Source of the DNA: Candidatus Kapaibacterium sp.
Lineage (GTDB): Bacteria > Bacteroidota > Ignavibacteria > Kapaibacteriales > UBA2268
DNA length: 64,000 bases
Assembly: GCA_963665665.1 (NCBI GenBank)
Contig: OY762428.1
Coordinates: 3,936,001-4,000,000, forward strand
Direction: 5' to 3'
The position numbers and the translations under genes are program-made. The notes below the pieces were generated by a model. It searched no databases and was not told the origin of the DNA. It saw only the letters and a program-made list of their open reading frames with translations. Within the stretch, counting starts at the first letter, position 1. Each line of letters begins with the position of its first letter. Positions 1-64,000 of this stretch are shown piece after piece.

Positions 1-902
1 AGTATTTCCAGGGCGATATTTTTATAATAGTCTTTTTTACTTATCTGGTAAGCTTCGGAAAGTACATTCAGCATCATTGCCTGATCGTAGAGCATTTTCT
101 CGAAATGTGGCAGCAGCCACCTGCTGTCGGTTGAATACCTGTGAAAACCGAATCCAACCTGGTCGAAAATACCACCCTTGCGCATTTCAAGTAATGTTTT
201 TTCAACCATTTCAAGGGCTTTTTCATCATTATGCTTTTTAAAATATCTCATTAGAAACAGCATATTATGCGGAATGGGAAACTTGGGTGCACTGCCAAAT
301 CCACCTTTATATTTATCATAGCTGGTGCTCAATTCGTTGAAGCATTGCACGAAATGCTGATCCTCCACCACAGGGCCATCCATTGTTGTTATACTTCCCT
401 GTAGTGAATTGGCAATATCATCGGATGATTTCCTGACATCATCCCGCCTTGTGTTCCATACTTCCATCACCTTGGGAATTAATTCAGTAAGGCCTGTTCG
501 TCCGTGAACGCTGTTTTTGGGGAAGTATGTACCTGCAAAGAAAGGCTTGCGGTCTGGAGTCAGCAAAACAGTTAACGGCCATCCGCCGCCGCCTGTCATC
601 ATCTGGCAAACAGTCATGTAAATTTCATCAATATCCGGGCGTTCCTCACGGTCAACCTTTATACAAATAAAATTATCATTGAGCAGTTTTGCAACCTGTT
701 CATCCTCGAAAGATTCATGTTCCATAACGTGACACCAATGGCAGGTTGCATATCCTATTGACAGAAAAACCGGTTTATCCTTTTCTTCAGCCATTTTAAA
801 AGCAGCTTTGCCCCAGGGCTGCCAGTTTACCGGATTGTGTGCATGCTGTAATAAATACGGACTTTTTTCATTTATCAGACTATTAGTATATTTTTCTTTC
901 AT
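1..902 (-). CDS. Thioredoxin-domain protein, YyaL/SSP411 (DUF255) family; 5' part only, runs off the window
   Basis: Manual translation from the ATG at 902: [31 protein letters not shown]...[20 protein letters not shown]...[11 protein letters not shown]...GGGGWPLTV, the family signature. Confidence 0.93.
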
Positions 903-977
903 TCTTTTTCCGATCAGTTCAGTTTAATATTTATGTTATGGCGTATTGTCACAAGTTTTATTGAGGATCAAATTCCA

Positions 978-1014
978 CTTTCCATTTGCTTTCCTGCTTT
1001 TCTTTATGTAGATT
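978..1014 (+). repeat. 37-bp direct repeat, copy 1 (sigma70-like promoter, TTGCTT-N17-TAGATT)
   Basis: 35/37 identical to 2446..2482. Confidence 0.75.
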
Positions 1015-1349
1015 AATCATTGGTTATGAATTTTAATCTGAACATAAGATAATATAAAAAAGGTGGAGTTGATTTCTCTGCTGGAAAAATTAAGGGTAAT
1101 TTATGAATAGAAGAATATCGAGAATTGAAAACGATGTACAGGATAGACAATCAGAAGCCTGGAAACAAAAGGAAAACTAAAAAAGTAAAGAAAATTTTGC
1201 ATGGGTTGGTTATTAGCGCGATTGTTGATCTTTTAAAAATCAACAAAATTTCGTATAAAATCAGCTCAAATTATTTCATATTTTTCGAATCATTATCGAA
1301 TATTAACGAATCATATCGTATCAGAAGATTTTTTTTTGTATTTTTATTT

Positions 1350-2390
1350 ATGGAAAACAGGGTATATATATTTGGACTAAAAATTGATTGGAATCTTATC
1401 CGAATGATAAGCCAAATTGACAGATTTGACGCTTCATGGTCTTCAATCGAAAAAAAAGAAGGTTCGAGTTTAAAGCAATTAAAAACAATTGCAACTATTA
1501 GAAGTGTCGGAGCTTCCACTAGGATTGAAGGCTCAAATATGTCTGACAAAGAAATTGAAGCGTTGCTTAATGAAATTGACATTACAAAATTAGTAGATAG
1601 AGATTCTCAAGAAGTAGTAGGATATTTCGAAACTTTAGATTTGATTTCAGAGTCTTATAAAGATATTTCAATCTCTGAAAACAGTTTGAAACATTTGCAC
1701 AATGTTTTATTGAGACACAGCAAGAAAGATCTGTGGCATAAAGGAGATTATAAGCAACACAGTAATATAGTAGAAGCGAAATTTCCCGATGGTACTCAGC
1801 AGGTGATATTTCGAACTACAGAGGCCGGATTTCCTACTAAAGATGCAATGAGGCAATTAATAAATTGGTATTCTAATGACTCAGAGACTCATCCACTTGT
1901 GAAATGCGCATTATTTGTTTATGAATTTGTAAGTATTCACCCATTCCAAGACGGAAACGGAAGATTAAGCAGATTGCTTTCTTCCTTATTACTTTTAAAA
2001 AATGGATATAAATGGATTGAATATGTGAGCTTTGAACATGAAATTGAAAGCAGAAAAACTGAATATTACAGAGTATTAAGAATGTGTCAGGCACGTAGGC
2101 CTAATGAAGATGTAACAGAATGGATTCAATTTTTTTTCGATGCACTTGGAAATATTCAAAAACAATTAATGATAAAACTCGAAAGAAAGGGAATTGAAAC
2201 AAGATTATCTCCGCGTGAAAAATCTATTTTAATATTTATTGAAAATAATGCAGGTTGTAAATCCGGTGATATAGCTAAACGTCTCGGAATACCCAGCCCA
2301 ACAGTTAAGAAAATTTTACCTGAATTGATAAAACAAAACTTAATTGAAAAATATGGTTCCGGGCCGGGAACTAATTATTCAATAAAATAA
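1350..2390 (+). CDS. Fic family protein with N-terminal autoinhibitory motif and C-terminal wHTH
   Basis: Fic motif HPFQDGNGRLSR; (S/T)xxxE(G/N) motif STRIEG; C-terminal HTH; ATG at 1350 preferred over the TTG at 1125. Confidence 0.9.
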   Translation: MENRVYIFGLKIDWNLIRMISQIDRFDASWSSIEKKEGSSLKQLKTIATIRSVGASTRIEGSNMSDKEIEALLNEIDITKLVDRDSQEVVGYFETLDLISESYKDISISENSLKHLHNVLLRHSKKDLWHKGDYKQHSNIVEAKFPDGTQQVIFRTTEAGFPTKDAMRQLINWYSNDSETHPLVKCALFVYEFVSIHPFQDGNGRLSRLLSSLLLLKNGYKWIEYVSFEHEIESRKTEYYRVLRMCQARRPNEDVTEWIQFFFDALGNIQKQLMIKLERKGIETRLSPREKSILIFIENNAGCKSGDIAKRLGIPSPTVKKILPELIKQNLIEKYGSGPGTNYSIK

Positions 2391-2445
2391 ATGTCTTTAA
2401 ATAAATTATAGGTAATGGCAGGGAGATAAATATCATAAAACATCC

Positions 2446-2482
2446 CTTTCCACTTGCTTTCCTGCTTCTCTTTATGTAGATT
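2446..2482 (+). repeat. 37-bp direct repeat, copy 2 (promoter-like)
   Basis: Matches 978..1014 with 2 mismatches. Confidence 0.75.
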
Positions 2483-2540
2483 TCTATTTTAAAAAGAAGT
2501 TGCTGAAGATAAAATATTATTAACTCATATAAACGAAGAA

Positions 2541-2855
2541 GTGAGAGAATTACCAGAAGATATTATTGAGGAAATGAAAACACGATTTGGCTCTGAATTC
2601 AATTCAGCGATTAAAATTCTGGCCGAATATTTGGAAAAATATAATTATTTAGATTCTGACAGAATTGTTCGCTGTTCAATTTTTTTAACTCAAAACAGAA
2701 TTGAACACTGGAAGTCAAATTTGGATTCTGCAAAAACTGACCCGAGAGATATTATGTTTTGGGCAGAATACGAAAACCGAAATGATGATAAACCAAATAG
2801 GGTTAGAGATTTTAATAAGACATTTGCAGAAAATAATGTCAAAACTGATTATTGA
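2541..2855 (+). CDS. Hypothetical protein
   Basis: 104-aa ORF with GTG start and plausible composition; no family recognised. Confidence 0.65.
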   Translation: MRELPEDIIEEMKTRFGSEFNSAIKILAEYLEKYNYLDSDRIVRCSIFLTQNRIEHWKSNLDSAKTDPRDIMFWAEYENRNDDKPNRVRDFNKTFAENNVKTDY

Positions 2856-2887
2856 AAATGCTTTTATGAAATAAATCTAAGCATGAT

Positions 2888-3760
2888 ATGAAAGATAATA
2901 CGAAACACATAGAAGTTCATGACACAATTATCCATATTACAAGGCAGAGGGATGAAGATTATATTAGTTTGACTGATATGCTGAAATATAAGGAAAGTGG
3001 TGGATTAATTTTTAAGTGGTTAAGCAATAAAAATACGATTGAGTTTCTTGGAGTATGGGAAAAAATTTATAATCCGGATTTTAATTACACCGAATTCGGT
3101 GTAATTATGTCGGAAGCTGGAGTTAATAGATTTACAATGTCTGTAAAACAATGGATTGAGAGAACCAATGCCATTGGAATCTTTGCAAAAACAGGAAGAT
3201 ATGGCGGAACTTATGCTCATAAAGATATTGCTTTTGAACTTGGAACATGGATAAGCCCCGAGTTCAAATTACTTGTTATTAGAGAGTTTCAGAGATTAAA
3301 AGAAATTGAGAGTAATCTATACAATTTAGAATGGAATGTAAAGAGAATTTTAAGTAAGACAAACTATCACATTCATACTGATGCAATCAAAAACTTTATC
3401 ATTCCAGAAATTAATTATGATAAAGATAAACAATGGTTGCTCTATGCAGAGGAAGCTGATTTATTGAATGTTGCACTATTTAAATGTTCGGCAAAAGATT
3501 GGCGTGAATCCAACCCGGAATTGAAAACCAAAGGAATGAATATTAGAGATATTGCCAGTATAAATGAACTTGCTGTTTTGTCAAACCTTGAAACTCTTAA
3601 TGCAGAGATGATTTCGAAAGGGTACAGCAAAAATGACAGGTACAAACGTTTGAAAGAAATATCAGAATATCAATTAATAATAATGAATGAAAAAGATTTT
3701 ATGAAAGCTCTGAAAAAACTGAATGAAAAAGTGTATATTGAAAATAAAACAAGAAAATAA
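2888..3760 (+). CDS. KilA-N domain-containing DNA-binding protein
   Basis: DYISLTDM...WLSNKNTIEFLGVWE...GRYGGTYAHKDIAFELGTWISPEFKL. Confidence 0.92.
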   Translation: MKDNTKHIEVHDTIIHITRQRDEDYISLTDMLKYKESGGLIFKWLSNKNTIEFLGVWEKIYNPDFNYTEFGVIMSEAGVNRFTMSVKQWIERTNAIGIFAKTGRYGGTYAHKDIAFELGTWISPEFKLLVIREFQRLKEIESNLYNLEWNVKRILSKTNYHIHTDAIKNFIIPEINYDKDKQWLLYAEEADLLNVALFKCSAKDWRESNPELKTKGMNIRDIASINELAVLSNLETLNAEMISKGYSKNDRYKRLKEISEYQLIIMNEKDFMKALKKLNEKVYIENKTRK

Positions 3761-3819
3761 TATAATGTCTATATATCTAATAATTACAAGAATTTGTTGA
3801 AAATGTCATCAAAAAATCA

Positions 3820-4194
3820 ATGAAACTAAAAGATATAACAGGAATATTTGTTTTTTGTTTAGGCGTATTACTTACATCTTGTAATCATGATGTCAAATTT
3901 GATAGCAGAAAATGGAAGGAAAACGGAGGAGATAACATTACTCTTGATACAAGGGCTAATATGGTTAACGATTTAATTAAAAGTAAAATTCTAATAAATA
4001 AAACAATTTTTGAGATTGAAGAGCTGATCGGTTGTAGTGTTAATATAGCCAATGAAAATAATAGTCTTTATAGATATTATATTATACAGGAGAAATACGG
4101 ATGGGATATAGATCCGAAGGAAATAACCTTACTCAAAGTACATTACGATGAGAAAGGAATATCCGATTCTGTTGAACTATATAAGACTAAATGA
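3820..4194 (+). CDS. Putative lipoprotein
   Basis: Signal peptide with lipobox LLTSC. Confidence 0.7.
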   Translation: MKLKDITGIFVFCLGVLLTSCNHDVKFDSRKWKENGGDNITLDTRANMVNDLIKSKILINKTIFEIEELIGCSVNIANENNSLYRYYIIQEKYGWDIDPKEITLLKVHYDEKGISDSVELYKTK

Positions 4195-4334
4195 TAAAAT
4201 GAATTACTTCAGTAAATTCCATTAACCAATCCCCCAAAAACAAATAATCACATTTAGCTCACCCACCATAATATTCGATATTTGGCTTGCTTTTTGTTAG
4301 TACAAGCATTAAGTAGTTGTAAAACAAAAGATAT

Positions 4335-5735
4335 ATGATGTTCGGCAAAAAGTCTGATAAGGAAAATACACAGAAAAGCGGGCATGGCAGGTTATTCCGG
4401 CCGGTCAGTACTGTGGATGTAATGGAGGAAAGAGAAAAATTTTCCGCCACGGCAGAGAATTTTATCCAAACCCAACCCGGATTTATCCTTAAAGGCCCAA
4501 TATATATAATATTTATCATACTTTTTACAGCTGTTATTTACAGCTTTTACGCTGTTGTTGATACAAAGGTTACTACGACGCTGGCAGTACTCGGTGAGGA
4601 ATATATTGTGCAAAGCCCGGTTGCCGGTTCGGTCGGGTCGGTATTTGTAGAGCAAAACGACGACGTTTCATACCAGCAGCAGCTTTTGAGTATTATGTCG
4701 GAGTCGGCCCTTGCTTCCGAGTATGACCTCGAGGAGCTTAAGGTTGAACTGGAACTGCTCAGGAAAAAATATTTGCAGGTGGATGTATCCATCGAAAAAA
4801 TTAAATCTATTGCCAATGATTATGGTGGCAGGGACGGACGCTTTGTTGTGGAATTTGCAACGGGCCTGAGAAGAAACGGATTGATTGACCCGGCAGAAAT
4901 TCCGGAAAATGGGATTAGGGACAGCATCTGGAAAGCCTCGGAGTATTTCAACTTAGTGCAGAAGCTATCAGCAAATTCCGACAGGCTGTGGAATTCGTAT
5001 AACCGTTCGCTGGACCTTGAAAAGAAGCAATCTGCAATCTATCAGCAGGATATTATCCTTTTTGATAAAAAAGTGATAACCGAATACCAGATAGCCGCTT
5101 CAAGAGAAAAATACCTCGGGCTTGTGTCCCAGACCGAAGCCCTTATAAATAGTTACCGCGTGGAAATCTATTCGAACCTTCAGCTTCTCGACGACCTGCT
5201 TGAAAGCATAGCTAAGGAATACAGATCGACCGGTTCGGAGGTAAAGGAATTGGAAATACTGGAGGATGAAGTGATCCTGAAAGACCGCCAGGTGATAATG
5301 AAATCCAAGTACCCAGGCGTGGTTGCGGAAATTTACCCGAAATCTTACGAATATATCGGCAAGGGCGTTTCCCTGCTCAGGATTATCAGGGACGACCTGC
5401 CCAAAACAGGAATGATTTACATTTCAGACCAGAATGTTGGAAAAGTGAAAAAAGGCCAGACAGTATCAATTAAATTCGATGCCTATCCATACCAGGATTT
5501 CGGAATTCAGCTTGGGCGAGTTATTGATATTTCGCCCGATCCGCAGGTTGTTGAAGGGTACGGGCTGGTTTATGAATCAAAAGTTGTTTTCGATAAAATC
5601 AATCCTAAGATAAATTTAAAATATGGGATGCGCGGCGTGGCAGAAGTTTCTACGGGTTCGAAAAGAATGATAGAAACAGTATTCGCGCCAATATCAAAAG
5701 TATTTGATTACATAAGAGGCAAAAAATCAGACTAA
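4335..5735 (+). CDS. HlyD-family type I secretion periplasmic adaptor
   Basis: N-terminal TM helix, lipoyl-like halves, long coiled coil, KFDAYPYQDFG...GRVIDISPD motif; directly upstream of the ABC exporter. Confidence 0.92.
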   Translation: MMFGKKSDKENTQKSGHGRLFRPVSTVDVMEEREKFSATAENFIQTQPGFILKGPIYIIFIILFTAVIYSFYAVVDTKVTTTLAVLGEEYIVQSPVAGSVGSVFVEQNDDVSYQQQLLSIMSESALASEYDLEELKVELELLRKKYLQVDVSIEKIKSIANDYGGRDGRFVVEFATGLRRNGLIDPAEIPENGIRDSIWKASEYFNLVQKLSANSDRLWNSYNRSLDLEKKQSAIYQQDIILFDKKVITEYQIAASREKYLGLVSQTEALINSYRVEIYSNLQLLDDLLESIAKEYRSTGSEVKELEILEDEVILKDRQVIMKSKYPGVVAEIYPKSYEYIGKGVSLLRIIRDDLPKTGMIYISDQNVGKVKKGQTVSIKFDAYPYQDFGIQLGRVIDISPDPQVVEGYGLVYESKVVFDKINPKINLKYGMRGVAEVSTGSKRMIETVFAPISKVFDYIRGKKSD

Positions 5736-5743
5736 TATAAATT

Positions 5744-8700
5744 ATGGCAGACAACAACGCAAATATTAAACTTGATCCGGATCCGATTAAATCGGGTATC
5801 AGGGATATTATAAATGAAATTGACCTGTTCGCGGCACTGAGCGATTCGGATAAGGATAAACTGGCGGGGCATTTCGAATTTAAAAAACTTGGCCTCGGCG
5901 ACCCGATTTCGGAAGTTGGCAAGCCTTGTAATAATTTTATCTATGTTTACAAGGGCGCTATCAGGAAAAAGATCACTGCCGACGGCATCATCCGCAGCCT
6001 TGGGCGCGTTGAGGAAAAAGGCTTTACCGGGGAAATCTCACTTGTGGATGATACGCCCTGGAATTATTCTGTTTCAGCCGCCGACCCTGATACACATTTG
6101 CTTATTTTAGATTCCGTCAATCCTGAAGTAAGGTCTGTTGCTGTTTCTGCCAAAGAAAAAATTGCCGCATCCCTGCTTGAACACAAGATCAGGGATATAT
6201 TCAAATCAAAACTTATTGATGAAGACCTGGTTAAAGATATTGCCGACAGCGCATTTATCGAAAGGCACGACAAGGGAGAAATTATATTCAACCAGGGTGA
6301 AGAAAATAATTCACTATATATTATACTTCGCGGAATAGTTGATATCTACCGCGAGAACCTGGAAAATGACGGGCTTGTTGGCGTTGCCGGACGCGACGAC
6401 ATGATTGGCGAGTACGGCGTAGTTAGCGGCAAGCAGCAGGGCTACAGGGCCATAGCAAATGAAGAAACCGTTATGGTTGAAATCCCATACCAGCTTGTAT
6501 CGCAATTATTCAGCCATGATGACGGACTAAAAGAATTATTTGAAAGCAGAATTAAAAATTTTGAAGAAGAACTTGCCAAGATAACCGGTGGCGAGGCCGA
6601 TGACGAGAATAAAAAGATTTATCCAGAATTCAAAGATACGGGCGAAAAAAAGATCAGGCATTTCCCCTGGTTGCAGCAGCACGACGAAAGTGACTGCGGC
6701 CCCGCTTGTATTACCATGATCTCGAAATTTTACGGCAAGAAGCTGAGCATGGGGCAGGTTAGGGAAATGGCAAACGTATCGGTTGAAGGTGCCTCGATGG
6801 GGGCAGTTTGCCGGGCCTCGGAAAACCTTGGCTACAGGGCAAGGCCGTATAAACTCAGCTATCCCGGCCTTAAAAACCTGAAACTGCCGGCAATTGTCCA
6901 TTGGGAAGGCTATCACTGGACTGTATTGTTTAAAATAGATCCAAAAAATATATGGCTGGCAGACCCCGGTATCGGTATCAGAAAGCTGACACACGAACAA
7001 TTTAAAAAATCATGGACACGCTACGCGATAGAGTTAGAGCCTACACCGGCATTTAAAAGCCTGAAGCCGGCAAAAACTCCGGTATTCCGCTTCGTTAAAT
7101 ATCTGCTTCCGTATAAATTCTTCTTCTTTGAAATATTTATCGGGGCATTAGTTCTGAATGTACTTGGACTGGCATCTCCATTATTCATACAAAGTATTAT
7201 CGATAATGTTATCGTATATAAAAATGTTTCATTATTAAATATGATGCTGATGGGTATGGTGCTCGTCACCTTCTTCTCTACACTTACTTCAAGCATTCAG
7301 TCCCTGGTGATGATCTACGTAACCACACGCCTGGACTTGAAGCTGCTGGCGGATTTCTATAAGCACGTGCTAAGCCTGCCTATGAAATTCTTCTACTCGC
7401 GCAAAACGGGTGATATAATAACCCGCTTCGGCGAGAATAGCAAAGTAAGGGCTATTCTCTCGGGTTCGGCAATTTCCACCGTACTCAACGTGATAATGGT
7501 GGTTGTATATATATCAATGATGTTTGCCTATAGTGCCCCGCTTTCATTTGTTGTGCTTGCATTCCTGCCATTTTTCGTGGGGCTGACTCTCGTATTTTCA
7601 CCGATAATAAAAAGAATATCCAACGATATATTTATGTCCAACAGCGACCAAAGCTCGCTGATGATAGAATCCATACAGGGTATTGAAACCATCAAGGCAA
7701 ACTCGACAGAATGGAACGTAAGGACGAAATGGGAAGATTCATACGTTAACAACGTGAACCTTTCCGCCAAGATGCAGAAAACGCAGATGCTGGCAGGGAT
7801 TATAAGCCAGGTTGTAAACACAGCGTCGAGTATAACGCTGCTCTGGTATGGCGCCCACCTTGTAATGGAAGGCAGCATATCCGTAGGTGAGTTTATGGGA
7901 TTCAACGCAATAGTCGGTTCTGTGATGGGGCCAATAATGGGGCTGGTAGGGCTTTACGATCAGTTCCAGAATGTATCTACAAGTATGGAAAGGCTGAACG
8001 ACGTTCTTGAGATGGAACCCGAGGAAAAGCCACCGGCTGAAGAAGACAAACCAAAAGTATTTATCAAGAAGGCCAAAGGTGCCCTGAACTTCAAAGACGT
8101 GAATTTCCGCTACGGATCGGAGGATTCGCCGCTGGTCATCAATAATATGAACCTGGAAGTTCCGCCCGGCAAGGTAGTTGCATTTGTCGGCAAGTCCGGC
8201 TGTGGTAAGAGCACCCTGATGAAGATGCTGGCCGGCTTTAACATACCCACCTCCGGCGAACTGATGATCGACGGCATAGACCTTAAGAATATTGATATAA
8301 TGTCGCTGCGCCGGAATATTGGCTGGGTGCTGCAGGACAGTTTCCTGTTCAGTGGTTCGGTAATTGATAATATTGCCCTCGGCGATTTAAACCCGGATAT
8401 AGATAAGGTTAGAAAAGCTGCGGTGCTTGCCGCTGCTGATGAATTTATTAAGGATTTCCCGATGGGATACAAAACCATTGTCGGAGAAAAAGGCATGGCT
8501 GTTTCCGGAGGGCAGAGACAGAGATTATGCATAGCCCGCGCCCTTTACCGCGACCCCCAGATACTGCTAATGGACGAGGCCACATCCTCGCTTGACGCCG
8601 AATCGGAAAGAAGGATACAGGAGAACCTTGATAAAATTCTCGTGGGGCGCACGGCGGTAATTATTGCCCACCGCCTCAGTACCGTTCGCAACGCCGACAT

Positions 8701-8815
8701 GATATGCTACCTTGAAGGCGGCCGCGTAGCGGAAAAAGGCACCCACAGCGAACTGTTAAAAGCCCGCGGCCTATACTATGCCATGGCCTCCGAACAAATT
8801 GGCGGAGAAGATTGA
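5744..8815 (+). CDS. Peptidase C39-containing ABC exporter with N-terminal cyclic-nucleotide-binding domains
   Basis: Two cNMP-like domains (e.g. IIFNQGE...LYIILRG...IGE); C39 motifs QHDESDCGPAC, HW, ADP; TM domain; Walker A GKSGCGKS, signature VSGGQRQR, Walker B LLMDEATS. Confidence 0.93.
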   Translation: MADNNANIKLDPDPIKSGIRDIINEIDLFAALSDSDKDKLAGHFEFKKLGLGDPISEVGKPCNNFIYVYKGAIRKKITADGIIRSLGRVEEKGFTGEISLVDDTPWNYSVSAADPDTHLLILDSVNPEVRSVAVSAKEKIAASLLEHKIRDIFKSKLIDEDLVKDIADSAFIERHDKGEIIFNQGEENNSLYIILRGIVDIYRENLENDGLVGVAGRDDMIGEYGVVSGKQQGYRAIANEETVMVEIPYQLVSQLFSHDDGLKELFESRIKNFEEELAKITGGEADDENKKIYPEFKDTGEKKIRHFPWLQQHDESDCGPACITMISKFYGKKLSMGQVREMANVSVEGASMGAVCRASENLGYRARPYKLSYPGLKNLKLPAIVHWEGYHWTVLFKIDPKNIWLADPGIGIRKLTHEQFKKSWTRYAIELEPTPAFKSLKPAKTPVFRFVKYLLPYKFFFFEIFIGALVLNVLGLASPLFIQSIIDNVIVYKNVSLLNMMLMGMVLVTFFSTLTSSIQSLVMIYVTTRLDLKLLADFYKHVLSLPMKFFYSRKTGDIITRFGENSKVRAILSGSAISTVLNVIMVVVYISMMFAYSAPLSFVVLAFLPFFVGLTLVFSPIIKRISNDIFMSNSDQSSLMIESIQGIETIKANSTEWNVRTKWEDSYVNNVNLSAKMQKTQMLAGIISQVVNTASSITLLWYGAHLVMEGSISVGEFMGFNAIVGSVMGPIMGLVGLYDQFQNVSTSMERLNDVLEMEPEEKPPAEEDKPKVFIKKAKGALNFKDVNFRYGSEDSPLVINNMNLEVPPGKVVAFVGKSGCGKSTLMKMLAGFNIPTSGELMIDGIDLKNIDIMSLRRNIGWVLQDSFLFSGSVIDNIALGDLNPDIDKVRKAAVLAAADEFIKDFPMGYKTIVGEKGMAVSGGQRQRLCIARALYRDPQILLMDEATSSLDAESERRIQENLDKILVGRTAVIIAHRLSTVRNADMICYLEGGRVAEKGTHSELLKARGLYYAMASEQIGGED

Positions 8816-8912
8816 GGGATGAAAATTTTTTTTGATACTGCGATTATATTGATGGAATTTGTATTTTAGGGAAGTAGTTGATGAGGTAATTAAACAAGAC
8901 AGAAAGTATTAA

Positions 8913-9500
8913 ATGGACACATTTTTCTTCATAGGCATCTTAATACTTATATTTATTGGAATACCTATTGGTATTGGACTTCTACTATATTTCGTTCCAA
9001 AGCGACTCGGATTTCCGAAAACGTCAAAATATCTTACAATTTCCTATGGAATTCTTGTTCTGACAATTGCTTTCTTCATAATTTTCGAAGATCAACTTTT
9101 TTCCAAAAATGATGCAAAGGAACTTTTAATAGAGCAAGGAATTGAATTATCTGATGATTTTAAAATACTTCATAATGAAACAGTTTCAGCATTAGCCGAT
9201 AGTTACCATACTTTTACTCTTGAAATATCAGAGCAGGACAAAAGACATGCTATTTCTGAAATTCAAAATTCTGACAACTTTGATCAGGACAATAGATCAA
9301 TCATTGAAATGGTGTTTCAGAGGGAGAATAGATATTTTGGCTCTGTTGTGAAACTAAAATATCAAACAGAAAATGATTTTATCAGAGAATATTTCAAACC
9401 AAGTGGCAAAGAAGGTTATGCACCTACTTTCAGACGTATTTCAATATTAAAGTTTGAAGATATAGTAGAATATAAAAACTTAAAAAGATACATAAAGTAA
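8913..9500 (+). CDS. Hypothetical membrane protein
   Basis: Two N-terminal hydrophobic helices followed by a soluble domain. Confidence 0.7.
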   Translation: MDTFFFIGILILIFIGIPIGIGLLLYFVPKRLGFPKTSKYLTISYGILVLTIAFFIIFEDQLFSKNDAKELLIEQGIELSDDFKILHNETVSALADSYHTFTLEISEQDKRHAISEIQNSDNFDQDNRSIIEMVFQRENRYFGSVVKLKYQTENDFIREYFKPSGKEGYAPTFRRISILKFEDIVEYKNLKRYIK

Positions 9501-9592
9501 TTGTGCCAATGTAACTAATGTTAATAGTGAAAAAAGGCATTAAATCACCAAAAAACCTCTATTATTAAAGATAACAGAAAGAGTATGAATTA

Positions 9593-10513
9593 ATGGAAGA
9601 GACATTTAACGAACAATCGACTGCTGTAATGACAAAACCGCGAAAAACTGTTCTAGCGTTTTTGTTTTCGCTATTACTTCCCGGGTTCGGGCAAATTTAC
9701 AATGGACAGCTAATAAAAGGTATTGTGTTTTTTGTTTTAATTCATTCTGTTACTTATATATTTGCCCTAACACGTGCTGCAACATCATTATATGGCCTGA
9801 TTGCATGGTTTGTACTCGAAATAGCGCTTCTGATTTTTATAATCTATGACGGAGTAAAGAACGCCAGGCGACAAAAGCAGTATATCTTAAAACCATATAA
9901 CAGGTGGTACTATCATTTACTTTTTGCTATAGGGATGGTTAGTATTTTAATTTTTTTAGACATTTCTTTTTACAGTTTAGGTATAAAAAATTTTAAGATT
10001 ACCGGCTCCGGTAACAAACCGACTTTTCAAATTGGCGACCGTGTAGTTGCAGATGAGAAAGCATACAACAACAAGAAACCTGATTATGGCGATATTGTTG
10101 CCTTTTCAAGGCCTGACGGAAAGATATGGTTTTTTAGAATTGTAGGGCTTCCATTTGATATGATTGATTTAAATGATAATAATGTGTGTATTAACGGCAA
10201 GCCCGGTAAGGAAAAATTTATTTCGGAGACGAAAAGTGATGGCGTTCCGGTTCTTGAATTTGAAGAAGAGCTTCCAAACGGGCACAAATACCTGATCTAC
10301 AAAATGAAATATCCTTATGACAGTTCAAAAGCAAATATAAAACAAATCTTTGTGCCTCATGGAAGTTATTATGTAATGGGAGACAATCGTAACAGATCAT
10401 TAGATAGCAGGCATATTGGTTTCATAGATGAAGATAGTATCATAGGGCGCATTATTTATACTTATTGGGGAGACTCATTCGACAGAATAAATATTGATTT
10501 CAGAAACAAATAA
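9593..10513 (+). CDS. Signal peptidase I-like protein (S26) with extra N-terminal TM region
   Basis: SGNKPT (Ser box), GDIVAF, FFRIVGLPFD (Arg present; the usual catalytic Lys of KR is not obvious), YYVMGDNRNRSLDSR. Confidence 0.8.
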   Translation: MEETFNEQSTAVMTKPRKTVLAFLFSLLLPGFGQIYNGQLIKGIVFFVLIHSVTYIFALTRAATSLYGLIAWFVLEIALLIFIIYDGVKNARRQKQYILKPYNRWYYHLLFAIGMVSILIFLDISFYSLGIKNFKITGSGNKPTFQIGDRVVADEKAYNNKKPDYGDIVAFSRPDGKIWFFRIVGLPFDMIDLNDNNVCINGKPGKEKFISETKSDGVPVLEFEEELPNGHKYLIYKMKYPYDSSKANIKQIFVPHGSYYVMGDNRNRSLDSRHIGFIDEDSIIGRIIYTYWGDSFDRINIDFRNK

Positions 10514-10578
10514 TATTTGCTGTTAAACTTATAATCCGGCCATCAACCTGGTCGATATGAAATATGATTTAACTTTTA

Positions 10579-10646
10579 CGAACTGATAAAAGCCCGCGGC
10601 CTTTACTACGCCATGGCTTCCGAACAGCTGGGCGGCGAAGATTGAG
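10579..10646 (+). pseudogene. Orphan duplicate of the last 21 codons and stop of the C39 ABC exporter
   Basis: 60/68 nt identical to 8749..8816; encodes ELIKARGLYYAMASEQLGGED* versus ELLKARGLYYAMASEQIGGED*. Confidence 0.88.
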
Positions 10647-10654
10647 TGGTCGGG

Positions 10655-11998
10655 TTATTTCTCGTTCAATTCAAAATTATCCAGGAATTTCTGCAGGAAG
10701 TAATTATCTTCAAAATCATCATCGGGGCACAATATCTGCAAAATATATATTTTATTTCCATTTTCAACTGACAGGGTATACTCGTATAATTCATTTTCCC
10801 TTTCAATAATAACTTCCCGTGCCGGGTATTTATCATGAAATAAAATTTCATCTTCATCATCAATTTTATTATCAGTGCCGGCAATTTTTGTTTTTTGGAT
10901 AAACTGGTCAATCATCGGGTCAGGGTTTGTACCGTCGGGCATGCCGATGGAAGTTATATAATAAGCTTTATTATTATCGCCCTTTATAGGAACCGAAGCA
11001 TGATTATAGAAGAATACATCACCGCCTATGCTTTTCCGGTTTTCTGTTTCTTCAGGAGCTGTCGGAAACAAAGCTGAAAATCCCGCAGGAATAAAATCAA
11101 ATTTCTCCCATTTCACGAAATCCCTTCCTGTCAGTTCAAGTTCCTCATCGTATCCCACGGACCTGACGGCGTAGCCTTTCATTTTCAAAATATTCAGAAT
11201 TCCCTCATCCCCGGCAAGGTGTGCTGCCCCGACAACTGCAAAGCATGGCATTTTTTGGGATAGCTCGTCTATTCTCTCAGCCATTTTCCTGTTTCTTTTT
11301 CCAAGCAAAACTGATGACATCTCGCTGCCAGTTCTGGATTTTATAATCCTTTCATGCAGGCCGCCAATATCCTCATCAATGTAGTACTCCAGGTTTGCTT
11401 CGGATTCCTCAAGGTAATTGTCAGGGTTTTTAAAGAAATTATAATAGAATGACATTGGTATTTTATCAATAGTACCAATCTGATCGCCCAATTCTTCAAG
11501 GCCCTCAATTATCAGTCCCTTCTCCTCTGCTTTTAACTTCAGAAATCCATCTATAGTTTCCGGAAAATCGCTTTTCTGTATAACCTTGCGAATAAAATTA
11601 TAAACAGCAAAAAGCCTGAATTGGCCGAACAGGTCAGGCTCCTTTTTAAGATATTTTTTAATTGCCGCTGCCATTGGATTATAAATAGAATCGGGGAGAA
11701 TATTGATCAGCCTCTCGTTATTATCAAGATACATCGCACGCCCGGCAGCATCCGTTTCCTCGTCGCTTAGGCTAAGTTCCGGTGAAAACACTTTACATTT
11801 TCCAAGGCAAATCAGAACAGAATCGCCAAATTCAAAAGCCCTTTTATCCTTCACGTGCATACTGCCGAATACATAAGATTTGTGGTTTTGGTTTTCCTTC
11901 GAAATTTCCCAGAGCAGAGAGTTCTCAATTTCATCAGATAATAACAATCCTGAAGAAAAAATAATCAGTACGAATATTGTTTTGAAAAGTTGATTCAT
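10655..11998 (-). CDS. TraB/GumN (TIKI-like) family protein with C-terminal extension
   Basis: Signal peptide; SLLWEIS...SYVFGSMH, GLEELGDQ, RNRKM, FAVVGAAHLAG; likely start MNQLFK. Confidence 0.88.
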   Translation of the reverse strand: MNQLFKTIFVLIIFSSGLLLSDEIENSLLWEISKENQNHKSYVFGSMHVKDKRAFEFGDSVLICLGKCKVFSPELSLSDEETDAAGRAMYLDNNERLINILPDSIYNPMAAAIKKYLKKEPDLFGQFRLFAVYNFIRKVIQKSDFPETIDGFLKLKAEEKGLIIEGLEELGDQIGTIDKIPMSFYYNFFKNPDNYLEESEANLEYYIDEDIGGLHERIIKSRTGSEMSSVLLGKRNRKMAERIDELSQKMPCFAVVGAAHLAGDEGILNILKMKGYAVRSVGYDEELELTGRDFVKWEKFDFIPAGFSALFPTAPEETENRKSIGGDVFFYNHASVPIKGDNNKAYYITSIGMPDGTNPDPMIDQFIQKTKIAGTDNKIDDEDEILFHDKYPAREVIIERENELYEYTLSVENGNKIYILQILCPDDDFEDNYFLQKFLDNFELNEK

Positions 11999-12494
11999 GT
12001 AATTCAATTTTATAATTTCTAATTTCAAATTTCCTGATCAATAGAATTTAGTATTTATAAGCCCTGCCAATCAATTGAAATCAGGGTGCTTAGTGTACTT
12101 TAATTCAGAATTCTTTTTTTAAATATAATCCTGCAATATTTATATCTCAATTATTATCAAATTTTAGTATTAGTAACATACAAAATCATACAATATTTCA
12201 TACAAATTTAACAAAAGGAAAGAAAAAAGTATAATAATTTGGGTTAAATATTGGCCATCGTATTGTTTTAAAGGAATAATCTTTTTTAGCCTGTGCCCTG
12301 AAGGTGACAGAAACAGATTATTCAAAAATATTCAGCCTGTCCGGCAATGGATAGTCTTTGTGCAAGTTTATCTAAATTATAACTACCACAGCTTATCAGT
12401 ATTTCGTATCTTTGTACTTTCCGAAAATTTGAAAAACGTATGAATTGAAAATAGATAAAATGAAGCAGATCAAGATATTTTGAAAGGATTTTAA

Positions 12495-14417
12495 ATGGCA
12501 AAGTTTCAGTTTAAGCCGTTCGAGGAAATGACCGAAGACGATTACAGGGAGATCGGCTTTAAATCCGGGCTGGAAGTGCATCAGCAGCTTCTTACCGAGA
12601 AAAAACTATTCTGCCGCTGTCCTGCAGGCAGGTACTCCAAAGAATATAACGCGGAAATTCTCCGCCACATGAGGCCCACGCTTTCCGAGCTTGGCGAATA
12701 TGACGGCACAGCCCTCATGGAATTTAAAACAAAGAAAAATATTACTTACAGAATTAACCGCGAAACAGTATGTACCTACGAAATGGACGATACACCGCCT
12801 TTCGAAATAAATGAACAGGCTTTGGACATCGCTTTTGAAATTGGTATGCTGCTTGACGCAACGCTGGTGGACGAGCTTCATATTGCCAGGAAGCAGTATC
12901 TGGACGGATCAATTCCTACAGGGTTTCAGCGTACAGCTATTACATGCGTTAACGGTGAAGTTCCTTACAAAGACAGAATTATTCACATTATTCAGATGTC
13001 GATAGAAGAGGACTCATGCCGTGAAGCTTCTGATTTGGGCCATGAGAGAATTTATCTGACCGACCGGCTTGGAACTCCCCTGATTGAAACGGTTACTGCT
13101 CCTGAAATGAAAACACCTCAGGAAGTTGCCGAAGTAAACCAGATATTGCGTAAGCTGGTACGTTCAACAGGGCACGTTCGTACTGGTATTGGCGCCGGCC
13201 GCCAGGATGTTAACGTCAGCGTTACAGGTGGAACAAGAATCGAGATCAAGGGCGTTTCAAGAATTCCTTATATTCCACGCCTGACTTATAACGAAGCAAT
13301 GAGGCAGTGGAACCTGTTATTGCTCAGGGATGAACTTCATTCCCGCGGAATTACGGAAGAAACTTTCAAAGCTGATTATACTGACGTAACAAAAGCACTT
13401 AAGAAAACTCTTTACAAACCTGTTCACCAGGCTATTGCAGATGGTAAAACAGTTAACTGCGTAGCGCTGAAAGGATATAAAGGACTTCTTAACTGGCAAA
13501 CACAGACAGATACTTATTTCTCGAAGGAAATATCCGACAGGGTAAGGGTGATTGCATGTATTTCTGAAATACCAAACATTCTTCATTCGGATACCCCGAT
13601 GGACTCCATTTCCACAGCCGAATGGCAAAAGCTCAGGAAACAGATGGAAGCCGATGAAAATGATACTCTCGTTTTGGTTTGGGGATGCCCGGGCGATGCA
13701 GAGACAGGCGCTAAAGAAATTATTATCCGCGCTAAGGAAGCAACAATTGGTATTCCTTCGGAAACCAGGCAGGCTCTGAGGGACGGAACAAATGGCTTTG
13801 AACGTATACTGCCGGGCCCGGAAAGAATGTATCCGGATACCGACCTTCCGCCAAAACGCATAACAGAAGACAGAAAAGCAAGACTCAGGGAAGGACTCCC
13901 GAAATATTTCTGGGACAACATGAAATGGTATTACGAACTCGGTATTCCTGAAGATACAATCGAGCCTCTCTCCTATTCAAAATATGCTCCTCTGTTCGAA
14001 AAACTTGTGAAAGAGCACGAAGTCAGCCCGGTTCTTGCTGCCGTGGTATTAGTTCAAAATATCAAGCGACTGAAAAAACAGGGACTGGATATATTGAAAC
14101 TGACCGACGACATCCTTGAAAATATTTTAATCCTGAATAAAGACGGCCTGCTGCCGGCGGATGCCATTCTTTTTGCAATGCGGGATGCTGTTAAAACAGG
14201 AAAATTTGACAAGGAAATGATCCCCGAAGCAATAAAAGAAGATCAGCTTGAAAAAGAATTTGGCGCAGCTGACAGGAAATTCGGCGACATGGAGATAATC
14301 AATCCGCAAAGCAAACACAAAATCATGGCAGGAATAATGATGGAAGGGCTTCGCTACAGGATTGAAGCAGCTAAAGTTAATGAATTTTTGAAAAATAAAC
14401 TGAACGGGGAGGGCTGA
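12495..14417 (+). CDS. gatE: Glutamyl-tRNA(Gln) amidotransferase subunit E (archaeal type)
   Basis: GLEVHQQL..KKLFCRCP, LRHMRPTLSELGEYD, RKQYLDGSIPTGFQRT, LTDRLGTPLIE, RQDVNVS, RIEIKGV, AspRS-like insertion with ILHSD, IPSETR, LPGPERMYPDTDLPP. Confidence 0.92.
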   Translation: MAKFQFKPFEEMTEDDYREIGFKSGLEVHQQLLTEKKLFCRCPAGRYSKEYNAEILRHMRPTLSELGEYDGTALMEFKTKKNITYRINRETVCTYEMDDTPPFEINEQALDIAFEIGMLLDATLVDELHIARKQYLDGSIPTGFQRTAITCVNGEVPYKDRIIHIIQMSIEEDSCREASDLGHERIYLTDRLGTPLIETVTAPEMKTPQEVAEVNQILRKLVRSTGHVRTGIGAGRQDVNVSVTGGTRIEIKGVSRIPYIPRLTYNEAMRQWNLLLLRDELHSRGITEETFKADYTDVTKALKKTLYKPVHQAIADGKTVNCVALKGYKGLLNWQTQTDTYFSKEISDRVRVIACISEIPNILHSDTPMDSISTAEWQKLRKQMEADENDTLVLVWGCPGDAETGAKEIIIRAKEATIGIPSETRQALRDGTNGFERILPGPERMYPDTDLPPKRITEDRKARLREGLPKYFWDNMKWYYELGIPEDTIEPLSYSKYAPLFEKLVKEHEVSPVLAAVVLVQNIKRLKKQGLDILKLTDDILENILILNKDGLLPADAILFAMRDAVKTGKFDKEMIPEAIKEDQLEKEFGAADRKFGDMEIINPQSKHKIMAGIMMEGLRYRIEAAKVNEFLKNKLNGEG

Positions 14418-14418
14418 T

Positions 14419-15810
14419 ATGTCTGTAAGTGAAGATTATAAAGGCTACTGGGGCAAAGTGCTCGAAACCCTGCAAAAATTTGAAGCAAAAGTATGGAGCG
14501 ACGTTGAAATATTTACTAATGCGGATGACCACTATATCGGCCTTATTCTGCCACGTTCCGAAACTGCTGACGACCTGCACGTTGTTTTGAAGCTTCGTAC
14601 CGGATATAATGTTGGCATAGCAGTTGAAAAAATTACTGATATTAAAATAAACGGCCGTAAGATTGCCAATTATAAAATTCCGGAACAGGAATTCCCGACA
14701 GATCCTGTGAAACCGAGAGTAAAACTTTTCGGTACCGGCGGAACTATTGCCAGCCGCCTGGACTATCGTACAGGCGCGGTTATACCGGCATTCTCGCCCG
14801 GCGAACTTTATGGTTCGGTGCCGGAACTTGCAGATTATTGCAACCTTGAAACAGAAAAATTATACGGCGTTTTCAGCGAGAATATGGGCCCGGACCAGTG
14901 GAAAGGTACTGCCGAAGCCATTGCAGCCGAAATTGAAAAAGGCGTGCAGGGAATTGTTATCGGGCATGGGACAGATACAATGCACCATACCGCTGCAATT
15001 CTTTCATTCATGATCCAGAACTCGCCGGTTCCTATCGTGATGGTAGGTTCGCAGCGTTCCAGCGACAGGCCGTCGTCCGATGCCGCGCTAAACCTGATCC
15101 ACTCGATAAAAACAGCCTCCGAGTCCGATATAGCTGAAGTAATGGTTTGCATGTTCGGCCCGACTTCAGACACTTACGGCCTGCTGCACCGCGGTACAAG
15201 AGTTAGGAAAATGCACTCCAGCTACCGTTCTACTTTCCGTACAATCGGCGATATTCCTATCGCAATGGTTGACAAGGAAAACATCACACCCATAAGGAAT
15301 GACTACAAACGCAGAAGGCACGACAAAGACTTTATTCTGAAGCCTTATTTCGAGGAAAAAGTAGGGATTCTCTATTATTATCCCAACATGCAGCCTGATA
15401 TGGTGGACATGATGATTGATAATGGCTATAAAGGTATCGTATTTGCCGGAACAGGACTCGGCCATGTGAACAAACCGCTTTACGCAGCGCTGAAACGCGC
15501 TCAGGACAAGGGTGTTGCTGTTTACATGACTGTTCAGACCCTCTGGGGTTACGTGCAGATGTACGTTTACGAAACAGGGCGCGAAATGATGGAACTCGGC
15601 GTTGTGCCTACAGCCAACATGCTTCCCGAAGTTGCTTACATGAAACTTGCATGGGCGCTCGGCCAAACCGACGACCTTGAGAAAGTAAAAGATATAATGC
15701 TCACTCCGGTTGCAGGAGAAATAACCGAACGCGAACCGAGCAACGGTTACCTGATATACCAGGGCGGCATTCCCGAAGTGGAAGAATTTATTTCCAAATA
15801 CAGGAAATAA
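14419..15810 (+). CDS. gatD: Glutamyl-tRNA(Gln) amidotransferase subunit D (asparaginase-like glutaminase)
   Basis: GatD-type N-terminal domain (ILPR...HVVLKLRTGYNVGI); GTGGTIASRLDYRTGAV, HGTDTM, GSQRSSDRPSSDA, RKMHSSYRSTF; starts 1 nt after the gatE stop. Confidence 0.93.
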   Translation: MSVSEDYKGYWGKVLETLQKFEAKVWSDVEIFTNADDHYIGLILPRSETADDLHVVLKLRTGYNVGIAVEKITDIKINGRKIANYKIPEQEFPTDPVKPRVKLFGTGGTIASRLDYRTGAVIPAFSPGELYGSVPELADYCNLETEKLYGVFSENMGPDQWKGTAEAIAAEIEKGVQGIVIGHGTDTMHHTAAILSFMIQNSPVPIVMVGSQRSSDRPSSDAALNLIHSIKTASESDIAEVMVCMFGPTSDTYGLLHRGTRVRKMHSSYRSTFRTIGDIPIAMVDKENITPIRNDYKRRRHDKDFILKPYFEEKVGILYYYPNMQPDMVDMMIDNGYKGIVFAGTGLGHVNKPLYAALKRAQDKGVAVYMTVQTLWGYVQMYVYETGREMMELGVVPTANMLPEVAYMKLAWALGQTDDLEKVKDIMLTPVAGEITEREPSNGYLIYQGGIPEVEEFISKYRK

Positions 15811-15831
15811 CAAAAACCGCCATATATTTAT

Positions 15832-15869
15832 ACTCATCCGATGATTTCTTTCGTCGGGTGAGTTTTTTT
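15832..15869 (+). terminator. Rho-independent terminator of gatED
   Basis: ACTCATCCGATGA...TCGTCGGGTGAGT stem followed by a T run. Confidence 0.8.
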
Positions 15870-15950
15870 ATTATTCAACAGCTCGAAACATTAATACCGT
15901 ACTTCCGCGTAAAAACCTAAGAATTAGTAAAAGCGCTGGCGTTTGCAAAT

Positions 15951-16051
15951 TGTCATCCGCCTGTCCCGACTCGTCGGGGCCGTCGGGTGACATGGCGGTA
16001 TATCTTTTATTGTCCCCCGCTGGCGGGGGTGACCGTTAGGCCGGGGGTGGA
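15951..16051. repeat. GC-rich REP-like palindromic cluster
   Basis: TCCCCCGC-TG-GCGGGGG hairpin followed by ...GGGGTGGA; also CCCGAC-TC-GTCGGG. Confidence 0.6.
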
Positions 16052-16311
16052 CTCTTCAATCCGTAAATCCGAAGAAGCTTGCGACTGAAAAATCCATATT
16101 CCTAACCCTCCTGCCCGATAACTTAACCCACAGCAACAGCAACGATACAGGAACAAGAAACATTTGCGGGAATAATAAAGATTGATTAAGTTCCGGTAAT
16201 CAATAACAATGCGAAAAAGTTTGAGACCAAATTGAATTTGATATGTTACTAACTATATATAAATAATACTACCCGATGGTAGTAATGTAAAAACAATTAT
16301 AGGGCTTTACC

Positions 16312-17571
16312 ATGAAGAAACTAATTTTACTGGCAGCAATTTTATCATTTTTATTTTCTGCCGGGGCAAGGGCACAGGCCGATTCCCTCGTGATGTGGAC
16401 TTATGGAAATACAAGGTTTTCAACACAGCCGCGAGTACATCCCAACGGCAATGTTTTCATCGGAGATAATCAGGCAAATATAATGGAAATTGACGGTTTA
16501 ACAGGAGAACTTATAAGAAAAATAGCTTTGCCTGCCGGAACAACAAGTTTGGAATTGTCTTTGGATGGTTCGAAAATGGCGGCGGCAGGATATATAATTG
16601 ATGTAGAAAGTGGAGAAGTAATTAAAGCACATCCTGAAGCTTACAAGATAAAATTTCTCCATCCTGACAATTCTAAAATTATTTATGCACCTTTTAATCA
16701 GGCAGAATACAACTTCTTTGTATGGGATATTGAAACCGGGGAATCAGAAAGTTTTGATATCGGAAAAAAATTAATAACTGCGCTGGAAGTATCAAATAAC
16801 GGCAAATTCTTTGCAATTGCAACATTGGAAACCGGATACGATGACGAAGAACACACCCACTTCTACCTTTTCGATGCGCAAACAATGCAGTTTATTAAGG
16901 AACTGGAAGACTATCCTGACAATGGCAGAAGAATTGAGTATATTCAGTTTTCTGAAAATGCTAAGTATGTATGTTATGGGCAAAACAGGTTAGGTTCAAT
17001 AAAAGGTTCATTTTTCTTAACGGAAGCACCGTATTCCAAGTGGATGTTAATAACAGAAACAACCCCGCCTAAAGGTTTTTGGGGTTTAGGTCTGATTGAT
17101 GATAATTATGTTTTTGCAACATCAGATAATGGGCTTGATTTTTATTCAATTATATGGGATATTGATAATGAAAAAGAAATATATTTTTCATCAGAATATG
17201 GTTCTTCAAATCCGCTATACAACTATGCAGCTAAAAATATAATTGTACACGATAATGGAAATCGTACTATTGTCGCCCTTGATTTCGAAAAAATCCTGAG
17301 TACCGTAGGCGTTAAAGATGAGTTGGATACAAACGCGTTCAGGGCTGAATACTCGGGCGGCATACTGACAATAAACGGACTTGAAAGCCAAAGCGTAGAA
17401 ATCAACCTTACAATTAATAATATTCAGGGGGAAGTGGTTTTTTCTCAAAATATCGCTGCTGTTCATGGCTCGCAAATATCGTTGTCCGTATCATTGCCCT
17501 CGGGGGTTTATATTGCCCGAATCAGGACGGGAGAAAATAATTATTCCTCAAAATTTTTAGTGGTGAACTAA
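16312..17571 (+). CDS. T9SS-secreted WD40-like beta-propeller protein, copy 1
   Basis: Signal peptide ending ARA-Q; WD-like blades; T9SS CTD (INNIQGEVV...LPSGVYIARI...KFLVVN). Confidence 0.85.
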   Translation: MKKLILLAAILSFLFSAGARAQADSLVMWTYGNTRFSTQPRVHPNGNVFIGDNQANIMEIDGLTGELIRKIALPAGTTSLELSLDGSKMAAAGYIIDVESGEVIKAHPEAYKIKFLHPDNSKIIYAPFNQAEYNFFVWDIETGESESFDIGKKLITALEVSNNGKFFAIATLETGYDDEEHTHFYLFDAQTMQFIKELEDYPDNGRRIEYIQFSENAKYVCYGQNRLGSIKGSFFLTEAPYSKWMLITETTPPKGFWGLGLIDDNYVFATSDNGLDFYSIIWDIDNEKEIYFSSEYGSSNPLYNYAAKNIIVHDNGNRTIVALDFEKILSTVGVKDELDTNAFRAEYSGGILTINGLESQSVEINLTINNIQGEVVFSQNIAAVHGSQISLSVSLPSGVYIARIRTGENNYSSKFLVVN

Positions 17572-17739
17572 CTCCGCCCCCGCTTTCAGCGCTGACAGGT
17601 TCAACATTGAAAGCGGCGGCTGGAAAAATGAAGAAAAAGCAGGGAATATTGAGACCAAATTGAATTTGATATGTTACTAACTATATATAAATAATACTAC
17701 CCGATGGTAGTAATGTAAAAACAATTATAGGGCTTTACC

Positions 17740-19008
17740 ATGAAAAAACTAATTTTACTGGCAGCGTTTTTATCATTCTTATTTTCTGCCGGGGCAAGGG
17801 CGCAGGCCGATTCCCTCGTGATGTGGACTAATAATGAGGTTCAATTCCACTCCATGCCTGCAATTCATCCCAACGGGAACGTGTTGATACGAAGCCATTA
17901 CGATATCCTGGAAATTAACGGTTTAACCGGCGAAATTATGAGGAATATCAATGTTCCTTTTACAGGTATTGTTAGCGATTGGATTGATATTTCTAAGGAT
18001 GGCACACGTTTCGTAGCTTGCCGGAAGATCGTTAATTTTGAGACAGGGGAAATTATCGGAGAACTGCCGGAGGAAACTGCAATTGTAAAATTTCTCCATC
18101 CTGACAATTCTAAAATTATTTATGCACCTTTTAATCAGGCAGAATACAACTTCTTTGTATGGGATATTGAAACCGGGGAATCAGAAGGTTTTGATATCGG
18201 AAAAAAATTAATAACTGCGCTGGAAGTATCAAATAACGGCAAATTCTTTGCAATTGCAACATTGGAAACCGGATACGATGAAGAAGAACACACCCACTTC
18301 TACCTTTTCGATGCGCAAACAATGCAGTTTATTAAGGAGCTTGAAGACTACCCTGCCAATGGCAGGACAATTGAGTATATTCAGTTTTCTGAAAATGCTA
18401 AATATGTATGTTATGGGCAAAACAGGTTAGGTTCAATAAAAGGTTCATTTTTCTTAACGGAAGCACCGTATTCCAAGTGGATGTTAATAACAGAAACAAC
18501 CCCGCCTAAAGGTTTTTGGGGTTTAGGTCTGATTGATGATAATTATGTTTTTGCAACATCAGATAATGGGCTTGATTTTTATTCAATTATATGGGATATT
18601 GATAATGAAAAAGAAATATATTTTTCATCAGAATATGGCTCTTCAAATCCGCTATACAACTATGCAGCTAAAAATATAATTGTACACGATAATGGAAATC
18701 GTACTATTGTCGCCCTTGATTTCGAAAAAATCCTGAGTACCGTAGGCGTTAAAGATGAGTTGGATACAAACGCGTTCAGGGCTGAATACTCGGGCGGCAT
18801 ACTGACAATAAACGGACTTGAAAGCCAAAGCGTAGAAATCAACCTTACAATTAATAATATTCAGGGGGAAGTGGTTTTTTCTCAAAATATCGCTGCTGTT
18901 CATGGCTCGCAAATATCGTTGCCCGTATCATTGCCCTCGGGGGTTTATATTGCCCGAATCAGGACGGGAGAAAATAATTATTCCTCAAAATTTTTAGTGG
19001 TGAACTAA
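17740..19008 (+). CDS. T9SS-secreted WD40-like beta-propeller protein, copy 2
   Basis: As copy 1 but with the alternative N-terminal block (NNEVQFHSMPAIHP...). Confidence 0.85.
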   Translation: MKKLILLAAFLSFLFSAGARAQADSLVMWTNNEVQFHSMPAIHPNGNVLIRSHYDILEINGLTGEIMRNINVPFTGIVSDWIDISKDGTRFVACRKIVNFETGEIIGELPEETAIVKFLHPDNSKIIYAPFNQAEYNFFVWDIETGESEGFDIGKKLITALEVSNNGKFFAIATLETGYDEEEHTHFYLFDAQTMQFIKELEDYPANGRTIEYIQFSENAKYVCYGQNRLGSIKGSFFLTEAPYSKWMLITETTPPKGFWGLGLIDDNYVFATSDNGLDFYSIIWDIDNEKEIYFSSEYGSSNPLYNYAAKNIIVHDNGNRTIVALDFEKILSTVGVKDELDTNAFRAEYSGGILTINGLESQSVEINLTINNIQGEVVFSQNIAAVHGSQISLPVSLPSGVYIARIRTGENNYSSKFLVVN

Positions 19009-19175
19009 CTCCGCCCCCGCTTTCAGCGCTGACAGGTTCAACATTGAAAGCGGCGGCTGGAAAAATGAAGAAAAAAAGCCGGGAATAATGAGACCAAATT
19101 GAATTTGATATGTTACTATGAATACAAAAACTACCCCTTATGGTAGTAATGTAAAAACAATTATGGGGCTTTACC

Positions 19176-20444
19176 ATGAAAAAACTAATTTTACTGGCAG
19201 CAATTTTATCATTTTTATTTTCCACCGGGGCAAGGGCGCAGGCCGATTCCCTCGTGATGTGGACTAATAATGAGGTATCATTCCACTCCATGCCTGCAAT
19301 TCATCCCAACGGGAACGTGTTGATACGAAGCCATTACGATATCCTGGAAATTAACGGTTTAACCGGCGAAATTATAAGAAATATCAATGTTCCTTTTACA
19401 GGCTATATTAGCGATTTGATTGATATTTCTACGGACGGCACACGTTTCGTAGCTTGCCGGAAAATCGTTGATTTCGAGACAGGGGAAATTATCGGAGAAC
19501 TGCCGGAGGAAACTGCATACGTTAAATTTTTTCATCCGAATAATAATTTGTTGATCTACAAAATAAATACTCTGGAAAATAACCGCTGGTTTATCATGAA
19601 TATTGATCAGGGTAATTCAATTATAGTTGAAAATTTGTCGAATTATACAACAGCCTTTGAAGTATCACTTGACGGCAGGTTTTTAGCACTTGCAACATTA
19701 GAAAACTACGACACAGAAGATGAATCTACCTACTTCTACCTTTTCGATGCGCAAACAATGCAGTTTATCAAGGAGCTTGAAGACTACCCTGCCAATGGCA
19801 GAAGAATTGAGTATATTCAGTTTTCTGAAAATGCTAAATATGTAAGTTATGGACTTAATCATTCTGGCTCACCAAAAGCTGCCATTTTTTTAACGGAAAC
19901 GCCGTATTCAGGGTGGATATTAAAAACTGAAACAACTCCGCCCAAAGGATTTTATGGATTAGGTATGATTGGTGATAAATATGTTTTTGCAACATCAGCT
20001 ATTGGAAATGATTTTCATTCAATTATATGGGATATTGATAATGAAAAAGAAATATATTTTTCATCAGAATATGGTTCTTCAAATCCGCTATACAACTATG
20101 CAGCTAAAAATATAATTGTACACGATAATGGAAATTATACATTAGTCGCCCTTGATTTCGAAAAAATCCTTAGTACCGTGGGCGTTAAAGAAGAAGAGGA
20201 TGCAAACGCGTTCAGGGCTGAATACTCGGGCGGCATATTGACAATAAACGGGCTTGAAAGCCAAAGCGTAGAAATCAACCTTACAATTAATAATATTCAG
20301 GGGGAATTAGTATTTTCTCAAAATATTGCTGCTGTTCATGGCTCGCAAATATCGTTGCCCGTATCATTGCCCTCGGGGGTTTATATTGCCCGGATCAGGA
20401 CGAGAGAAAATAATTATTCCTCTAAATTTTTGGTGGTTAATTAA
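19176..20444 (+). CDS. T9SS-secreted WD40-like beta-propeller protein, copy 3
   Basis: Alternative alleles at all variable blocks. Confidence 0.85.
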   Translation: MKKLILLAAILSFLFSTGARAQADSLVMWTNNEVSFHSMPAIHPNGNVLIRSHYDILEINGLTGEIIRNINVPFTGYISDLIDISTDGTRFVACRKIVDFETGEIIGELPEETAYVKFFHPNNNLLIYKINTLENNRWFIMNIDQGNSIIVENLSNYTTAFEVSLDGRFLALATLENYDTEDESTYFYLFDAQTMQFIKELEDYPANGRRIEYIQFSENAKYVSYGLNHSGSPKAAIFLTETPYSGWILKTETTPPKGFYGLGMIGDKYVFATSAIGNDFHSIIWDIDNEKEIYFSSEYGSSNPLYNYAAKNIIVHDNGNYTLVALDFEKILSTVGVKEEEDANAFRAEYSGGILTINGLESQSVEINLTINNIQGELVFSQNIAAVHGSQISLPVSLPSGVYIARIRTRENNYSSKFLVVN

Positions 20445-20612
20445 CCCCGCCCCCGCTTTCAGCGCTGACAGGTTCAACATTGAAAGCGGCGGCTGGAAAA
20501 ATGAAGAAAAAGCAGGGAATATTGAGACCAAATTGAATTTGATATGTTACTAACTATATATAAATAATACTACCCGATGGTAGTAATGTAAAAACAATTA
20601 TAGGGCTTTACC

Positions 20613-21872
20613 ATGAAGAAACTAATTTTACTGGCAGCAATTTTATCATTTTTATTTTCTGCCGGGGCAAGGGCACAGGCCGATTCCCTCGTGATGTGGA
20701 CTTATGGAAATACAAGGTTTTCAACACAGCCGCGAGTACATCCCAACGGCAATGTTTTCATCGGAGATAATCAGGCAAATATAATGGAAATTGACGGTTT
20801 AACAGGAGAACTTATAAGAAAAATAGCTTTGCCTGCCGGAACAACAAGTTTGGAATTGTCTTTGGATGGTTCGAAAATGGCGGCGGCAGGATATATAATT
20901 GATGTAGAAAGTGGAGAAGTAATTAAAGCACATCCTGAAGCTTACAAGATAAAATTTCTCCATCCTGACAATTCTAAAATTATTTATGCACCTTTTAATC
21001 AGGCAGAATACAACTTCTTTGTATGGGATATTGAAACCGGGGAATCAGAAAGTTTTGATATCGGAAAAAAATTAATAACTGCGCTGGAAGTATCAAATAA
21101 CGGCAAATTCTTTGCAATTGCAACATTGGAAACCGGATACGATGACGAAGAACACACCCACTTCTACCTTTTCGATGCGCAAACAATGCAGTTTATTAAG
21201 GAACTGGAAGACTATCCTGACAATGGCAGAAGAATTGAGTATATTCAGTTTTCTGAAAATGCTAAGTATGTATGTTATGGGCAAAACAGGTTAGGTTCAA
21301 TAAAAGGTTCATTTTTCTTAACGGAAGCACCGTATTCCAAGTGGATGTTAATAACAGAAACAACCCCGCCTAAAGGTTTTTGGGGTTTAGGTCTGATTGA
21401 TGATAATTATGTTTTTGCAACATCAGATAATGGGCTTGATTTTTATTCAATTATATGGGATATTGATAATGAAAAAGAAATATATTTTTCATCAGAATAT
21501 GGTTCTTCAAATCCGCTATACAACTATGCAGCTAAAAATATAATTGTACACGATAATGGAAATCGTACTATTGTCGCCCTTGATTTCGAAAAAATCCTGA
21601 GTACCGTAGGCGTTAAAGATGAGTTGGATACAAACGCGTTCAGGGCTGAATACTCGGGCGGCATACTGACAATAAACGGACTTGAAAGCCAAAGCGTAGA
21701 AATCAACCTTACAATTAATAATATTCAGGGGGAAGTGGTTTTTTCTCAAAATATCGCTGCTGTTCATGGTTCGCAAATATCGTTGTCCGTATCATTGCCC
21801 TCGGGGGTTTATATTGCCCGAATCAGGACGGGAGAAAATAATTATTCCTCAAAATTTTTAGTGGTGAACTAA
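20613..21872 (+). CDS. T9SS-secreted WD40-like beta-propeller protein, copy 4
   Basis: Protein identical to copy 1. Confidence 0.85.
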   Translation: MKKLILLAAILSFLFSAGARAQADSLVMWTYGNTRFSTQPRVHPNGNVFIGDNQANIMEIDGLTGELIRKIALPAGTTSLELSLDGSKMAAAGYIIDVESGEVIKAHPEAYKIKFLHPDNSKIIYAPFNQAEYNFFVWDIETGESESFDIGKKLITALEVSNNGKFFAIATLETGYDDEEHTHFYLFDAQTMQFIKELEDYPDNGRRIEYIQFSENAKYVCYGQNRLGSIKGSFFLTEAPYSKWMLITETTPPKGFWGLGLIDDNYVFATSDNGLDFYSIIWDIDNEKEIYFSSEYGSSNPLYNYAAKNIIVHDNGNRTIVALDFEKILSTVGVKDELDTNAFRAEYSGGILTINGLESQSVEINLTINNIQGEVVFSQNIAAVHGSQISLSVSLPSGVYIARIRTGENNYSSKFLVVN

Positions 21873-22040
21873 CTCCGCCCCCGCTTTCAGCGCTGACAGG
21901 TTCAACATTGAAAGCGGCGGCTGGAAAAATGAAGAAAAAGCAGGGAATATTGAGACCAAATTGAATTTGATATGTTACTAACTATATATAAATAATACTA
22001 CCCGATGGTAGTAATGTAAAAACAATTATGGGGCTTTACC

Positions 22041-23300
22041 ATGAAAAAACTAATTTTATTCACAGCAATTTTATCATTTTTATTATCTGCCGGGGCAAGG
22101 GCACAGGCCGATTCCCTCGTGATGTGGACTTATGGAAATACAAGGTTTTCAACACAGCCGCGAGTACATCCCAACGGCAATGTTTTCATCGGAGATAATC
22201 AGGCAAATATAATGGAAATTGACGGTTTAACAGGAGAACTTATAAGAAAAATAGCTTTGCCTGCCGGAACAACAAGTTTGGAATTGTCTTTGGATGGTTC
22301 GAAAATGGCGGCGGCAGGATATATAATTGATGTAGAAAGTGGAGAAGTAATTAAAGCACATCCTGCAGCTTACAAGATAAAATTTCTCCATCCTGACAAT
22401 TCTAAAATTATTTATGCACCTTTTAATCAGGCAGAATACAACTTCTTTGTATGGGATATTGAAACCGGGGAATCAGAAAGTTTTGATATCGGAAAAAAAT
22501 TAATAACTGCGCTGGAAGTATCAAATAACGGCAAATTCTTTGCAATTGCAACATTGGAAACCGGATACGATGACGAAGAACACACCCACTTCTACCTTTT
22601 CGATGCGCAAACAATGCAGTTTATTAAGGAGCTTGAAGACTACCCTGCCAATGGCAGAAGAATTGAGTATATTCAGTTTTCTGAAAATGCTAAGTATGTA
22701 AGTTATGGACTTAATCATTCTGGCTCACCAAAAGCTGCCATTTTTTTAACGGAAACGCCGTATTCAGGGTGGATATTAAAAACTGAAACAACTCCGCCCA
22801 AAGGATTTTATGGATTAGGTATGATTGGTGATAAATATGTTTTTGCAACATCAGCTATTGGAAATGATTTTCATTCAATTATATGGGATATTGATAATGA
22901 AAAAGAAATATATTTTTCATCAGAATATGGTTCTTCAAATCCGCTATACAACTATGCAGCTAAAAATATAATTGTACACGATAATGGAAATTATACATTA
23001 GTCGCCCTTGATTTCGAAAAAATCCTTAGTACCGTGGGCGTTAAAGAAGAAGAGGATGCAAACGCGTTCAGGGCTGAATACTCTGGCGGGATACTGACAA
23101 TAAACGGGCTTGAAAGCCAAAGCGTAGAAATCAACCTTACAATTAATAATATTCAGGGGGAAGTGGTTTTTTCTCAAAATATTGCTGCTGTTCAGGGTTC
23201 GCAAATATCGTCGCCCGTATCATTGCCCTCGGGGGTTTATATTGCCCGGATCAGGACGGGAGAAAATAATTATTCCTCAAAATTTATCGTGGTTAACTAA
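22041..23300 (+). CDS. T9SS-secreted WD40-like beta-propeller protein, copy 5
   Basis: N-terminal half like copy 1, C-terminal half like copy 3. Confidence 0.85.
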   Translation: MKKLILFTAILSFLLSAGARAQADSLVMWTYGNTRFSTQPRVHPNGNVFIGDNQANIMEIDGLTGELIRKIALPAGTTSLELSLDGSKMAAAGYIIDVESGEVIKAHPAAYKIKFLHPDNSKIIYAPFNQAEYNFFVWDIETGESESFDIGKKLITALEVSNNGKFFAIATLETGYDDEEHTHFYLFDAQTMQFIKELEDYPANGRRIEYIQFSENAKYVSYGLNHSGSPKAAIFLTETPYSGWILKTETTPPKGFYGLGMIGDKYVFATSAIGNDFHSIIWDIDNEKEIYFSSEYGSSNPLYNYAAKNIIVHDNGNYTLVALDFEKILSTVGVKEEEDANAFRAEYSGGILTINGLESQSVEINLTINNIQGEVVFSQNIAAVQGSQISSPVSLPSGVYIARIRTGENNYSSKFIVVN

Positions 23301-23427
23301 GGGGTAAAAAATGAAAAAGATAATTCACAATAGTATTTATTGAACTAACCCCGCCCACGCTTTCAGCGCTGATAAGTTCAGGATTGAAAGCGGCGGCTGT
23401 CCCTCAACTCAACCATCATCCAATTCA

Positions 23428-23600
23428 ATAGCCACGTGCTTTAGCTCGTGGGTAAGGGAGGCAAAGAAAAAGAATCCACCCCGACTCGCTGCGCTCGCCA
23501 CCCCTCAACGAGGGGAATTTTCCGGAAGTCCATACCCGTCTGCTTGCGCAGACACCTCCTGCCTGTCCCGCTCCATCGGAAATAGATCGGAGTCGGCGAA
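23428..23600. repeat. REP-like palindromic cluster
   Basis: CCACGTGC-TTTA-GCTCGTGG; TCCACCCCG...CCCCTC-AAC-GAGGGGAA (inverted relative of 16013..16051); GTCTGC-TTGC-GCAGAC. Confidence 0.6.
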
Positions 23601-23660
23601 AGCTGGGAATTAAACAGATGCAAAACAATTTAAAAGTGTACCAAATAGGATTGTATTTTA

Positions 23661-25775
23661 TTATTCCACTACCAGCGGCCTGCCCTTAAAATTGCCATCA
23701 ATATCCAAAATGACGAGAATATAAACTCCTTTTGGTAATTCTCTAATATTCATCCGAAGATCATAACCGGCTGAAGTTAGCTGTTTGATATTTTTTTTCT
23801 TTACTACCTGTCCTGCAAGATTATAAATAATGATATCATTCAGGTAAATACTTTCATTAATTGTGATATTGATATTTTCATTTGCAGGAATCGGATAAAT
23901 GAAGAAGTCTTTACCAATTTTAGCAATTTCCGGATTATCTTCAACCGAAACGGGATCCGGTTTATATTTTACAATACCATTGCTTGTTGTAATCCAAAAA
24001 TATCCTTTTGAATCCTGAAATATATCCGTTAACCAATTTGAAGGCAAATTACTATTTAGAATATTAAATACTTTCCAGTCCTGCCGATCAAAGACAGCAA
24101 GGCCTTTATATTGAGAAGCAACCCAAATATTGTTCTGTATATCAGAAATTATTGAATTTACAAACTTACAGATACCAGGAATATCAAACGGGTAAGCCTT
24201 ATTCCAGGTTTGAACGTTAAATCGATATAATTGGTCACAGAATAAACCGACCCATAAATCGCCATTAGTTTCCCTAAAAATCGATCTGACCGGCTTGCCG
24301 TTCATAGTGCTGTCTGATACCGAAAATGCGGACCATTCGTTTCCGTTAAAACAAAGTAAACTGCGATTATACATTCCGAACCAGATATTTTTTTCCGAAT
24401 CTTCATAAATACTTGTTACTTTGATGTCAGGAATGTTACTATTAGCCGAATTAAATGTTACCCAGTTATAACCATCAAATCTGAAAATATTGTTTTCTTC
24501 ATCACTAATCCAGATATTATTTTTGGAATCAATGAAAAATGTATTGATCTTGATAAATGGATATCCATTTTCAGTTGAATCTAGCTGTATCAATTTATTT
24601 CCGGTAAGTTTGTAAATACTGTTTTCCGTGGCAAACCAAATATTTTTCGTATCGTCAATTTCGATTCCGAATATATAATTGTGGGGCAGGATTGTATCAG
24701 GCTTTAAATTATTCCATTTTCCATCCTGATAAAACATTATCTGATCTAAGAATTTCCCGGTCCAGATTGTTCCGTTTTTTCCTTCGAGTAGATAATTGAA
24801 ATGAGAATCCGGTAGAGCCGAATTACTAAGATTTCTTGCAGACCACTCGAGACCATCAAACTTATCAAGCATTCCATATGCATTACCAACCCAAATATTT
24901 CCAGCAGAATCAAAGTATAACGAATTAATACCATCATCTGATAATCCTGAATTATCTGAAGTAAAATTTATCCATTCGGAATTACTTTGTTTCAGGAGGC
25001 CTGATGATTTTGTTCCCAGCCATAAATTACCTTCCTTATCCTCGCTGATAGCAGTAATCTCGCAATCTGGAATATTAGAATTGCCATAAAATTGCACTGT
25101 CCAATGTCCATCATCGTACTTAGTTATACCTTTATCCGTGCCAAACCAGATGTTTCCTTTCGAATCACAATAGGCAGAATGAATTGAAAGACTCAACAAA
25201 GCTGAATTATTTTCATAAAAAGTCTTGAAGCTTTCTCCGTCATATTGTGTTACTCCTTTACTCGTTACAAACCATATATTACCGGATTTATCTCCGAAAA
25301 TTTTTGTAACTCTTCTGTCGGCAAGCCCATCTTCAGTAGAATAGCAAGTAGTATCTTTTCCATCGTAAAAAATTACACCGTGATTATCTGTACCAAACCA
25401 GAAATTTTGATCCGAATCAATATAGAAACATATAGGATATCCATAGGTATCAGAATATTGTGATAATATATCAAATTTTAAATTTTCTGTATTCATCCTA
25501 TATAGATATCTTCCAAATAAAAATATTTCATTGTTTTCATTTATTTGAATATCATGAAAATTATAAGATTTCAGATCTGTATTTGTAGGATTGTAATGAC
25601 TTATGGTTTCGCTTGTTTTATCCATTCTAACCAGCCCTTTGTCCGTTGCAAACCAAATATAATTTCCATTTTCAAGAATGTCATCTATATTTTGTATTTT
25701 ACTGTAAACAGTCCACTCCTCAGCGTGGATATATGATACAAATACAATCATTAATAAAATTGTAAGTCTTTTCAT
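23661..25775 (-). CDS. T9SS-secreted protein with two-component-regulator propeller (Reg_prop) repeats
   Basis: Signal peptide; repeated DSxGNIWxGT blades; C-terminal SVE...IYPIPA...YNLAGQ...LPKGVY. Confidence 0.9.
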   Translation of the reverse strand: MKRLTILLMIVFVSYIHAEEWTVYSKIQNIDDILENGNYIWFATDKGLVRMDKTSETISHYNPTNTDLKSYNFHDIQINENNEIFLFGRYLYRMNTENLKFDILSQYSDTYGYPICFYIDSDQNFWFGTDNHGVIFYDGKDTTCYSTEDGLADRRVTKIFGDKSGNIWFVTSKGVTQYDGESFKTFYENNSALLSLSIHSAYCDSKGNIWFGTDKGITKYDDGHWTVQFYGNSNIPDCEITAISEDKEGNLWLGTKSSGLLKQSNSEWINFTSDNSGLSDDGINSLYFDSAGNIWVGNAYGMLDKFDGLEWSARNLSNSALPDSHFNYLLEGKNGTIWTGKFLDQIMFYQDGKWNNLKPDTILPHNYIFGIEIDDTKNIWFATENSIYKLTGNKLIQLDSTENGYPFIKINTFFIDSKNNIWISDEENNIFRFDGYNWVTFNSANSNIPDIKVTSIYEDSEKNIWFGMYNRSLLCFNGNEWSAFSVSDSTMNGKPVRSIFRETNGDLWVGLFCDQLYRFNVQTWNKAYPFDIPGICKFVNSIISDIQNNIWVASQYKGLAVFDRQDWKVFNILNSNLPSNWLTDIFQDSKGYFWITTSNGIVKYKPDPVSVEDNPEIAKIGKDFFIYPIPANENINITINESIYLNDIIIYNLAGQVVKKKNIKQLTSAGYDLRMNIRELPKGVYILVILDIDGNFKGRPLVVE

Positions 25776-25978
25776 GGCTAAGCCTCTCTATTATAAATAG
25801 TAATAATAATAGGACAAGATAAATATATAAATTCAAACAAGCAAGAATTATTTTTCATAAATATAAATATTTACAAGCATTTATTTAAAGCATCCCCTAT
25901 ATGTCAATATTCCTTAAATATCATAAAAAAAGCCGCCCTTCAGGACAGCTCTTTTTAAACTTATTTTATTGTCATTTT

Positions 25979-26434
25979 TTACTCTGCTGCAAATGGCTTC
26001 AGGCGGGAATAGTCGTCGCCGAGAACAACCGTGCAGTGAAGGAAAAGATTGGAGTCAATTTTTGATACTACCATTGAATCGCTGATTCCCAATGCGTAGG
26101 CCACTTTTTTTGCCGATTCAATATTTCCTAATCTGTCAATAACCATTGATTTTGCAGCTTTGTCCTTGTTGTTTCCTATTTCTACAACGTCGAAGCCGCG
26201 ATAACGCATAAATTCTTTTGTCCCGGCGGCAAGGCCCGCTACTCCGCATCCATTCATAATATTTACCTGGATAACTTCCTCAAGGTCTTCGGTATATTCT
26301 CCCGAAGACGGGTCTACCGGCGGTGATATTATCATACGTGATACAAAGGAGCTTAGCATGGCAATAACAATAATTGAAAACAACCCGAGGAATACCCAGC
26401 TTGCAATTTCTTTTCCGTCTCCGAATCTGAACAT
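25979..26434 (-). CDS. LytR C-terminal domain-containing membrane protein
   Basis: One TM helix, then IQVNIMNGCGVAGLA...GFDVVEIGN...TVVLGDD. Confidence 0.85.
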   Translation of the reverse strand: MFRFGDGKEIASWVFLGLFSIIVIAMLSSFVSRMIISPPVDPSSGEYTEDLEEVIQVNIMNGCGVAGLAAGTKEFMRYRGFDVVEIGNNKDKAAKSMVIDRLGNIESAKKVAYALGISDSMVVSKIDSNLFLHCTVVLGDDYSRLKPFAAE

Positions 26435-26581
26435 TTTTTCTCCGTATTTAATTATTAAAAACTAAGACTGAATAATCAATTACTATGCCACAGAATCTGC
26501 CGGGCTTTACTAAACTATTATTTTGCGGTAAATAAAATCATGATTAAATTACCGACCATTGTAAAATATAGAAGTGCAAAA

Positions 26582-27859
26582 ATGAAAGCTTATAGGGGCA
26601 TAATATTAAGCGGGAAATCGGCTGGTGAAGTAAAAATCTTCCGGGACGGCTTGCTGCTCGTGGATGGAGAGGGAAAAATACAATTCTGCGGTGACTTCCG
26701 GAAATCCGGTATTGATACGAAAAGATACAAAATCGAAACTGTTGGATTAATCCTTCCCGGTTTTATTGATATGCATACGCACCTTCCACAATTCAGGGCT
26801 GTTGGTATGGGTGGCGGCCAGCTTCTTGAATGGCTCGTGAACCATATCTTTCCCCTTGAATCCAATTATTCCGATAATAGCTATGCCCAAAAAGAATCGG
26901 GTATTTTCTTTGAAAAGATAATCCGCGAAGGGACAACAACAGCAGTAATTTATTCAGCCCCATTCGAAAGAGCGTGCGATATAGCTTTCCAGTCTGCTGA
27001 AAAATGCGGGATCAGAGCCTTCACAGGCCGGACAATGATGGATATAAACTCACCGGTTGATTTAATGGATAAAACCGATTCCATACTGGAAAGTGTTAAA
27101 TCTCTGATTTCAAAATGGCACGGGCATGATTCGGGAAGATTGAACTATATCCTTACGCCGCGATTTGCCGGGAGTTGCTCCACCAGTTTAATGAAAAAAT
27201 GCGCTGAAATTTCTAATTCGGAAAATATTTTCGTACAAACTCATTTATCCGAGAATAGAAAAGAACTCGAACTGATGAAGGAATTGCATCCGGGTTATAA
27301 AAATTACACTGATATTTATGACAAATCAGGCTTAATAGGTGATAAAACACTTCTTGCACACGGCATATACCTTAGTGATGAAGAATTGAAAATAATCAAA
27401 GACAAAGGGGCTGCAATTGTTCATTGCCCGGCATCAAACAGCTATTTGTCCAGCGGAATAATGCCCTTGTCGGATTATATTAATAGAAAGATAAAAATTG
27501 GTATTGGTACTGATATTGCAGGCGGCTGGAACTTTTCAATGCTTGATGAAGGGCGGGAGGCACTGGAATCAGCAAAAAAACTTGCTGCGATTAAAAATAT
27601 TGATAATGAAATAAATCTAAGAAGCATATTTAATATGATAACTATTAATGCCGCTGAAACCCTTGGAATAAACAATGTTACCGGCAGCCTTGAGAATGGC
27701 AAAGATGCAGATTTTTTAACTGCTGATTTTTCAGAAAAAATCAATGCCGTCAAAATAGATACAGATGAACTGCTATCGCTCCTTTTCTATCGGAAACAGG
27801 ATTATAATATAACCGGTATTTATGTCAGGGGGAGAAATATATCAATAAAAATGGATTAA
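26582..27859 (+). CDS. guaD: Guanine deaminase (amidohydrolase)
   Basis: LPGFIDMHTHLPQ, LLEWL, TPRFA.SCS, QTHLSEN, AHGIYL, HCPASN, GTDIAGG. Confidence 0.9.
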   Translation: MKAYRGIILSGKSAGEVKIFRDGLLLVDGEGKIQFCGDFRKSGIDTKRYKIETVGLILPGFIDMHTHLPQFRAVGMGGGQLLEWLVNHIFPLESNYSDNSYAQKESGIFFEKIIREGTTTAVIYSAPFERACDIAFQSAEKCGIRAFTGRTMMDINSPVDLMDKTDSILESVKSLISKWHGHDSGRLNYILTPRFAGSCSTSLMKKCAEISNSENIFVQTHLSENRKELELMKELHPGYKNYTDIYDKSGLIGDKTLLAHGIYLSDEELKIIKDKGAAIVHCPASNSYLSSGIMPLSDYINRKIKIGIGTDIAGGWNFSMLDEGREALESAKKLAAIKNIDNEINLRSIFNMITINAAETLGINNVTGSLENGKDADFLTADFSEKINAVKIDTDELLSLLFYRKQDYNITGIYVRGRNISIKMD

Positions 27860-27961
27860 AATCGCTTTACCGAATATGATATTTGCCTGTTTTTTTTTAT
27901 CTTATTTTTTTGAAAATAGCTTACTTTACCAAAAGAATATAATTTCTAAAAAGATGATATA

Positions 27962-29743
27962 ATGGATGAAAATATTAAAATCGAAGAATTTGTAGTTACT
28001 GCCAGAAAATTCCGTCCTATGCGGTTTTCAGACGTTGTCGGGCAGGATCATGTTACGAAAACACTGCAAAATTCAATAAAGAACAACCGTGTGCACCATG
28101 CTTTTCTGTTCTGCGGCCCGCGCGGAGTCGGTAAAACTACTACCGCGAGGATACTTGCCAGGGCGCTGAACTGCCTTTCCCCGGTGAACAACGAACCATG
28201 CAACGAGTGTGATAATTGCAAAGCTGTGATAAACAACCGTTCCATGGATATAATTGAAATTGACGGCGCTTCGAATAATGGTGTGGATGATATCAGGAAT
28301 CTGCGGGAGAATGCAAAATACCCTCCGGTGAACGGTAAGTATAAAATGTATATTATCGATGAAGTGCACATGCTGTCAAAATCTGCATTCAATGCGCTGC
28401 TGAAAATACTTGAGGAACCCCCGAAACATCTTCTGTTTGTTTTTGCAACAACTGAATCCCACAAGGTTCTGCCTACAATAATCAGCCGCTGCCAACGATA
28501 TGATTTCCGACGGATGGAAATTAACGACATAATTAAGCAGCTGTCCTTTATTGCAAAACGTGAAAATATTACAATCGAAGAAGAGGCCCTTGTTACTATA
28601 GCAAAAAAAGCTGACGGCTCAATGCGCGATTCCGAGAGTATATTCGACCAGGTAGTGGCATTCTGCGGAAAAGATATTAAATATTCAGATATGGCCGAAT
28701 CGCTAAACCTTATCGATGTGGATTTCTTCTTCAGGATAAGTGATGCTATCGCAGGAAAGAATATTTCTGAAATGTTCAATATTACCCGGGAAGTCGTCAG
28801 AAAAGGATATGACCTTCAGGAATGTCTCCATGGTATTCTGGAACACTTCAGGAATTTGCTTACGATAAAAGTTACCAACGATACCTCGCTAATTGAGAGT
28901 TCAGAATCTTATCTTGAAAAATATAGAGCAAGCGCCCTGGAATTTACCAAAACAGATATTCTCAGGGTTTTGAACCTCGTTGTTAGTACCGACCAGGAAA
29001 TCAGGTTTGCCCCGCAGCCAAAAATACGTTTTGAACTTTCCCTGGTACAGCTTGCGTCGATTGATAAGGGGCATGAGATAACGGAATTACTTGCCCAACT
29101 AAAAAATCTTCAAAAACACGGGCCTGCCAATACGGATTCAGGAACAACAATATCTCATGCAAGAGAAATTTCAGAAGTTTACAGCGCTGCACCAACAAGT
29201 CCGCCGCCAATTAATCAGAATAAAGAAAAAACAGAACTATCAGCACATGCAACCCCGCCGGATTTGCTGAAAAAAGAAGAACCTGCCGTTGAAAATACTA
29301 AGCCTGAGTCAGCTCAGGATATTGAACCGGAAAATGTTCCTGAACCGCAAAAAAATCCGGACTGGGCGGGTTTTCTTCAAAAATATGGAAGCTCGGCTTA
29401 TGGATTGACTCTTCTTTCAAGCATGGAAACTGATTTCAGGGATAACTGCCTTGTAATTAATTGCCGCTCTGATTTCGAGGACGATAGCATTAAGCAGAAT
29501 AAATCCAAACTGATAGAGTTGCTGAATGATTATTTTGGCAAAAAGATCGATTTGATCATTAGTTGTCCGGGAACTGATACCGGGTCGAAAAATTCCAAAA
29601 ATAATGAAGTGGATAACACGGATATTAATTCAGCTTCGTCACAAAATAATGAATCCGGGCAAGATAATGATAATAAAGGCCGGCATCCGGTTGAAAAGAA
29701 AATAATTGAATTATTTGATGCCCGCGAGATCAGAGTGAATTAG
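27962..29743 (+). CDS. dnaX: DNA polymerase III subunit gamma/tau
   Basis: ARKFRP, GPRGVGKTT, Zn cluster, EIDGASN, IIDEVHML, ISRCQ. Confidence 0.97.
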   Translation: MDENIKIEEFVVTARKFRPMRFSDVVGQDHVTKTLQNSIKNNRVHHAFLFCGPRGVGKTTTARILARALNCLSPVNNEPCNECDNCKAVINNRSMDIIEIDGASNNGVDDIRNLRENAKYPPVNGKYKMYIIDEVHMLSKSAFNALLKILEEPPKHLLFVFATTESHKVLPTIISRCQRYDFRRMEINDIIKQLSFIAKRENITIEEEALVTIAKKADGSMRDSESIFDQVVAFCGKDIKYSDMAESLNLIDVDFFFRISDAIAGKNISEMFNITREVVRKGYDLQECLHGILEHFRNLLTIKVTNDTSLIESSESYLEKYRASALEFTKTDILRVLNLVVSTDQEIRFAPQPKIRFELSLVQLASIDKGHEITELLAQLKNLQKHGPANTDSGTTISHAREISEVYSAAPTSPPPINQNKEKTELSAHATPPDLLKKEEPAVENTKPESAQDIEPENVPEPQKNPDWAGFLQKYGSSAYGLTLLSSMETDFRDNCLVINCRSDFEDDSIKQNKSKLIELLNDYFGKKIDLIISCPGTDTGSKNSKNNEVDNTDINSASSQNNESGQDNDNKGRHPVEKKIIELFDAREIRVN

Positions 29744-29772
29744 AATGTTGAATTAAAATACAGGATATAACA

Positions 29773-30249
29773 ATGGCTCTTGAAATTGGAACAAAAGCTC
29801 CGGAATTTTCCGCTGAAATAGATGGCGGAGAAAAAATTAATATTAGTGATTACAAAGGAAAATGGGTTGTTCTTTATTTCTACCCAAAGGATAATACTCC
29901 CGGCTGCACGAAAGAAGCCTGTTCGTTCAACGATAACCTTGATGCTCTAACTGAACTCGGAGCTGAAGTTATCGGAATCAGCCCCGACAGTGTAAAATCT
30001 CATGATAAATTCAAGGAAAAATTTAACCTGAATTTCCATCTTGTTTCCGATCCTGAAAAAGAAATCTGCAAATCTTATGATATTCTTGGCGAGAAATCCA
30101 TGTTTGGCAAGAAATATTTCGGAGTGATCCGCTCCACTTATATCATCGATCCGGATGGAAACATTGCAAAAGTTTATAAAAAAGTAAAAGTTGCCGGCCA
30201 CACGGAAAAGGTAATGGAAGATTTGAAAAAATTGCAGGAAAATAAATAA
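29773..30249 (+). CDS. bcp: Thioredoxin-dependent peroxiredoxin BCP
   Basis: YFYPKDNTPGCTKEAC. Confidence 0.95.
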   Translation: MALEIGTKAPEFSAEIDGGEKINISDYKGKWVVLYFYPKDNTPGCTKEACSFNDNLDALTELGAEVIGISPDSVKSHDKFKEKFNLNFHLVSDPEKEICKSYDILGEKSMFGKKYFGVIRSTYIIDPDGNIAKVYKKVKVAGHTEKVMEDLKKLQENK

Positions 30250-30332
30250 TTATATTATTTTTGTAATCATGTGCCGGGAAATTTATAATAAATAGTTGTT
30301 TTTGATATTATCCCGAAAAAATATTCAATACG

Positions 30333-31814
30333 ATGATAGATACACACGCTCATATTAATACCGAAGCCTTTGATGAGGACAGGGAAGAAATAATCAGGGA
30401 TTCTTTCAGCGAAGGCCTGGAATATATTATTATTCCCGCCATTGAACCAAAAGAATTTCAATCGCTTTTTGATACTGCAAATATGGACCCGCGAATTTAC
30501 TGCGGAATAGGTATTCACCCGCACAATGCCAATGAAGTAAACGACGAAACTCTGCGCAGGATTGAAGAGCTTTCGGAATCAGAAAAAGTAGTTGCCATTG
30601 GCGAGATCGGATTGGATTATTTCTATGATTTCAATCCGAAAGAGCTGCAGCAGGAAGCTTTCAGGAAGCAATTGCAAATAGCAAAACGGAAAAACCTTCC
30701 CGTGATAATTCACAACAGGGAATCCGATGAGGATTTGATTCGCATTCTTGAAGAAGAGCAGAACGGTGCGCTACGGGGAGTGCTTCATTGCTTTTCCGGT
30801 GATTTGAAAATGCTTGAAAAAGCCCTTGAAATGGGCTTCCATGTATCATTTACCGGTAATATTACTTTTAAGAAAACCAAACTTGCTGAAATAGTTAAGG
30901 CTGCCCCCCTGGAAAAGATAATGATAGAAACAGATTCCCCCTACATGACTCCCGTACCATTCAGAGGTAAACGTAATAGGCCTTCCTTAGTTAAATATGT
31001 AGCAGAAAAAATTGCTGAATATAAATCAATATCAATAAATGAGGTGATTTCGATGACAAGCGAAAACGCTAAAAAATTATTCAAATTGTCTGTCTTGGCA
31101 CTTATCTTTTCTTTCTCGGCTGCTTTAGTTTACGGCCAGGAAGAAGTTGATGATGAAACAGGCTATTACGAAGACGATGAATTCCTTGATGAACAGATGG
31201 AAGAAGATAATTGGCAGCCATTCAACAAAACTCTGGGATTTGGCCCGGTAGTAGGTTTCCTGACAGTTGTTGAAACCAGGTATCTGGATTATCTGACCCC
31301 CCCTCAGGACTATGAAGAAACCCACGAAGGTATTGTGGCTTTTGGCGGAAACGTATCATACAGCCCTCTTAATTTCCTTATTCTCGATTTAACCTATTTG
31401 TGGGGAAAGGATACAAAAACTTCAGATAAATGGGACGGCCTTGTTGAGCCAAGTACATACCAGGTTATTGAACTCAGCAGCCACTGGATATCTAACCCTA
31501 ACAGCCGGATAAATATATATGCCATGGGCGGTGCTAATGTTTTCCTGACTGAAATTGGCGGACAAAATAATACAACAATTTCAGATACTCATTTTGGTGT
31601 TCATTTCGGGCTCGGTTTCATGGCCAATATCGAAACCGGATACGGCTTAATTACTCCCAAACTGGAATGGCGTGTAGACTTTGCATTCGGCAGGGGAGAG
31701 GGAAACCATATTGAACCAATTTCCGGAACCAACAATGTTGATGTGAAGCAGATTGATAATTCAATTTTCTTTTCAATTCCAAGGGTAGTTATTAATTGGT
31801 GTCCTGATATTTAA
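30333..31814 (+). CDS. tatD: TatD family nuclease in frame with a signal peptide and an outer-membrane beta-barrel-like domain
   Basis: IDTHAH, GIHPH, AIGEIGLD, IHNRE, LHCFSG, ETDSPY in residues 1-250; then hydrophobic signal-like segment, acidic stretch and alternating beta-strand pattern. Confidence 0.85.
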   Translation: MIDTHAHINTEAFDEDREEIIRDSFSEGLEYIIIPAIEPKEFQSLFDTANMDPRIYCGIGIHPHNANEVNDETLRRIEELSESEKVVAIGEIGLDYFYDFNPKELQQEAFRKQLQIAKRKNLPVIIHNRESDEDLIRILEEEQNGALRGVLHCFSGDLKMLEKALEMGFHVSFTGNITFKKTKLAEIVKAAPLEKIMIETDSPYMTPVPFRGKRNRPSLVKYVAEKIAEYKSISINEVISMTSENAKKLFKLSVLALIFSFSAALVYGQEEVDDETGYYEDDEFLDEQMEEDNWQPFNKTLGFGPVVGFLTVVETRYLDYLTPPQDYEETHEGIVAFGGNVSYSPLNFLILDLTYLWGKDTKTSDKWDGLVEPSTYQVIELSSHWISNPNSRINIYAMGGANVFLTEIGGQNNTTISDTHFGVHFGLGFMANIETGYGLITPKLEWRVDFAFGRGEGNHIEPISGTNNVDVKQIDNSIFFSIPRVVINWCPDI

Positions 31815-31899
31815 ACTTTTAATATCAGCTTCCCGGAAAATAATTGAACTTTTCTGACATTTTGTAGCACTGGAACATAAAACAGCTGATGATATCTAT

Positions 31900-31938
31900 A
31901 AAAAATTCATCCCGGGGAAATGCCGGGATGAATTTTTT
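31900..31938. terminator. Bidirectional-type intrinsic terminator
   Basis: AAAAAATTCATCCCGG...CCGGGATGAATTTTTT. Confidence 0.85.
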
Positions 31939-32087
31939 ATTATTCCTCCTGATTTCAATTAAACATGTTTTTATTGTAAAAATCAATATTCTGAGTCATA
32001 TTAGCATTGGTTTATCTGATCAAAGTTATTTTTTTACAAAAAATTTTAAAATTTAGTATCAAAACAAGGATTAAATTAGTAATACCT

Positions 32088-32360
32088 GTGTTCCCCCGTG
32101 TTTTCCGAGTGTTCCCCCGTGCTTTCCGAGTGTTCCCCCGTGCTTTCCGAGTGTTCCCCCAAGCTTTCCGAGTGTTCCCCCGTGCTTTCCGAGTGTTCCC
32201 CCGTTCCTGCCGAGCGTTCCCCTGTTCCTGCCGAGCGTTCCCCTGTTCCTGCTGAGCGTTCCCCTGTTCCTGCCGAGCGTTCCCCCGTGCCTGCCGAGAG
32301 TTCCCCCGTGCTTTCCGAGCGTTCCCCTGTGCTTTCCGAGCGTTCCCCTGAGCTTTCGGA
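32088..32360. repeat. Minisatellite, 13 x 21 bp (G[T/C]GTTCCCC[C/T]GTGCTTTCCGA)
   Basis: 13 contiguous units counted, no spacers; minus-strand frame reads heptads such as KARGNAR and QEQGNAR. Confidence 0.95.
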
Positions 32361-32800
32361 ATTATCTTTTTGGACAAAATTTCAATCATTTTGCGGAAAA
32401 GATGCCTCTGTTGATATAAATGAAGTACTATCAGGAGCAGCAGAAATATAATATTTACCGGGATTTCAGTTCGGAATGATTATGATTTAAAACGCAGGCC
32501 CGGATATTTCAGAAAGATTCAGAACTTTTTACCCGATAAGAAGAGATCAACGAATTAAAAAAGCAATGACATAAAATTATGTGGCGTATGTATCATCAAC
32601 TTCTACAATATCAATATATCTGAACAATGAAATATAGCTTTTTGAAGTTGGCGGGAACTGAAACGGAAGAATAAAAAACCTCGGCAATTACTATCAGCTG
32701 TGTTCCGGATATTGCATACTACCCAATCAGGCAAAAATCCTATGCATTGCTTTTTAAAATTCGTAAATTGAGTTATTGATTGGAACAAATTCGGGGTTTT

Positions 32801-34690
32801 ATGTCTGTCAAGAGTAAAAACAAGCAAAAAAAGCAACAGCTGCCACTTCCAAAGAAAGCGGAAATTAATAACCTGGTTACATTAATGATTGTTACTGTAT
32901 TGTCGTTTGTATTATATGGTAAAACAATAAATTTTGACTTTACGGGATTTGACGATAAGAAAATAATTGTTGAGCAAAATGAAGAAATCTCGGGTTTAGA
33001 TAAAATACCACATTCATTCAGCCGCGGTTTTGGCAATTACTACAGGCCCATACTCAGGATAAGCTGGATAATTGACGATTCCTTCACGGGTACGTCACCG
33101 GGTTTATATCATGCAAGTAATATTATTATTCATATTTTTTCAACCTGGGTATTATTCATCTTACTGACAAGATTTATTGATGACAAAAAGATCGGATTAC
33201 TGCTGGCATTGCTGTTTTGTGCACACCCTGTTTTGGTTCAGGCAGTGGCCTGGATACCCGGCAGGAACGATTCTTTGCTGGCGTTGTTTGTGTTTTTGTC
33301 CTTTATAAGTTTTGATAAGCTGATAAAAGATTCCAAGCCCGTCAATATAATTCTTCATGCAATGGCGTTTTTTCTTGCTATGTTTACAAAGGAAACGGCA
33401 GCACTTTTCCCCTTGCTTGCTTTAGTTTATTATTTCATAAAAAATGATAAGTATAATTATAAGCCCTTGATAGTATCTTCAGTTATCTGGATTCTAATTA
33501 TTGCGCTTTGGTTTGTTCTAAGGCAGAATGCCCTTTCAGGTATTGAAAGTAGTGATATTATCGGATTTTCTGCTTTCAAAGAAAATATAATTATGCTGCC
33601 GGTTATGGCTGGTAAGGCACTCCTGCCGTTTAAGCTTAGTGTAATGTCGGACTTTGACAGCCTGAATATGGTTTTTGGGCTGGTTCTTTTTGCAGGAATG
33701 GCAGCAGCGATAGTTGTCACCAAAGATTTGAACAGGAAACTTGCAATTTTCGGAGTGTTATGGTTCTTTATTTTTATTATACCGGGACTTTTTGCAAGAA
33801 TGGAAAATGCTGCTGATTATTTTTCATTCCTGGAGCACAGGATTTATTTACCACTTGCAGGGCTGATAATTATAGCTGCTGCTCTTATCCGTCAGATAAA
33901 TCCTTCTGCAAAACCACTTAATCTGCTATTAATATTTATAACCCTGGTCTTTTCAATATTGAATATTTCCTATTCCAATTCTTTTTCGGACAGGCTGACT
34001 TTCTGGAAATCAGCAGAAATATCTTTGCCTGAAAAAGCAAATATTAAAGAGGTACTGGGAAAAATTTACCATGAACAGAAAAACAATAACGAAGCTCAGA
34101 AATATTTTGAACAGGCAATTGAACTGGCCGGCAGGGATTATGACGAATTTTATAATAATCTTGCTGTTGTACTGAAGGAAAACGGGAATATCAGCCGGGC
34201 TATTCAGATGTCCGAAAAATCTGTTGAACTTGCACCTCAAAACAGTTCCTATATGCACTTTCTTGGGAAAATGCTAATGGATGTGAAACAGAATAGTAAA
34301 GCTGAAAAATATCTAACCAAGGCCGGAAAATTAGATCCTGAAAATATTGATGTGAGAATTTTTCTTATTGGTATTTATTCGCAGGAAAACAGGACAGATG
34401 AAATAATTAAAGCCTGCAATGAAATAATTGGGATTGATCCCAATCATTTCCATGCAAATAATATACTGGCATCGATGTATGCTGCCAAAGGCGAGACTGA
34501 TAAAGCCGCCCATGTATGGGAAAAAACTGCGCAGCTTAAACCTGGGTATATTCCGGCATATATCGAGTTAATAAAATATTATGCGAAAAAGAAAGACAAA
34601 ACAAAGGTAGATGAATTCATAAATAAAATGAATCAATATGGTGCTGAAATACCAAATGAAATAAAGGCATTATTGATCAACTTAAAATGA
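32801..34690 (+). CDS. TMTC-like polytopic membrane protein (GT-C glycosyltransferase-like) with C-terminal TPRs
   Basis: FDD loop, YYRP, HPVLVQAVAWIPGRND, KE, EHRIYLP, then TPR repeats. Confidence 0.85.
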   Translation: MSVKSKNKQKKQQLPLPKKAEINNLVTLMIVTVLSFVLYGKTINFDFTGFDDKKIIVEQNEEISGLDKIPHSFSRGFGNYYRPILRISWIIDDSFTGTSPGLYHASNIIIHIFSTWVLFILLTRFIDDKKIGLLLALLFCAHPVLVQAVAWIPGRNDSLLALFVFLSFISFDKLIKDSKPVNIILHAMAFFLAMFTKETAALFPLLALVYYFIKNDKYNYKPLIVSSVIWILIIALWFVLRQNALSGIESSDIIGFSAFKENIIMLPVMAGKALLPFKLSVMSDFDSLNMVFGLVLFAGMAAAIVVTKDLNRKLAIFGVLWFFIFIIPGLFARMENAADYFSFLEHRIYLPLAGLIIIAAALIRQINPSAKPLNLLLIFITLVFSILNISYSNSFSDRLTFWKSAEISLPEKANIKEVLGKIYHEQKNNNEAQKYFEQAIELAGRDYDEFYNNLAVVLKENGNISRAIQMSEKSVELAPQNSSYMHFLGKMLMDVKQNSKAEKYLTKAGKLDPENIDVRIFLIGIYSQENRTDEIIKACNEIIGIDPNHFHANNILASMYAAKGETDKAAHVWEKTAQLKPGYIPAYIELIKYYAKKKDKTKVDEFINKMNQYGAEIPNEIKALLINLK

Positions 34691-34698
34691 GGTAATTC

Positions 34699-35910
34699 TT
34701 GAAAAAGATAAATGTATTGCTGGTTTTGATATTATTTTCATTAATTCCGGCAGAAGCTGATGAAAAAACTCCCTACCTGATAATGGTGTCGCTCGACGGT
34801 TTTCGATACGACTACCTGGAGCGTGACATAACGCCAAACCTGAAAAAATTTGAATCAGAGGGTATTCGTGCTAGTTCTTTAAAGCCGGTATTTCCGTCTT
34901 CTACTTTCCCGAATCATCTATCAATAATAACTGGTATGTATGCCGAAAACCATGGAATAATTTCCAATAACTTTAAAAATTATTATACAGGTGAAACATA
35001 TTCAATAAGCAAACCACATTCCATGAATAATGCTAAATGGTATCTTGGCGAACCTTTCTGGACTTCCGCGCGCAGGCAGGGAATTAAAACGGCATCTTAT
35101 TTCTGGCCCGGCTCTGAAGTTGATGCTGAGTACATGAAGCCTGATTATTATTGCCGGTTTAGCAAGGATTCCGCTTATTTAAAAAGAATAAACGGCGTTA
35201 TTGAATGGCTGAAATTACCGTATGCTCAAAGGCCGAAATTTATTACACTCTATTTGGAGGAGACAGATTCCAGGGGGCACGCATTCGGACCTGAAAGCGG
35301 GGAGATAAATTCAGCTATCGGAATGCTGGATTCTCTTATCGGACTTCTTGAACATAAGGTAAATGATATTGGCCTGAAGGACAGTGTTAATTTTATTGTT
35401 TTGTCAGATCACGGTATGGCTAGTATCAGCAAGGACAGCATTATTAAAATTGACGAGATTCTGCGTGGCAGGAAATGTGATAAAGAAGTTTATGGCGCTT
35501 ATGCAATGATATATGCTGAGAATCCTGATGATATCTATGATGTTTTGAAGCTGAATGAATTCCATTTCAAAGTTTATAAAAAAGAAGATATGCCGGAATA
35601 TCTTCATTACTCGAAAAATGCCCTGATCGGGGATGTAATTATGATAGCTGATAAGGGGTGGATGATCAACGAGGATAAGGATAGCGGCTATTCCGGAAAT
35701 CTGGAAGGCGCTCACGGATTCGATCCGGTGGATATTGATATGCACGGGATATTCCTGGCAAAAGGTCCGGCATTCAAAGCCGGAATTAATGCCGGAACAA
35801 TTTTAAATATTGATATTTATCCTCTTCTTTGCCGGATATTTGGCGTTTTCCCACGAAATAATATTGACGGTAAGGCGGAAAGGGTCGATTTCATTCTTTC
35901 AGATAAATAA
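34699..35910 (+). CDS. Ectonucleotide pyrophosphatase/phosphodiesterase (alkaline phosphatase superfamily)
   Basis: Signal peptide; VSLDGFR, STFPNH, D..GH, SDHGM, GAHGF. Confidence 0.93.
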   Translation: MKKINVLLVLILFSLIPAEADEKTPYLIMVSLDGFRYDYLERDITPNLKKFESEGIRASSLKPVFPSSTFPNHLSIITGMYAENHGIISNNFKNYYTGETYSISKPHSMNNAKWYLGEPFWTSARRQGIKTASYFWPGSEVDAEYMKPDYYCRFSKDSAYLKRINGVIEWLKLPYAQRPKFITLYLEETDSRGHAFGPESGEINSAIGMLDSLIGLLEHKVNDIGLKDSVNFIVLSDHGMASISKDSIIKIDEILRGRKCDKEVYGAYAMIYAENPDDIYDVLKLNEFHFKVYKKEDMPEYLHYSKNALIGDVIMIADKGWMINEDKDSGYSGNLEGAHGFDPVDIDMHGIFLAKGPAFKAGINAGTILNIDIYPLLCRIFGVFPRNNIDGKAERVDFILSDK

Positions 35911-35986
35911 TTCTTTTCAATTCTGAGTTTCAGAAAAAAATTTTGAAACTTTTTCCTGATTTATGTGTTTTAGTGTCAGGTGAAAG

Positions 35987-36058
35987 ATGAATATTTTTAT
36001 TACACATATCGCAATCCTACGAACCGTCGTCATGTTTATGCCCGCGCGCATCTCCTGA
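35987..36058 (+). CDS. Putative upstream leader peptide 1, MNIFITHIAILRTVVMFMPARIS
   Basis: ATG preceded by AGGTGA; 23 codons; manual translation. Confidence 0.4.
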   Translation: MNIFITHIAILRTVVMFMPARIS

Positions 36059-36107
36059 CCGGTTCTTTAACAATTTACACAATTTTATAATTTTTAGGAG
36101 TTTAGTT

Positions 36108-36248
36108 ATGTTAAACAACATTTTTGTTTTTGTTTCCGGTGATTTTACCACCGCCGCAACCGTAGTCGTCCCTGAGCTTATTGTTATGAACAATGCTATT
36201 GGAAACAGTAAATTTATAAGTGTACAACAAAAACGAAAACGAAGATGA
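36108..36248 (+). CDS. Putative leader peptide 2 (46 aa, MLNNIFVFVS...QQKRKRR), coupled to the MATE gene
   Basis: AGGAG RBS 7 nt upstream; its TGA overlaps the MATE ATG (ATGA). Confidence 0.5.
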   Translation: MLNNIFVFVSGDFTTAATVVVPELIVMNNAIGNSKFISVQQKRKRR

Positions 36249-37687
36249 AAGAAAAAAAATATTTAATATCAGGGCATAAAATATCTGAAATTCCTGTTTT
36301 AGCCTCAAAGTTGTTTTCACATATCAGGCAGGCAATAAACGGGAAAGAATACGATTACACCTCCGGAAGCCTGAACAAGGCTATCTTCCTGCTTTCCATT
36401 CCCATGATACTCGAAATGCTGATGGAATCCATTTTTGCAATAGTGGATATCTTCTTTGTATCCCGTTTGGGAGCCGACGCTATTGCTGCGGTAGGGCTGA
36501 CTGAATCGCTGGTACATCTCATTTATCCGGTTGCAGCCGGCCTTGCAATGGTTACAACTGCACTTGTTGCCAGGCGAATTGGCGAAAAAAATAACCGAGA
36601 AGCCTCTGAAACAGCCTGGCAGGCAATTCTAACGGCGATATTTGCATCGGTACTGATAGGATTGCCGGGATTTATTTATGCCGAGGACATTCTGCGCCTG
36701 ATGGGAGCGTCAGAAACAATTATTATTCAGCATTCAGGCTACACAAGGATAATGCTCGGGTTTAACGTTGTTATTATGCTTTTGTATGTTATTAACGCCG
36801 TTTTCCGTGCTGCCGGCGACGCAGCTTTCTCAATGAGGACGCTGATGCTTGCAAACGGACTGAATATTATTCTCGATCCGCTGCTGATATTTGGTTTCGG
36901 GCCGATACCTGCTCTGGGAATCGAAGGGGCGGCCCTGGCAACAAATATCGGTCGGGGTACTGCCGTTATATATCAGCTTTACATGTTGTTTGCCGGCAGA
37001 GGAAGGATAAACCTACCCGGAATAAGTAAATTGCCGGACTGGAAGCTGATACTGAAAATTCTCCGTATGTCTGTTGGCGGAATCGGGCAGGCTGTTATTA
37101 CAACTTCAAGCTGGCTTGCACTTGTAAGGATAATTGCTTCTTTCGGCAGCGAGGTAGTTGCCGGTTATACTATCGGGCTAAGGATAATTGTATTTACTTT
37201 GCTTCCGTCGCTTGGCATAAGTAATGCAGCGGCAACGCTCGTGGGGCAAAACCTTGGAGCCGACAAACCGGACAGGGCCGAAAAATCTGTTTGGACGACA
37301 GGCAAGATCAACGCTGTAATTATGGGTACAATATGTATTTTCTTCATTGCAGTTCCCGATTTCTGGATTCGGATATTCTCATCCGATCCGGCAGTTATTC
37401 ACTATGGTGCCGAGTTTCTCAGAATTATCAGCTATGGTTTTGCGGCCTACGGTGTAGGGATGGTTCTTGTTAATTCGTTTAACGGGGCTGGAGATACCAA
37501 AACTCCTACTTATATCAATATTCTTTGTTTCTGGATGATTGAAATACCTTTGGCGATAGTTCTTTCCCAATGGACGGAATTGAAATACCAGGGCGTATTT
37601 TATTCAATTATTATTGCTGAAATAATTATGACTTCCATTTCCGCATTCATTTTCAAAAAAGGAAAATGGAAAACGGTCAAGGCATGA
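36245..37687 (+). CDS. MATE family efflux transporter
   Basis: About 12 TM helices; DIFFVSRLG..AIAAVG, NIILDPLLIFG...LGIEGAALAT, GQNLGA. Confidence 0.95.
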   Translation: MKEKKYLISGHKISEIPVLASKLFSHIRQAINGKEYDYTSGSLNKAIFLLSIPMILEMLMESIFAIVDIFFVSRLGADAIAAVGLTESLVHLIYPVAAGLAMVTTALVARRIGEKNNREASETAWQAILTAIFASVLIGLPGFIYAEDILRLMGASETIIIQHSGYTRIMLGFNVVIMLLYVINAVFRAAGDAAFSMRTLMLANGLNIILDPLLIFGFGPIPALGIEGAALATNIGRGTAVIYQLYMLFAGRGRINLPGISKLPDWKLILKILRMSVGGIGQAVITTSSWLALVRIIASFGSEVVAGYTIGLRIIVFTLLPSLGISNAAATLVGQNLGADKPDRAEKSVWTTGKINAVIMGTICIFFIAVPDFWIRIFSSDPAVIHYGAEFLRIISYGFAAYGVGMVLVNSFNGAGDTKTPTYINILCFWMIEIPLAIVLSQWTELKYQGVFYSIIIAEIIMTSISAFIFKKGKWKTVKA

Positions 37688-37766
37688 TTGAATATTTTAT
37701 AATTGTCCGGCAATTGCCTGACGGTAATTATTTCATATTAACGTCAATTATATTTTTATCTAAGAA

Positions 37767-37798
37767 GTCCAACACTTTTTGGGGTGTTGGACATTTTT
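37767..37798 (+). terminator. Intrinsic terminator after the MATE gene
   Basis: GTCCAACAC...GTGTTGGAC followed by a T run. Confidence 0.75.
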
Positions 37799-37952
37799 AG
37801 CGTTGAAGTTTTAATCGAAGCAGTGCATATAAAGCAAGGAATAAATCAAAATATTATTAAAAAATTATTTTTTAAAGGCGGAATTTATACCGAATTTTGC
37901 AGCTGTTATTTTTTATAAATTAAATCATTGTATTATTTAAGAAATTACTCTT

Positions 37953-39593
37953 ATGCTGACAATATCAAATATATCAATACATTTCGCGGGCAGATACCTA
38001 TTTGACGACGTTTCAATTGCTGTTGGAGAAAATGACAGAATCGGCCTGATAGGAAGAAACGGAACCGGCAAATCAACCATGCTTAAACTTATTGCCGGCA
38101 TTGAAACGCCCGAAACAGGAAAGATTACCAAACCGAATGACTATAAAATTGGCTACCTGCCGCAGGAAATCAAAACTGATTCTACCAAATCTATTTTTGA
38201 AGAAACTGAATCTGCTCTTGCCGATTTGAAACAACTTGAAAGCGATATTGCCGGATACACCAAGGAATTGGAAGAACGAACAGATTACGAGTCCGATGAA
38301 TATATGAAAATAATCGAAAACCTAAGCGAGGCCAGCGAGGTTTACCAGATGATGGGCGGTCAGTCGCTTGAAGCTGAAATTGAAAAAGTATTGATAGGAC
38401 TCGGTTTCGAAAGGTCTGATTTTGACCGCGGTATGAACGAGTTCAGCGGCGGCTGGCAGATGAGGGTGGAACTGGCAAAAATTCTATTGCAGAATAATGA
38501 CTGTATTCTGCTCGATGAGCCGACAAACCACTTAGATATTGAATCCATACGCTGGCTGGAAGTATTCCTGAAAACATATAAAGGTGCGATACTGCTGGTT
38601 TCCCACGACAGCCGTTTCCTTGATAATATAACAAACAGGACAATTGAGTTTTCTCTCGGCAAAGTTTATGATATGCCCTATCCATACACGAGGTTCAACC
38701 AGGAAAGAAAGACACAGCGGGAACTTCAGCTTGCAGCATATAATAATCAGCAGAAACAGATAGCCCAGCAGGAGAGGTTTATAGAAAGGTTCAAAGCCAA
38801 GGCTTCATTTTCATCACGTACACAGTCCAAAGTAAAAATGCTTGATAAAATAGACCGCATTGAAGTTGAGGATGAAGACAGGTCGCGCATTCGTTTCAAT
38901 TTTCCTGATCCTCCACGCGCCGGCAGGGTTGTATTCGAAGCAAAAAAACTCGGGAAAAGTTACGATGAAAAAAGGGTTCTGAATAATATCGATTTCGCCA
39001 TTGAAAGAGGCGAGAAAATATGTTTCGTGGGCAAGAACGGCGAAGGTAAATCAACTCTTTCGAAAATACTTGCCGGAATGGTGGATTACGATGGCGAATT
39101 AATAACAGGATCGAATATAAATCTTGGCTACTTTGCACAGCACCAGGCGGAAATGTTGGATCCCGACCTGACAGTTTTTCAGATAATCGATCAGGCAGCG
39201 GAAGGGGAAATGAGAAAAAAGATACGTTCGATGCTTGGCGCATTCCTCTTTAGCGGTGACACTGTTGAGAAAAGAGTAAAAGTCCTTTCCGGAGGTGAAA
39301 AGGCACGCCTGAGTATTTGCCGTTTGCTTTTACAGCCAATAAATATGCTTATAATGGATGAACCGACAAACCACTTCGATTTAATATCAAAAGAGGTGCT
39401 GAAGAATGCCCTGAACGATTATAAGGGAGCGCTGATAATTGTTTCTCACGACAGGGATTTCCTCCACGGGCTGACCAAAAAGACTTATGAATTTAAAAAA
39501 GGTAAAATTAAAGAATACCAGGGCGATATAAACGAATTCCTGGAGCAGCAGCAGATAGAATCACTTCAACTGCTTGAAGGAGAGAAAAGATAG
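37953..39593 (+). CDS. ABC-F family ATPase
   Basis: Two NBDs (GRNGTGKS/FSGGW/LDEPTNHLD and GKNGEGKS/LSGGE/MDEPTNH), no TM segments. Confidence 0.95.
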   Translation: MLTISNISIHFAGRYLFDDVSIAVGENDRIGLIGRNGTGKSTMLKLIAGIETPETGKITKPNDYKIGYLPQEIKTDSTKSIFEETESALADLKQLESDIAGYTKELEERTDYESDEYMKIIENLSEASEVYQMMGGQSLEAEIEKVLIGLGFERSDFDRGMNEFSGGWQMRVELAKILLQNNDCILLDEPTNHLDIESIRWLEVFLKTYKGAILLVSHDSRFLDNITNRTIEFSLGKVYDMPYPYTRFNQERKTQRELQLAAYNNQQKQIAQQERFIERFKAKASFSSRTQSKVKMLDKIDRIEVEDEDRSRIRFNFPDPPRAGRVVFEAKKLGKSYDEKRVLNNIDFAIERGEKICFVGKNGEGKSTLSKILAGMVDYDGELITGSNINLGYFAQHQAEMLDPDLTVFQIIDQAAEGEMRKKIRSMLGAFLFSGDTVEKRVKVLSGGEKARLSICRLLLQPINMLIMDEPTNHFDLISKEVLKNALNDYKGALIIVSHDRDFLHGLTKKTYEFKKGKIKEYQGDINEFLEQQQIESLQLLEGEKR

Positions 39594-39722
39594 AAATTCT
39601 TCAGAAATGTTAATAAAAAATATTGACGATTAGCTTTTACAAGTAAGATTTTTTTTCATTTAATGATTTAATTAGTTATCTTAATAATAAGGGAATTAGT
39701 TAAACAGATTTATCGAATTAAA

Positions 39723-41810
39723 ATGAAAAAAACTACTCCGTCTATGTTAGCAGCAAGGATATTGATATCTTTTTTTATATTTATTTACTTCTCAACAATC
39801 GCTTATTCTTATAATCCCTGGAAACCGATTTTTAATATGCCGTCAAGCAGGATGTTTCATGGTATGGCGGTATGTGGCAATGATGATAAAATACTTTTAT
39901 TCGGCGGAGTAAGCGATTATATTGGAGAAACTTATTACTGGTGTGGAAAAAATGATACCTGGATATATGATATATCCGAAGATAAATGGACTGAGTTATA
40001 CCCGGAAGAAAATCCTGAAGTTGGAAAGCAGGCTGGTAAAAGCGATTTATCTGATTTTAAGGCAACAGTTTGCGAGATATATACCGACCATGCAATTCTC
40101 GTTCATTCAAGTTCCTATACGAATACCTTTGAAACATGGATTTTCGATTTCGATGATGAATCATGGACAGAACTTGATCCGATTAACTCTCCTTCCCCTA
40201 CTTCAAACGGGAGGCTTGCTCAGATAAACAATGGTGAAATATTGATGGTAGGCCCCAATTCAATCAGTTACAGCAGCGGTTCGTTTACAACCGAAACCTG
40301 GATTTTCAGGGAAAGCCAGAATACATGGGTAGAACTCAATCCCGCTAATTCTCCCAAAATAACTTTTAATAGCTTCGACCTGGATTGGCTGGAGGACGAC
40401 AAGGTATTACTTTACAACCAGGAATTTATATCAGGAACATCAACTTCATATTTGTCAGAAACCTGGATTTATGACCTGAGCGATAACAATTGGACCAGGA
40501 TTGAACAGGACGCCACACCACATTTGAATAATGGTATTTTAATTTCAAATCTTGAAAGCGGAAGGATTCTTCTAACTGAATGTGAAGACGGTGAAAACTG
40601 CGAAACCCGAATTTTCAATTCATCGACTATGTCCTGGCAAACAATTAATTCCACATTTAATCCTTCAAGCAGGATTTATTCAGAAATCGTGACTAAATCA
40701 GGAATTTCTTATATATTCAGCGGTCTTCCAGGTGTTCCCGCATATACCAACCCTGATATTTTCAATAAATTCAATTCTACCACGAACCAGTGGAGCCAGA
40801 TAACAGGCCCGACAAAGCCGGAACCAAGAGTATATCATAAGATTTGCAATATTGGGCAGGATTACTTTTTGTTATTTTCCGGTATGAAAATAGGATATGA
40901 TATCTTTGATATGTATAATGACACATGGGTTTATTCAATACGTGATGAATCATGGAGGGAAATTAGCACAACAACAAGTCCTGAAGTTGATCTTTGGTAT
41001 TATGATGTTGCTTATGCAGGAGATGATAAAGCACTGCTATATGGATTAACAGCCGAAGCGAGCAGTTCTTTCCAAACCTGGATATTTGATCTAAGTGATG
41101 AAGAATGGACAAAACTTGACATTGCAGAACTTCCCGGTATAGATGAATTTGCAATGTCTTACTGCGGTAATGGTAAAATCCTGCTTTTTGGCGGAGATGA
41201 TTATGATACGGAAACTCCTCAGAATTTATGTTATATTTTTGATGTTAATACTTTGAGCTGGAGCGCTATTTCGCCGACCACGATACCTTCGGCAAGATCA
41301 AACCATGGAATGACCTACATCGGAAATAACAGGGTACTGCTTTACGGGGGCAGGCAAACACAAGCATTATTATTCAATGACACATGGATGTTCGATTCGA
41401 ATACAAATGAATGGACGAATATGAATCCATTGGTTTCTCCTCCTAATGATATTAGATATCGTGGTGAATTCTCTGCAATAAATGATGATATGGTAATACT
41501 TTACGGTGGATTAAATCAATCTACTGACTGTCATTATTCCAGGCGTTGTCTGTATGTTTATTCAATAAAAAGCAATCAATGGTTTTTGAGGGATTTTAAT
41601 CCCAAACCGCAGGGAAGAATTTTTGCGGATATGGCTTGGAACGGAGTAGATAAAACATTCACTTTCGGTGGTATGAGTTCATTCCTTAGTGATTACTGGA
41701 TATTTGACGCGTTTCATTTTGCAATTCCAACACTTCCGGAATGGGGATTGATTTTATTTTCGGGCTTACTTGTTGTTTTCACAGGATGGTTCATCTGGCG
41801 TAGGTTTTAA
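39723..41810 (+). CDS. Kelch-repeat surface protein with C-terminal IPTL-CTERM sorting signal
   Basis: Signal peptide; Kelch blades (LLFGG...NDTW.YD...W); C-terminus AIPTLPEWGLILFSGLLVVFTGWFIWRRF. Confidence 0.85.
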   Translation: MKKTTPSMLAARILISFFIFIYFSTIAYSYNPWKPIFNMPSSRMFHGMAVCGNDDKILLFGGVSDYIGETYYWCGKNDTWIYDISEDKWTELYPEENPEVGKQAGKSDLSDFKATVCEIYTDHAILVHSSSYTNTFETWIFDFDDESWTELDPINSPSPTSNGRLAQINNGEILMVGPNSISYSSGSFTTETWIFRESQNTWVELNPANSPKITFNSFDLDWLEDDKVLLYNQEFISGTSTSYLSETWIYDLSDNNWTRIEQDATPHLNNGILISNLESGRILLTECEDGENCETRIFNSSTMSWQTINSTFNPSSRIYSEIVTKSGISYIFSGLPGVPAYTNPDIFNKFNSTTNQWSQITGPTKPEPRVYHKICNIGQDYFLLFSGMKIGYDIFDMYNDTWVYSIRDESWREISTTTSPEVDLWYYDVAYAGDDKALLYGLTAEASSSFQTWIFDLSDEEWTKLDIAELPGIDEFAMSYCGNGKILLFGGDDYDTETPQNLCYIFDVNTLSWSAISPTTIPSARSNHGMTYIGNNRVLLYGGRQTQALLFNDTWMFDSNTNEWTNMNPLVSPPNDIRYRGEFSAINDDMVILYGGLNQSTDCHYSRRCLYVYSIKSNQWFLRDFNPKPQGRIFADMAWNGVDKTFTFGGMSSFLSDYWIFDAFHFAIPTLPEWGLILFSGLLVVFTGWFIWRRF

Positions 41811-42760
41811 TCAGAAGCGGACCTTTTCATCTGTTTGGATAGAGGTTCTGTTAATTTTGCTGGTTCCTTTGTTTTTTCCAGAAAATCAATATCCTTGCTG
41901 ATTTTCGTGGCAAGCCTGAGTACGGCATCCACATAAGCATCGCTGTTGTTATAATGAAATACCGCTTTCCGTCTTTGTTTGGGTGTGTCTCCCCATCCGT
42001 TAACTTTCAGGTAGTTAGCAACAGAATAAATTGCGTCTTTCATATCAAAAAGATTAATTTTCATGTCCCCGTTACCGTCCACAGCCCAGTTTATGTAGCT
42101 TGAAGGCAGAAATTGTGAAATACCAAAAGCGCCTGCCCATGATCCTTTCAATTCGTTAATAGGAATTGGTGAAACTTTATGCAGTTTAACAAGCGCCATC
42201 AATTCGCCTAAAGCCCAGTTTGCTTTTTTTTCCGATCTTGCAATAAGCTTCTTTTTCAATTCTTCGAGTTCTTTTTTTGAACCTTTGAATTTCTTTATCA
42301 GTTCAAGTTTATTTTTTAATAAATATTTTTTTTCATTGGCAAGCGCAGTGCTCAAAAATACTGATAATACATGATGCCTGCCAAGATAGTTGCCATGCCT
42401 GGTTTCAATCCATAAAACGGAGGCAATCACTTCTTTGGGAACGCCGAATTTTTTTTCTGCTGAATTTAATGTGCTAAGATTGTCTTCGAGAAAATTGGAT
42501 GTCTTTTTTACAGATTTACTGTTGTAATGTTTGGAATAATCGGCTTTTTTCAGGTAGCCGATTACATTTATTCTTACGAATTTTTCATTAAACTCAACAT
42601 TTTTCATGTTTATCATATCATAAACAAAAGCTGTATCAGCGCCTCGGGCAAGCATTTTATCTATTACGGGCTGAAAGACTTCTCTTCCTGATTTTAATTC
42701 TCTGGCATCAAGGCAATTGGTGAAAACAACAAAGACTAAGGCTGTTAAAAAAAATCTCAT
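41807..42760 (-). CDS. mltB: Lytic murein transglycosylase B family
   Basis: FGVPKEVIASVLWIETRHG, KGSWAGAFGISQFLPSSY, DGNGD, DAIYSVANYL...GW, YNNS..YV. Confidence 0.9.
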   Translation of the reverse strand: MRFFLTALVFVVFTNCLDARELKSGREVFQPVIDKMLARGADTAFVYDMINMKNVEFNEKFVRINVIGYLKKADYSKHYNSKSVKKTSNFLEDNLSTLNSAEKKFGVPKEVIASVLWIETRHGNYLGRHHVLSVFLSTALANEKKYLLKNKLELIKKFKGSKKELEELKKKLIARSEKKANWALGELMALVKLHKVSPIPINELKGSWAGAFGISQFLPSSYINWAVDGNGDMKINLFDMKDAIYSVANYLKVNGWGDTPKQRRKAVFHYNNSDAYVDAVLRLATKISKDIDFLEKTKEPAKLTEPLSKQMKRSASD

Positions 42761-43026
42761 AATAATTTTCCTGTTCTTTCTTCTTTATGCTGACGATAAA
42801 GATAAAAATAAAATGGCAATTGAGCAAAGGAATAATCAATATCAAACAACACGACAATACAAATATCCGAATAGTCTTGTTTTTATTTATTCTTTTAGCA
42901 ACGGCTAATATTTCTTGTAATATATAGTAATACTGATTAAATTTGTATTCTCATAAAACTGATAACTTATTTGTTTAAGTATTATTAACATTATAAACCA
43001 CATTTTAACAAAATTTGGAGCGCTCC

Positions 43027-45813
43027 ATGGGAAAAACTAAGAAGAAAGATGCCAAATACGTATATTATTTTGGCGGTGGAAAAGCTGACGGTAAGGCAGA
43101 AATGAAAAACTTGCTTGGTGGTAAAGGCGCCAACCTTGCAGAAATGGTTAATCTCGGTTTGCCGGTGCCTCCCGGTTTTACTATCACTACAGAAGTTTGT
43201 ACATATTACTACGACAACGGCGAAAATTATCCAAAATCTCTCAATGCAGAAGTTGACAAAGAACTTGCAAAACTTGAGAAAGAAATGGGTAAGAAATTTG
43301 GCGATGCCAATGATCCTCTTCTTGTTTCAGTTCGTTCAGGTGCTCGTGCTTCTATGCCCGGCATGATGGATACTGTTCTTAACCTTGGCCTTAACGATGT
43401 TACAATCAAGGGCTTAATTGAAAAATCAGGCAACGAACGCTTTGCTTATGATGCATACCGCCGCTTCGTTTCAATGTATGGCGACGTTGTACTGGATATG
43501 AAACCTCAGACAAAAGATGATATCGATCCCTTCGAAGAAATTCTTGAAAAGAAAAAAGAAGCAAGGGGCGTTAAACTTGACATAGAACTGACTGTTGACG
43601 ACCTTAAAGAACTCGTTGTTGAGTTTAAAAAAGCTATTAAAGATATTAAAGGAATTGACTTTCCTGAAGAACCGAAAGACCAGCTTTGGGGAGCCATCAG
43701 CGCTGTATTCGGATCATGGAACAATAACCGTGCTATCATCTATCGCAAACTAAACAACATTCCTGGTGACTGGGGAACAGCTGTAAACGTTCAGACTATG
43801 GTATTTGGTAACATGGGCGAAGATTCAGGAACAGGTGTTGCATTTACACGCGATGCAGCTAATGGCGATGATATTTTCTACGGTGAATTCCTTATGAATG
43901 CACAGGGCGAAGACGTTGTAGCAGGTACTCGCACGCCGCTGTCAATCGACCAGCTTGAAGAAAAAGATCCCGATTCTTATGGCAAGCTTATTAAGATTCG
44001 TGAAACTCTTGAACAGCACTACACAGATATGATGGACATCGAGTTTACAATTCAGGATGGTAAACTCTTCATGCTCCAGTGCCGCGTTGGTAAGAGAACT
44101 GCAATGGCAGCTATGAAAATTGCCGTTGATATGGTTAAAGAAAAACTTATCAAACCAAAAGAAGCTCTTTCAAGAATCGAACCTGAACAGCTTAACCAGC
44201 TTCTTCGTCCGGTATTTGACCTTGAAGAAAAACAGAAATCACTTGACAATGGCAAACTTCTTGCCAAAGGCCTAAACGCAGGCCCCGGTGCAGCAACAGG
44301 TAAAGTTGTATTCAATGCCGAGGATGCTGAAGATTGGGCAAAGAGAGGCGAGAAAGTTATCCTTGTAAGGATTGAAACTTCTCCTGAAGATATTGGCGGA
44401 ATGAATGCAGCCGAAGGTATCCTTACTGCTCGCGGCGGTATGACTTCACATGCTGCACTTGTTGCACGCCAGATGGGTAAAGTTTGTGTTGCTGGTTGCG
44501 AACAGCTTATCATCGACTATAAATCAAGAACTATCAGGGTTGATGGTTCTGATAATGTTGTAAAAGAAGGCGATTATATTTCAATCGACGGTTCAACCGG
44601 TGAAGTTATCGAAGGTAACATCCCGACAAAACCGAGCGAAGTTGTTTCTGTTCTTATCGACAAGACACTTGACCCGAAAGACGCGCCTACATTCAAGATC
44701 TATAACCAGATTATGAAATGGGCCGACAAATACCGTACAATGAATATCCGTACAAATGCCGACCAGCCGGACCAGAGCAGCAATGCTGTTGCATTTGGTG
44801 CTGAAGGTATTGGTCTTTGCCGTACAGAGCACATGTTCTTTGGTGAAGGTAAAATTGGCCCCATGCGCGAAATGATCCTTGCGAAAAACGTTGAAGGCCG
44901 CAAAGAAGCTCTCGCAAAACTTCTTCCTCTTCAGAGAGAAGATTTTGAAGGTATCTTCAAAGCTATGGACGGACGTCCGGTAACTATTCGTACAATCGAT
45001 CCTCCTCTGCACGAATTCCTTCCGCATGATGAAGCCGGCCAGGCAGAACTTGCAAAAGAAATGGGCATTTCAGCAGAAGCAGTAAAAGAAAGAGTTGAAG
45101 CACTTCACGAATTCAACCCGATGCTTGGTTTCCGTGGCTGCCGCCTTGGCACGATGTACCCGGAAATTACAGAAATGCAGGCTCGCGCTATCTTCGAAGC
45201 CACAGTTAACGTTATTAAAGGCGGACAGAAGGTTCTTCCTGAAATAATGATACCGCTCGTTGGTAATGTTAAAGAACTTGACGGCCAGGAAAAAGTTGTT
45301 CGTCAGGCTGCAAAAGATGTAATGAAAGAAACAGGAACAGAATTCGAATACCTGGTTGGTACAATGATCGAAGTTCCTCGTGGCGCTATCACAGCTCGCG
45401 AAATCGCAGAAACAGCAGAATTCTTCTCATTCGGTACAAACGACCTTACACAGACTACTCTCGGCGTTAGCCGTGACGATGCAGGCCGTTTCCTTCCGAT
45501 GTATGTTGATAAAGACTTCTACAAAGTTGATCCTTTCGTAGCTATCGACCAGACTGGTGTTGGCTTCCTTATGGAACACGCAGTAAAAGAAGGCCGTAAA
45601 GCACGTAAGAAAATCAAACTTGGTATCTGCGGCGAGCACGGCGGCGAACCTTCATCAGTTGAATTCTGCCATAACCTTGGCCTCAACTATGTATCATGTT
45701 CACCATTCCGCGTTCCGATAGCACGCCTTGCAGCAGCTCGTGCAGCTATCAATGAAAAAGACGCGAAAAAAGCTAAAAAAGCAGCCAAGAAAGCAAAAAA
45801 AGGAAAAAAATAA
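43027..45813 (+). CDS. ppdK: Pyruvate, phosphate dikinase
   Basis: [51 protein letters not shown]. Confidence 0.98.
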
Positions 45814-45843
45814 TCTGAAAATTTAGATTAAGTTTTTTATCTT

Positions 45844-45880
45844 AGCCCCGGAGTAAATCACTATTCCGGGGTTTATATTT
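45844..45880 (+). terminator. Terminator after ppdK
   Basis: CCCCGGAGTA...TATTCCGGGG with T-rich tail. Confidence 0.7.
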
Positions 45881-45961
45881 TATATTATAACAATATAAAT
45901 ATTATTATTCCCCATTCGTGATAGTTAGTAACTTACCTTGAGAGTTGTTTTTTAATAGCGG

Positions 45962-47596
45962 TTGAAATTGGACAATGATTTAAATAAAAAAACACTACAC
46001 GATGAATTCGATAATATTAATTTCGAATTTACATCAGTAGTGGATGGTTTATCCAGATCAAGAATCAAGAGTTTCATGAAAATGATGCCGGGGAATTCAT
46101 TCTTCTGTAGTTTTTCTGAATCAGGAAATGTTCTATTTTATAGCCCTTCTGTATCGAAAATGATAAACGGCGAGGAAGAACTACTTTTTAAAACTATTTT
46201 TAAAAATATCCGATCTAATGAAAACTCAAAAGACAAAACTAAAACAATAAACAATATCAATAAATTTGAATTTGAGGTTATTCCTGAAAATGATAAAAGG
46301 ACCTTTGAATTATCTTATTCACCATATATTGATTCTTCCGGTAATAAATACTTTGATTGTTATGGCAGAGATATAAGTAAACTCCGTGATGCTGAAACTG
46401 AACTGATGGACAGCCGTGAGCGCTATCGTTCGGTTGTAATGCAAAGTGCCGAAAATATTTATATCATGGATATGGATACTAAAAAAGTTGTAAAATCAAA
46501 TCCGACACTTCAGAAACTGATCGGCTATACAGAGGAAGAACTCCTTAACATGACAGTTTTTGATTTTATTGCCCATGATGATGTGAACGAGAAAATTGAA
46601 CATGTTGTGCGTGAAGGTAAAATTAATCTGGCTGAAAGACAATATAGAACGAAGGATAACAGAATTATTGATGTGGAAGTTAGCAGCGCCCATATAAATT
46701 ATGGCGGGAAAAAAGCCCTTCTGGTTGTTTCACGTGATATTACTATCAGGAAAAGCCATGAAAAGCAAATACTGGAAATGAATACTATTCTTGACGAAAG
46801 GGTTAAAGAAAGAACTGCTGAACTTGAAAAGGAAATTCATATCAGGAAAAAAGCAGAACAGGAACTTCTTGATACTCAAAAAGGCCTGGCTAAAGCCCTG
46901 CAAAAAGAAAAAATGCTGAATGATATGAAATCAAAATTTATAACAATGATTTCCCATGAATACCGTACACCTCTAACGGTAATCATGACTTCATCCTACC
47001 TTGTAGAAAGATATCTGTTGCCTGATTCCGGAGATAAACCAATGTCTCATCTGGATAAAATCCGGAAATCCGTAAATATGATGGTTCAAATGCTCGAAAA
47101 TGTCCTGAATATTGGCAGAAGTGAAAGCGGAGAAATTGATTTCATGCCTGAGAAAATTGATATTTCTCAATTAATTGATGATATTATCACAGAAACAAGA
47201 GCAGTTATCAGTAAAACAATTGATTATAATTTATCTATCAAACTTAAAAGTAATACAATAATCACTGATAAAAATTTACTTCGCCAAATTCTGTCTAATA
47301 TTATTCTTAATGCCGCAAAATTCTCTCCCAATGATTCCAGAGTGATTATTGACATTTCTGAAACTAAGGATATGGTTAAGACAATTGTAAAAAACAAGGG
47401 CTTGCCAATCTCCGAAGAAGATCAGGAAAAAATATTCGAACCGTTTTATCGCGGACATAATGTTGGCAATATTTCCGGTACAGGCTTGGGCTTAGCTCTT
47501 GTTAAGGTTTGTGTTGATATTCTCAAGGGCACCATCAATTTCAGTTCTACTAAAGATAAGGGAACAATATTTGAAATTTCCATTCCGAAAGAGTAA
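45962..47596 (+). CDS. PAS domain sensor histidine kinase
   Basis: PAS domain; H-box SHEYRTPLT; N-box NAAKFS; GTGLGL. Confidence 0.93.
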   Translation: MKLDNDLNKKTLHDEFDNINFEFTSVVDGLSRSRIKSFMKMMPGNSFFCSFSESGNVLFYSPSVSKMINGEEELLFKTIFKNIRSNENSKDKTKTINNINKFEFEVIPENDKRTFELSYSPYIDSSGNKYFDCYGRDISKLRDAETELMDSRERYRSVVMQSAENIYIMDMDTKKVVKSNPTLQKLIGYTEEELLNMTVFDFIAHDDVNEKIEHVVREGKINLAERQYRTKDNRIIDVEVSSAHINYGGKKALLVVSRDITIRKSHEKQILEMNTILDERVKERTAELEKEIHIRKKAEQELLDTQKGLAKALQKEKMLNDMKSKFITMISHEYRTPLTVIMTSSYLVERYLLPDSGDKPMSHLDKIRKSVNMMVQMLENVLNIGRSESGEIDFMPEKIDISQLIDDIITETRAVISKTIDYNLSIKLKSNTIITDKNLLRQILSNIILNAAKFSPNDSRVIIDISETKDMVKTIVKNKGLPISEEDQEKIFEPFYRGHNVGNISGTGLGLALVKVCVDILKGTINFSSTKDKGTIFEISIPKE

Positions 47597-47701
47597 TCAC
47601 TCCAATATCATTTTTTCCTGATTCCTACCTAAACTTTTCTTAATTTTGAAGATAATTAATTTGGCATTAGTATAATTATATAGATCAGGTGCATATTCGT
47701 T

Positions 47702-48625
47702 ATGGCAAACAAAGAATTCGACAAAGAAGAATTAAAAAAATTGTTTCAATTGCGTGACCGCGTTGTAAGAGTGATGGACAAAGAAGGCAAATTCCGTATT
47801 TCGGCAGTTAAGAATAGTACCGCTGCCAGAACTGCACAGATAAATCACAAATTATCATACCTGCCTGCCTTTTTCCTCGCTCGTCAGTTATCAGCGGCTT
47901 CACTCATTGCTTCATTCCTTAAGGGTGAAGAAAGAATTGCAGTCAGTGCTGACGGTGACGGCCCAATCAGGAAAGTTTTTGCAGAGGCCATCCAGGTAGG
48001 AGAGGTACGCGGGTACGTGGAATTCAACCATGAAAAGAAAGATGTTGAACTGACTCAGCTATCGGATGCATTAGGAAATGGAACTTATTCGGTTACAAGA
48101 ATTTTATACAATAAAAATGAACCTGTAACCGGTATTGTTGAATTGCAAAACGGTGATATTGCCACCGACCTTGCTTCTTACTTTTCGCAATCCGAACAAA
48201 TACCCACGGCAGTAGTACTGGATGCAGACATTGGCGAAGACGGTATAATTAAACACTCAGGCGGTATTATTGTTCAGGCTATGCCCGGAGCCAGCGACGA
48301 AGACCTGGAAAAAGTTTTTGAATCGCTCCAGGGAGCTTCCAGGATGAATGAATTTTTTGAAAAAGAATATACACCGCTGGGTATATTGAAAGAACTGCTG
48401 CCGTTTGAAGTTGAAACCGTTCGAAGTGCTCAGCTTGATTTCTTCTGCCGTTGTTCTAAGGATGCCTTTGTTGATAAACTTGTTACCCTTGGAATTGATG
48501 AAGTAAAAGATATGAGGAAAGCCGGCAACAATGAACTTCATTGTCAGTTCTGCAATGCAAAATATATTCTGGAAGATGAAGATTTCGATAAAATTGAAAC
48601 TGAACTTAAAGCAAATAAAAATTGA
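47702..48625 (+). CDS. hslO: Hsp33 redox-regulated chaperone
   Basis: YFSQSEQIPT, GGIIVQAMPG, CRCS...CQFC zinc motif. Confidence 0.95.
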   Translation: MANKEFDKEELKKLFQLRDRVVRVMDKEGKFRISAVKNSTAARTAQINHKLSYLPAFFLARQLSAASLIASFLKGEERIAVSADGDGPIRKVFAEAIQVGEVRGYVEFNHEKKDVELTQLSDALGNGTYSVTRILYNKNEPVTGIVELQNGDIATDLASYFSQSEQIPTAVVLDADIGEDGIIKHSGGIIVQAMPGASDEDLEKVFESLQGASRMNEFFEKEYTPLGILKELLPFEVETVRSAQLDFFCRCSKDAFVDKLVTLGIDEVKDMRKAGNNELHCQFCNAKYILEDEDFDKIETELKANKN

Positions 48626-48647
48626 TACTTTCGTACCGGATGATTAA

Positions 48648-49220
48648 ATGGCGACAAATATATTTATTAAACTGAAACCGTTACAGCTTTTTATATACCT
48701 TTTCAGCATCCCTACCGTGATGATAATTCATGCCCTGTTTTTCTTTTCGGCAGAAGGGCAAAATTATCATATAATCACGCAAATGACCTTGCTGAATATT
48801 TTTATGGTTGTTTATGGATTCTGGTTTTTTGAAGTCTGCGGAAAAATGGATATGAAGTCCGCCGGCCCGGGACTTTCAAAATTCCTTGGTATTAACTTTA
48901 TTGTATTGGTTACTTATACCATAATTATGAATTATCTTGTTTACAGGCACTTTCTGATATCGCCGGATGAACTGTCAGCGACAGATATTGAGTTCTTTAA
49001 TACTTTAACGCCAATAATGGCTGTGGCTCAGATTTATTCCACATCACTTTACCTTATAACAATTTACCTCCTATCCAAGTCGATTATTATCCGTGAAAAC
49101 GGAAGTTTTAACGGATTCAGAGATACCTTGGGCCTGATGATATTGTTCATTGTATCACCAATAGGAATTTGGTTCATCCAGCCACGATTGCAAAGATTGC
49201 AGGCAGAAAGAAAAATGTAG
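48648..49220 (+). CDS. Hypothetical integral membrane protein
   Basis: Several TM helices; C-terminal PIGIWFIQPRL. Confidence 0.75.
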   Translation: MATNIFIKLKPLQLFIYLFSIPTVMIIHALFFFSAEGQNYHIITQMTLLNIFMVVYGFWFFEVCGKMDMKSAGPGLSKFLGINFIVLVTYTIIMNYLVYRHFLISPDELSATDIEFFNTLTPIMAVAQIYSTSLYLITIYLLSKSIIIRENGSFNGFRDTLGLMILFIVSPIGIWFIQPRLQRLQAERKM

Positions 49221-49288
49221 ATTAATCCAAACAATTTCAGTAAATTAACGTTTATTATCAAAATATTTGTTTATCATTATTAGTTGTT

Positions 49289-49516
49289 ATGATATCAAGA
49301 TCTGAAATAGAACCATTTCTGATAGATAAGATAAAATCTTTACCGGATTATATCTTATATGAGTTAATGGAAGTTATTGCCAATTATCCGGAAAAGTCTG
49401 CTATTGAAAGAATAAACAGAAATGATATTCTTAAATTTGCAGGTTGCTGGAAAGATTTTGAAGAATTTGAAGAATTTACTCAGGATATAAAACAGAGACA
49501 TCAGGAAACCACATAA
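49289..49516 (+). CDS. Small antitoxin-like protein without a toxin partner
   Basis: IKSLPD...ILKFAGCWKD..EFEEF pattern resembles antitoxins usually paired with PIN toxins. Confidence 0.5.
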   Translation: MISRSEIEPFLIDKIKSLPDYILYELMEVIANYPEKSAIERINRNDILKFAGCWKDFEEFEEFTQDIKQRHQETT

Positions 49517-49630
49517 TTTTGAAGTCGCAGCTATTGATTATTCCAATTAAGTTTTCGACCCCTCCACTATTGGGGTAGGGCTTTGAAGATGAACAAGGCA
49601 GCAATGACTTCAAACATTTGTACTTTACTT

Positions 49631-49707
49631 CTGACCCCTCCCAAACCCTCCCCGAAGGGGAGGGCTTTGAAGTAAGCCCCTCCTTCGGAGGGGTTTGGGG
49701 AGGTCAG
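49631..49707. repeat. Inverted pair of REP-like elements (nested hairpins)
   Basis: CTGACCCCTCCCAAACCCTCCCC-GAA-GGGGAGGGCTT...AAGCCCCTCC-TTC-GGAGGGGTTTGGGGAGGTCAG. Confidence 0.8.
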
Positions 49708-49864
49708 TCATGATAATAATTAACGGTTAAGATATATTGATATGACAAAAATCATTAATATTTACAACATAATAAATTACTACCTTGCCCTTATAAATCG
49801 TTGATTTTTTGTTCCGGGGTAAGGATTTCTGAAACTAAGAAGAAAGAATTGAAACAATTCAATC

Positions 49865-49903
49865 AAAAAAATGTCCGGGAAAAATTTCACCGGACATTTT
49901 TTT
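49865..49903 (-). terminator. Terminator of purH (bidirectional type)
   Basis: AAAAAAATGTCCGG...CCGGACATTTTTTT. Confidence 0.85.
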
Positions 49904-49927
49904 GATATACTAAAAATCAATTAACAA

Positions 49928-51478
49928 TTAGTGCCTGAAATGTCTCTGCCCTGTAAATACCATTGCCACATTGTTTTCATCGGCAGCTTTTATCACTTCC
50001 TCATCCCTGATAGATCCGCCGGGCTGGATAACGCAGGTTGCTCCTGCTTTAACAGCTTCAACAACACCGTCAGCAAATGGGAAGAATGCATCCGAAGCCA
50101 TGGCCGAACCTGCAAGGTCAAGGCCCATAAGCTTGGATTTTTCAACAGCGATTCTTGACGAATCCACCCTCGACATCTGGCCGGCGCCAATTGCAAGTGT
50201 CCTATCCGGGCCTGTATAAACAATGGCATTTGATTTCACGTGCTTAACTATTTTCCAGCCGAACTCCAAAGCATCCCATTCTTCTTCAGTTGGCTGACGT
50301 TTGGTAACAACCTTCATATCCTGCCTGGGAACTACTTTTGTATCAGAATTCTGCATCAGGAATCCGCCGGCAACCGATCTGACTTCCGTTTTCAGCGATT
50401 TCCTTAATTTAACGAAATCGGCAACAATCAGACGTCTGTTTTTCTTTTTAGTAAGCAATTCCAAAGCGTTATCCGTGAATGACGGAGCGATAAGAACTTC
50501 TGCAAATATATCATGAACAGTTTCGGCCATTTCCAGGTTGCATGGCCTGTTCATAACAAATATACCGCCATAAGGAGATACAGTATCGGTTGCAAAGGCT
50601 TTCTTGTATGCATCCTGAAGATTGTCTGCAACGCCCACGCCACAGGGATTTGTGTGCTTAACAAGGGCTACGGTTGGTTTGTCGAAATCAAGAATTACCC
50701 TTGAAGCGCCATCAATATCAATTATATTGTTATAAGAGAGTTCCTTACCGTGGAGCTGTTTGAATATCCTGCCGTAATTGCCATAGAGGGCAGCATTCTG
50801 ATGCGGGTTCTCGCCATAGCGCAGCATCTGGAACACGCGCAGTGGAATGGTTGTTTTCTCAGGCATTTCACGGCTCGTACTGTCACGGAAGTAATCAGCA
50901 ATAAGGCTGTCGTAATAGGCAGTATGTGCAAATACTTTGCCGGCAAGTTCTTTTCTTGTCTCTTCGGGAACTGTGCGGCATCCGCCTTCCATAACGGTGT
51001 AAATCATTTCATAATCATCAGGATCTACGATAGGAAGAGTCCATTTATAATTCTTTGCAGCAGAACGAAGCATTGTAGGGCCGCCTATATCGATATTTTC
51101 TATCAGTTCGTCATGTCCGGCATTTCTTTTCAAAGCTTGTTCGAACGGATAAAGATTAACAACCAGCATATCTATCGATGCCAGTTCATGTTCTTTTAAT
51201 TGTTTGATGTGTTCATCCTTGCCAAGATCTGCAAGAAGACCGCCATGTACAGCCGGATGGAGAGTTTTCACCCGTCCGTTTAAAATTTCAGGGAACTTGG
51301 TTAGTTCGCTAACTGATTTAACCGGAACGCCTGCTTCGGCAAGTTTGGCTTTTGTTCCGCCGGTGGAGAAAATTTCCACTCCAAGCTGGTTAATTTTTCT
51401 GGCAAATTCAACAATTCCGCGTTTATCTGAAACGGAAATCAACGCACGTTGGATTTTTAAAGTGTCGGGTGTGTTCAT
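49928..51478 (-). CDS. purH: Bifunctional AICAR formyltransferase / IMP cyclohydrolase
   Basis: ALISVSDK, GRVKTLHP, LRYGENPHQ, KHTNPCG, SDAFFPF, RHFRH. Confidence 0.98.
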   Translation of the reverse strand: MNTPDTLKIQRALISVSDKRGIVEFARKINQLGVEIFSTGGTKAKLAEAGVPVKSVSELTKFPEILNGRVKTLHPAVHGGLLADLGKDEHIKQLKEHELASIDMLVVNLYPFEQALKRNAGHDELIENIDIGGPTMLRSAAKNYKWTLPIVDPDDYEMIYTVMEGGCRTVPEETRKELAGKVFAHTAYYDSLIADYFRDSTSREMPEKTTIPLRVFQMLRYGENPHQNAALYGNYGRIFKQLHGKELSYNNIIDIDGASRVILDFDKPTVALVKHTNPCGVGVADNLQDAYKKAFATDTVSPYGGIFVMNRPCNLEMAETVHDIFAEVLIAPSFTDNALELLTKKKNRRLIVADFVKLRKSLKTEVRSVAGGFLMQNSDTKVVPRQDMKVVTKRQPTEEEWDALEFGWKIVKHVKSNAIVYTGPDRTLAIGAGQMSRVDSSRIAVEKSKLMGLDLAGSAMASDAFFPFADGVVEAVKAGATCVIQPGGSIRDEEVIKAADENNVAMVFTGQRHFRH

Positions 51479-51584
51479 ATTTCTTTACCGTTTGAAATCA
51501 AAAAAATTTTATCTCAATTTTATAATATAACAAAAATATAGATTTTTACTCTCAAAATCAGAATAAAAAAGACAAGTTTGGAAT

Positions 51585-52847
51585 TTATATCATATTGTTC
51601 TTGATGAAGTCTATAATAAAATCATTATCAGAATTCTCTAAAATACTTCCGATAAGATAAAATGATCCACAAACAATGAAATCCTCTTTCAAGCTATACA
51701 GATAGTCAAAAGCATCCTCGGGTTTTTCAATTACTTTGTCAATATCTATTCCCAATCCGGTAGCTATCTTTCGAATATTATCAGGTTTGGCAGCGCGGGA
51801 AGTACCTGCGTTTGTAAGTATTATTTTATTTGAAATTTTGTTGATCATTTTTAAAATGCTTTTGAGGTCCTTATCACCCATTGCACCAAAAAGGAGATTA
51901 AATTTTTTACCCGGATACTTTATATCAATAGTATCAATAAGAGCCTGTACAGCCTGGGGATTGTGCCCGACATCCATAATAATCATCGGATCAGGGCTAA
52001 TCTCTTCCTGGCGGAAATGATATCCGGAATTTTTAACTACATTCTGTATACCTCTATGAATTGCCTCGTCCGGTATATTAAATTTTTCTTTCAATATGTC
52101 AACTGCTTTGATAGCAGTTATTACATTCCGTTTTAAGGGATCAATTCCGGGATGTTTTTCCAAATCGACAAAATCATTTGTCCTGAATAATTCTGAACCG
52201 GTCAGCCTGCATTTTTCTTCAATGATACTTTCAACATTTTCCGGATTTTCAGCCATGACAACAGGGATTCCTGCTTTTATTATGCCGGCTTTTTCTTTAG
52301 CTATTTTTTCAATAGTATCACCGAGATACTCTGAATGATCGATATCAATAGCTGTAATTACTGATATTTCTGGCATTATAATATTAGTGGAGTCATATTT
52401 TCCGCCCATTCCGGTTTCCAGGATAGCAAAATCCACATTTTCATCGGCAAAATACTTCATGGCCATAACTGTAGTTATTTCGAAAAAAGTAGCTTCGTGG
52501 GTTTCTGCGTAGTCGAGTAGCGGTTCGGCAAGTTCGGTTAATTTCTTATCGCTTATCATCCTGCCGTTTATGCGCATCCTCTCATTGAATTTTAGGATAT
52601 GAGGAGAAGTATATAAACCCGTTTTAAATCCTGCTTCCATCAGGATAGAATTAATATACGAACATGTTCCCCCTTTGCCGTTTGTTCCTGCTACATGTAG
52701 GGCTTTCAGTTTCTCATGCGGGTTCCCATATAATTCGGATAGTTTCAGAGTCCTTTGCAGCCCCGGCTTAATACCAAACCTTTGCAGAGAAAATAATTTA
52801 TCAAGGATTCTGTTTATATCAATCATTCTATTGCTTTCAATTATCAA
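51585..52847 (-). CDS. folC: Folylpolyglutamate synthase / dihydrofolate synthase
   Basis: HVAGTNGKG, GLYTSPH...NER, ETGMGG.YDSTN, DVGHNP, GSFYL. Confidence 0.95.
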   Translation of the reverse strand: MIIESNRMIDINRILDKLFSLQRFGIKPGLQRTLKLSELYGNPHEKLKALHVAGTNGKGGTCSYINSILMEAGFKTGLYTSPHILKFNERMRINGRMISDKKLTELAEPLLDYAETHEATFFEITTVMAMKYFADENVDFAILETGMGGKYDSTNIIMPEISVITAIDIDHSEYLGDTIEKIAKEKAGIIKAGIPVVMAENPENVESIIEEKCRLTGSELFRTNDFVDLEKHPGIDPLKRNVITAIKAVDILKEKFNIPDEAIHRGIQNVVKNSGYHFRQEEISPDPMIIMDVGHNPQAVQALIDTIDIKYPGKKFNLLFGAMGDKDLKSILKMINKISNKIILTNAGTSRAAKPDNIRKIATGLGIDIDKVIEKPEDAFDYLYSLKEDFIVCGSFYLIGSILENSDNDFIIDFIKNNMI

Positions 52848-52935
52848 AAAACACGAAATTAATGAAAATAAAACAATGCTGATTGTTAATTTTGGAGAAA
52901 TGAGTTAATGATCAAATGAGAAACTGAAAAGAACT

Positions 52936-53526
52936 ATGGATTGGACAGCATTTATTTCTTTTATAATTATTACATCTATAACTCCCGGCCCGAACAACCT
53001 GATATGTGCCGGTACCGGGCTAAACTATGGCTACAGGAAAGTAATTCCTTTCATATTTGGTGTTTTATCAGGTGTTTGCCTCTTGCTTGTTCTCGCAATT
53101 GTTTTCGGAAATGGAATTTTTGAACTATTTCCAGGGCTTGAAAATTATATTTCATGGATAGGGGCAGCATACATGTTGTATATAGCTTATCAGTTAATTC
53201 GTTCTACAAAAATTGATAATGATAAGGAATATAAACCGCTTGGACTGGTGAAAGGTTTCCTTTTGCAGTTTTTAAATCCTAAAACAATGCTTTACTGTAC
53301 GGTAATTGCTTCAACATTCCTGCTCCCGATGAATCCGACAATTCCACAATTAATATCCTACCTTGCAATAATCGTTACAGTTGTATTTTTTTCACTTTCA
53401 TCATGGGCTTTATTTGGCAAAGTATTTTCCGGCTTTTTCAGGGATAATTACAGAAAGAAGATAATAAATATCATTCTTGCAGTTCTACTTGTTTATTCCG
53501 CCGGCTCGGTTGTGGGTTTGTATTAA
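52936..53526 (+). CDS. LysE family translocator (EamB-like)
   Basis: ITPGPNN, GAAYMLYIA, QFLNPK. Confidence 0.92.
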   Translation: MDWTAFISFIIITSITPGPNNLICAGTGLNYGYRKVIPFIFGVLSGVCLLLVLAIVFGNGIFELFPGLENYISWIGAAYMLYIAYQLIRSTKIDNDKEYKPLGLVKGFLLQFLNPKTMLYCTVIASTFLLPMNPTIPQLISYLAIIVTVVFFSLSSWALFGKVFSGFFRDNYRKKIINIILAVLLVYSAGSVVGLY

Positions 53527-53619
53527 TTATTACATTTTAAGGCTCTAAATTATTTGAGATTATGATTATTTTCATTATCTTTCTTTTTTTGTTGAATCAA
53601 TTCACAACCGGAGTTATCA

Positions 53620-54855
53620 ATGAGAATTTTTACGAAACTTTTTATACTTTTTATTACTCTGTCAATAGTTTACTTACCTGCCAAAGCAGATGAACCCAAA
53701 AAAGACAAGGGTAAAATAATTGAATCAAAGAATGAATTCTGGGACGAAATAAAGAAATCCGTTGAAGATTTTGAAAAAGATGAAGATAAGCCACGCAAGA
53801 AAATGGTTATGGACTTCTCGGGTTATGACTTCCCGAAATCTGTTAAAGATTTTAAAACCCAGTGGCATAACGATCCTGTCAGCCAGGGTTGGTCAGGCAT
53901 GTGCTGGTGCTATTCCACAACATCCATGCTTGAATCGGAAATATTCAGAATACATAAGAAAAAAATTAAACTATCGGAACTGCATACAATTTACTGGGAA
54001 TATGTGGAAAAGGCCATGCGCTTTGTTGACGAAAGAGGAAATTCAAAATTTGCCGAAGGCTCACAGGCCAATGCAGTTCTCAGGATTTGGGACAAATACG
54101 GTTGCGTTCCTGCTAATGTTTATACAGGGCTTAAAAAAGGCCAGACCCATCATTGCCACCAGAAAATGTTCAATGAAATGAATGATTTTCTGCAATCTGT
54201 TAAGAAGAGCAATATGTGGAACAAAGGTATTGTAAAAGCAACAATAAGGCAAATACTTAATAAATATATTGGCCGTGTTCCAAAAAATTTCAAGTATGAA
54301 GGTAAGGAATACACTCCCAAACAGTTTATGGATGAAGTAGTTAAGCTTAATATGGATGATTATATCGACGTTATGTCGCTTAAAACATCCGATTACTGGC
54401 AGAAAGCGCTTTATGACGTACCTGATAACTGGTGGAGAAGCGAACGCTACAACAATGTTCCGCTTGACGACTTTATGGCAGCAATAAAAAAAGCCGTTAA
54501 AAACGGTTATACAATGTTTATCGGCGGTGATGTATCAGAACCGGGTTATGAATCTCATGCTGAAGTTGCAGTAGTTCCCACTTTTGATATTCCGTCGGAA
54601 TATATTGACGAAAATGCCAGGCTGCTTCGATTTATGAACGGGGCAACGACAGACGACCACGGTATTCATATTGTAGGGTGGATGGAAAAAGACGGCGCTA
54701 CCTGGTTCCTGATAAAAGATTCAGGCAGCGGTTCCCGCAATGGTAACAACAAGGGATATTACTTCTACCATGAGGATTATATTAAACTGAAAATGATGAA
54801 CTTCGTTGTTCATAAATCAGCCATCGAAGACCTGATGAAAAAATTCAAAAACTAA
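53620..54855 (+). CDS. Secreted C1 family cysteine peptidase (aminopeptidase C-like)
   Basis: Signal peptide; QGWSGMCWCYS (Gln/Cys), DDHGIHIVG (His), IKDSG. Confidence 0.88.
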   Translation: MRIFTKLFILFITLSIVYLPAKADEPKKDKGKIIESKNEFWDEIKKSVEDFEKDEDKPRKKMVMDFSGYDFPKSVKDFKTQWHNDPVSQGWSGMCWCYSTTSMLESEIFRIHKKKIKLSELHTIYWEYVEKAMRFVDERGNSKFAEGSQANAVLRIWDKYGCVPANVYTGLKKGQTHHCHQKMFNEMNDFLQSVKKSNMWNKGIVKATIRQILNKYIGRVPKNFKYEGKEYTPKQFMDEVVKLNMDDYIDVMSLKTSDYWQKALYDVPDNWWRSERYNNVPLDDFMAAIKKAVKNGYTMFIGGDVSEPGYESHAEVAVVPTFDIPSEYIDENARLLRFMNGATTDDHGIHIVGWMEKDGATWFLIKDSGSGSRNGNNKGYYFYHEDYIKLKMMNFVVHKSAIEDLMKKFKN

Positions 54856-54912
54856 TAATTTCACAAAACGAAACTTTATTCAATCCCGCCAATTTAATTG
54901 GCGGGATTTTTT
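54848..54912 (+). terminator. Terminator after the peptidase (copy 1 of a duplicated junction)
   Basis: ATCCCGCCAAT-TTA-ATTGGCGGGAT followed by a T run. Confidence 0.85.
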
Positions 54913-55074
54913 GTTTTTATTTATTGTTTTAATTTTATTTATTGTTTTAATTTTATATATTACAGATATATACAAGAATAATATTTGATTTTAGCCATTA
55001 ATTTTTAAAATTCACCTACGCTTGTTGAAAAGTAAAAATTATTTCACCAACACTTGTTGGTATATTTCAATATT

Positions 55075-55296
55075 ATGAATGAAATGATTGAACATAATTA
55101 TAAAATATTTTTGCAAGATATTATTGCAAATATTGAACATGCAAGAGTCAATGTTGCAAAAAGAATTAACTCAGTTCTAAACGAAGTAAATTTTAATATT
55201 GGCCGAATGATAGTAGAAAGGCAACAGGAATTTGGTTGGGGTCAATCTGTAATAAACCAATTATCAAAAGACCTTAATAATAAATTGGCTCTATAA
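55075..55296 (+). pseudogene. Truncated DUF1016/YhcG N-terminal fragment
   Basis: IEHAR...IN...NFNIGRMIVERQ..FGWGQSVINQLSKDL, then a stop after ~73 aa. Confidence 0.8.
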
Positions 55297-55333
55297 CGAA
55301 AAGTGTGGGTTAAATAAAAATATCTTATATTGC

Positions 55334-55402
55334 AAAATTAATAATTCCCCAAAACGAAACTTTATCCAATCCCGTCGGTTTTAATTATGACGGGATTTTT
55401 TT
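55334..55402 (+). terminator. Diverged duplicate of the 54848..54912 stop/terminator region
   Basis: TAATAATT...CAAAACGAAACTTTAT.CAATCCCG.C shared; stem ATCCCGTC...GACGGGAT followed by a T run. Confidence 0.8.
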
Positions 55403-55469
55403 ATTCATTTTAATAACAAAATTTCATATTTTATAAAGTATAATAATTTGATTCTAAGCAGAGGACAGG

Positions 55470-56678
55470 ATGTCAGAATTTTACAGGACAAGGATTCCGG
55501 ACGAAACTATTGAAAAATGGCAGAATACTATCAACCTGATGGCTAAAATATTTCAAGTACCTGCCGGCTTGATTATGAAAGTTCACCCTTCGGAAATTGA
55601 AGTGTTTGTTGCCAGTATAACAGAAGAAAATCCGTATAAACCCGGCGAAAAAGAACACTTGAATTCAGGTCTGTACTGCGAAACAGTTATGGAAACAGAC
55701 AGTATGCTCAATATCCCCAATGCTCTGGAAGATAAAGAGTGGGAAAATAATCCCGATATCAAACTTGGAATGGTACATTATCTCGGCCTTCCCTTGCATT
55801 ACCCTGATGGCAGTATATTCGGGACAATATGCGTTCTTGATAAAGAAGAAAGAAAATATGAGGATCTTTATATCGACCTTATTTATCAATTCAGGGAAAT
55901 AATTGATGCGGACCTGAATACAATAATTATGGGCAGGTTAATGGAAGTTACTATGATGAACCTGAAGGAATCTAAGGAACAGCTTTCCATTGCTAATAAA
56001 ACCAAGGATAAATTCTTCGCCATTCTTGCACATGACCTCCGCGGGCCGATAAGCACTATAGACCAGATGACAAGAATGCTTTATGAGGATTATGACATAT
56101 TGGATACGGAATTCCGCAAGGAAACTCTCAGGGAGATGAAAGAATCATCGAAATCTGTATTTGACCTTCTTGAGAACCTGCTGACATGGTCGCGGTCACA
56201 AAGGGGTATTCTGCATTTTGAACCTACCGAAGTAAGCCTTACCGCTATTATACATATCAATTTCGGTTTGCTTAAGCAAACTGCTGATAAAAAAGAAATT
56301 AAACTAATATCAGAAATTGAAGGCGATATTTCCTTCCAGGCAGATGCGAATATGGTTTCCACAATTTTTCGCAACCTTATATCCAATGCTATCAAATTTA
56401 CCGAAAGGGGAGGATCGATAAGAATAAATGCTAAAAAGGACAGTAAAAAAGTAGTTGTGAATGTTATTGATGATGGCGTGGGAATGGATGAGGAAACCAT
56501 TTCAAAGCTATTCAAAATTCATAAAAATGCTTCGAAAAAAGGAACATCAGGCGAGTCAGGTACGGGCCTGGGCCTGATACTTTGCAAGGAATTTGCCGAG
56601 AAACATAATGGAACGATCACGGCAAGTTCAAAATTGGGTGAAGGTTCCGTATTCACGGTATATTTTCCCATTGAATAA
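55470..56678 (+). CDS. GAF domain sensor histidine kinase
   Basis: GAF domain (YLGLPL.YPDG..FGTICVLD); AHDLRGP; NLISNAIKF; GTGLGL. Confidence 0.93.
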   Translation: MSEFYRTRIPDETIEKWQNTINLMAKIFQVPAGLIMKVHPSEIEVFVASITEENPYKPGEKEHLNSGLYCETVMETDSMLNIPNALEDKEWENNPDIKLGMVHYLGLPLHYPDGSIFGTICVLDKEERKYEDLYIDLIYQFREIIDADLNTIIMGRLMEVTMMNLKESKEQLSIANKTKDKFFAILAHDLRGPISTIDQMTRMLYEDYDILDTEFRKETLREMKESSKSVFDLLENLLTWSRSQRGILHFEPTEVSLTAIIHINFGLLKQTADKKEIKLISEIEGDISFQADANMVSTIFRNLISNAIKFTERGGSIRINAKKDSKKVVVNVIDDGVGMDEETISKLFKIHKNASKKGTSGESGTGLGLILCKEFAEKHNGTITASSKLGEGSVFTVYFPIE

Positions 56679-56751
56679 TATTTAAATAGAGATTAATAAT
56701 TTTAAAGGCTGTTATGCCCGATCAGTAATTATAAATTAAGGAGTTGATACT

Positions 56752-57582
56752 ATGCCCTGCAAATCAATTTTTATTATCGCAGTTTTTATCCTTCTCAGCT
56801 CGTGCGGCGGCAATTATGCCATAACAACAAAAAAGAATCCTGAATGCAAAACAATTGTCTCCGGTAAAATGCATTACATTCCACCCAAACAAAAACCAAA
56901 GAATGACCTTATAATTCTGTCTCTCGGGCGTAAACCGATCTATCATTTCGGGACAATCGTAAAAAAAACCGACAATGGATTTATTTTCGATCCTGTTGAA
57001 ACATACAGGTCGGATCTGCCCGAAAAGGAATATGAGTTCGATGAGATTGTCTGCCTTATGAATAAAGACGGAGATATCCTTCATGGCAAATTACCACGCC
57101 AGTTTGCCGACGATGGCCTGGAAGACAAAAGGGGCTGGAAAATATACTGGTATCTGAAACCTGTCGATGATCCTGAAGCCGAAGAAATAATCGTAAGAAT
57201 GTACCAGGGCAGGGAATTTTCATATTGCCTTGCTCCGGGTAAATACAAAGTAAATAAATTGGAATTCTATAAAAACGGCAGAGATTTCTGCGACTATTGC
57301 GAAGAACCCCCGAACTTCATAATCAATGTAGAGGATGGAGTTGACAATTATATTGGGGATATCTATTTCGACAGCCCCGGGGCTGAAGGTAATAAAATTG
57401 AAATTCAATGCGAAGCCGGAAGCCGCCCAAGCGATGCCGCTGCATATTCACTCGGTGGCGCTATTGGCGGTATAGCTAACGCATTATCAAAATCGGACGA
57501 CAACCCAGTTCATATCATCTCTGTTCAGGACAAAAGCCCGGCAGCTGATAAAAGAAAAAAATCGTTAGTGGAAGTTAAATGA
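56752..57582 (+). CDS. Hypothetical lipoprotein
   Basis: Lipobox LLSSC; RBS AGGAG. Confidence 0.78.
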   Translation: MPCKSIFIIAVFILLSSCGGNYAITTKKNPECKTIVSGKMHYIPPKQKPKNDLIILSLGRKPIYHFGTIVKKTDNGFIFDPVETYRSDLPEKEYEFDEIVCLMNKDGDILHGKLPRQFADDGLEDKRGWKIYWYLKPVDDPEAEEIIVRMYQGREFSYCLAPGKYKVNKLEFYKNGRDFCDYCEEPPNFIINVEDGVDNYIGDIYFDSPGAEGNKIEIQCEAGSRPSDAAAYSLGGAIGGIANALSKSDDNPVHIISVQDKSPAADKRKKSLVEVK

Positions 57583-57797
57583 TCATACTTTTTAAATGTC
57601 TGATACTGGCCTTCCTTTTCTCTAACCTTTCCTGTGGGCTTGAGGAAAGGAAGATAACGGTGGAGTATATAGCGCAGACACAGGCTCAGATTGATTCCGC
57701 AGTAAGCAAGCTCAATGTGAATGATTCTGTTTTTTATGAAGATGTGAGGTTCTTGGTAAATTTAAAATTTTATGATTATGACTATAGTGATATGTAA
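57579..57797 (+). CDS. Small putative lipoprotein, possibly truncated
   Basis: ATGA overlap with the previous gene; lipobox-like NLSC. Confidence 0.5.
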   Translation: MIILFKCLILAFLFSNLSCGLEERKITVEYIAQTQAQIDSAVSKLNVNDSVFYEDVRFLVNLKFYDYDYSDM

Positions 57798-58234
57798 TTT
57801 GAAGCCAAAACAAGTGGGAAAGTTAGTATATTTAGAGGGGGGAAATTATCCTTTTGCAATTATTAATCGTAATAATAATTATTATGCAAGTTGGAATGAT
57901 TACGGGTCAGTTTCAAAAGTTGGGGATTAAATGCTGAATTGCAAGATAAATACTCCCCGAAGGCCTGCTACTATATCGCGCATCAGGCATTTCATCATTC
58001 ATTCTGTGGAAATTCTGTGCTGATAAATTATCAACCATGCCGGGCATAGCAAACTTCATTATTTTTTAAATAAATATTAACCCGGCCCAAGCGATTACCG
58101 GCTCTGCAAGATCAAAACGGCAATTGAATATAGGGATCGAACGGACAAATAGAACGAAATTCAATATCAAAAAAGTGAAATTCTGTGTTTTCTGAGTAAA
58201 ATTTTACCTGAAAAAATGTTTTTGGAAGCACCAA

Positions 58235-58402
58235 CCAACGCTAAGACGGCATATCCCAACGCTAAGATGACATATCCCAACGTTAAGACGGCACATCCCA
58301 ACGCTAAGATGACATATCCCAACGCTAAGACGGCATATCCCAACGCTAAGATGACATATCCCAACGTTAAGACGGCACATCCCAACGCTATGATAACATA
58401 TA
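58235..58402. repeat. Minisatellite, 8 x 21 bp (CCAACG[C/T]TAAGA[CG/TG][G/A]CA[T/C]ATC)
   Basis: 8 units counted, variant order A-B-C-B-A-B-C-D (84-bp higher-order period). Confidence 0.93.
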
Positions 58403-58422
58403 TCAGCGATAATCAGGCTTTG

Positions 58423-58692
58423 GAGAACGCTCGGAAAGCACGAGGGAACGCTCGGGAAGCTCGGGGGAAGGCTCGGGAAGCACGGGGTAATGCTCGGGAA
58501 GCACGAGGGAACGCTCGGAAAGCACGAGGGAACGCTCGGGAAGCTCGGGGGAAGGCTCGGGAAGCACGGGGGAACGCTCGGGAAACACGAGGGAACGCTC
58601 GGAAAGCACGGGGGAACGCTCGGAAAGCACGGGGGAATGCTCGGAAAGCTTGGGGGAATGCTCGGAAAGCTTGGGGGAACGCTCGGGAAGCA
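58423..58692. repeat. Minisatellite, ~13 x 21 bp (GGGAACGCTCGG[A/G]AAGCACG[A/G]); same family as 32088..32360, opposite orientation
   Basis: Reverse complement of the 32 kb unit; plus-strand frame reads GNARKAR/GNAREAR. Confidence 0.93.
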
Positions 58693-59275
58693 TAAAACAG
58701 CGGGTTTCCGGCACAAAAAATTGTTTCCAAAGAACACACCAACGGCATTAAAGCCAATTATATCATACAATTACATTAACAAAAGCCTATTCAGCAGGAT
58801 TTCTATAGGAGGATGGCCCGCACCGCCGAAATAAAATTTCATCCGGGGGCTGATTTCTCCAAATTTGTTTGTTTTAAAAGCCCGGGGAGATATATAATGT
58901 TCCTGGCTGAGGGAGTATATTAACTGAAGAATACACTTGTTTCTATGATAAAATCATGGAGAATAGATTCTTCACTTCATTCAGGGTGAAATTTTACGGC
59001 TTTATCTGGTACTAACAGTAGATGTGTTGCCGGCCAGACGGAAATAAAATATAACAATTGAAGAAGCAAAAATTCATTTCAATTATCAAAATATGTTCTA
59101 TAGGGATGATTGGTTTACCTTATAAAACGGTTTTTTATAGATGATCATCATCAAATTGTTGTGTGTAGATTTCCTAGAAAAGATAATCTGGGATATATTG
59201 ATATTAAAGATAATAATATCAAGATATATTTTTTGAAAAGTCTTATTTCGTAAGAAATAATTCGAGATTAAAGTC

Positions 59276-59307
59276 AAAAAAAGCCCCGAAAAAATCCGGG
59301 GCTTCTT
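59276..59307 (-). terminator. Terminator of glyA
   Basis: AAAAAAAGCCCCG...CGGGGCTT. Confidence 0.8.
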
Positions 59308-59328
59308 CGTGAAATAATTTTGTTTCGA

Positions 59329-60621
59329 TTACCAGGCAAATAGTTTGAATTTGGAAGTAAATTCTTTGACTTCATTTTTAACTTCCTGGTACATAGAATC
59401 GTTGCCGTGGTTGCTGATAACTTTGTTGATAAATCCTGCAACAACTTTCATATCGTCTTCCTTCAGGCCGCGTGTGGTCATTGCCGGTGTGCCAAGCCTG
59501 ATACCTGATGTGATAAGAGGAGATTTCGGATCGTTAGGAACGGCATTTTTGTTACATGTAATACCAGATGCGTCAAGAGCGTGCTCAGCGTCGCGCCCTG
59601 TAAGGCCTTTATTCTGAAGGTCGATCAGCATAAGGTGGTTGTCTGTACCGCCGCTAACCAGGTTGTAGTCCATTTTAACGAGTTCTTCGGAAAGAACTTT
59701 AGCATTTTTCATTACCTGGATAGTATAATCATTGAATCCGTCTTTCAGGCATTCGCCGAAGGCAACGGCTTTTGCAGCAATAACATGCATAAGTGGTCCG
59801 CCCTGGCAGCCGGGCATTACCCATGAGTCGATAAGTTCGCTCATGTTTTTAACCCTGCCTGATTTAGGAGCTACAACGCCGAAAGGATTTTCAGGATTCT
59901 TACCAAGAAGGATCATACCGCCGCGGGGGCCCCGAAGTGTTTTGTGAGTTGTTGTGGCAACAACGTCGCAATGCGGAATCGGGTTTGTAAGGTGTCCTTT
60001 GGCAATAAGGCCGGCCGGATGAGCAATATCAGCAAAGAGGAAAGCGCCAACCATATCAGCTATCTCGCGGAATTTCTTGAAATCGATATCGCGCGGGTAA
60101 GCTGATGCGCCAACAGTGATAAGTTTTGGTTTGTGTTTCTTTGCAAGTTCTTCAACCATATTGTAATCTATGCGGCCTGTTTCCGGGTCAAGTTCGTAAG
60201 GAATGAAATTGAAGAATTTACCGGAAAAGTTCACGTGTGAGCCATGAGTCAGGTGTCCGCCGTGAGCAAGGCTTAGCCCCATAACGGTATCGCCATGCTT
60301 AATATAGGTGAAGTAAACAGCCATATTAGCGCTGCTGCCGCTGTGAGGCTGCACATTTGCATAAGCTGCGCCAAAGAGTTTCTTTGCTCTTTCGCGAGCA
60401 AGGTCTTCAGCTACGTCTACCCATTCGCAGCCGCCGTAGTAGCGTTTGCCGGGGTATCCTTCGGCGTATTTATTTGTAAGCACAGAACCCTGTGCTTCCA
60501 TAACTGCATCGGAAACAAAGTTTTCGCTGGCAATAAGTTCAATTTTTTCGTGCTGACGGCGATTTTCATTTGTTATCGCGTTATATACTTCCGGGTCGCT
60601 CTGTTTAATTATGTCGTACAT
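59329..60621 (-). CDS. glyA: Serine hydroxymethyltransferase
   Basis: [44 protein letters not shown]. Confidence 0.98.
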
Positions 60622-60782
60622 ATCTCAAGCCCTGATATTTGTTAAATTACAGTTAAATATTCATCAATTTTCAAGGCGCACCGCGCCGTATTCAAATTTA
60701 AGATAAATAGTTAACATTTCATAACATGAGTTAATTATTCTTTACAGTTTATTTTTTCGAACATTATAACTTTCCAAATGTT

Positions 60783-61150
60783 TTTTAATCCGCCATTTAT
60801 ATTGCCATCTTAGCAAGATAAATGGCAAGATAATTTTTCATCAGCCAATATCCTACGATCAAACAGCTTCCAGGAAATTTAATTAATTTCAAACTCGTAA
60901 GTCTGCATATATGCTTATTATTAGTATATTTAGGCCTGTTTGAAGTAGTTGACAGATATTTAACTTTTAACTTGTTATCCTAATTTCGGGGGTAAGCTTA
61001 TGCCTCTAATAATGATTTTAATCCGCCATTTAATCCGCCATTTCTGTCACACAGTATCCTCCGCTCTTACGGCTGCCAAGTTATTTAATTAATTCCAAAC
61101 TCACAAGACTACATATCTATTTGTTATTGCTGTATTTAGGTCTTCATTTA
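60783..61150 (-). pseudogene. Decayed, duplicated relics of a C-terminal wHTH (NGGL linker + GSxKxGGY end)
   Basis: Two diverged ~90-bp copies (around 60848-60936 and 61055-61143); minus-strand translation NGGLNGGLKSLLEA*...NRPKYT...LKLIKFPGS...GYW and ...LELIK*LGSRKSGGY, with in-frame stops. Confidence 0.5.
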
Positions 61151-61167
61151 TATTATCCGGATAAAAA

Positions 61168-61815
61168 TTAATTTTGGATAAATTCTTCACCTAAGTCGCC
61201 TTTGGATACACAGGGATTAGCCGAAAGATAAAACCTCAGAGGCATATCCGCAGATTTTTTTATACCTGTTCTTTTGCTGCGGAATATTCTCTCCCCGTCC
61301 CGGATATATCCGTCCAAAATATAGAATTCATTCCCGGTAAGCTTCTTATAATTATCTTTTCTGTCAATCCCGAAGCCTTTTGCAAAATTGCCCGGGCCGG
61401 ACAGAAGATTTGTCCCTGTATTTAAGCCCCTGTTTCTGGAAATAGTCTCCTTTCCGCACAGCACTTCTCCTGCTCTGATCAGTACGGCAGTTCCAATTCC
61501 TTCCGGGCCGCAAACGAAATTGAAACAGCGATGAACACCATAGATCAGGTAAACATACATTATACCTCCCTTTTCGAACATAGGCCTGTTTCTTTCTGTC
61601 AGGCCGGGAGCAGAATGGCAGGCCATATCTCCTTTGCCCATGTAAGCTTCTGTTTCGCAAATTCTGGCGGCAAGTATATCATCACCGCTTATCTTAACAA
61701 ATATCTTTCCAGGAAGCTCCCTGGCAACCACGGCAGTATTCCTGATAAAGAAATCATCCCGCAGGAAATTACCAGCTTTTATTTCTGATTTGATTTTTTC
61801 GACTTCACTTAACAT
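61168..61815 (-). CDS. mpg: DNA-3-methyladenine glycosylase (MPG/AAG family)
   Basis: VARELPGK, ICETEAY.G..D.ACHS, YVYLIYGVH.CFN, AVLIRA, GPGN. Confidence 0.93.
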   Translation of the reverse strand: MLSEVEKIKSEIKAGNFLRDDFFIRNTAVVARELPGKIFVKISGDDILAARICETEAYMGKGDMACHSAPGLTERNRPMFEKGGIMYVYLIYGVHRCFNFVCGPEGIGTAVLIRAGEVLCGKETISRNRGLNTGTNLLSGPGNFAKGFGIDRKDNYKKLTGNEFYILDGYIRDGERIFRSKRTGIKKSADMPLRFYLSANPCVSKGDLGEEFIQN

Positions 61816-62107
61816 GATAAAAAGAATAGATTTTTAAAATATTGTGTTCAAGTAAATAAACAATACGGGTACTAAAATATAAAAAATTAAAATTAGTCAT
61901 AATTGAGCAAATAGAAATTATTAAGGTTTGAATAAAAATCGTTGCCGGATAATTGACATATCCAGCTATAATAATTTCAAATGAGCATGATAATTTTTTC
62001 GATCATATTTAACCGGTATCTGCGATTAAATATTTTCAGAAAGAAAATTGATTTATTAAAATTACCCATCCGGCTGCTTAAAGCCGCCGGATGAGCTGCT
62101 GAATATT

Positions 62108-63532
62108 CTATCTTTCAATCCTGAAGCGCAGGATTCTTATATTGTTTTCGAGCTCTAATCGCAGGAAGTATGTACCCGAGCTAAGGCTGCCCGTGTCTAT
62201 TCCGGCAGACAAATTGCCAATGCTGCCTTCGTGCGCTTTTTTGCCGTTAATATCGCTGATACTGTAATTTACAGCCGGGCCTGTTTTCTCGGTTTCAAAA
62301 TTCAAAAATATTCTGTTACGTGCCGGGTTGGGGTATATGAATGCCGACTGCAATTCCTTTTGCTCCACCGATACATATTTGGGTGCAATTTCTGCAAGGT
62401 ACAGATGCCTGAAATCATTCACGCCGTAAACAATCAGGTTGCCGTTGTCCTTTTCTGCAACCCCGCCAAGGTAGTTCTCGCTGTCCCTTGCCCAAATATA
62501 TTTTTCTTCAATATCTCCTTCAGGGCTAAGTATTACAATCATAAAATATTTTTTATAATGGTCGGCAACATCCTGCCATTTGCCCCATGCAACAATTTTG
62601 CCATTTTTTAATTCTTTAATACCCCAAAGAAACCATCTTTCACCAAAATCATACTGCCTTTTTAATATAATATCTCCGGACTTATTTAATTTCAAAAGCA
62701 ACCATTGTTGATTGCCGTTTTCCGGCTTTGTTTGGCAATTATAATATTCAGTTCCGTCTTTATTTTCAATTACATTATAGTATGAGTAGTAACCAACTCC
62801 CGGATCAATTTTTTTTCCTGATATGTAATTTCCTTCCGAATCAAAAATTGTTCGTACAAAATATGATTGCTTAGCAAATTCCATATCGCCAGGCCCGGCA
62901 TAGTCCATTTGATAATTTCCGTTTGAAAGCGCTTTCAAGTTTCCGGGCTGAAATATTGTTAATACATCCATATCAATTTGTTCCTTATGCAGGACAAAAG
63001 AATTAATTGTATCCATCCTTAAATTATAGCATGTAAAAACAGTAGTATCTGTTACAAAAATATGAAGAGCATATAATATCGAATCTCCGCGCGGGTATAT
63101 GTCAGCAAATAAACGCATATCATTTTCAGGGTATTCTTCGATAATATTTCCTTCGCCGTCAAGTTTCTTTTTTTTAATGTAAAAACTTACGTCATAGGGA
63201 TCTTTCATTGTGTAGTAAACAATCGAATCGTTTTCCTTTCGAACTCTGTCCTGGTAAAACTTATCGCTTCCCTTAAAAATTTTATGATAGTTAATATCAA
63301 GATCTTTTGAGCATGAGATTATTCCGGCGCCCTGGAGATTATCATTACCGCTGCTGTAAGACGCAGTATATATTAAATATAAATTCCCGTCAATTTCATA
63401 CATTTCCGGTTCCCAGGGTTTTTCATGCCCTGGCGCTTCAATAAACATTTCATTAATAATATCGGGTTCTTCGGTAAAAATATTAATAGCGCTTATGGAT
63501 AATAATAGTAAAGCAAGTCCGAATGTTTTCAT
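62108..63532 (-). CDS. T9SS-secreted protein (propeller-like N-terminal region + CTD)
   Basis: Signal peptide; C-terminal SVE...IYPNPA...SDING...LSSGTYFLRL. Confidence 0.88.
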   Translation of the reverse strand: MKTFGLALLLLSISAINIFTEEPDIINEMFIEAPGHEKPWEPEMYEIDGNLYLIYTASYSSGNDNLQGAGIISCSKDLDINYHKIFKGSDKFYQDRVRKENDSIVYYTMKDPYDVSFYIKKKKLDGEGNIIEEYPENDMRLFADIYPRGDSILYALHIFVTDTTVFTCYNLRMDTINSFVLHKEQIDMDVLTIFQPGNLKALSNGNYQMDYAGPGDMEFAKQSYFVRTIFDSEGNYISGKKIDPGVGYYSYYNVIENKDGTEYYNCQTKPENGNQQWLLLKLNKSGDIILKRQYDFGERWFLWGIKELKNGKIVAWGKWQDVADHYKKYFMIVILSPEGDIEEKYIWARDSENYLGGVAEKDNGNLIVYGVNDFRHLYLAEIAPKYVSVEQKELQSAFIYPNPARNRIFLNFETEKTGPAVNYSISDINGKKAHEGSIGNLSAGIDTGSLSSGTYFLRLELENNIRILRFRIER

Positions 63533-63613
63533 CTCATCTCCCGGGGTATGTGTTTGGATTTATTAAATTACCCATCCGATGACTTTAAGTCATCGGATGA
63601 GCTGCTGAATATT

Positions 63614-64000
63614 CTATCTTTCAATCCTGAAGCGCAGGATTCTTATATTTTTTTCAAGTTCTAAGCGTAGGAAGTATGTACCCGAGCTAAGGCTGCCCGT
63701 GTCTATTCCGGCAGACAAATTGCCAATGCTGCCTTCGTGCGCTTTTTTGCCGTTAATATCGCTGATACTGTAATTTACAGCCGGGCCTGTTTTCTCGGTT
63801 TCAAAATTCAAAAATATTCTGTTACGTGCCGGGTTGGGGTATATGAATGCCGACTGCAATTCCTTTTGCTCCACCGATACATATTTGGGTGCAATTTCTG
63901 CAAGGTACAGATGCCTGAAATCATTCACGCCGTAAACAATCAGGTTGCCGTTGTCCTTTTCTGCAACCCCGCCAAGGTAGTTCTCGCTGTCCCTTGCCCA
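63614..64000 (-). CDS. 3' part of a tandem paralog of 62108..63532 (5' end outside the window)
   Basis: Nearly identical to 62108..62494 apart from a small patch near the C-terminus. Confidence 0.88.
   Translation of the reverse strand, partial: WARDSENYLGGVAEKDNGNLIVYGVNDFRHLYLAEIAPKYVSVEQKELQSAFIYPNPARNRIFLNFETEKTGPAVNYSISDINGKKAHEGSIGNLSAGIDTGSLSSGTYFLRLELEKNIRILRFRIER

Follow-up and report, generated by a model that had tools for sequence, protein, structure and literature searches.

The window, a stretch of 64,000 nucleotides from the chromosome of a Candidatus Kapaibacterium species, carries two adjacent genes on its forward strand, gatE (12495..14417, 640 amino acids) and gatD (14419..15810, 463 amino acids), which we assign to the E and D subunits of Glu-tRNA(Gln) amidotransferase on the basis of their open reading frames and equivalog hidden Markov models (HMMs). 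As described in the initial annotation, the pair has its own terminator: the genes are separated by 1 nt and followed on the same strand by an intrinsic-terminator-like hairpin (15832..15863) with a 13-bp stem including 6 GC pairs, a 6-nt loop and a T-run. Upstream of gatE there is a candidate promoter on the same strand (12208..12235), i.e. a weak σ70-like match (TTAACA, 16-nt spacer, TATAAT; 11/12 matches) that is a consensus match only and lies within an AT-rich spacer.

The surroundings are clearly bacterial, as first noted from T9SS cargo and dnaX, and include genes for proteins with T9SS C-terminal sorting domains, DnaX, signal peptidase I and a C39-ABC exporter; five tandem paralogous genes follow in a run downstream of gatD and the hairpin. 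The codon style, judged host-like by eye, is indeed inside the host range, with GC3 values of 0.442 (gatE) and 0.495 (gatD) that are high for this genome, yet similar to those of glnS (0.574) and asnS (0.529). In 80 related loci the gatE-to-gatD adjacency is kept 76 times, and no flanking gene family is common to more than 12 of the 80, antisense shadow open reading frames inside gatE/gatD aside, so that conserved neighbours were rejected as functional hints.

The pair consists of a true GatE and a true GatD

Family membership of both proteins is directly evident. The 640-residue protein exceeds the cut-offs of the GatE models NF003107 (523 bits, cut-off 456; aligned over model positions 2-625 of 630) and TIGR00134 (438.8 bits, cut-off 319.6), whereas the best GatB model stays at 130.5 bits (cut-off 338) and covers residues 102-278 only, and we rejected an assignment as GatB. 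Its best matches in the PDB, 1zq1_C (327.5 bits) and 2d6f_C (303.5 bits), are both GatE. GatB lacks the AspRS-like (GAD) insertion that GatE carries in its cradle; in agreement with the initial proposal, Pfam reports it in the window protein (PF02938; residues 312-398, 24.7 bits vs a cut-off of 23.4), together with GatB_N. The protein comprises a cradle (kinase/transamidase), the AspRS-like insertion, a helical domain and a putative tail. In GatE the YqeY-like C-terminal tail domain binds the D-loop of the tRNA. The tail family PF02637 is not reported by Pfam for the window GatE, in which Y and A replace two Gly residues kept in 90% and 84% of the sequences of its class (the Ignavibacteria/Kapabacteria group, hereafter the class); many close relatives have PF02637, and the NF003107 alignment of the window protein extends almost to the end of the model. 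No secure position was found for the GXXAXGX motif published for the tail.

Conservation of GatE is high: 61 of the 74 columns invariant in 13 archaeal-type sequences are shared by 95% or more of 31 class sequences, and four archaeal-type-invariant columns (query positions 219, 255, 361 and 367) are altered throughout the class. The first-pair loop (R.TGKV[KR]RG.G) shows broad conservation in every group, with two basic positions relaxed; it thus gives no clear specificity signal, and re-tooling of this loop was rejected as such.

The 463-residue protein scores 509.6 bits with both GatD models, TIGR02153 (cut-off 324) and NF003217, and 401 bits with PDB entry 1zq1_A, and Pfam finds GatD_N (residues 29-76, 47.5 bits vs a cut-off of 25.7), Asparaginase and Asparaginase_C. 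It also passes a type I asparaginase subfamily model (388 vs 260.5), as expected for GatD. A stand-alone L-asparaginase AnsA/AnsB was rejected, as GatD_N is present and the corresponding equivalogs score far below their cut-offs (NF006998, 139.5 bits vs 376; NF008304, 142.6 vs 506), i.e. the protein is a GatD with its N-terminal domain, as had been supposed. The motifs GTGGTIAS (residue 105), HGTDTM (183) and RKMHSS (263), which we take to hold the catalytic Thr, Thr-Asp and Lys of an asparaginase-type enzyme, are found in 73, 62 and 72, respectively, of the 73 full-length GatD proteins of related loci.

The window pair thus has the two subunits and the domain set of the archaeal enzymes from Methanothermobacter thermautotrophicus (2D6F) and Pyrococcus abyssi (1ZQ1), and shares with them equivalog-level HMM scores, the GatD catalytic motifs, the 61 invariant GatE columns and the first-pair loop. 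It differs in the four altered columns and in its host, a bacterium with GlnRS, AsnRS and a bacterial-type GluRS. Moreover, canonical archaeal GatE representatives are only 31-38% identical to the window GatE, the label 'archaeal' of this tier resting on archaeal GatE from the PDB scoring in the same range, on four archaeal control genomes passing the cut-off, and on Atlas leads. Bacterial GatCAB has the same overall reaction class, and GatB and GatE have the cradle and tail domains in common, but GatE contains the GAD insertion and its partner is a GatD of asparaginase type, in place of the amidase GatA with GatC.

GatDE is widespread and conserved in the class

GatDE is present in 57 of the 76 genomes of the host's family and in none of 124 genomes from ten other families of its order. 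Across the class it was found in 63 of 301 species genomes and 11 of 28 families, nine single-contig genomes apart from the host among those carrying it, and in a sample from elsewhere in the phylum in 0 of 302 genomes. Both genes are under strong purifying selection (dN/dS 0.028-0.069 for gatE and 0.019-0.052 for gatD, 8 pairs each). Thus, the archaeal-type pair in a bacterial chromosome is real, but it is not peculiar to this host, as it extends across the class and to other bacterial lineages.

The co-occurrence patterns, counted directly, are based on genomes related to each other and could stem from only a few evolutionary events. GlnRS is present in 59 of 63 class genomes with GatE versus 96 of 238 without (n=301), and among these GlnRS-containing genomes GatB is missing from 26 of 59 with GatE versus 13 of 96 without. 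At least one amidotransferase is kept in 142 of the 155 GlnRS-containing genomes, and 13 have none. GatCAB is the ancestral route in the class: genomes without GlnRS mostly have GatB and no GatE (132 of 146). As GlnRS accompanies GatE in the host and nearly all other GatE-containing genomes, the canonical GatDE reaction is not required for viability. GatDE is not needed for asparagine either, since AsnRS occurs in 292 of 301 class genomes, and AsnB, which the host has too, in 35 of 40 genomes tested and 23 of the 26 other genomes that contain GatDE only; a role as asparagine route was rejected on these grounds.

Glutamine and asparagine routes and the first base pair of tRNAGln

The inventory of glnS, gatCAB and gltX proposed in the initial annotation was drawn up for the host. 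The host has GlnRS, AsnRS, AsnB and one bacterial-type GluRS, as well as a divergent GatB (C1:1626063-1627472; 442.8 bits vs about 575-585 in 5 family members with canonical GatB). GatA is represented by a sub-threshold match, and GatC was not found by TIGR00135 or PF02686, although it was found in 5/5 of these family members; GatDE is probably the sole complete amidotransferase of the host.

Arg358 of T. thermophilus GluRS marks discriminating enzymes, and the host GluRS has Arg at this position. However, Arg is found in all 11 family genomes tested, 5 of them without GlnRS; as these 5 must mischarge tRNAGln, the marker is uninformative in the host lineage and was discarded. In another family, f26, the residues are R, R and Y in three genomes with GlnRS and Y and Y in two without.

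Both tRNAGln genes of the host encode U1-A72/G73, as does tRNAAsn. According to excerpts of PMC2330236 and PMC9499178, archaeal GatDE reads A1-U72 and bacterial GatCAB positively recognises U1-A72, the latter being also described in an excerpt of PMC2811023, so the host tRNAGln differs from the substrate of the archaeal enzyme. With GlnRS and a U1-A72 tRNAGln, the host does not depend on GatDE alone for Gln-tRNAGln. Accordingly, the archaeal-like tRNAGln that had been considered is not realised in the host, but it exists among its relatives: tRNAGln(UUG) has A1-U72 in 17 of 59 family genomes (16 of 45 with GatE, 1 of 14 without), all 17 belonging to 7 GatE-bearing genera, and U1-A72 is retained in 29 of the 45 genomes with GatE. 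This switch of the first pair is read directly from the tRNA genes.

A possible role of GatDE beside GlnRS

Based on these findings we consider it reasonably probable (about 60%) that the pair is an anciently transferred, functional Glu-tRNAGln amidotransferase that works beside GlnRS; its activity, its substrate and the mischarging of tRNAGln by GluRS are inferred. The host GluRS would mischarge tRNAGln and thereby supply Glu-tRNAGln. Modelled on the archaeal enzyme, GatD, an asparaginase-type glutaminase, would free ammonia from Gln or Asn, and GatE with ATP would activate the side-chain carboxyl of Glu-tRNAGln and amidate it to Gln-tRNAGln. GatDE would thus provide a second or back-up route beside GlnRS, clearing or using Glu-tRNAGln, and in many genomes of the class it would stand in place of GatCAB. 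GlnRS in nearly all GatE-containing genomes, the U1-A72 pair of the tRNAGln in the host and in most GatE-containing family genomes, and the two replaced tail glycines of the window GatE speak against this reading.

Since GlnRS already supplies Gln-tRNAGln, GatDE may instead have been repurposed, with fold and chemistry kept but acting on another substrate (e.g. Asp-tRNAAsn or another acyl-tRNA) or outside routine translation. Examples of such roles would be nitrogen-status-dependent tRNA charging and a tRNA-independent glutaminase/kinase activity. We regard repurposing as rather unlikely. GlnRS alongside GatDE in 59/63 genomes, the four class-wide GatE changes, the two relaxed basic positions of the first-pair loop and the lost tail glycines of the window protein are in line with it, and glnA adjoins gatDE in archaeal loci and lies near gatDE in one bacterial locus. 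In archaea a first-pair rule separates tRNAGln from tRNAAsn, as stated in an excerpt of PMC2330236; as both host tRNAs have the same first pair, this discrimination would not apply. On the other hand, with AsnRS and AsnB so widespread tRNA-dependent Asn synthesis is not needed, the A1-U72 switch is specific to tRNAGln of GatDE-bearing genera, and most archaeal-invariant GatE columns, the GatD catalytic motifs and the first-pair loop in general are kept.

An amidotransferase next to GlnRS has parallels. For Thermus and Deinococcus no route to asparagine other than GatCAB is known; the window host and most other GatDE-only genomes differ in having AsnB, and the enzyme here is GatDE. As described in an excerpt of PMC4206432, Thermus, Deinococcus and Bdellovibrio keep GatCAB despite GlnRS and AsnRS, i.e. 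direct and indirect routes are likewise apparently redundant in one genome.

Origin of the bacterial gene pair

In trees calculated with FastTree or IQ-TREE ('quick' LG+G4, SH-aLRT support), GatE of the class forms one clade with support of 99-100 in two trees. Representatives outside 590-720 amino acids (41 of 150) and the GatE of genome G464, which has an internal stop, were left out, P0177 and P0188 were omitted from later trees, class rows were thinned for speed, and metagenome loci shorter than 7 kb were dropped. The class falls into a wider clade of 74 rows, 33 of which carry no domain assignment, that also contains further bacteria, some of them labelled Zixibacteria, and a single cluster that is truly archaeal and bears the label Thermoplasmata (P0300, P0338, P0309; loci L150-L191). 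This cluster shares the clade of the bacterial copies with support of 100, and its GatE and GatD are about 45-53% and 68-73% identical to the window proteins, respectively. Its contigs encode PCNA (280.8 bits, above the cut-off), PriL (341 bits) and an archaeal-type AsnA. In contrast to the co-directional gatE-gatD order of the window, its gatD and gatE are divergent, with glnA alongside. A probably bacterial lineage (L192) has the divergent order too, and the co-directional order of the class is derived.

The acquisition is old and ameliorated, as the initial annotation had it, since the class copies are monophyletic, host-like in composition and have dN/dS values of 0.02-0.07. An ancient inter-domain transfer would have brought gatDE into the ancestor of the class, followed by mainly vertical inheritance with losses, and the GatDE lineage involved would today also span the Thermoplasmata-like group, Zixibacteria and other bacteria. 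The direction suggested at first, from archaea to bacteria, is likely, although the GatB root of the GatE tree is weakly placed (support 20 and 40).

This root would also be compatible with a different history, in which the bacterial GatDE clade is old, being either a vertical relic of the LUCA era or an import into the FCB group at a very early time, and bacteria passed the genes on to the Thermoplasmata-like cluster. In its favour, the clade of 74 rows reaches deep (end branches 0.5-1.0) and has an unresolved base, all members that could be identified are bacterial apart from that one tight cluster (8 rows, short branches), and an excerpt of a review relays the proposal of GatDE in LUCA (PMC9499178). 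Nevertheless, we judge this history to be quite improbable. P0162 joins the wider clade with support of 98, and its nearest clusters in the Atlas are without exception archaeal, which we take as a lead only; further archaeal-type rows branch between P0162 and the 70-row archaeal core; furthermore, GatE is confined to one class within the host's phylum, and the gene orders described above point away from it.

The assembly has the properties expected of a genuine bacterial locus. The host genome is a closed chromosome, a single 5.46-Mb contig with 99.5% completeness and 0.8% contamination. A 12,655-nt contig matches window positions 10000-15863 with zero differences, and in a second study one contig (11654-13023) crosses the upstream junction and another the gatE/gatD junction. 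The concern about a chimeric contig at the operon flanks is therefore settled upstream by independent contigs and by closure of the genome, and the junction coverage called for earlier is obtained upstream and between the two genes; downstream, the short-read contigs of all four runs end at 15863, and none was seen bridging into the repeat region. No support was found for a chimeric join or for archaeal contamination, this stop just past gatD aside; both are practically ruled out by these contigs, the host-like codon usage and the presence of gatDE in most genomes of the family, and the stop itself coincides with the terminator hairpin and the tandem paralogues behind it.

Implications for GatDE as an archaeal hallmark

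The reviews consulted still describe GatDE as archaea-only, and the pair counts as a hallmark of archaea. A bacterial clade of such size and conservation overturns that view of its distribution. Tentatively, and at somewhat less than even odds, we speculate that a bacterial radiation comprising the class, Zixibacteria and others runs GatDE in translation, displacing GatCAB in many genomes and remodelling tRNAGln identity, as reflected by A1-U72 in GatDE-bearing genera. If so, nature would provide a case in which tRNA and enzyme co-evolved once an aminoacyl-tRNA synthesis module had been swapped between domains; GatDE would be no archaeal signature, and a deep bacterial clade would bear on whether GatDE predates the split of archaea and bacteria. 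The bacterial clade may be regarded as a natural experiment in which a foreign aminoacyl-tRNA synthesis module became part of a bacterial translation apparatus with GlnRS, a bacterial-type GluRS and U1-A72 tRNAGln. Owing to the A1-U72 switch, a handful of recombinant enzymes and tRNA variants would suffice to test directly how amidotransferase and tRNA identity co-evolve. The distribution of GatDE is also relevant to the annotation-based inference of Gln- and Asn-tRNA pathways in genomes of the FCB group.

GatDE in a bacterial chromosome

The window carries gatE (12495-14417, + strand, 640 aa) and, 1 nt downstream, gatD (14419-15810, + strand, 463 aa), followed by a hairpin with a 13-bp stem (15832-15863), so that ORF coordinates and hairpin agree with the adjacent pair with its own terminator described in the initial annotation. 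For the gatE product the NCBIfam GatE equivalog NF003107 gives 523 bits (cut-off 456) and TIGR00134 gives 438.8 bits (cut-off 319.6), whereas GatB models yield at best 130.5 bits (cut-off 338), covering residues 102-278 only. In Pfam a GAD (AspRS-like) domain at residues 312-398 interrupts the GatB/GatE catalytic domain, i.e. the protein is GatE with the proposed AspRS-like insertion and not GatB. Both GatD equivalogs (cut-offs 324 and 310) match the gatD product at 509.6 bits; it contains the GatD-specific N-terminal domain (Pfam) and stays below the cut-offs of the AnsA and AnsB equivalogs, as expected if it is not a plain asparaginase, and the closest solved structures to both products are the archaeal GatDE complexes 1ZQ1 and 2D6F. 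Thus, equivalog scores, domains, structures and terminator confirm the original observation in every detail checked.

The host genome is a single contig of 5,458,198 bp (99.5% complete, 0.8% contamination), the window corresponding to bases 3,936,001-4,000,000, and the genes flanking gatDE include T9SS sorting-domain proteins, DnaX, signal peptidase I and a C39-ABC exporter, bearing out the bacterial neighbourhood claimed earlier. Public runs yield a 12,655-nt contig that matches window positions 10000-15863 with zero differences and, in a second study, one contig (11654-13023) crosses the upstream junction and another (14133-15028) the gatE/gatD junction, so there is no chimera upstream. The host-like codon style noted by eye holds for gatE, the codon-usage distance of which is unremarkable (28th percentile), and less well for gatD (89th percentile, moderately high). 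GC3 values are 0.442 for gatE and 0.495 for gatD, corresponding to the 87th and 96th percentiles of 2,081 long ORFs, and are comparable to those of glnS (0.574) and asnS (0.529). The nearest GatE relatives (61-70% identity) are named Ignavibacteria, Candidatus Kapaibacterium, Melioribacteraceae or Bacteroidota, some of these MAG labels being clearly unreliable. This confirms that the host is bacterial and excludes an artefact.

Two neighbouring regions have features of their own. At 16312-23300 (+ strand) five tandem ORFs of 419-422 aa follow each other with a spacing of ~1430 nt, the first two of which were scanned and contain T9SS C-terminal sorting domains; here short-read contigs break up and word depth increases several-fold, which near-identical paralogs would be expected to cause. 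The 1023-aa ABC exporter encoded at 5744-8815 (+ strand) combines a peptidase C39 domain with N-terminal cyclic-nucleotide-binding domains and is a bacteriocin-type exporter with a possible cNMP sensor.

Conservation and distribution

In eight non-overlapping close pairs for each gene dN/dS is 0.028-0.069 for gatE and 0.019-0.052 for gatD. Of the 73 full-length GatD copies, 73 have the motif GTGGTI[AS]S, 62 have HGTDTM and 72 have R[KR]MH[ST]S. Among 13 archaeal-type GatE representatives 74 columns do not vary, and 61 of these are retained in at least 95% of 31 sequences from the host's class, the class-wide changes being located at query positions 219, 255, 361 and 367. Intact GatDE under selection in bacteria is real.

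With a presence threshold of E <= 1e-80 on the GatE model, GatE is found in 58 of the 201 genomes of the order sample, all from the host's own family (57/76 besides the host) and none from the ten other families of the order (0/124). The class sample has it in 63 of 301 genomes and 11 of 28 families, and in the phylum sample all 16 positives among 401 genomes belong to the host's class (0/302 elsewhere). Besides the host, nine GatE-bearing genomes are single contigs. gatD follows gatE in 76 of 80 related loci (75-86% identity for GatD, 61-68% for GatE), and, antisense shadow ORFs inside gatE/gatD excepted, no flanking gene family is common to more than 12 of these 80 loci. In a few class relatives (loci L056, L080 and L097) gatE and gatD neither overlap nor abut, but are 478-3155 nt apart, which suggests insertions between them.

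Public annotation pipelines already name bacterial proteins GatE, and the GatDE protein family is well known. No published paper with bacterial GatDE as its topic was found among the matches listed, including in combination with Ignavibacteria, in a search that covers subscription journals only sparsely; as far as this search reaches, bacterial GatE is on record in databases and not discussed in print. Its occurrence contradicts the textbook distribution.

Relationship to GlnRS and GatCAB

The inventory of the host's charging genes shows one GlnRS (756.5 bits), one GluRS of bacterial type (562.6 bits), one AspRS, one AsnRS (498.8 bits) and two full-scoring copies of AsnB. A GatA-like amidase (C1:45632-46951) falls just short of the cut-off (471.9 versus 481.1 bits), GatB (C1:1626063-1627472) scores 442.8 bits, the canonical GatB of family members reaching about 575-585, and GatC is not detected in the closed genome by two models, the Pfam one of which detects it in 5/5 family members with canonical GatB. 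The host GatCAB may thus be incomplete, decaying or of separate origin. Both host tRNAGln genes (UUG and CUG) have U1-A72 and G73. With GlnRS present, GatDE is not needed for Gln-tRNAGln in the host.

GlnRS, GatB, GatE and AsnRS were scored in all 301 class genomes, the counts describing a pattern over related genomes rather than independent events. Among GlnRS-bearing genomes 33 have both GatB and GatE, 83 GatB only, 26 GatE only and 13 neither; the corresponding numbers for genomes lacking GlnRS are 2, 132, 2 and 10. GatDE is therefore nearly limited to GlnRS-bearing genomes (59/63); completeness is below 80% in two of the other four. GatB is missing from 26 of the 59 GlnRS-bearing genomes with GatDE versus 13 of the 96 without, and almost every genome of families f1 and f26 has either GlnRS and GatDE without GatB or GatB without GlnRS and GatDE. 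Altogether, 142 of 155 GlnRS-bearing genomes retain some amidotransferase, which fits a continuing need. Bacterial GatDE has an orderly relationship with GlnRS and GatCAB. In two f26 genomes with GatDE only, gltX and glnS are adjacent (G316:C32:21203-24372 and G276:C2:546459-549658).

The first base pair of tRNAGln

According to reviews (PMC2330236, PMC9499178, PMC2811023), archaeal GatDE identifies tRNAGln by A1-U72 and the D-loop, and bacterial GatCAB positively recognizes U1-A72 via a 3-10 turn absent from GatE. The archaeal-like tRNAGln, one of the possibilities raised in the initial annotation, is not found in the host, but in its relatives: tRNAGln(UUG) recovered from 59 genomes of the family, host included, has A1-U72 in 17 (5' AGGGAUG, 3' CAUCCCU, G73) and U1-A72 in 42. 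A1-U72 occurs in 16/45 genomes with GatE and in 1/14 without, the latter belonging to a genus with GatE in 7 of 8 sampled genomes; all 17 fall within seven GatE-bearing genera, and none of the six scorable genera lacking GatE has the pair. The three A1-U72 genomes of the class sample (G012, G013 and G018) are all devoid of GatB. U1-A72 is kept in the host and in four GatDE-only genomes from other families; in families f25, f26 and f29 no tRNAGln was detected with a BLAST probe. Of the indirect evidence that the bacterial enzyme really handles tRNAGln, this archaeal-style switch accompanying GatDE is the strongest, and the association may rest on few events.

Position 73 also seems to track the charging system. 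All 45 scored family genomes with GatE have G73, a GlnRS identity element, and five family genomes without GatE have A73 (G006, G066, G042, G003 and G182, at loci L257, L258, L263, L268 and L289, respectively), the first three of which lack GlnRS.

Possible function of bacterial GatDE

Based on these sequence patterns we favor a functional Glu-tRNAGln amidotransferase beside GlnRS, a predicted activity to which we assign a probability of about 0.6. GatDE, which would replace GatCAB in many genomes, might provide a parallel route to Gln-tRNAGln or, if GluRS still mischarges, might convert the resulting Glu-tRNAGln. Against this reading, the canonical role is redundant on paper, most GatDE-bearing genomes keep U1-A72, and the marker of GluRS discrimination gives no information in these genomes.

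Also against it, the window GatE itself has Tyr and Ala at residues 621 and 625 (14355-14369), two columns of the tail domain. All 13 archaeal-type sequences have Gly in both columns, as do 90% and 84% of class sequences, and the tail domain reportedly contacts the D-loop of the tRNA. That the enzyme has been repurposed is rather unlikely in view of the A1-U72 pattern. A role as asparagine route is dismissed: the host, 23 of the 26 other GatDE-only genomes and 11 of the 13 genomes without any amidotransferase have AsnB, and 292/301 class genomes have AsnRS.

Origin of bacterial GatDE

An exhaustive search of 1.84 billion cluster representatives yielded GatE matches in two tiers (40-59% and 31-38% identity), and tree-building with full-length representatives places the query's tier in a clade of its own (support 100), separate from the canonical tier. 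The 31 class sequences, from 11 families, constitute a single subclade (support 100 and 99 in two trees), a pattern that fits a single old acquisition with subsequent vertical inheritance and losses. The wider clade, the base of which branches without resolution, includes Zixibacteria-labelled proteins and bacterial metagenome lineages, recognizable by flanking genes for a T9SS-tail protein and a Wzc-type kinase (locus L194), a TonB-dependent receptor (L215), DnaX (L207) or LonA (L190); L192 is probably bacterial, judging from weak BamB-like matches below the cut-off. It also contains one tight Thermoplasmata-labelled cluster (8 rows), which is truly archaeal, as PCNA (280.8 bits, above cut-off), PriL and archaeal-type AsnA are encoded on the same contigs.

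With six bacterial GatB as root, the tree places the clade (59 rows, support 99) beside the GatE cluster representative P0162 (pair support 98); two small canonical-tier groups and a 70-row core come next, and support is low (20 and 40) at the two nodes nearest the root. In the Atlas, taken as a lead only, all clusters listed near P0162 are archaeal and those near the query are mostly bacterial (Bacteroidota). In our reading, bacterial GatDE stems from an ancient transfer out of an archaeal lineage related to the Thermoplasmata-like group; a deep bacterial origin of GatDE, or back-transfer into archaea, is the less likely alternative.

Gene order varies within the wider clade. Unlike in the class and the archaeal cluster, gatD is not found near gatE (flanks of up to 10 kb on each side) in L207, L212, L215 and L221, which represent Zixibacteria-type lineages and one high-GC bacterial lineage. 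In the archaeal cluster gatD and gatE are divergent with glnA alongside (L158:7136-13334, L189:6959-11926), a weaker GlnA-like gene lies nearby in the bacterial locus L194 (9983-16698), and a MocR-like PLP aminotransferase flanks the pair in archaeal L158 and bacterial L190 (8300-11974).
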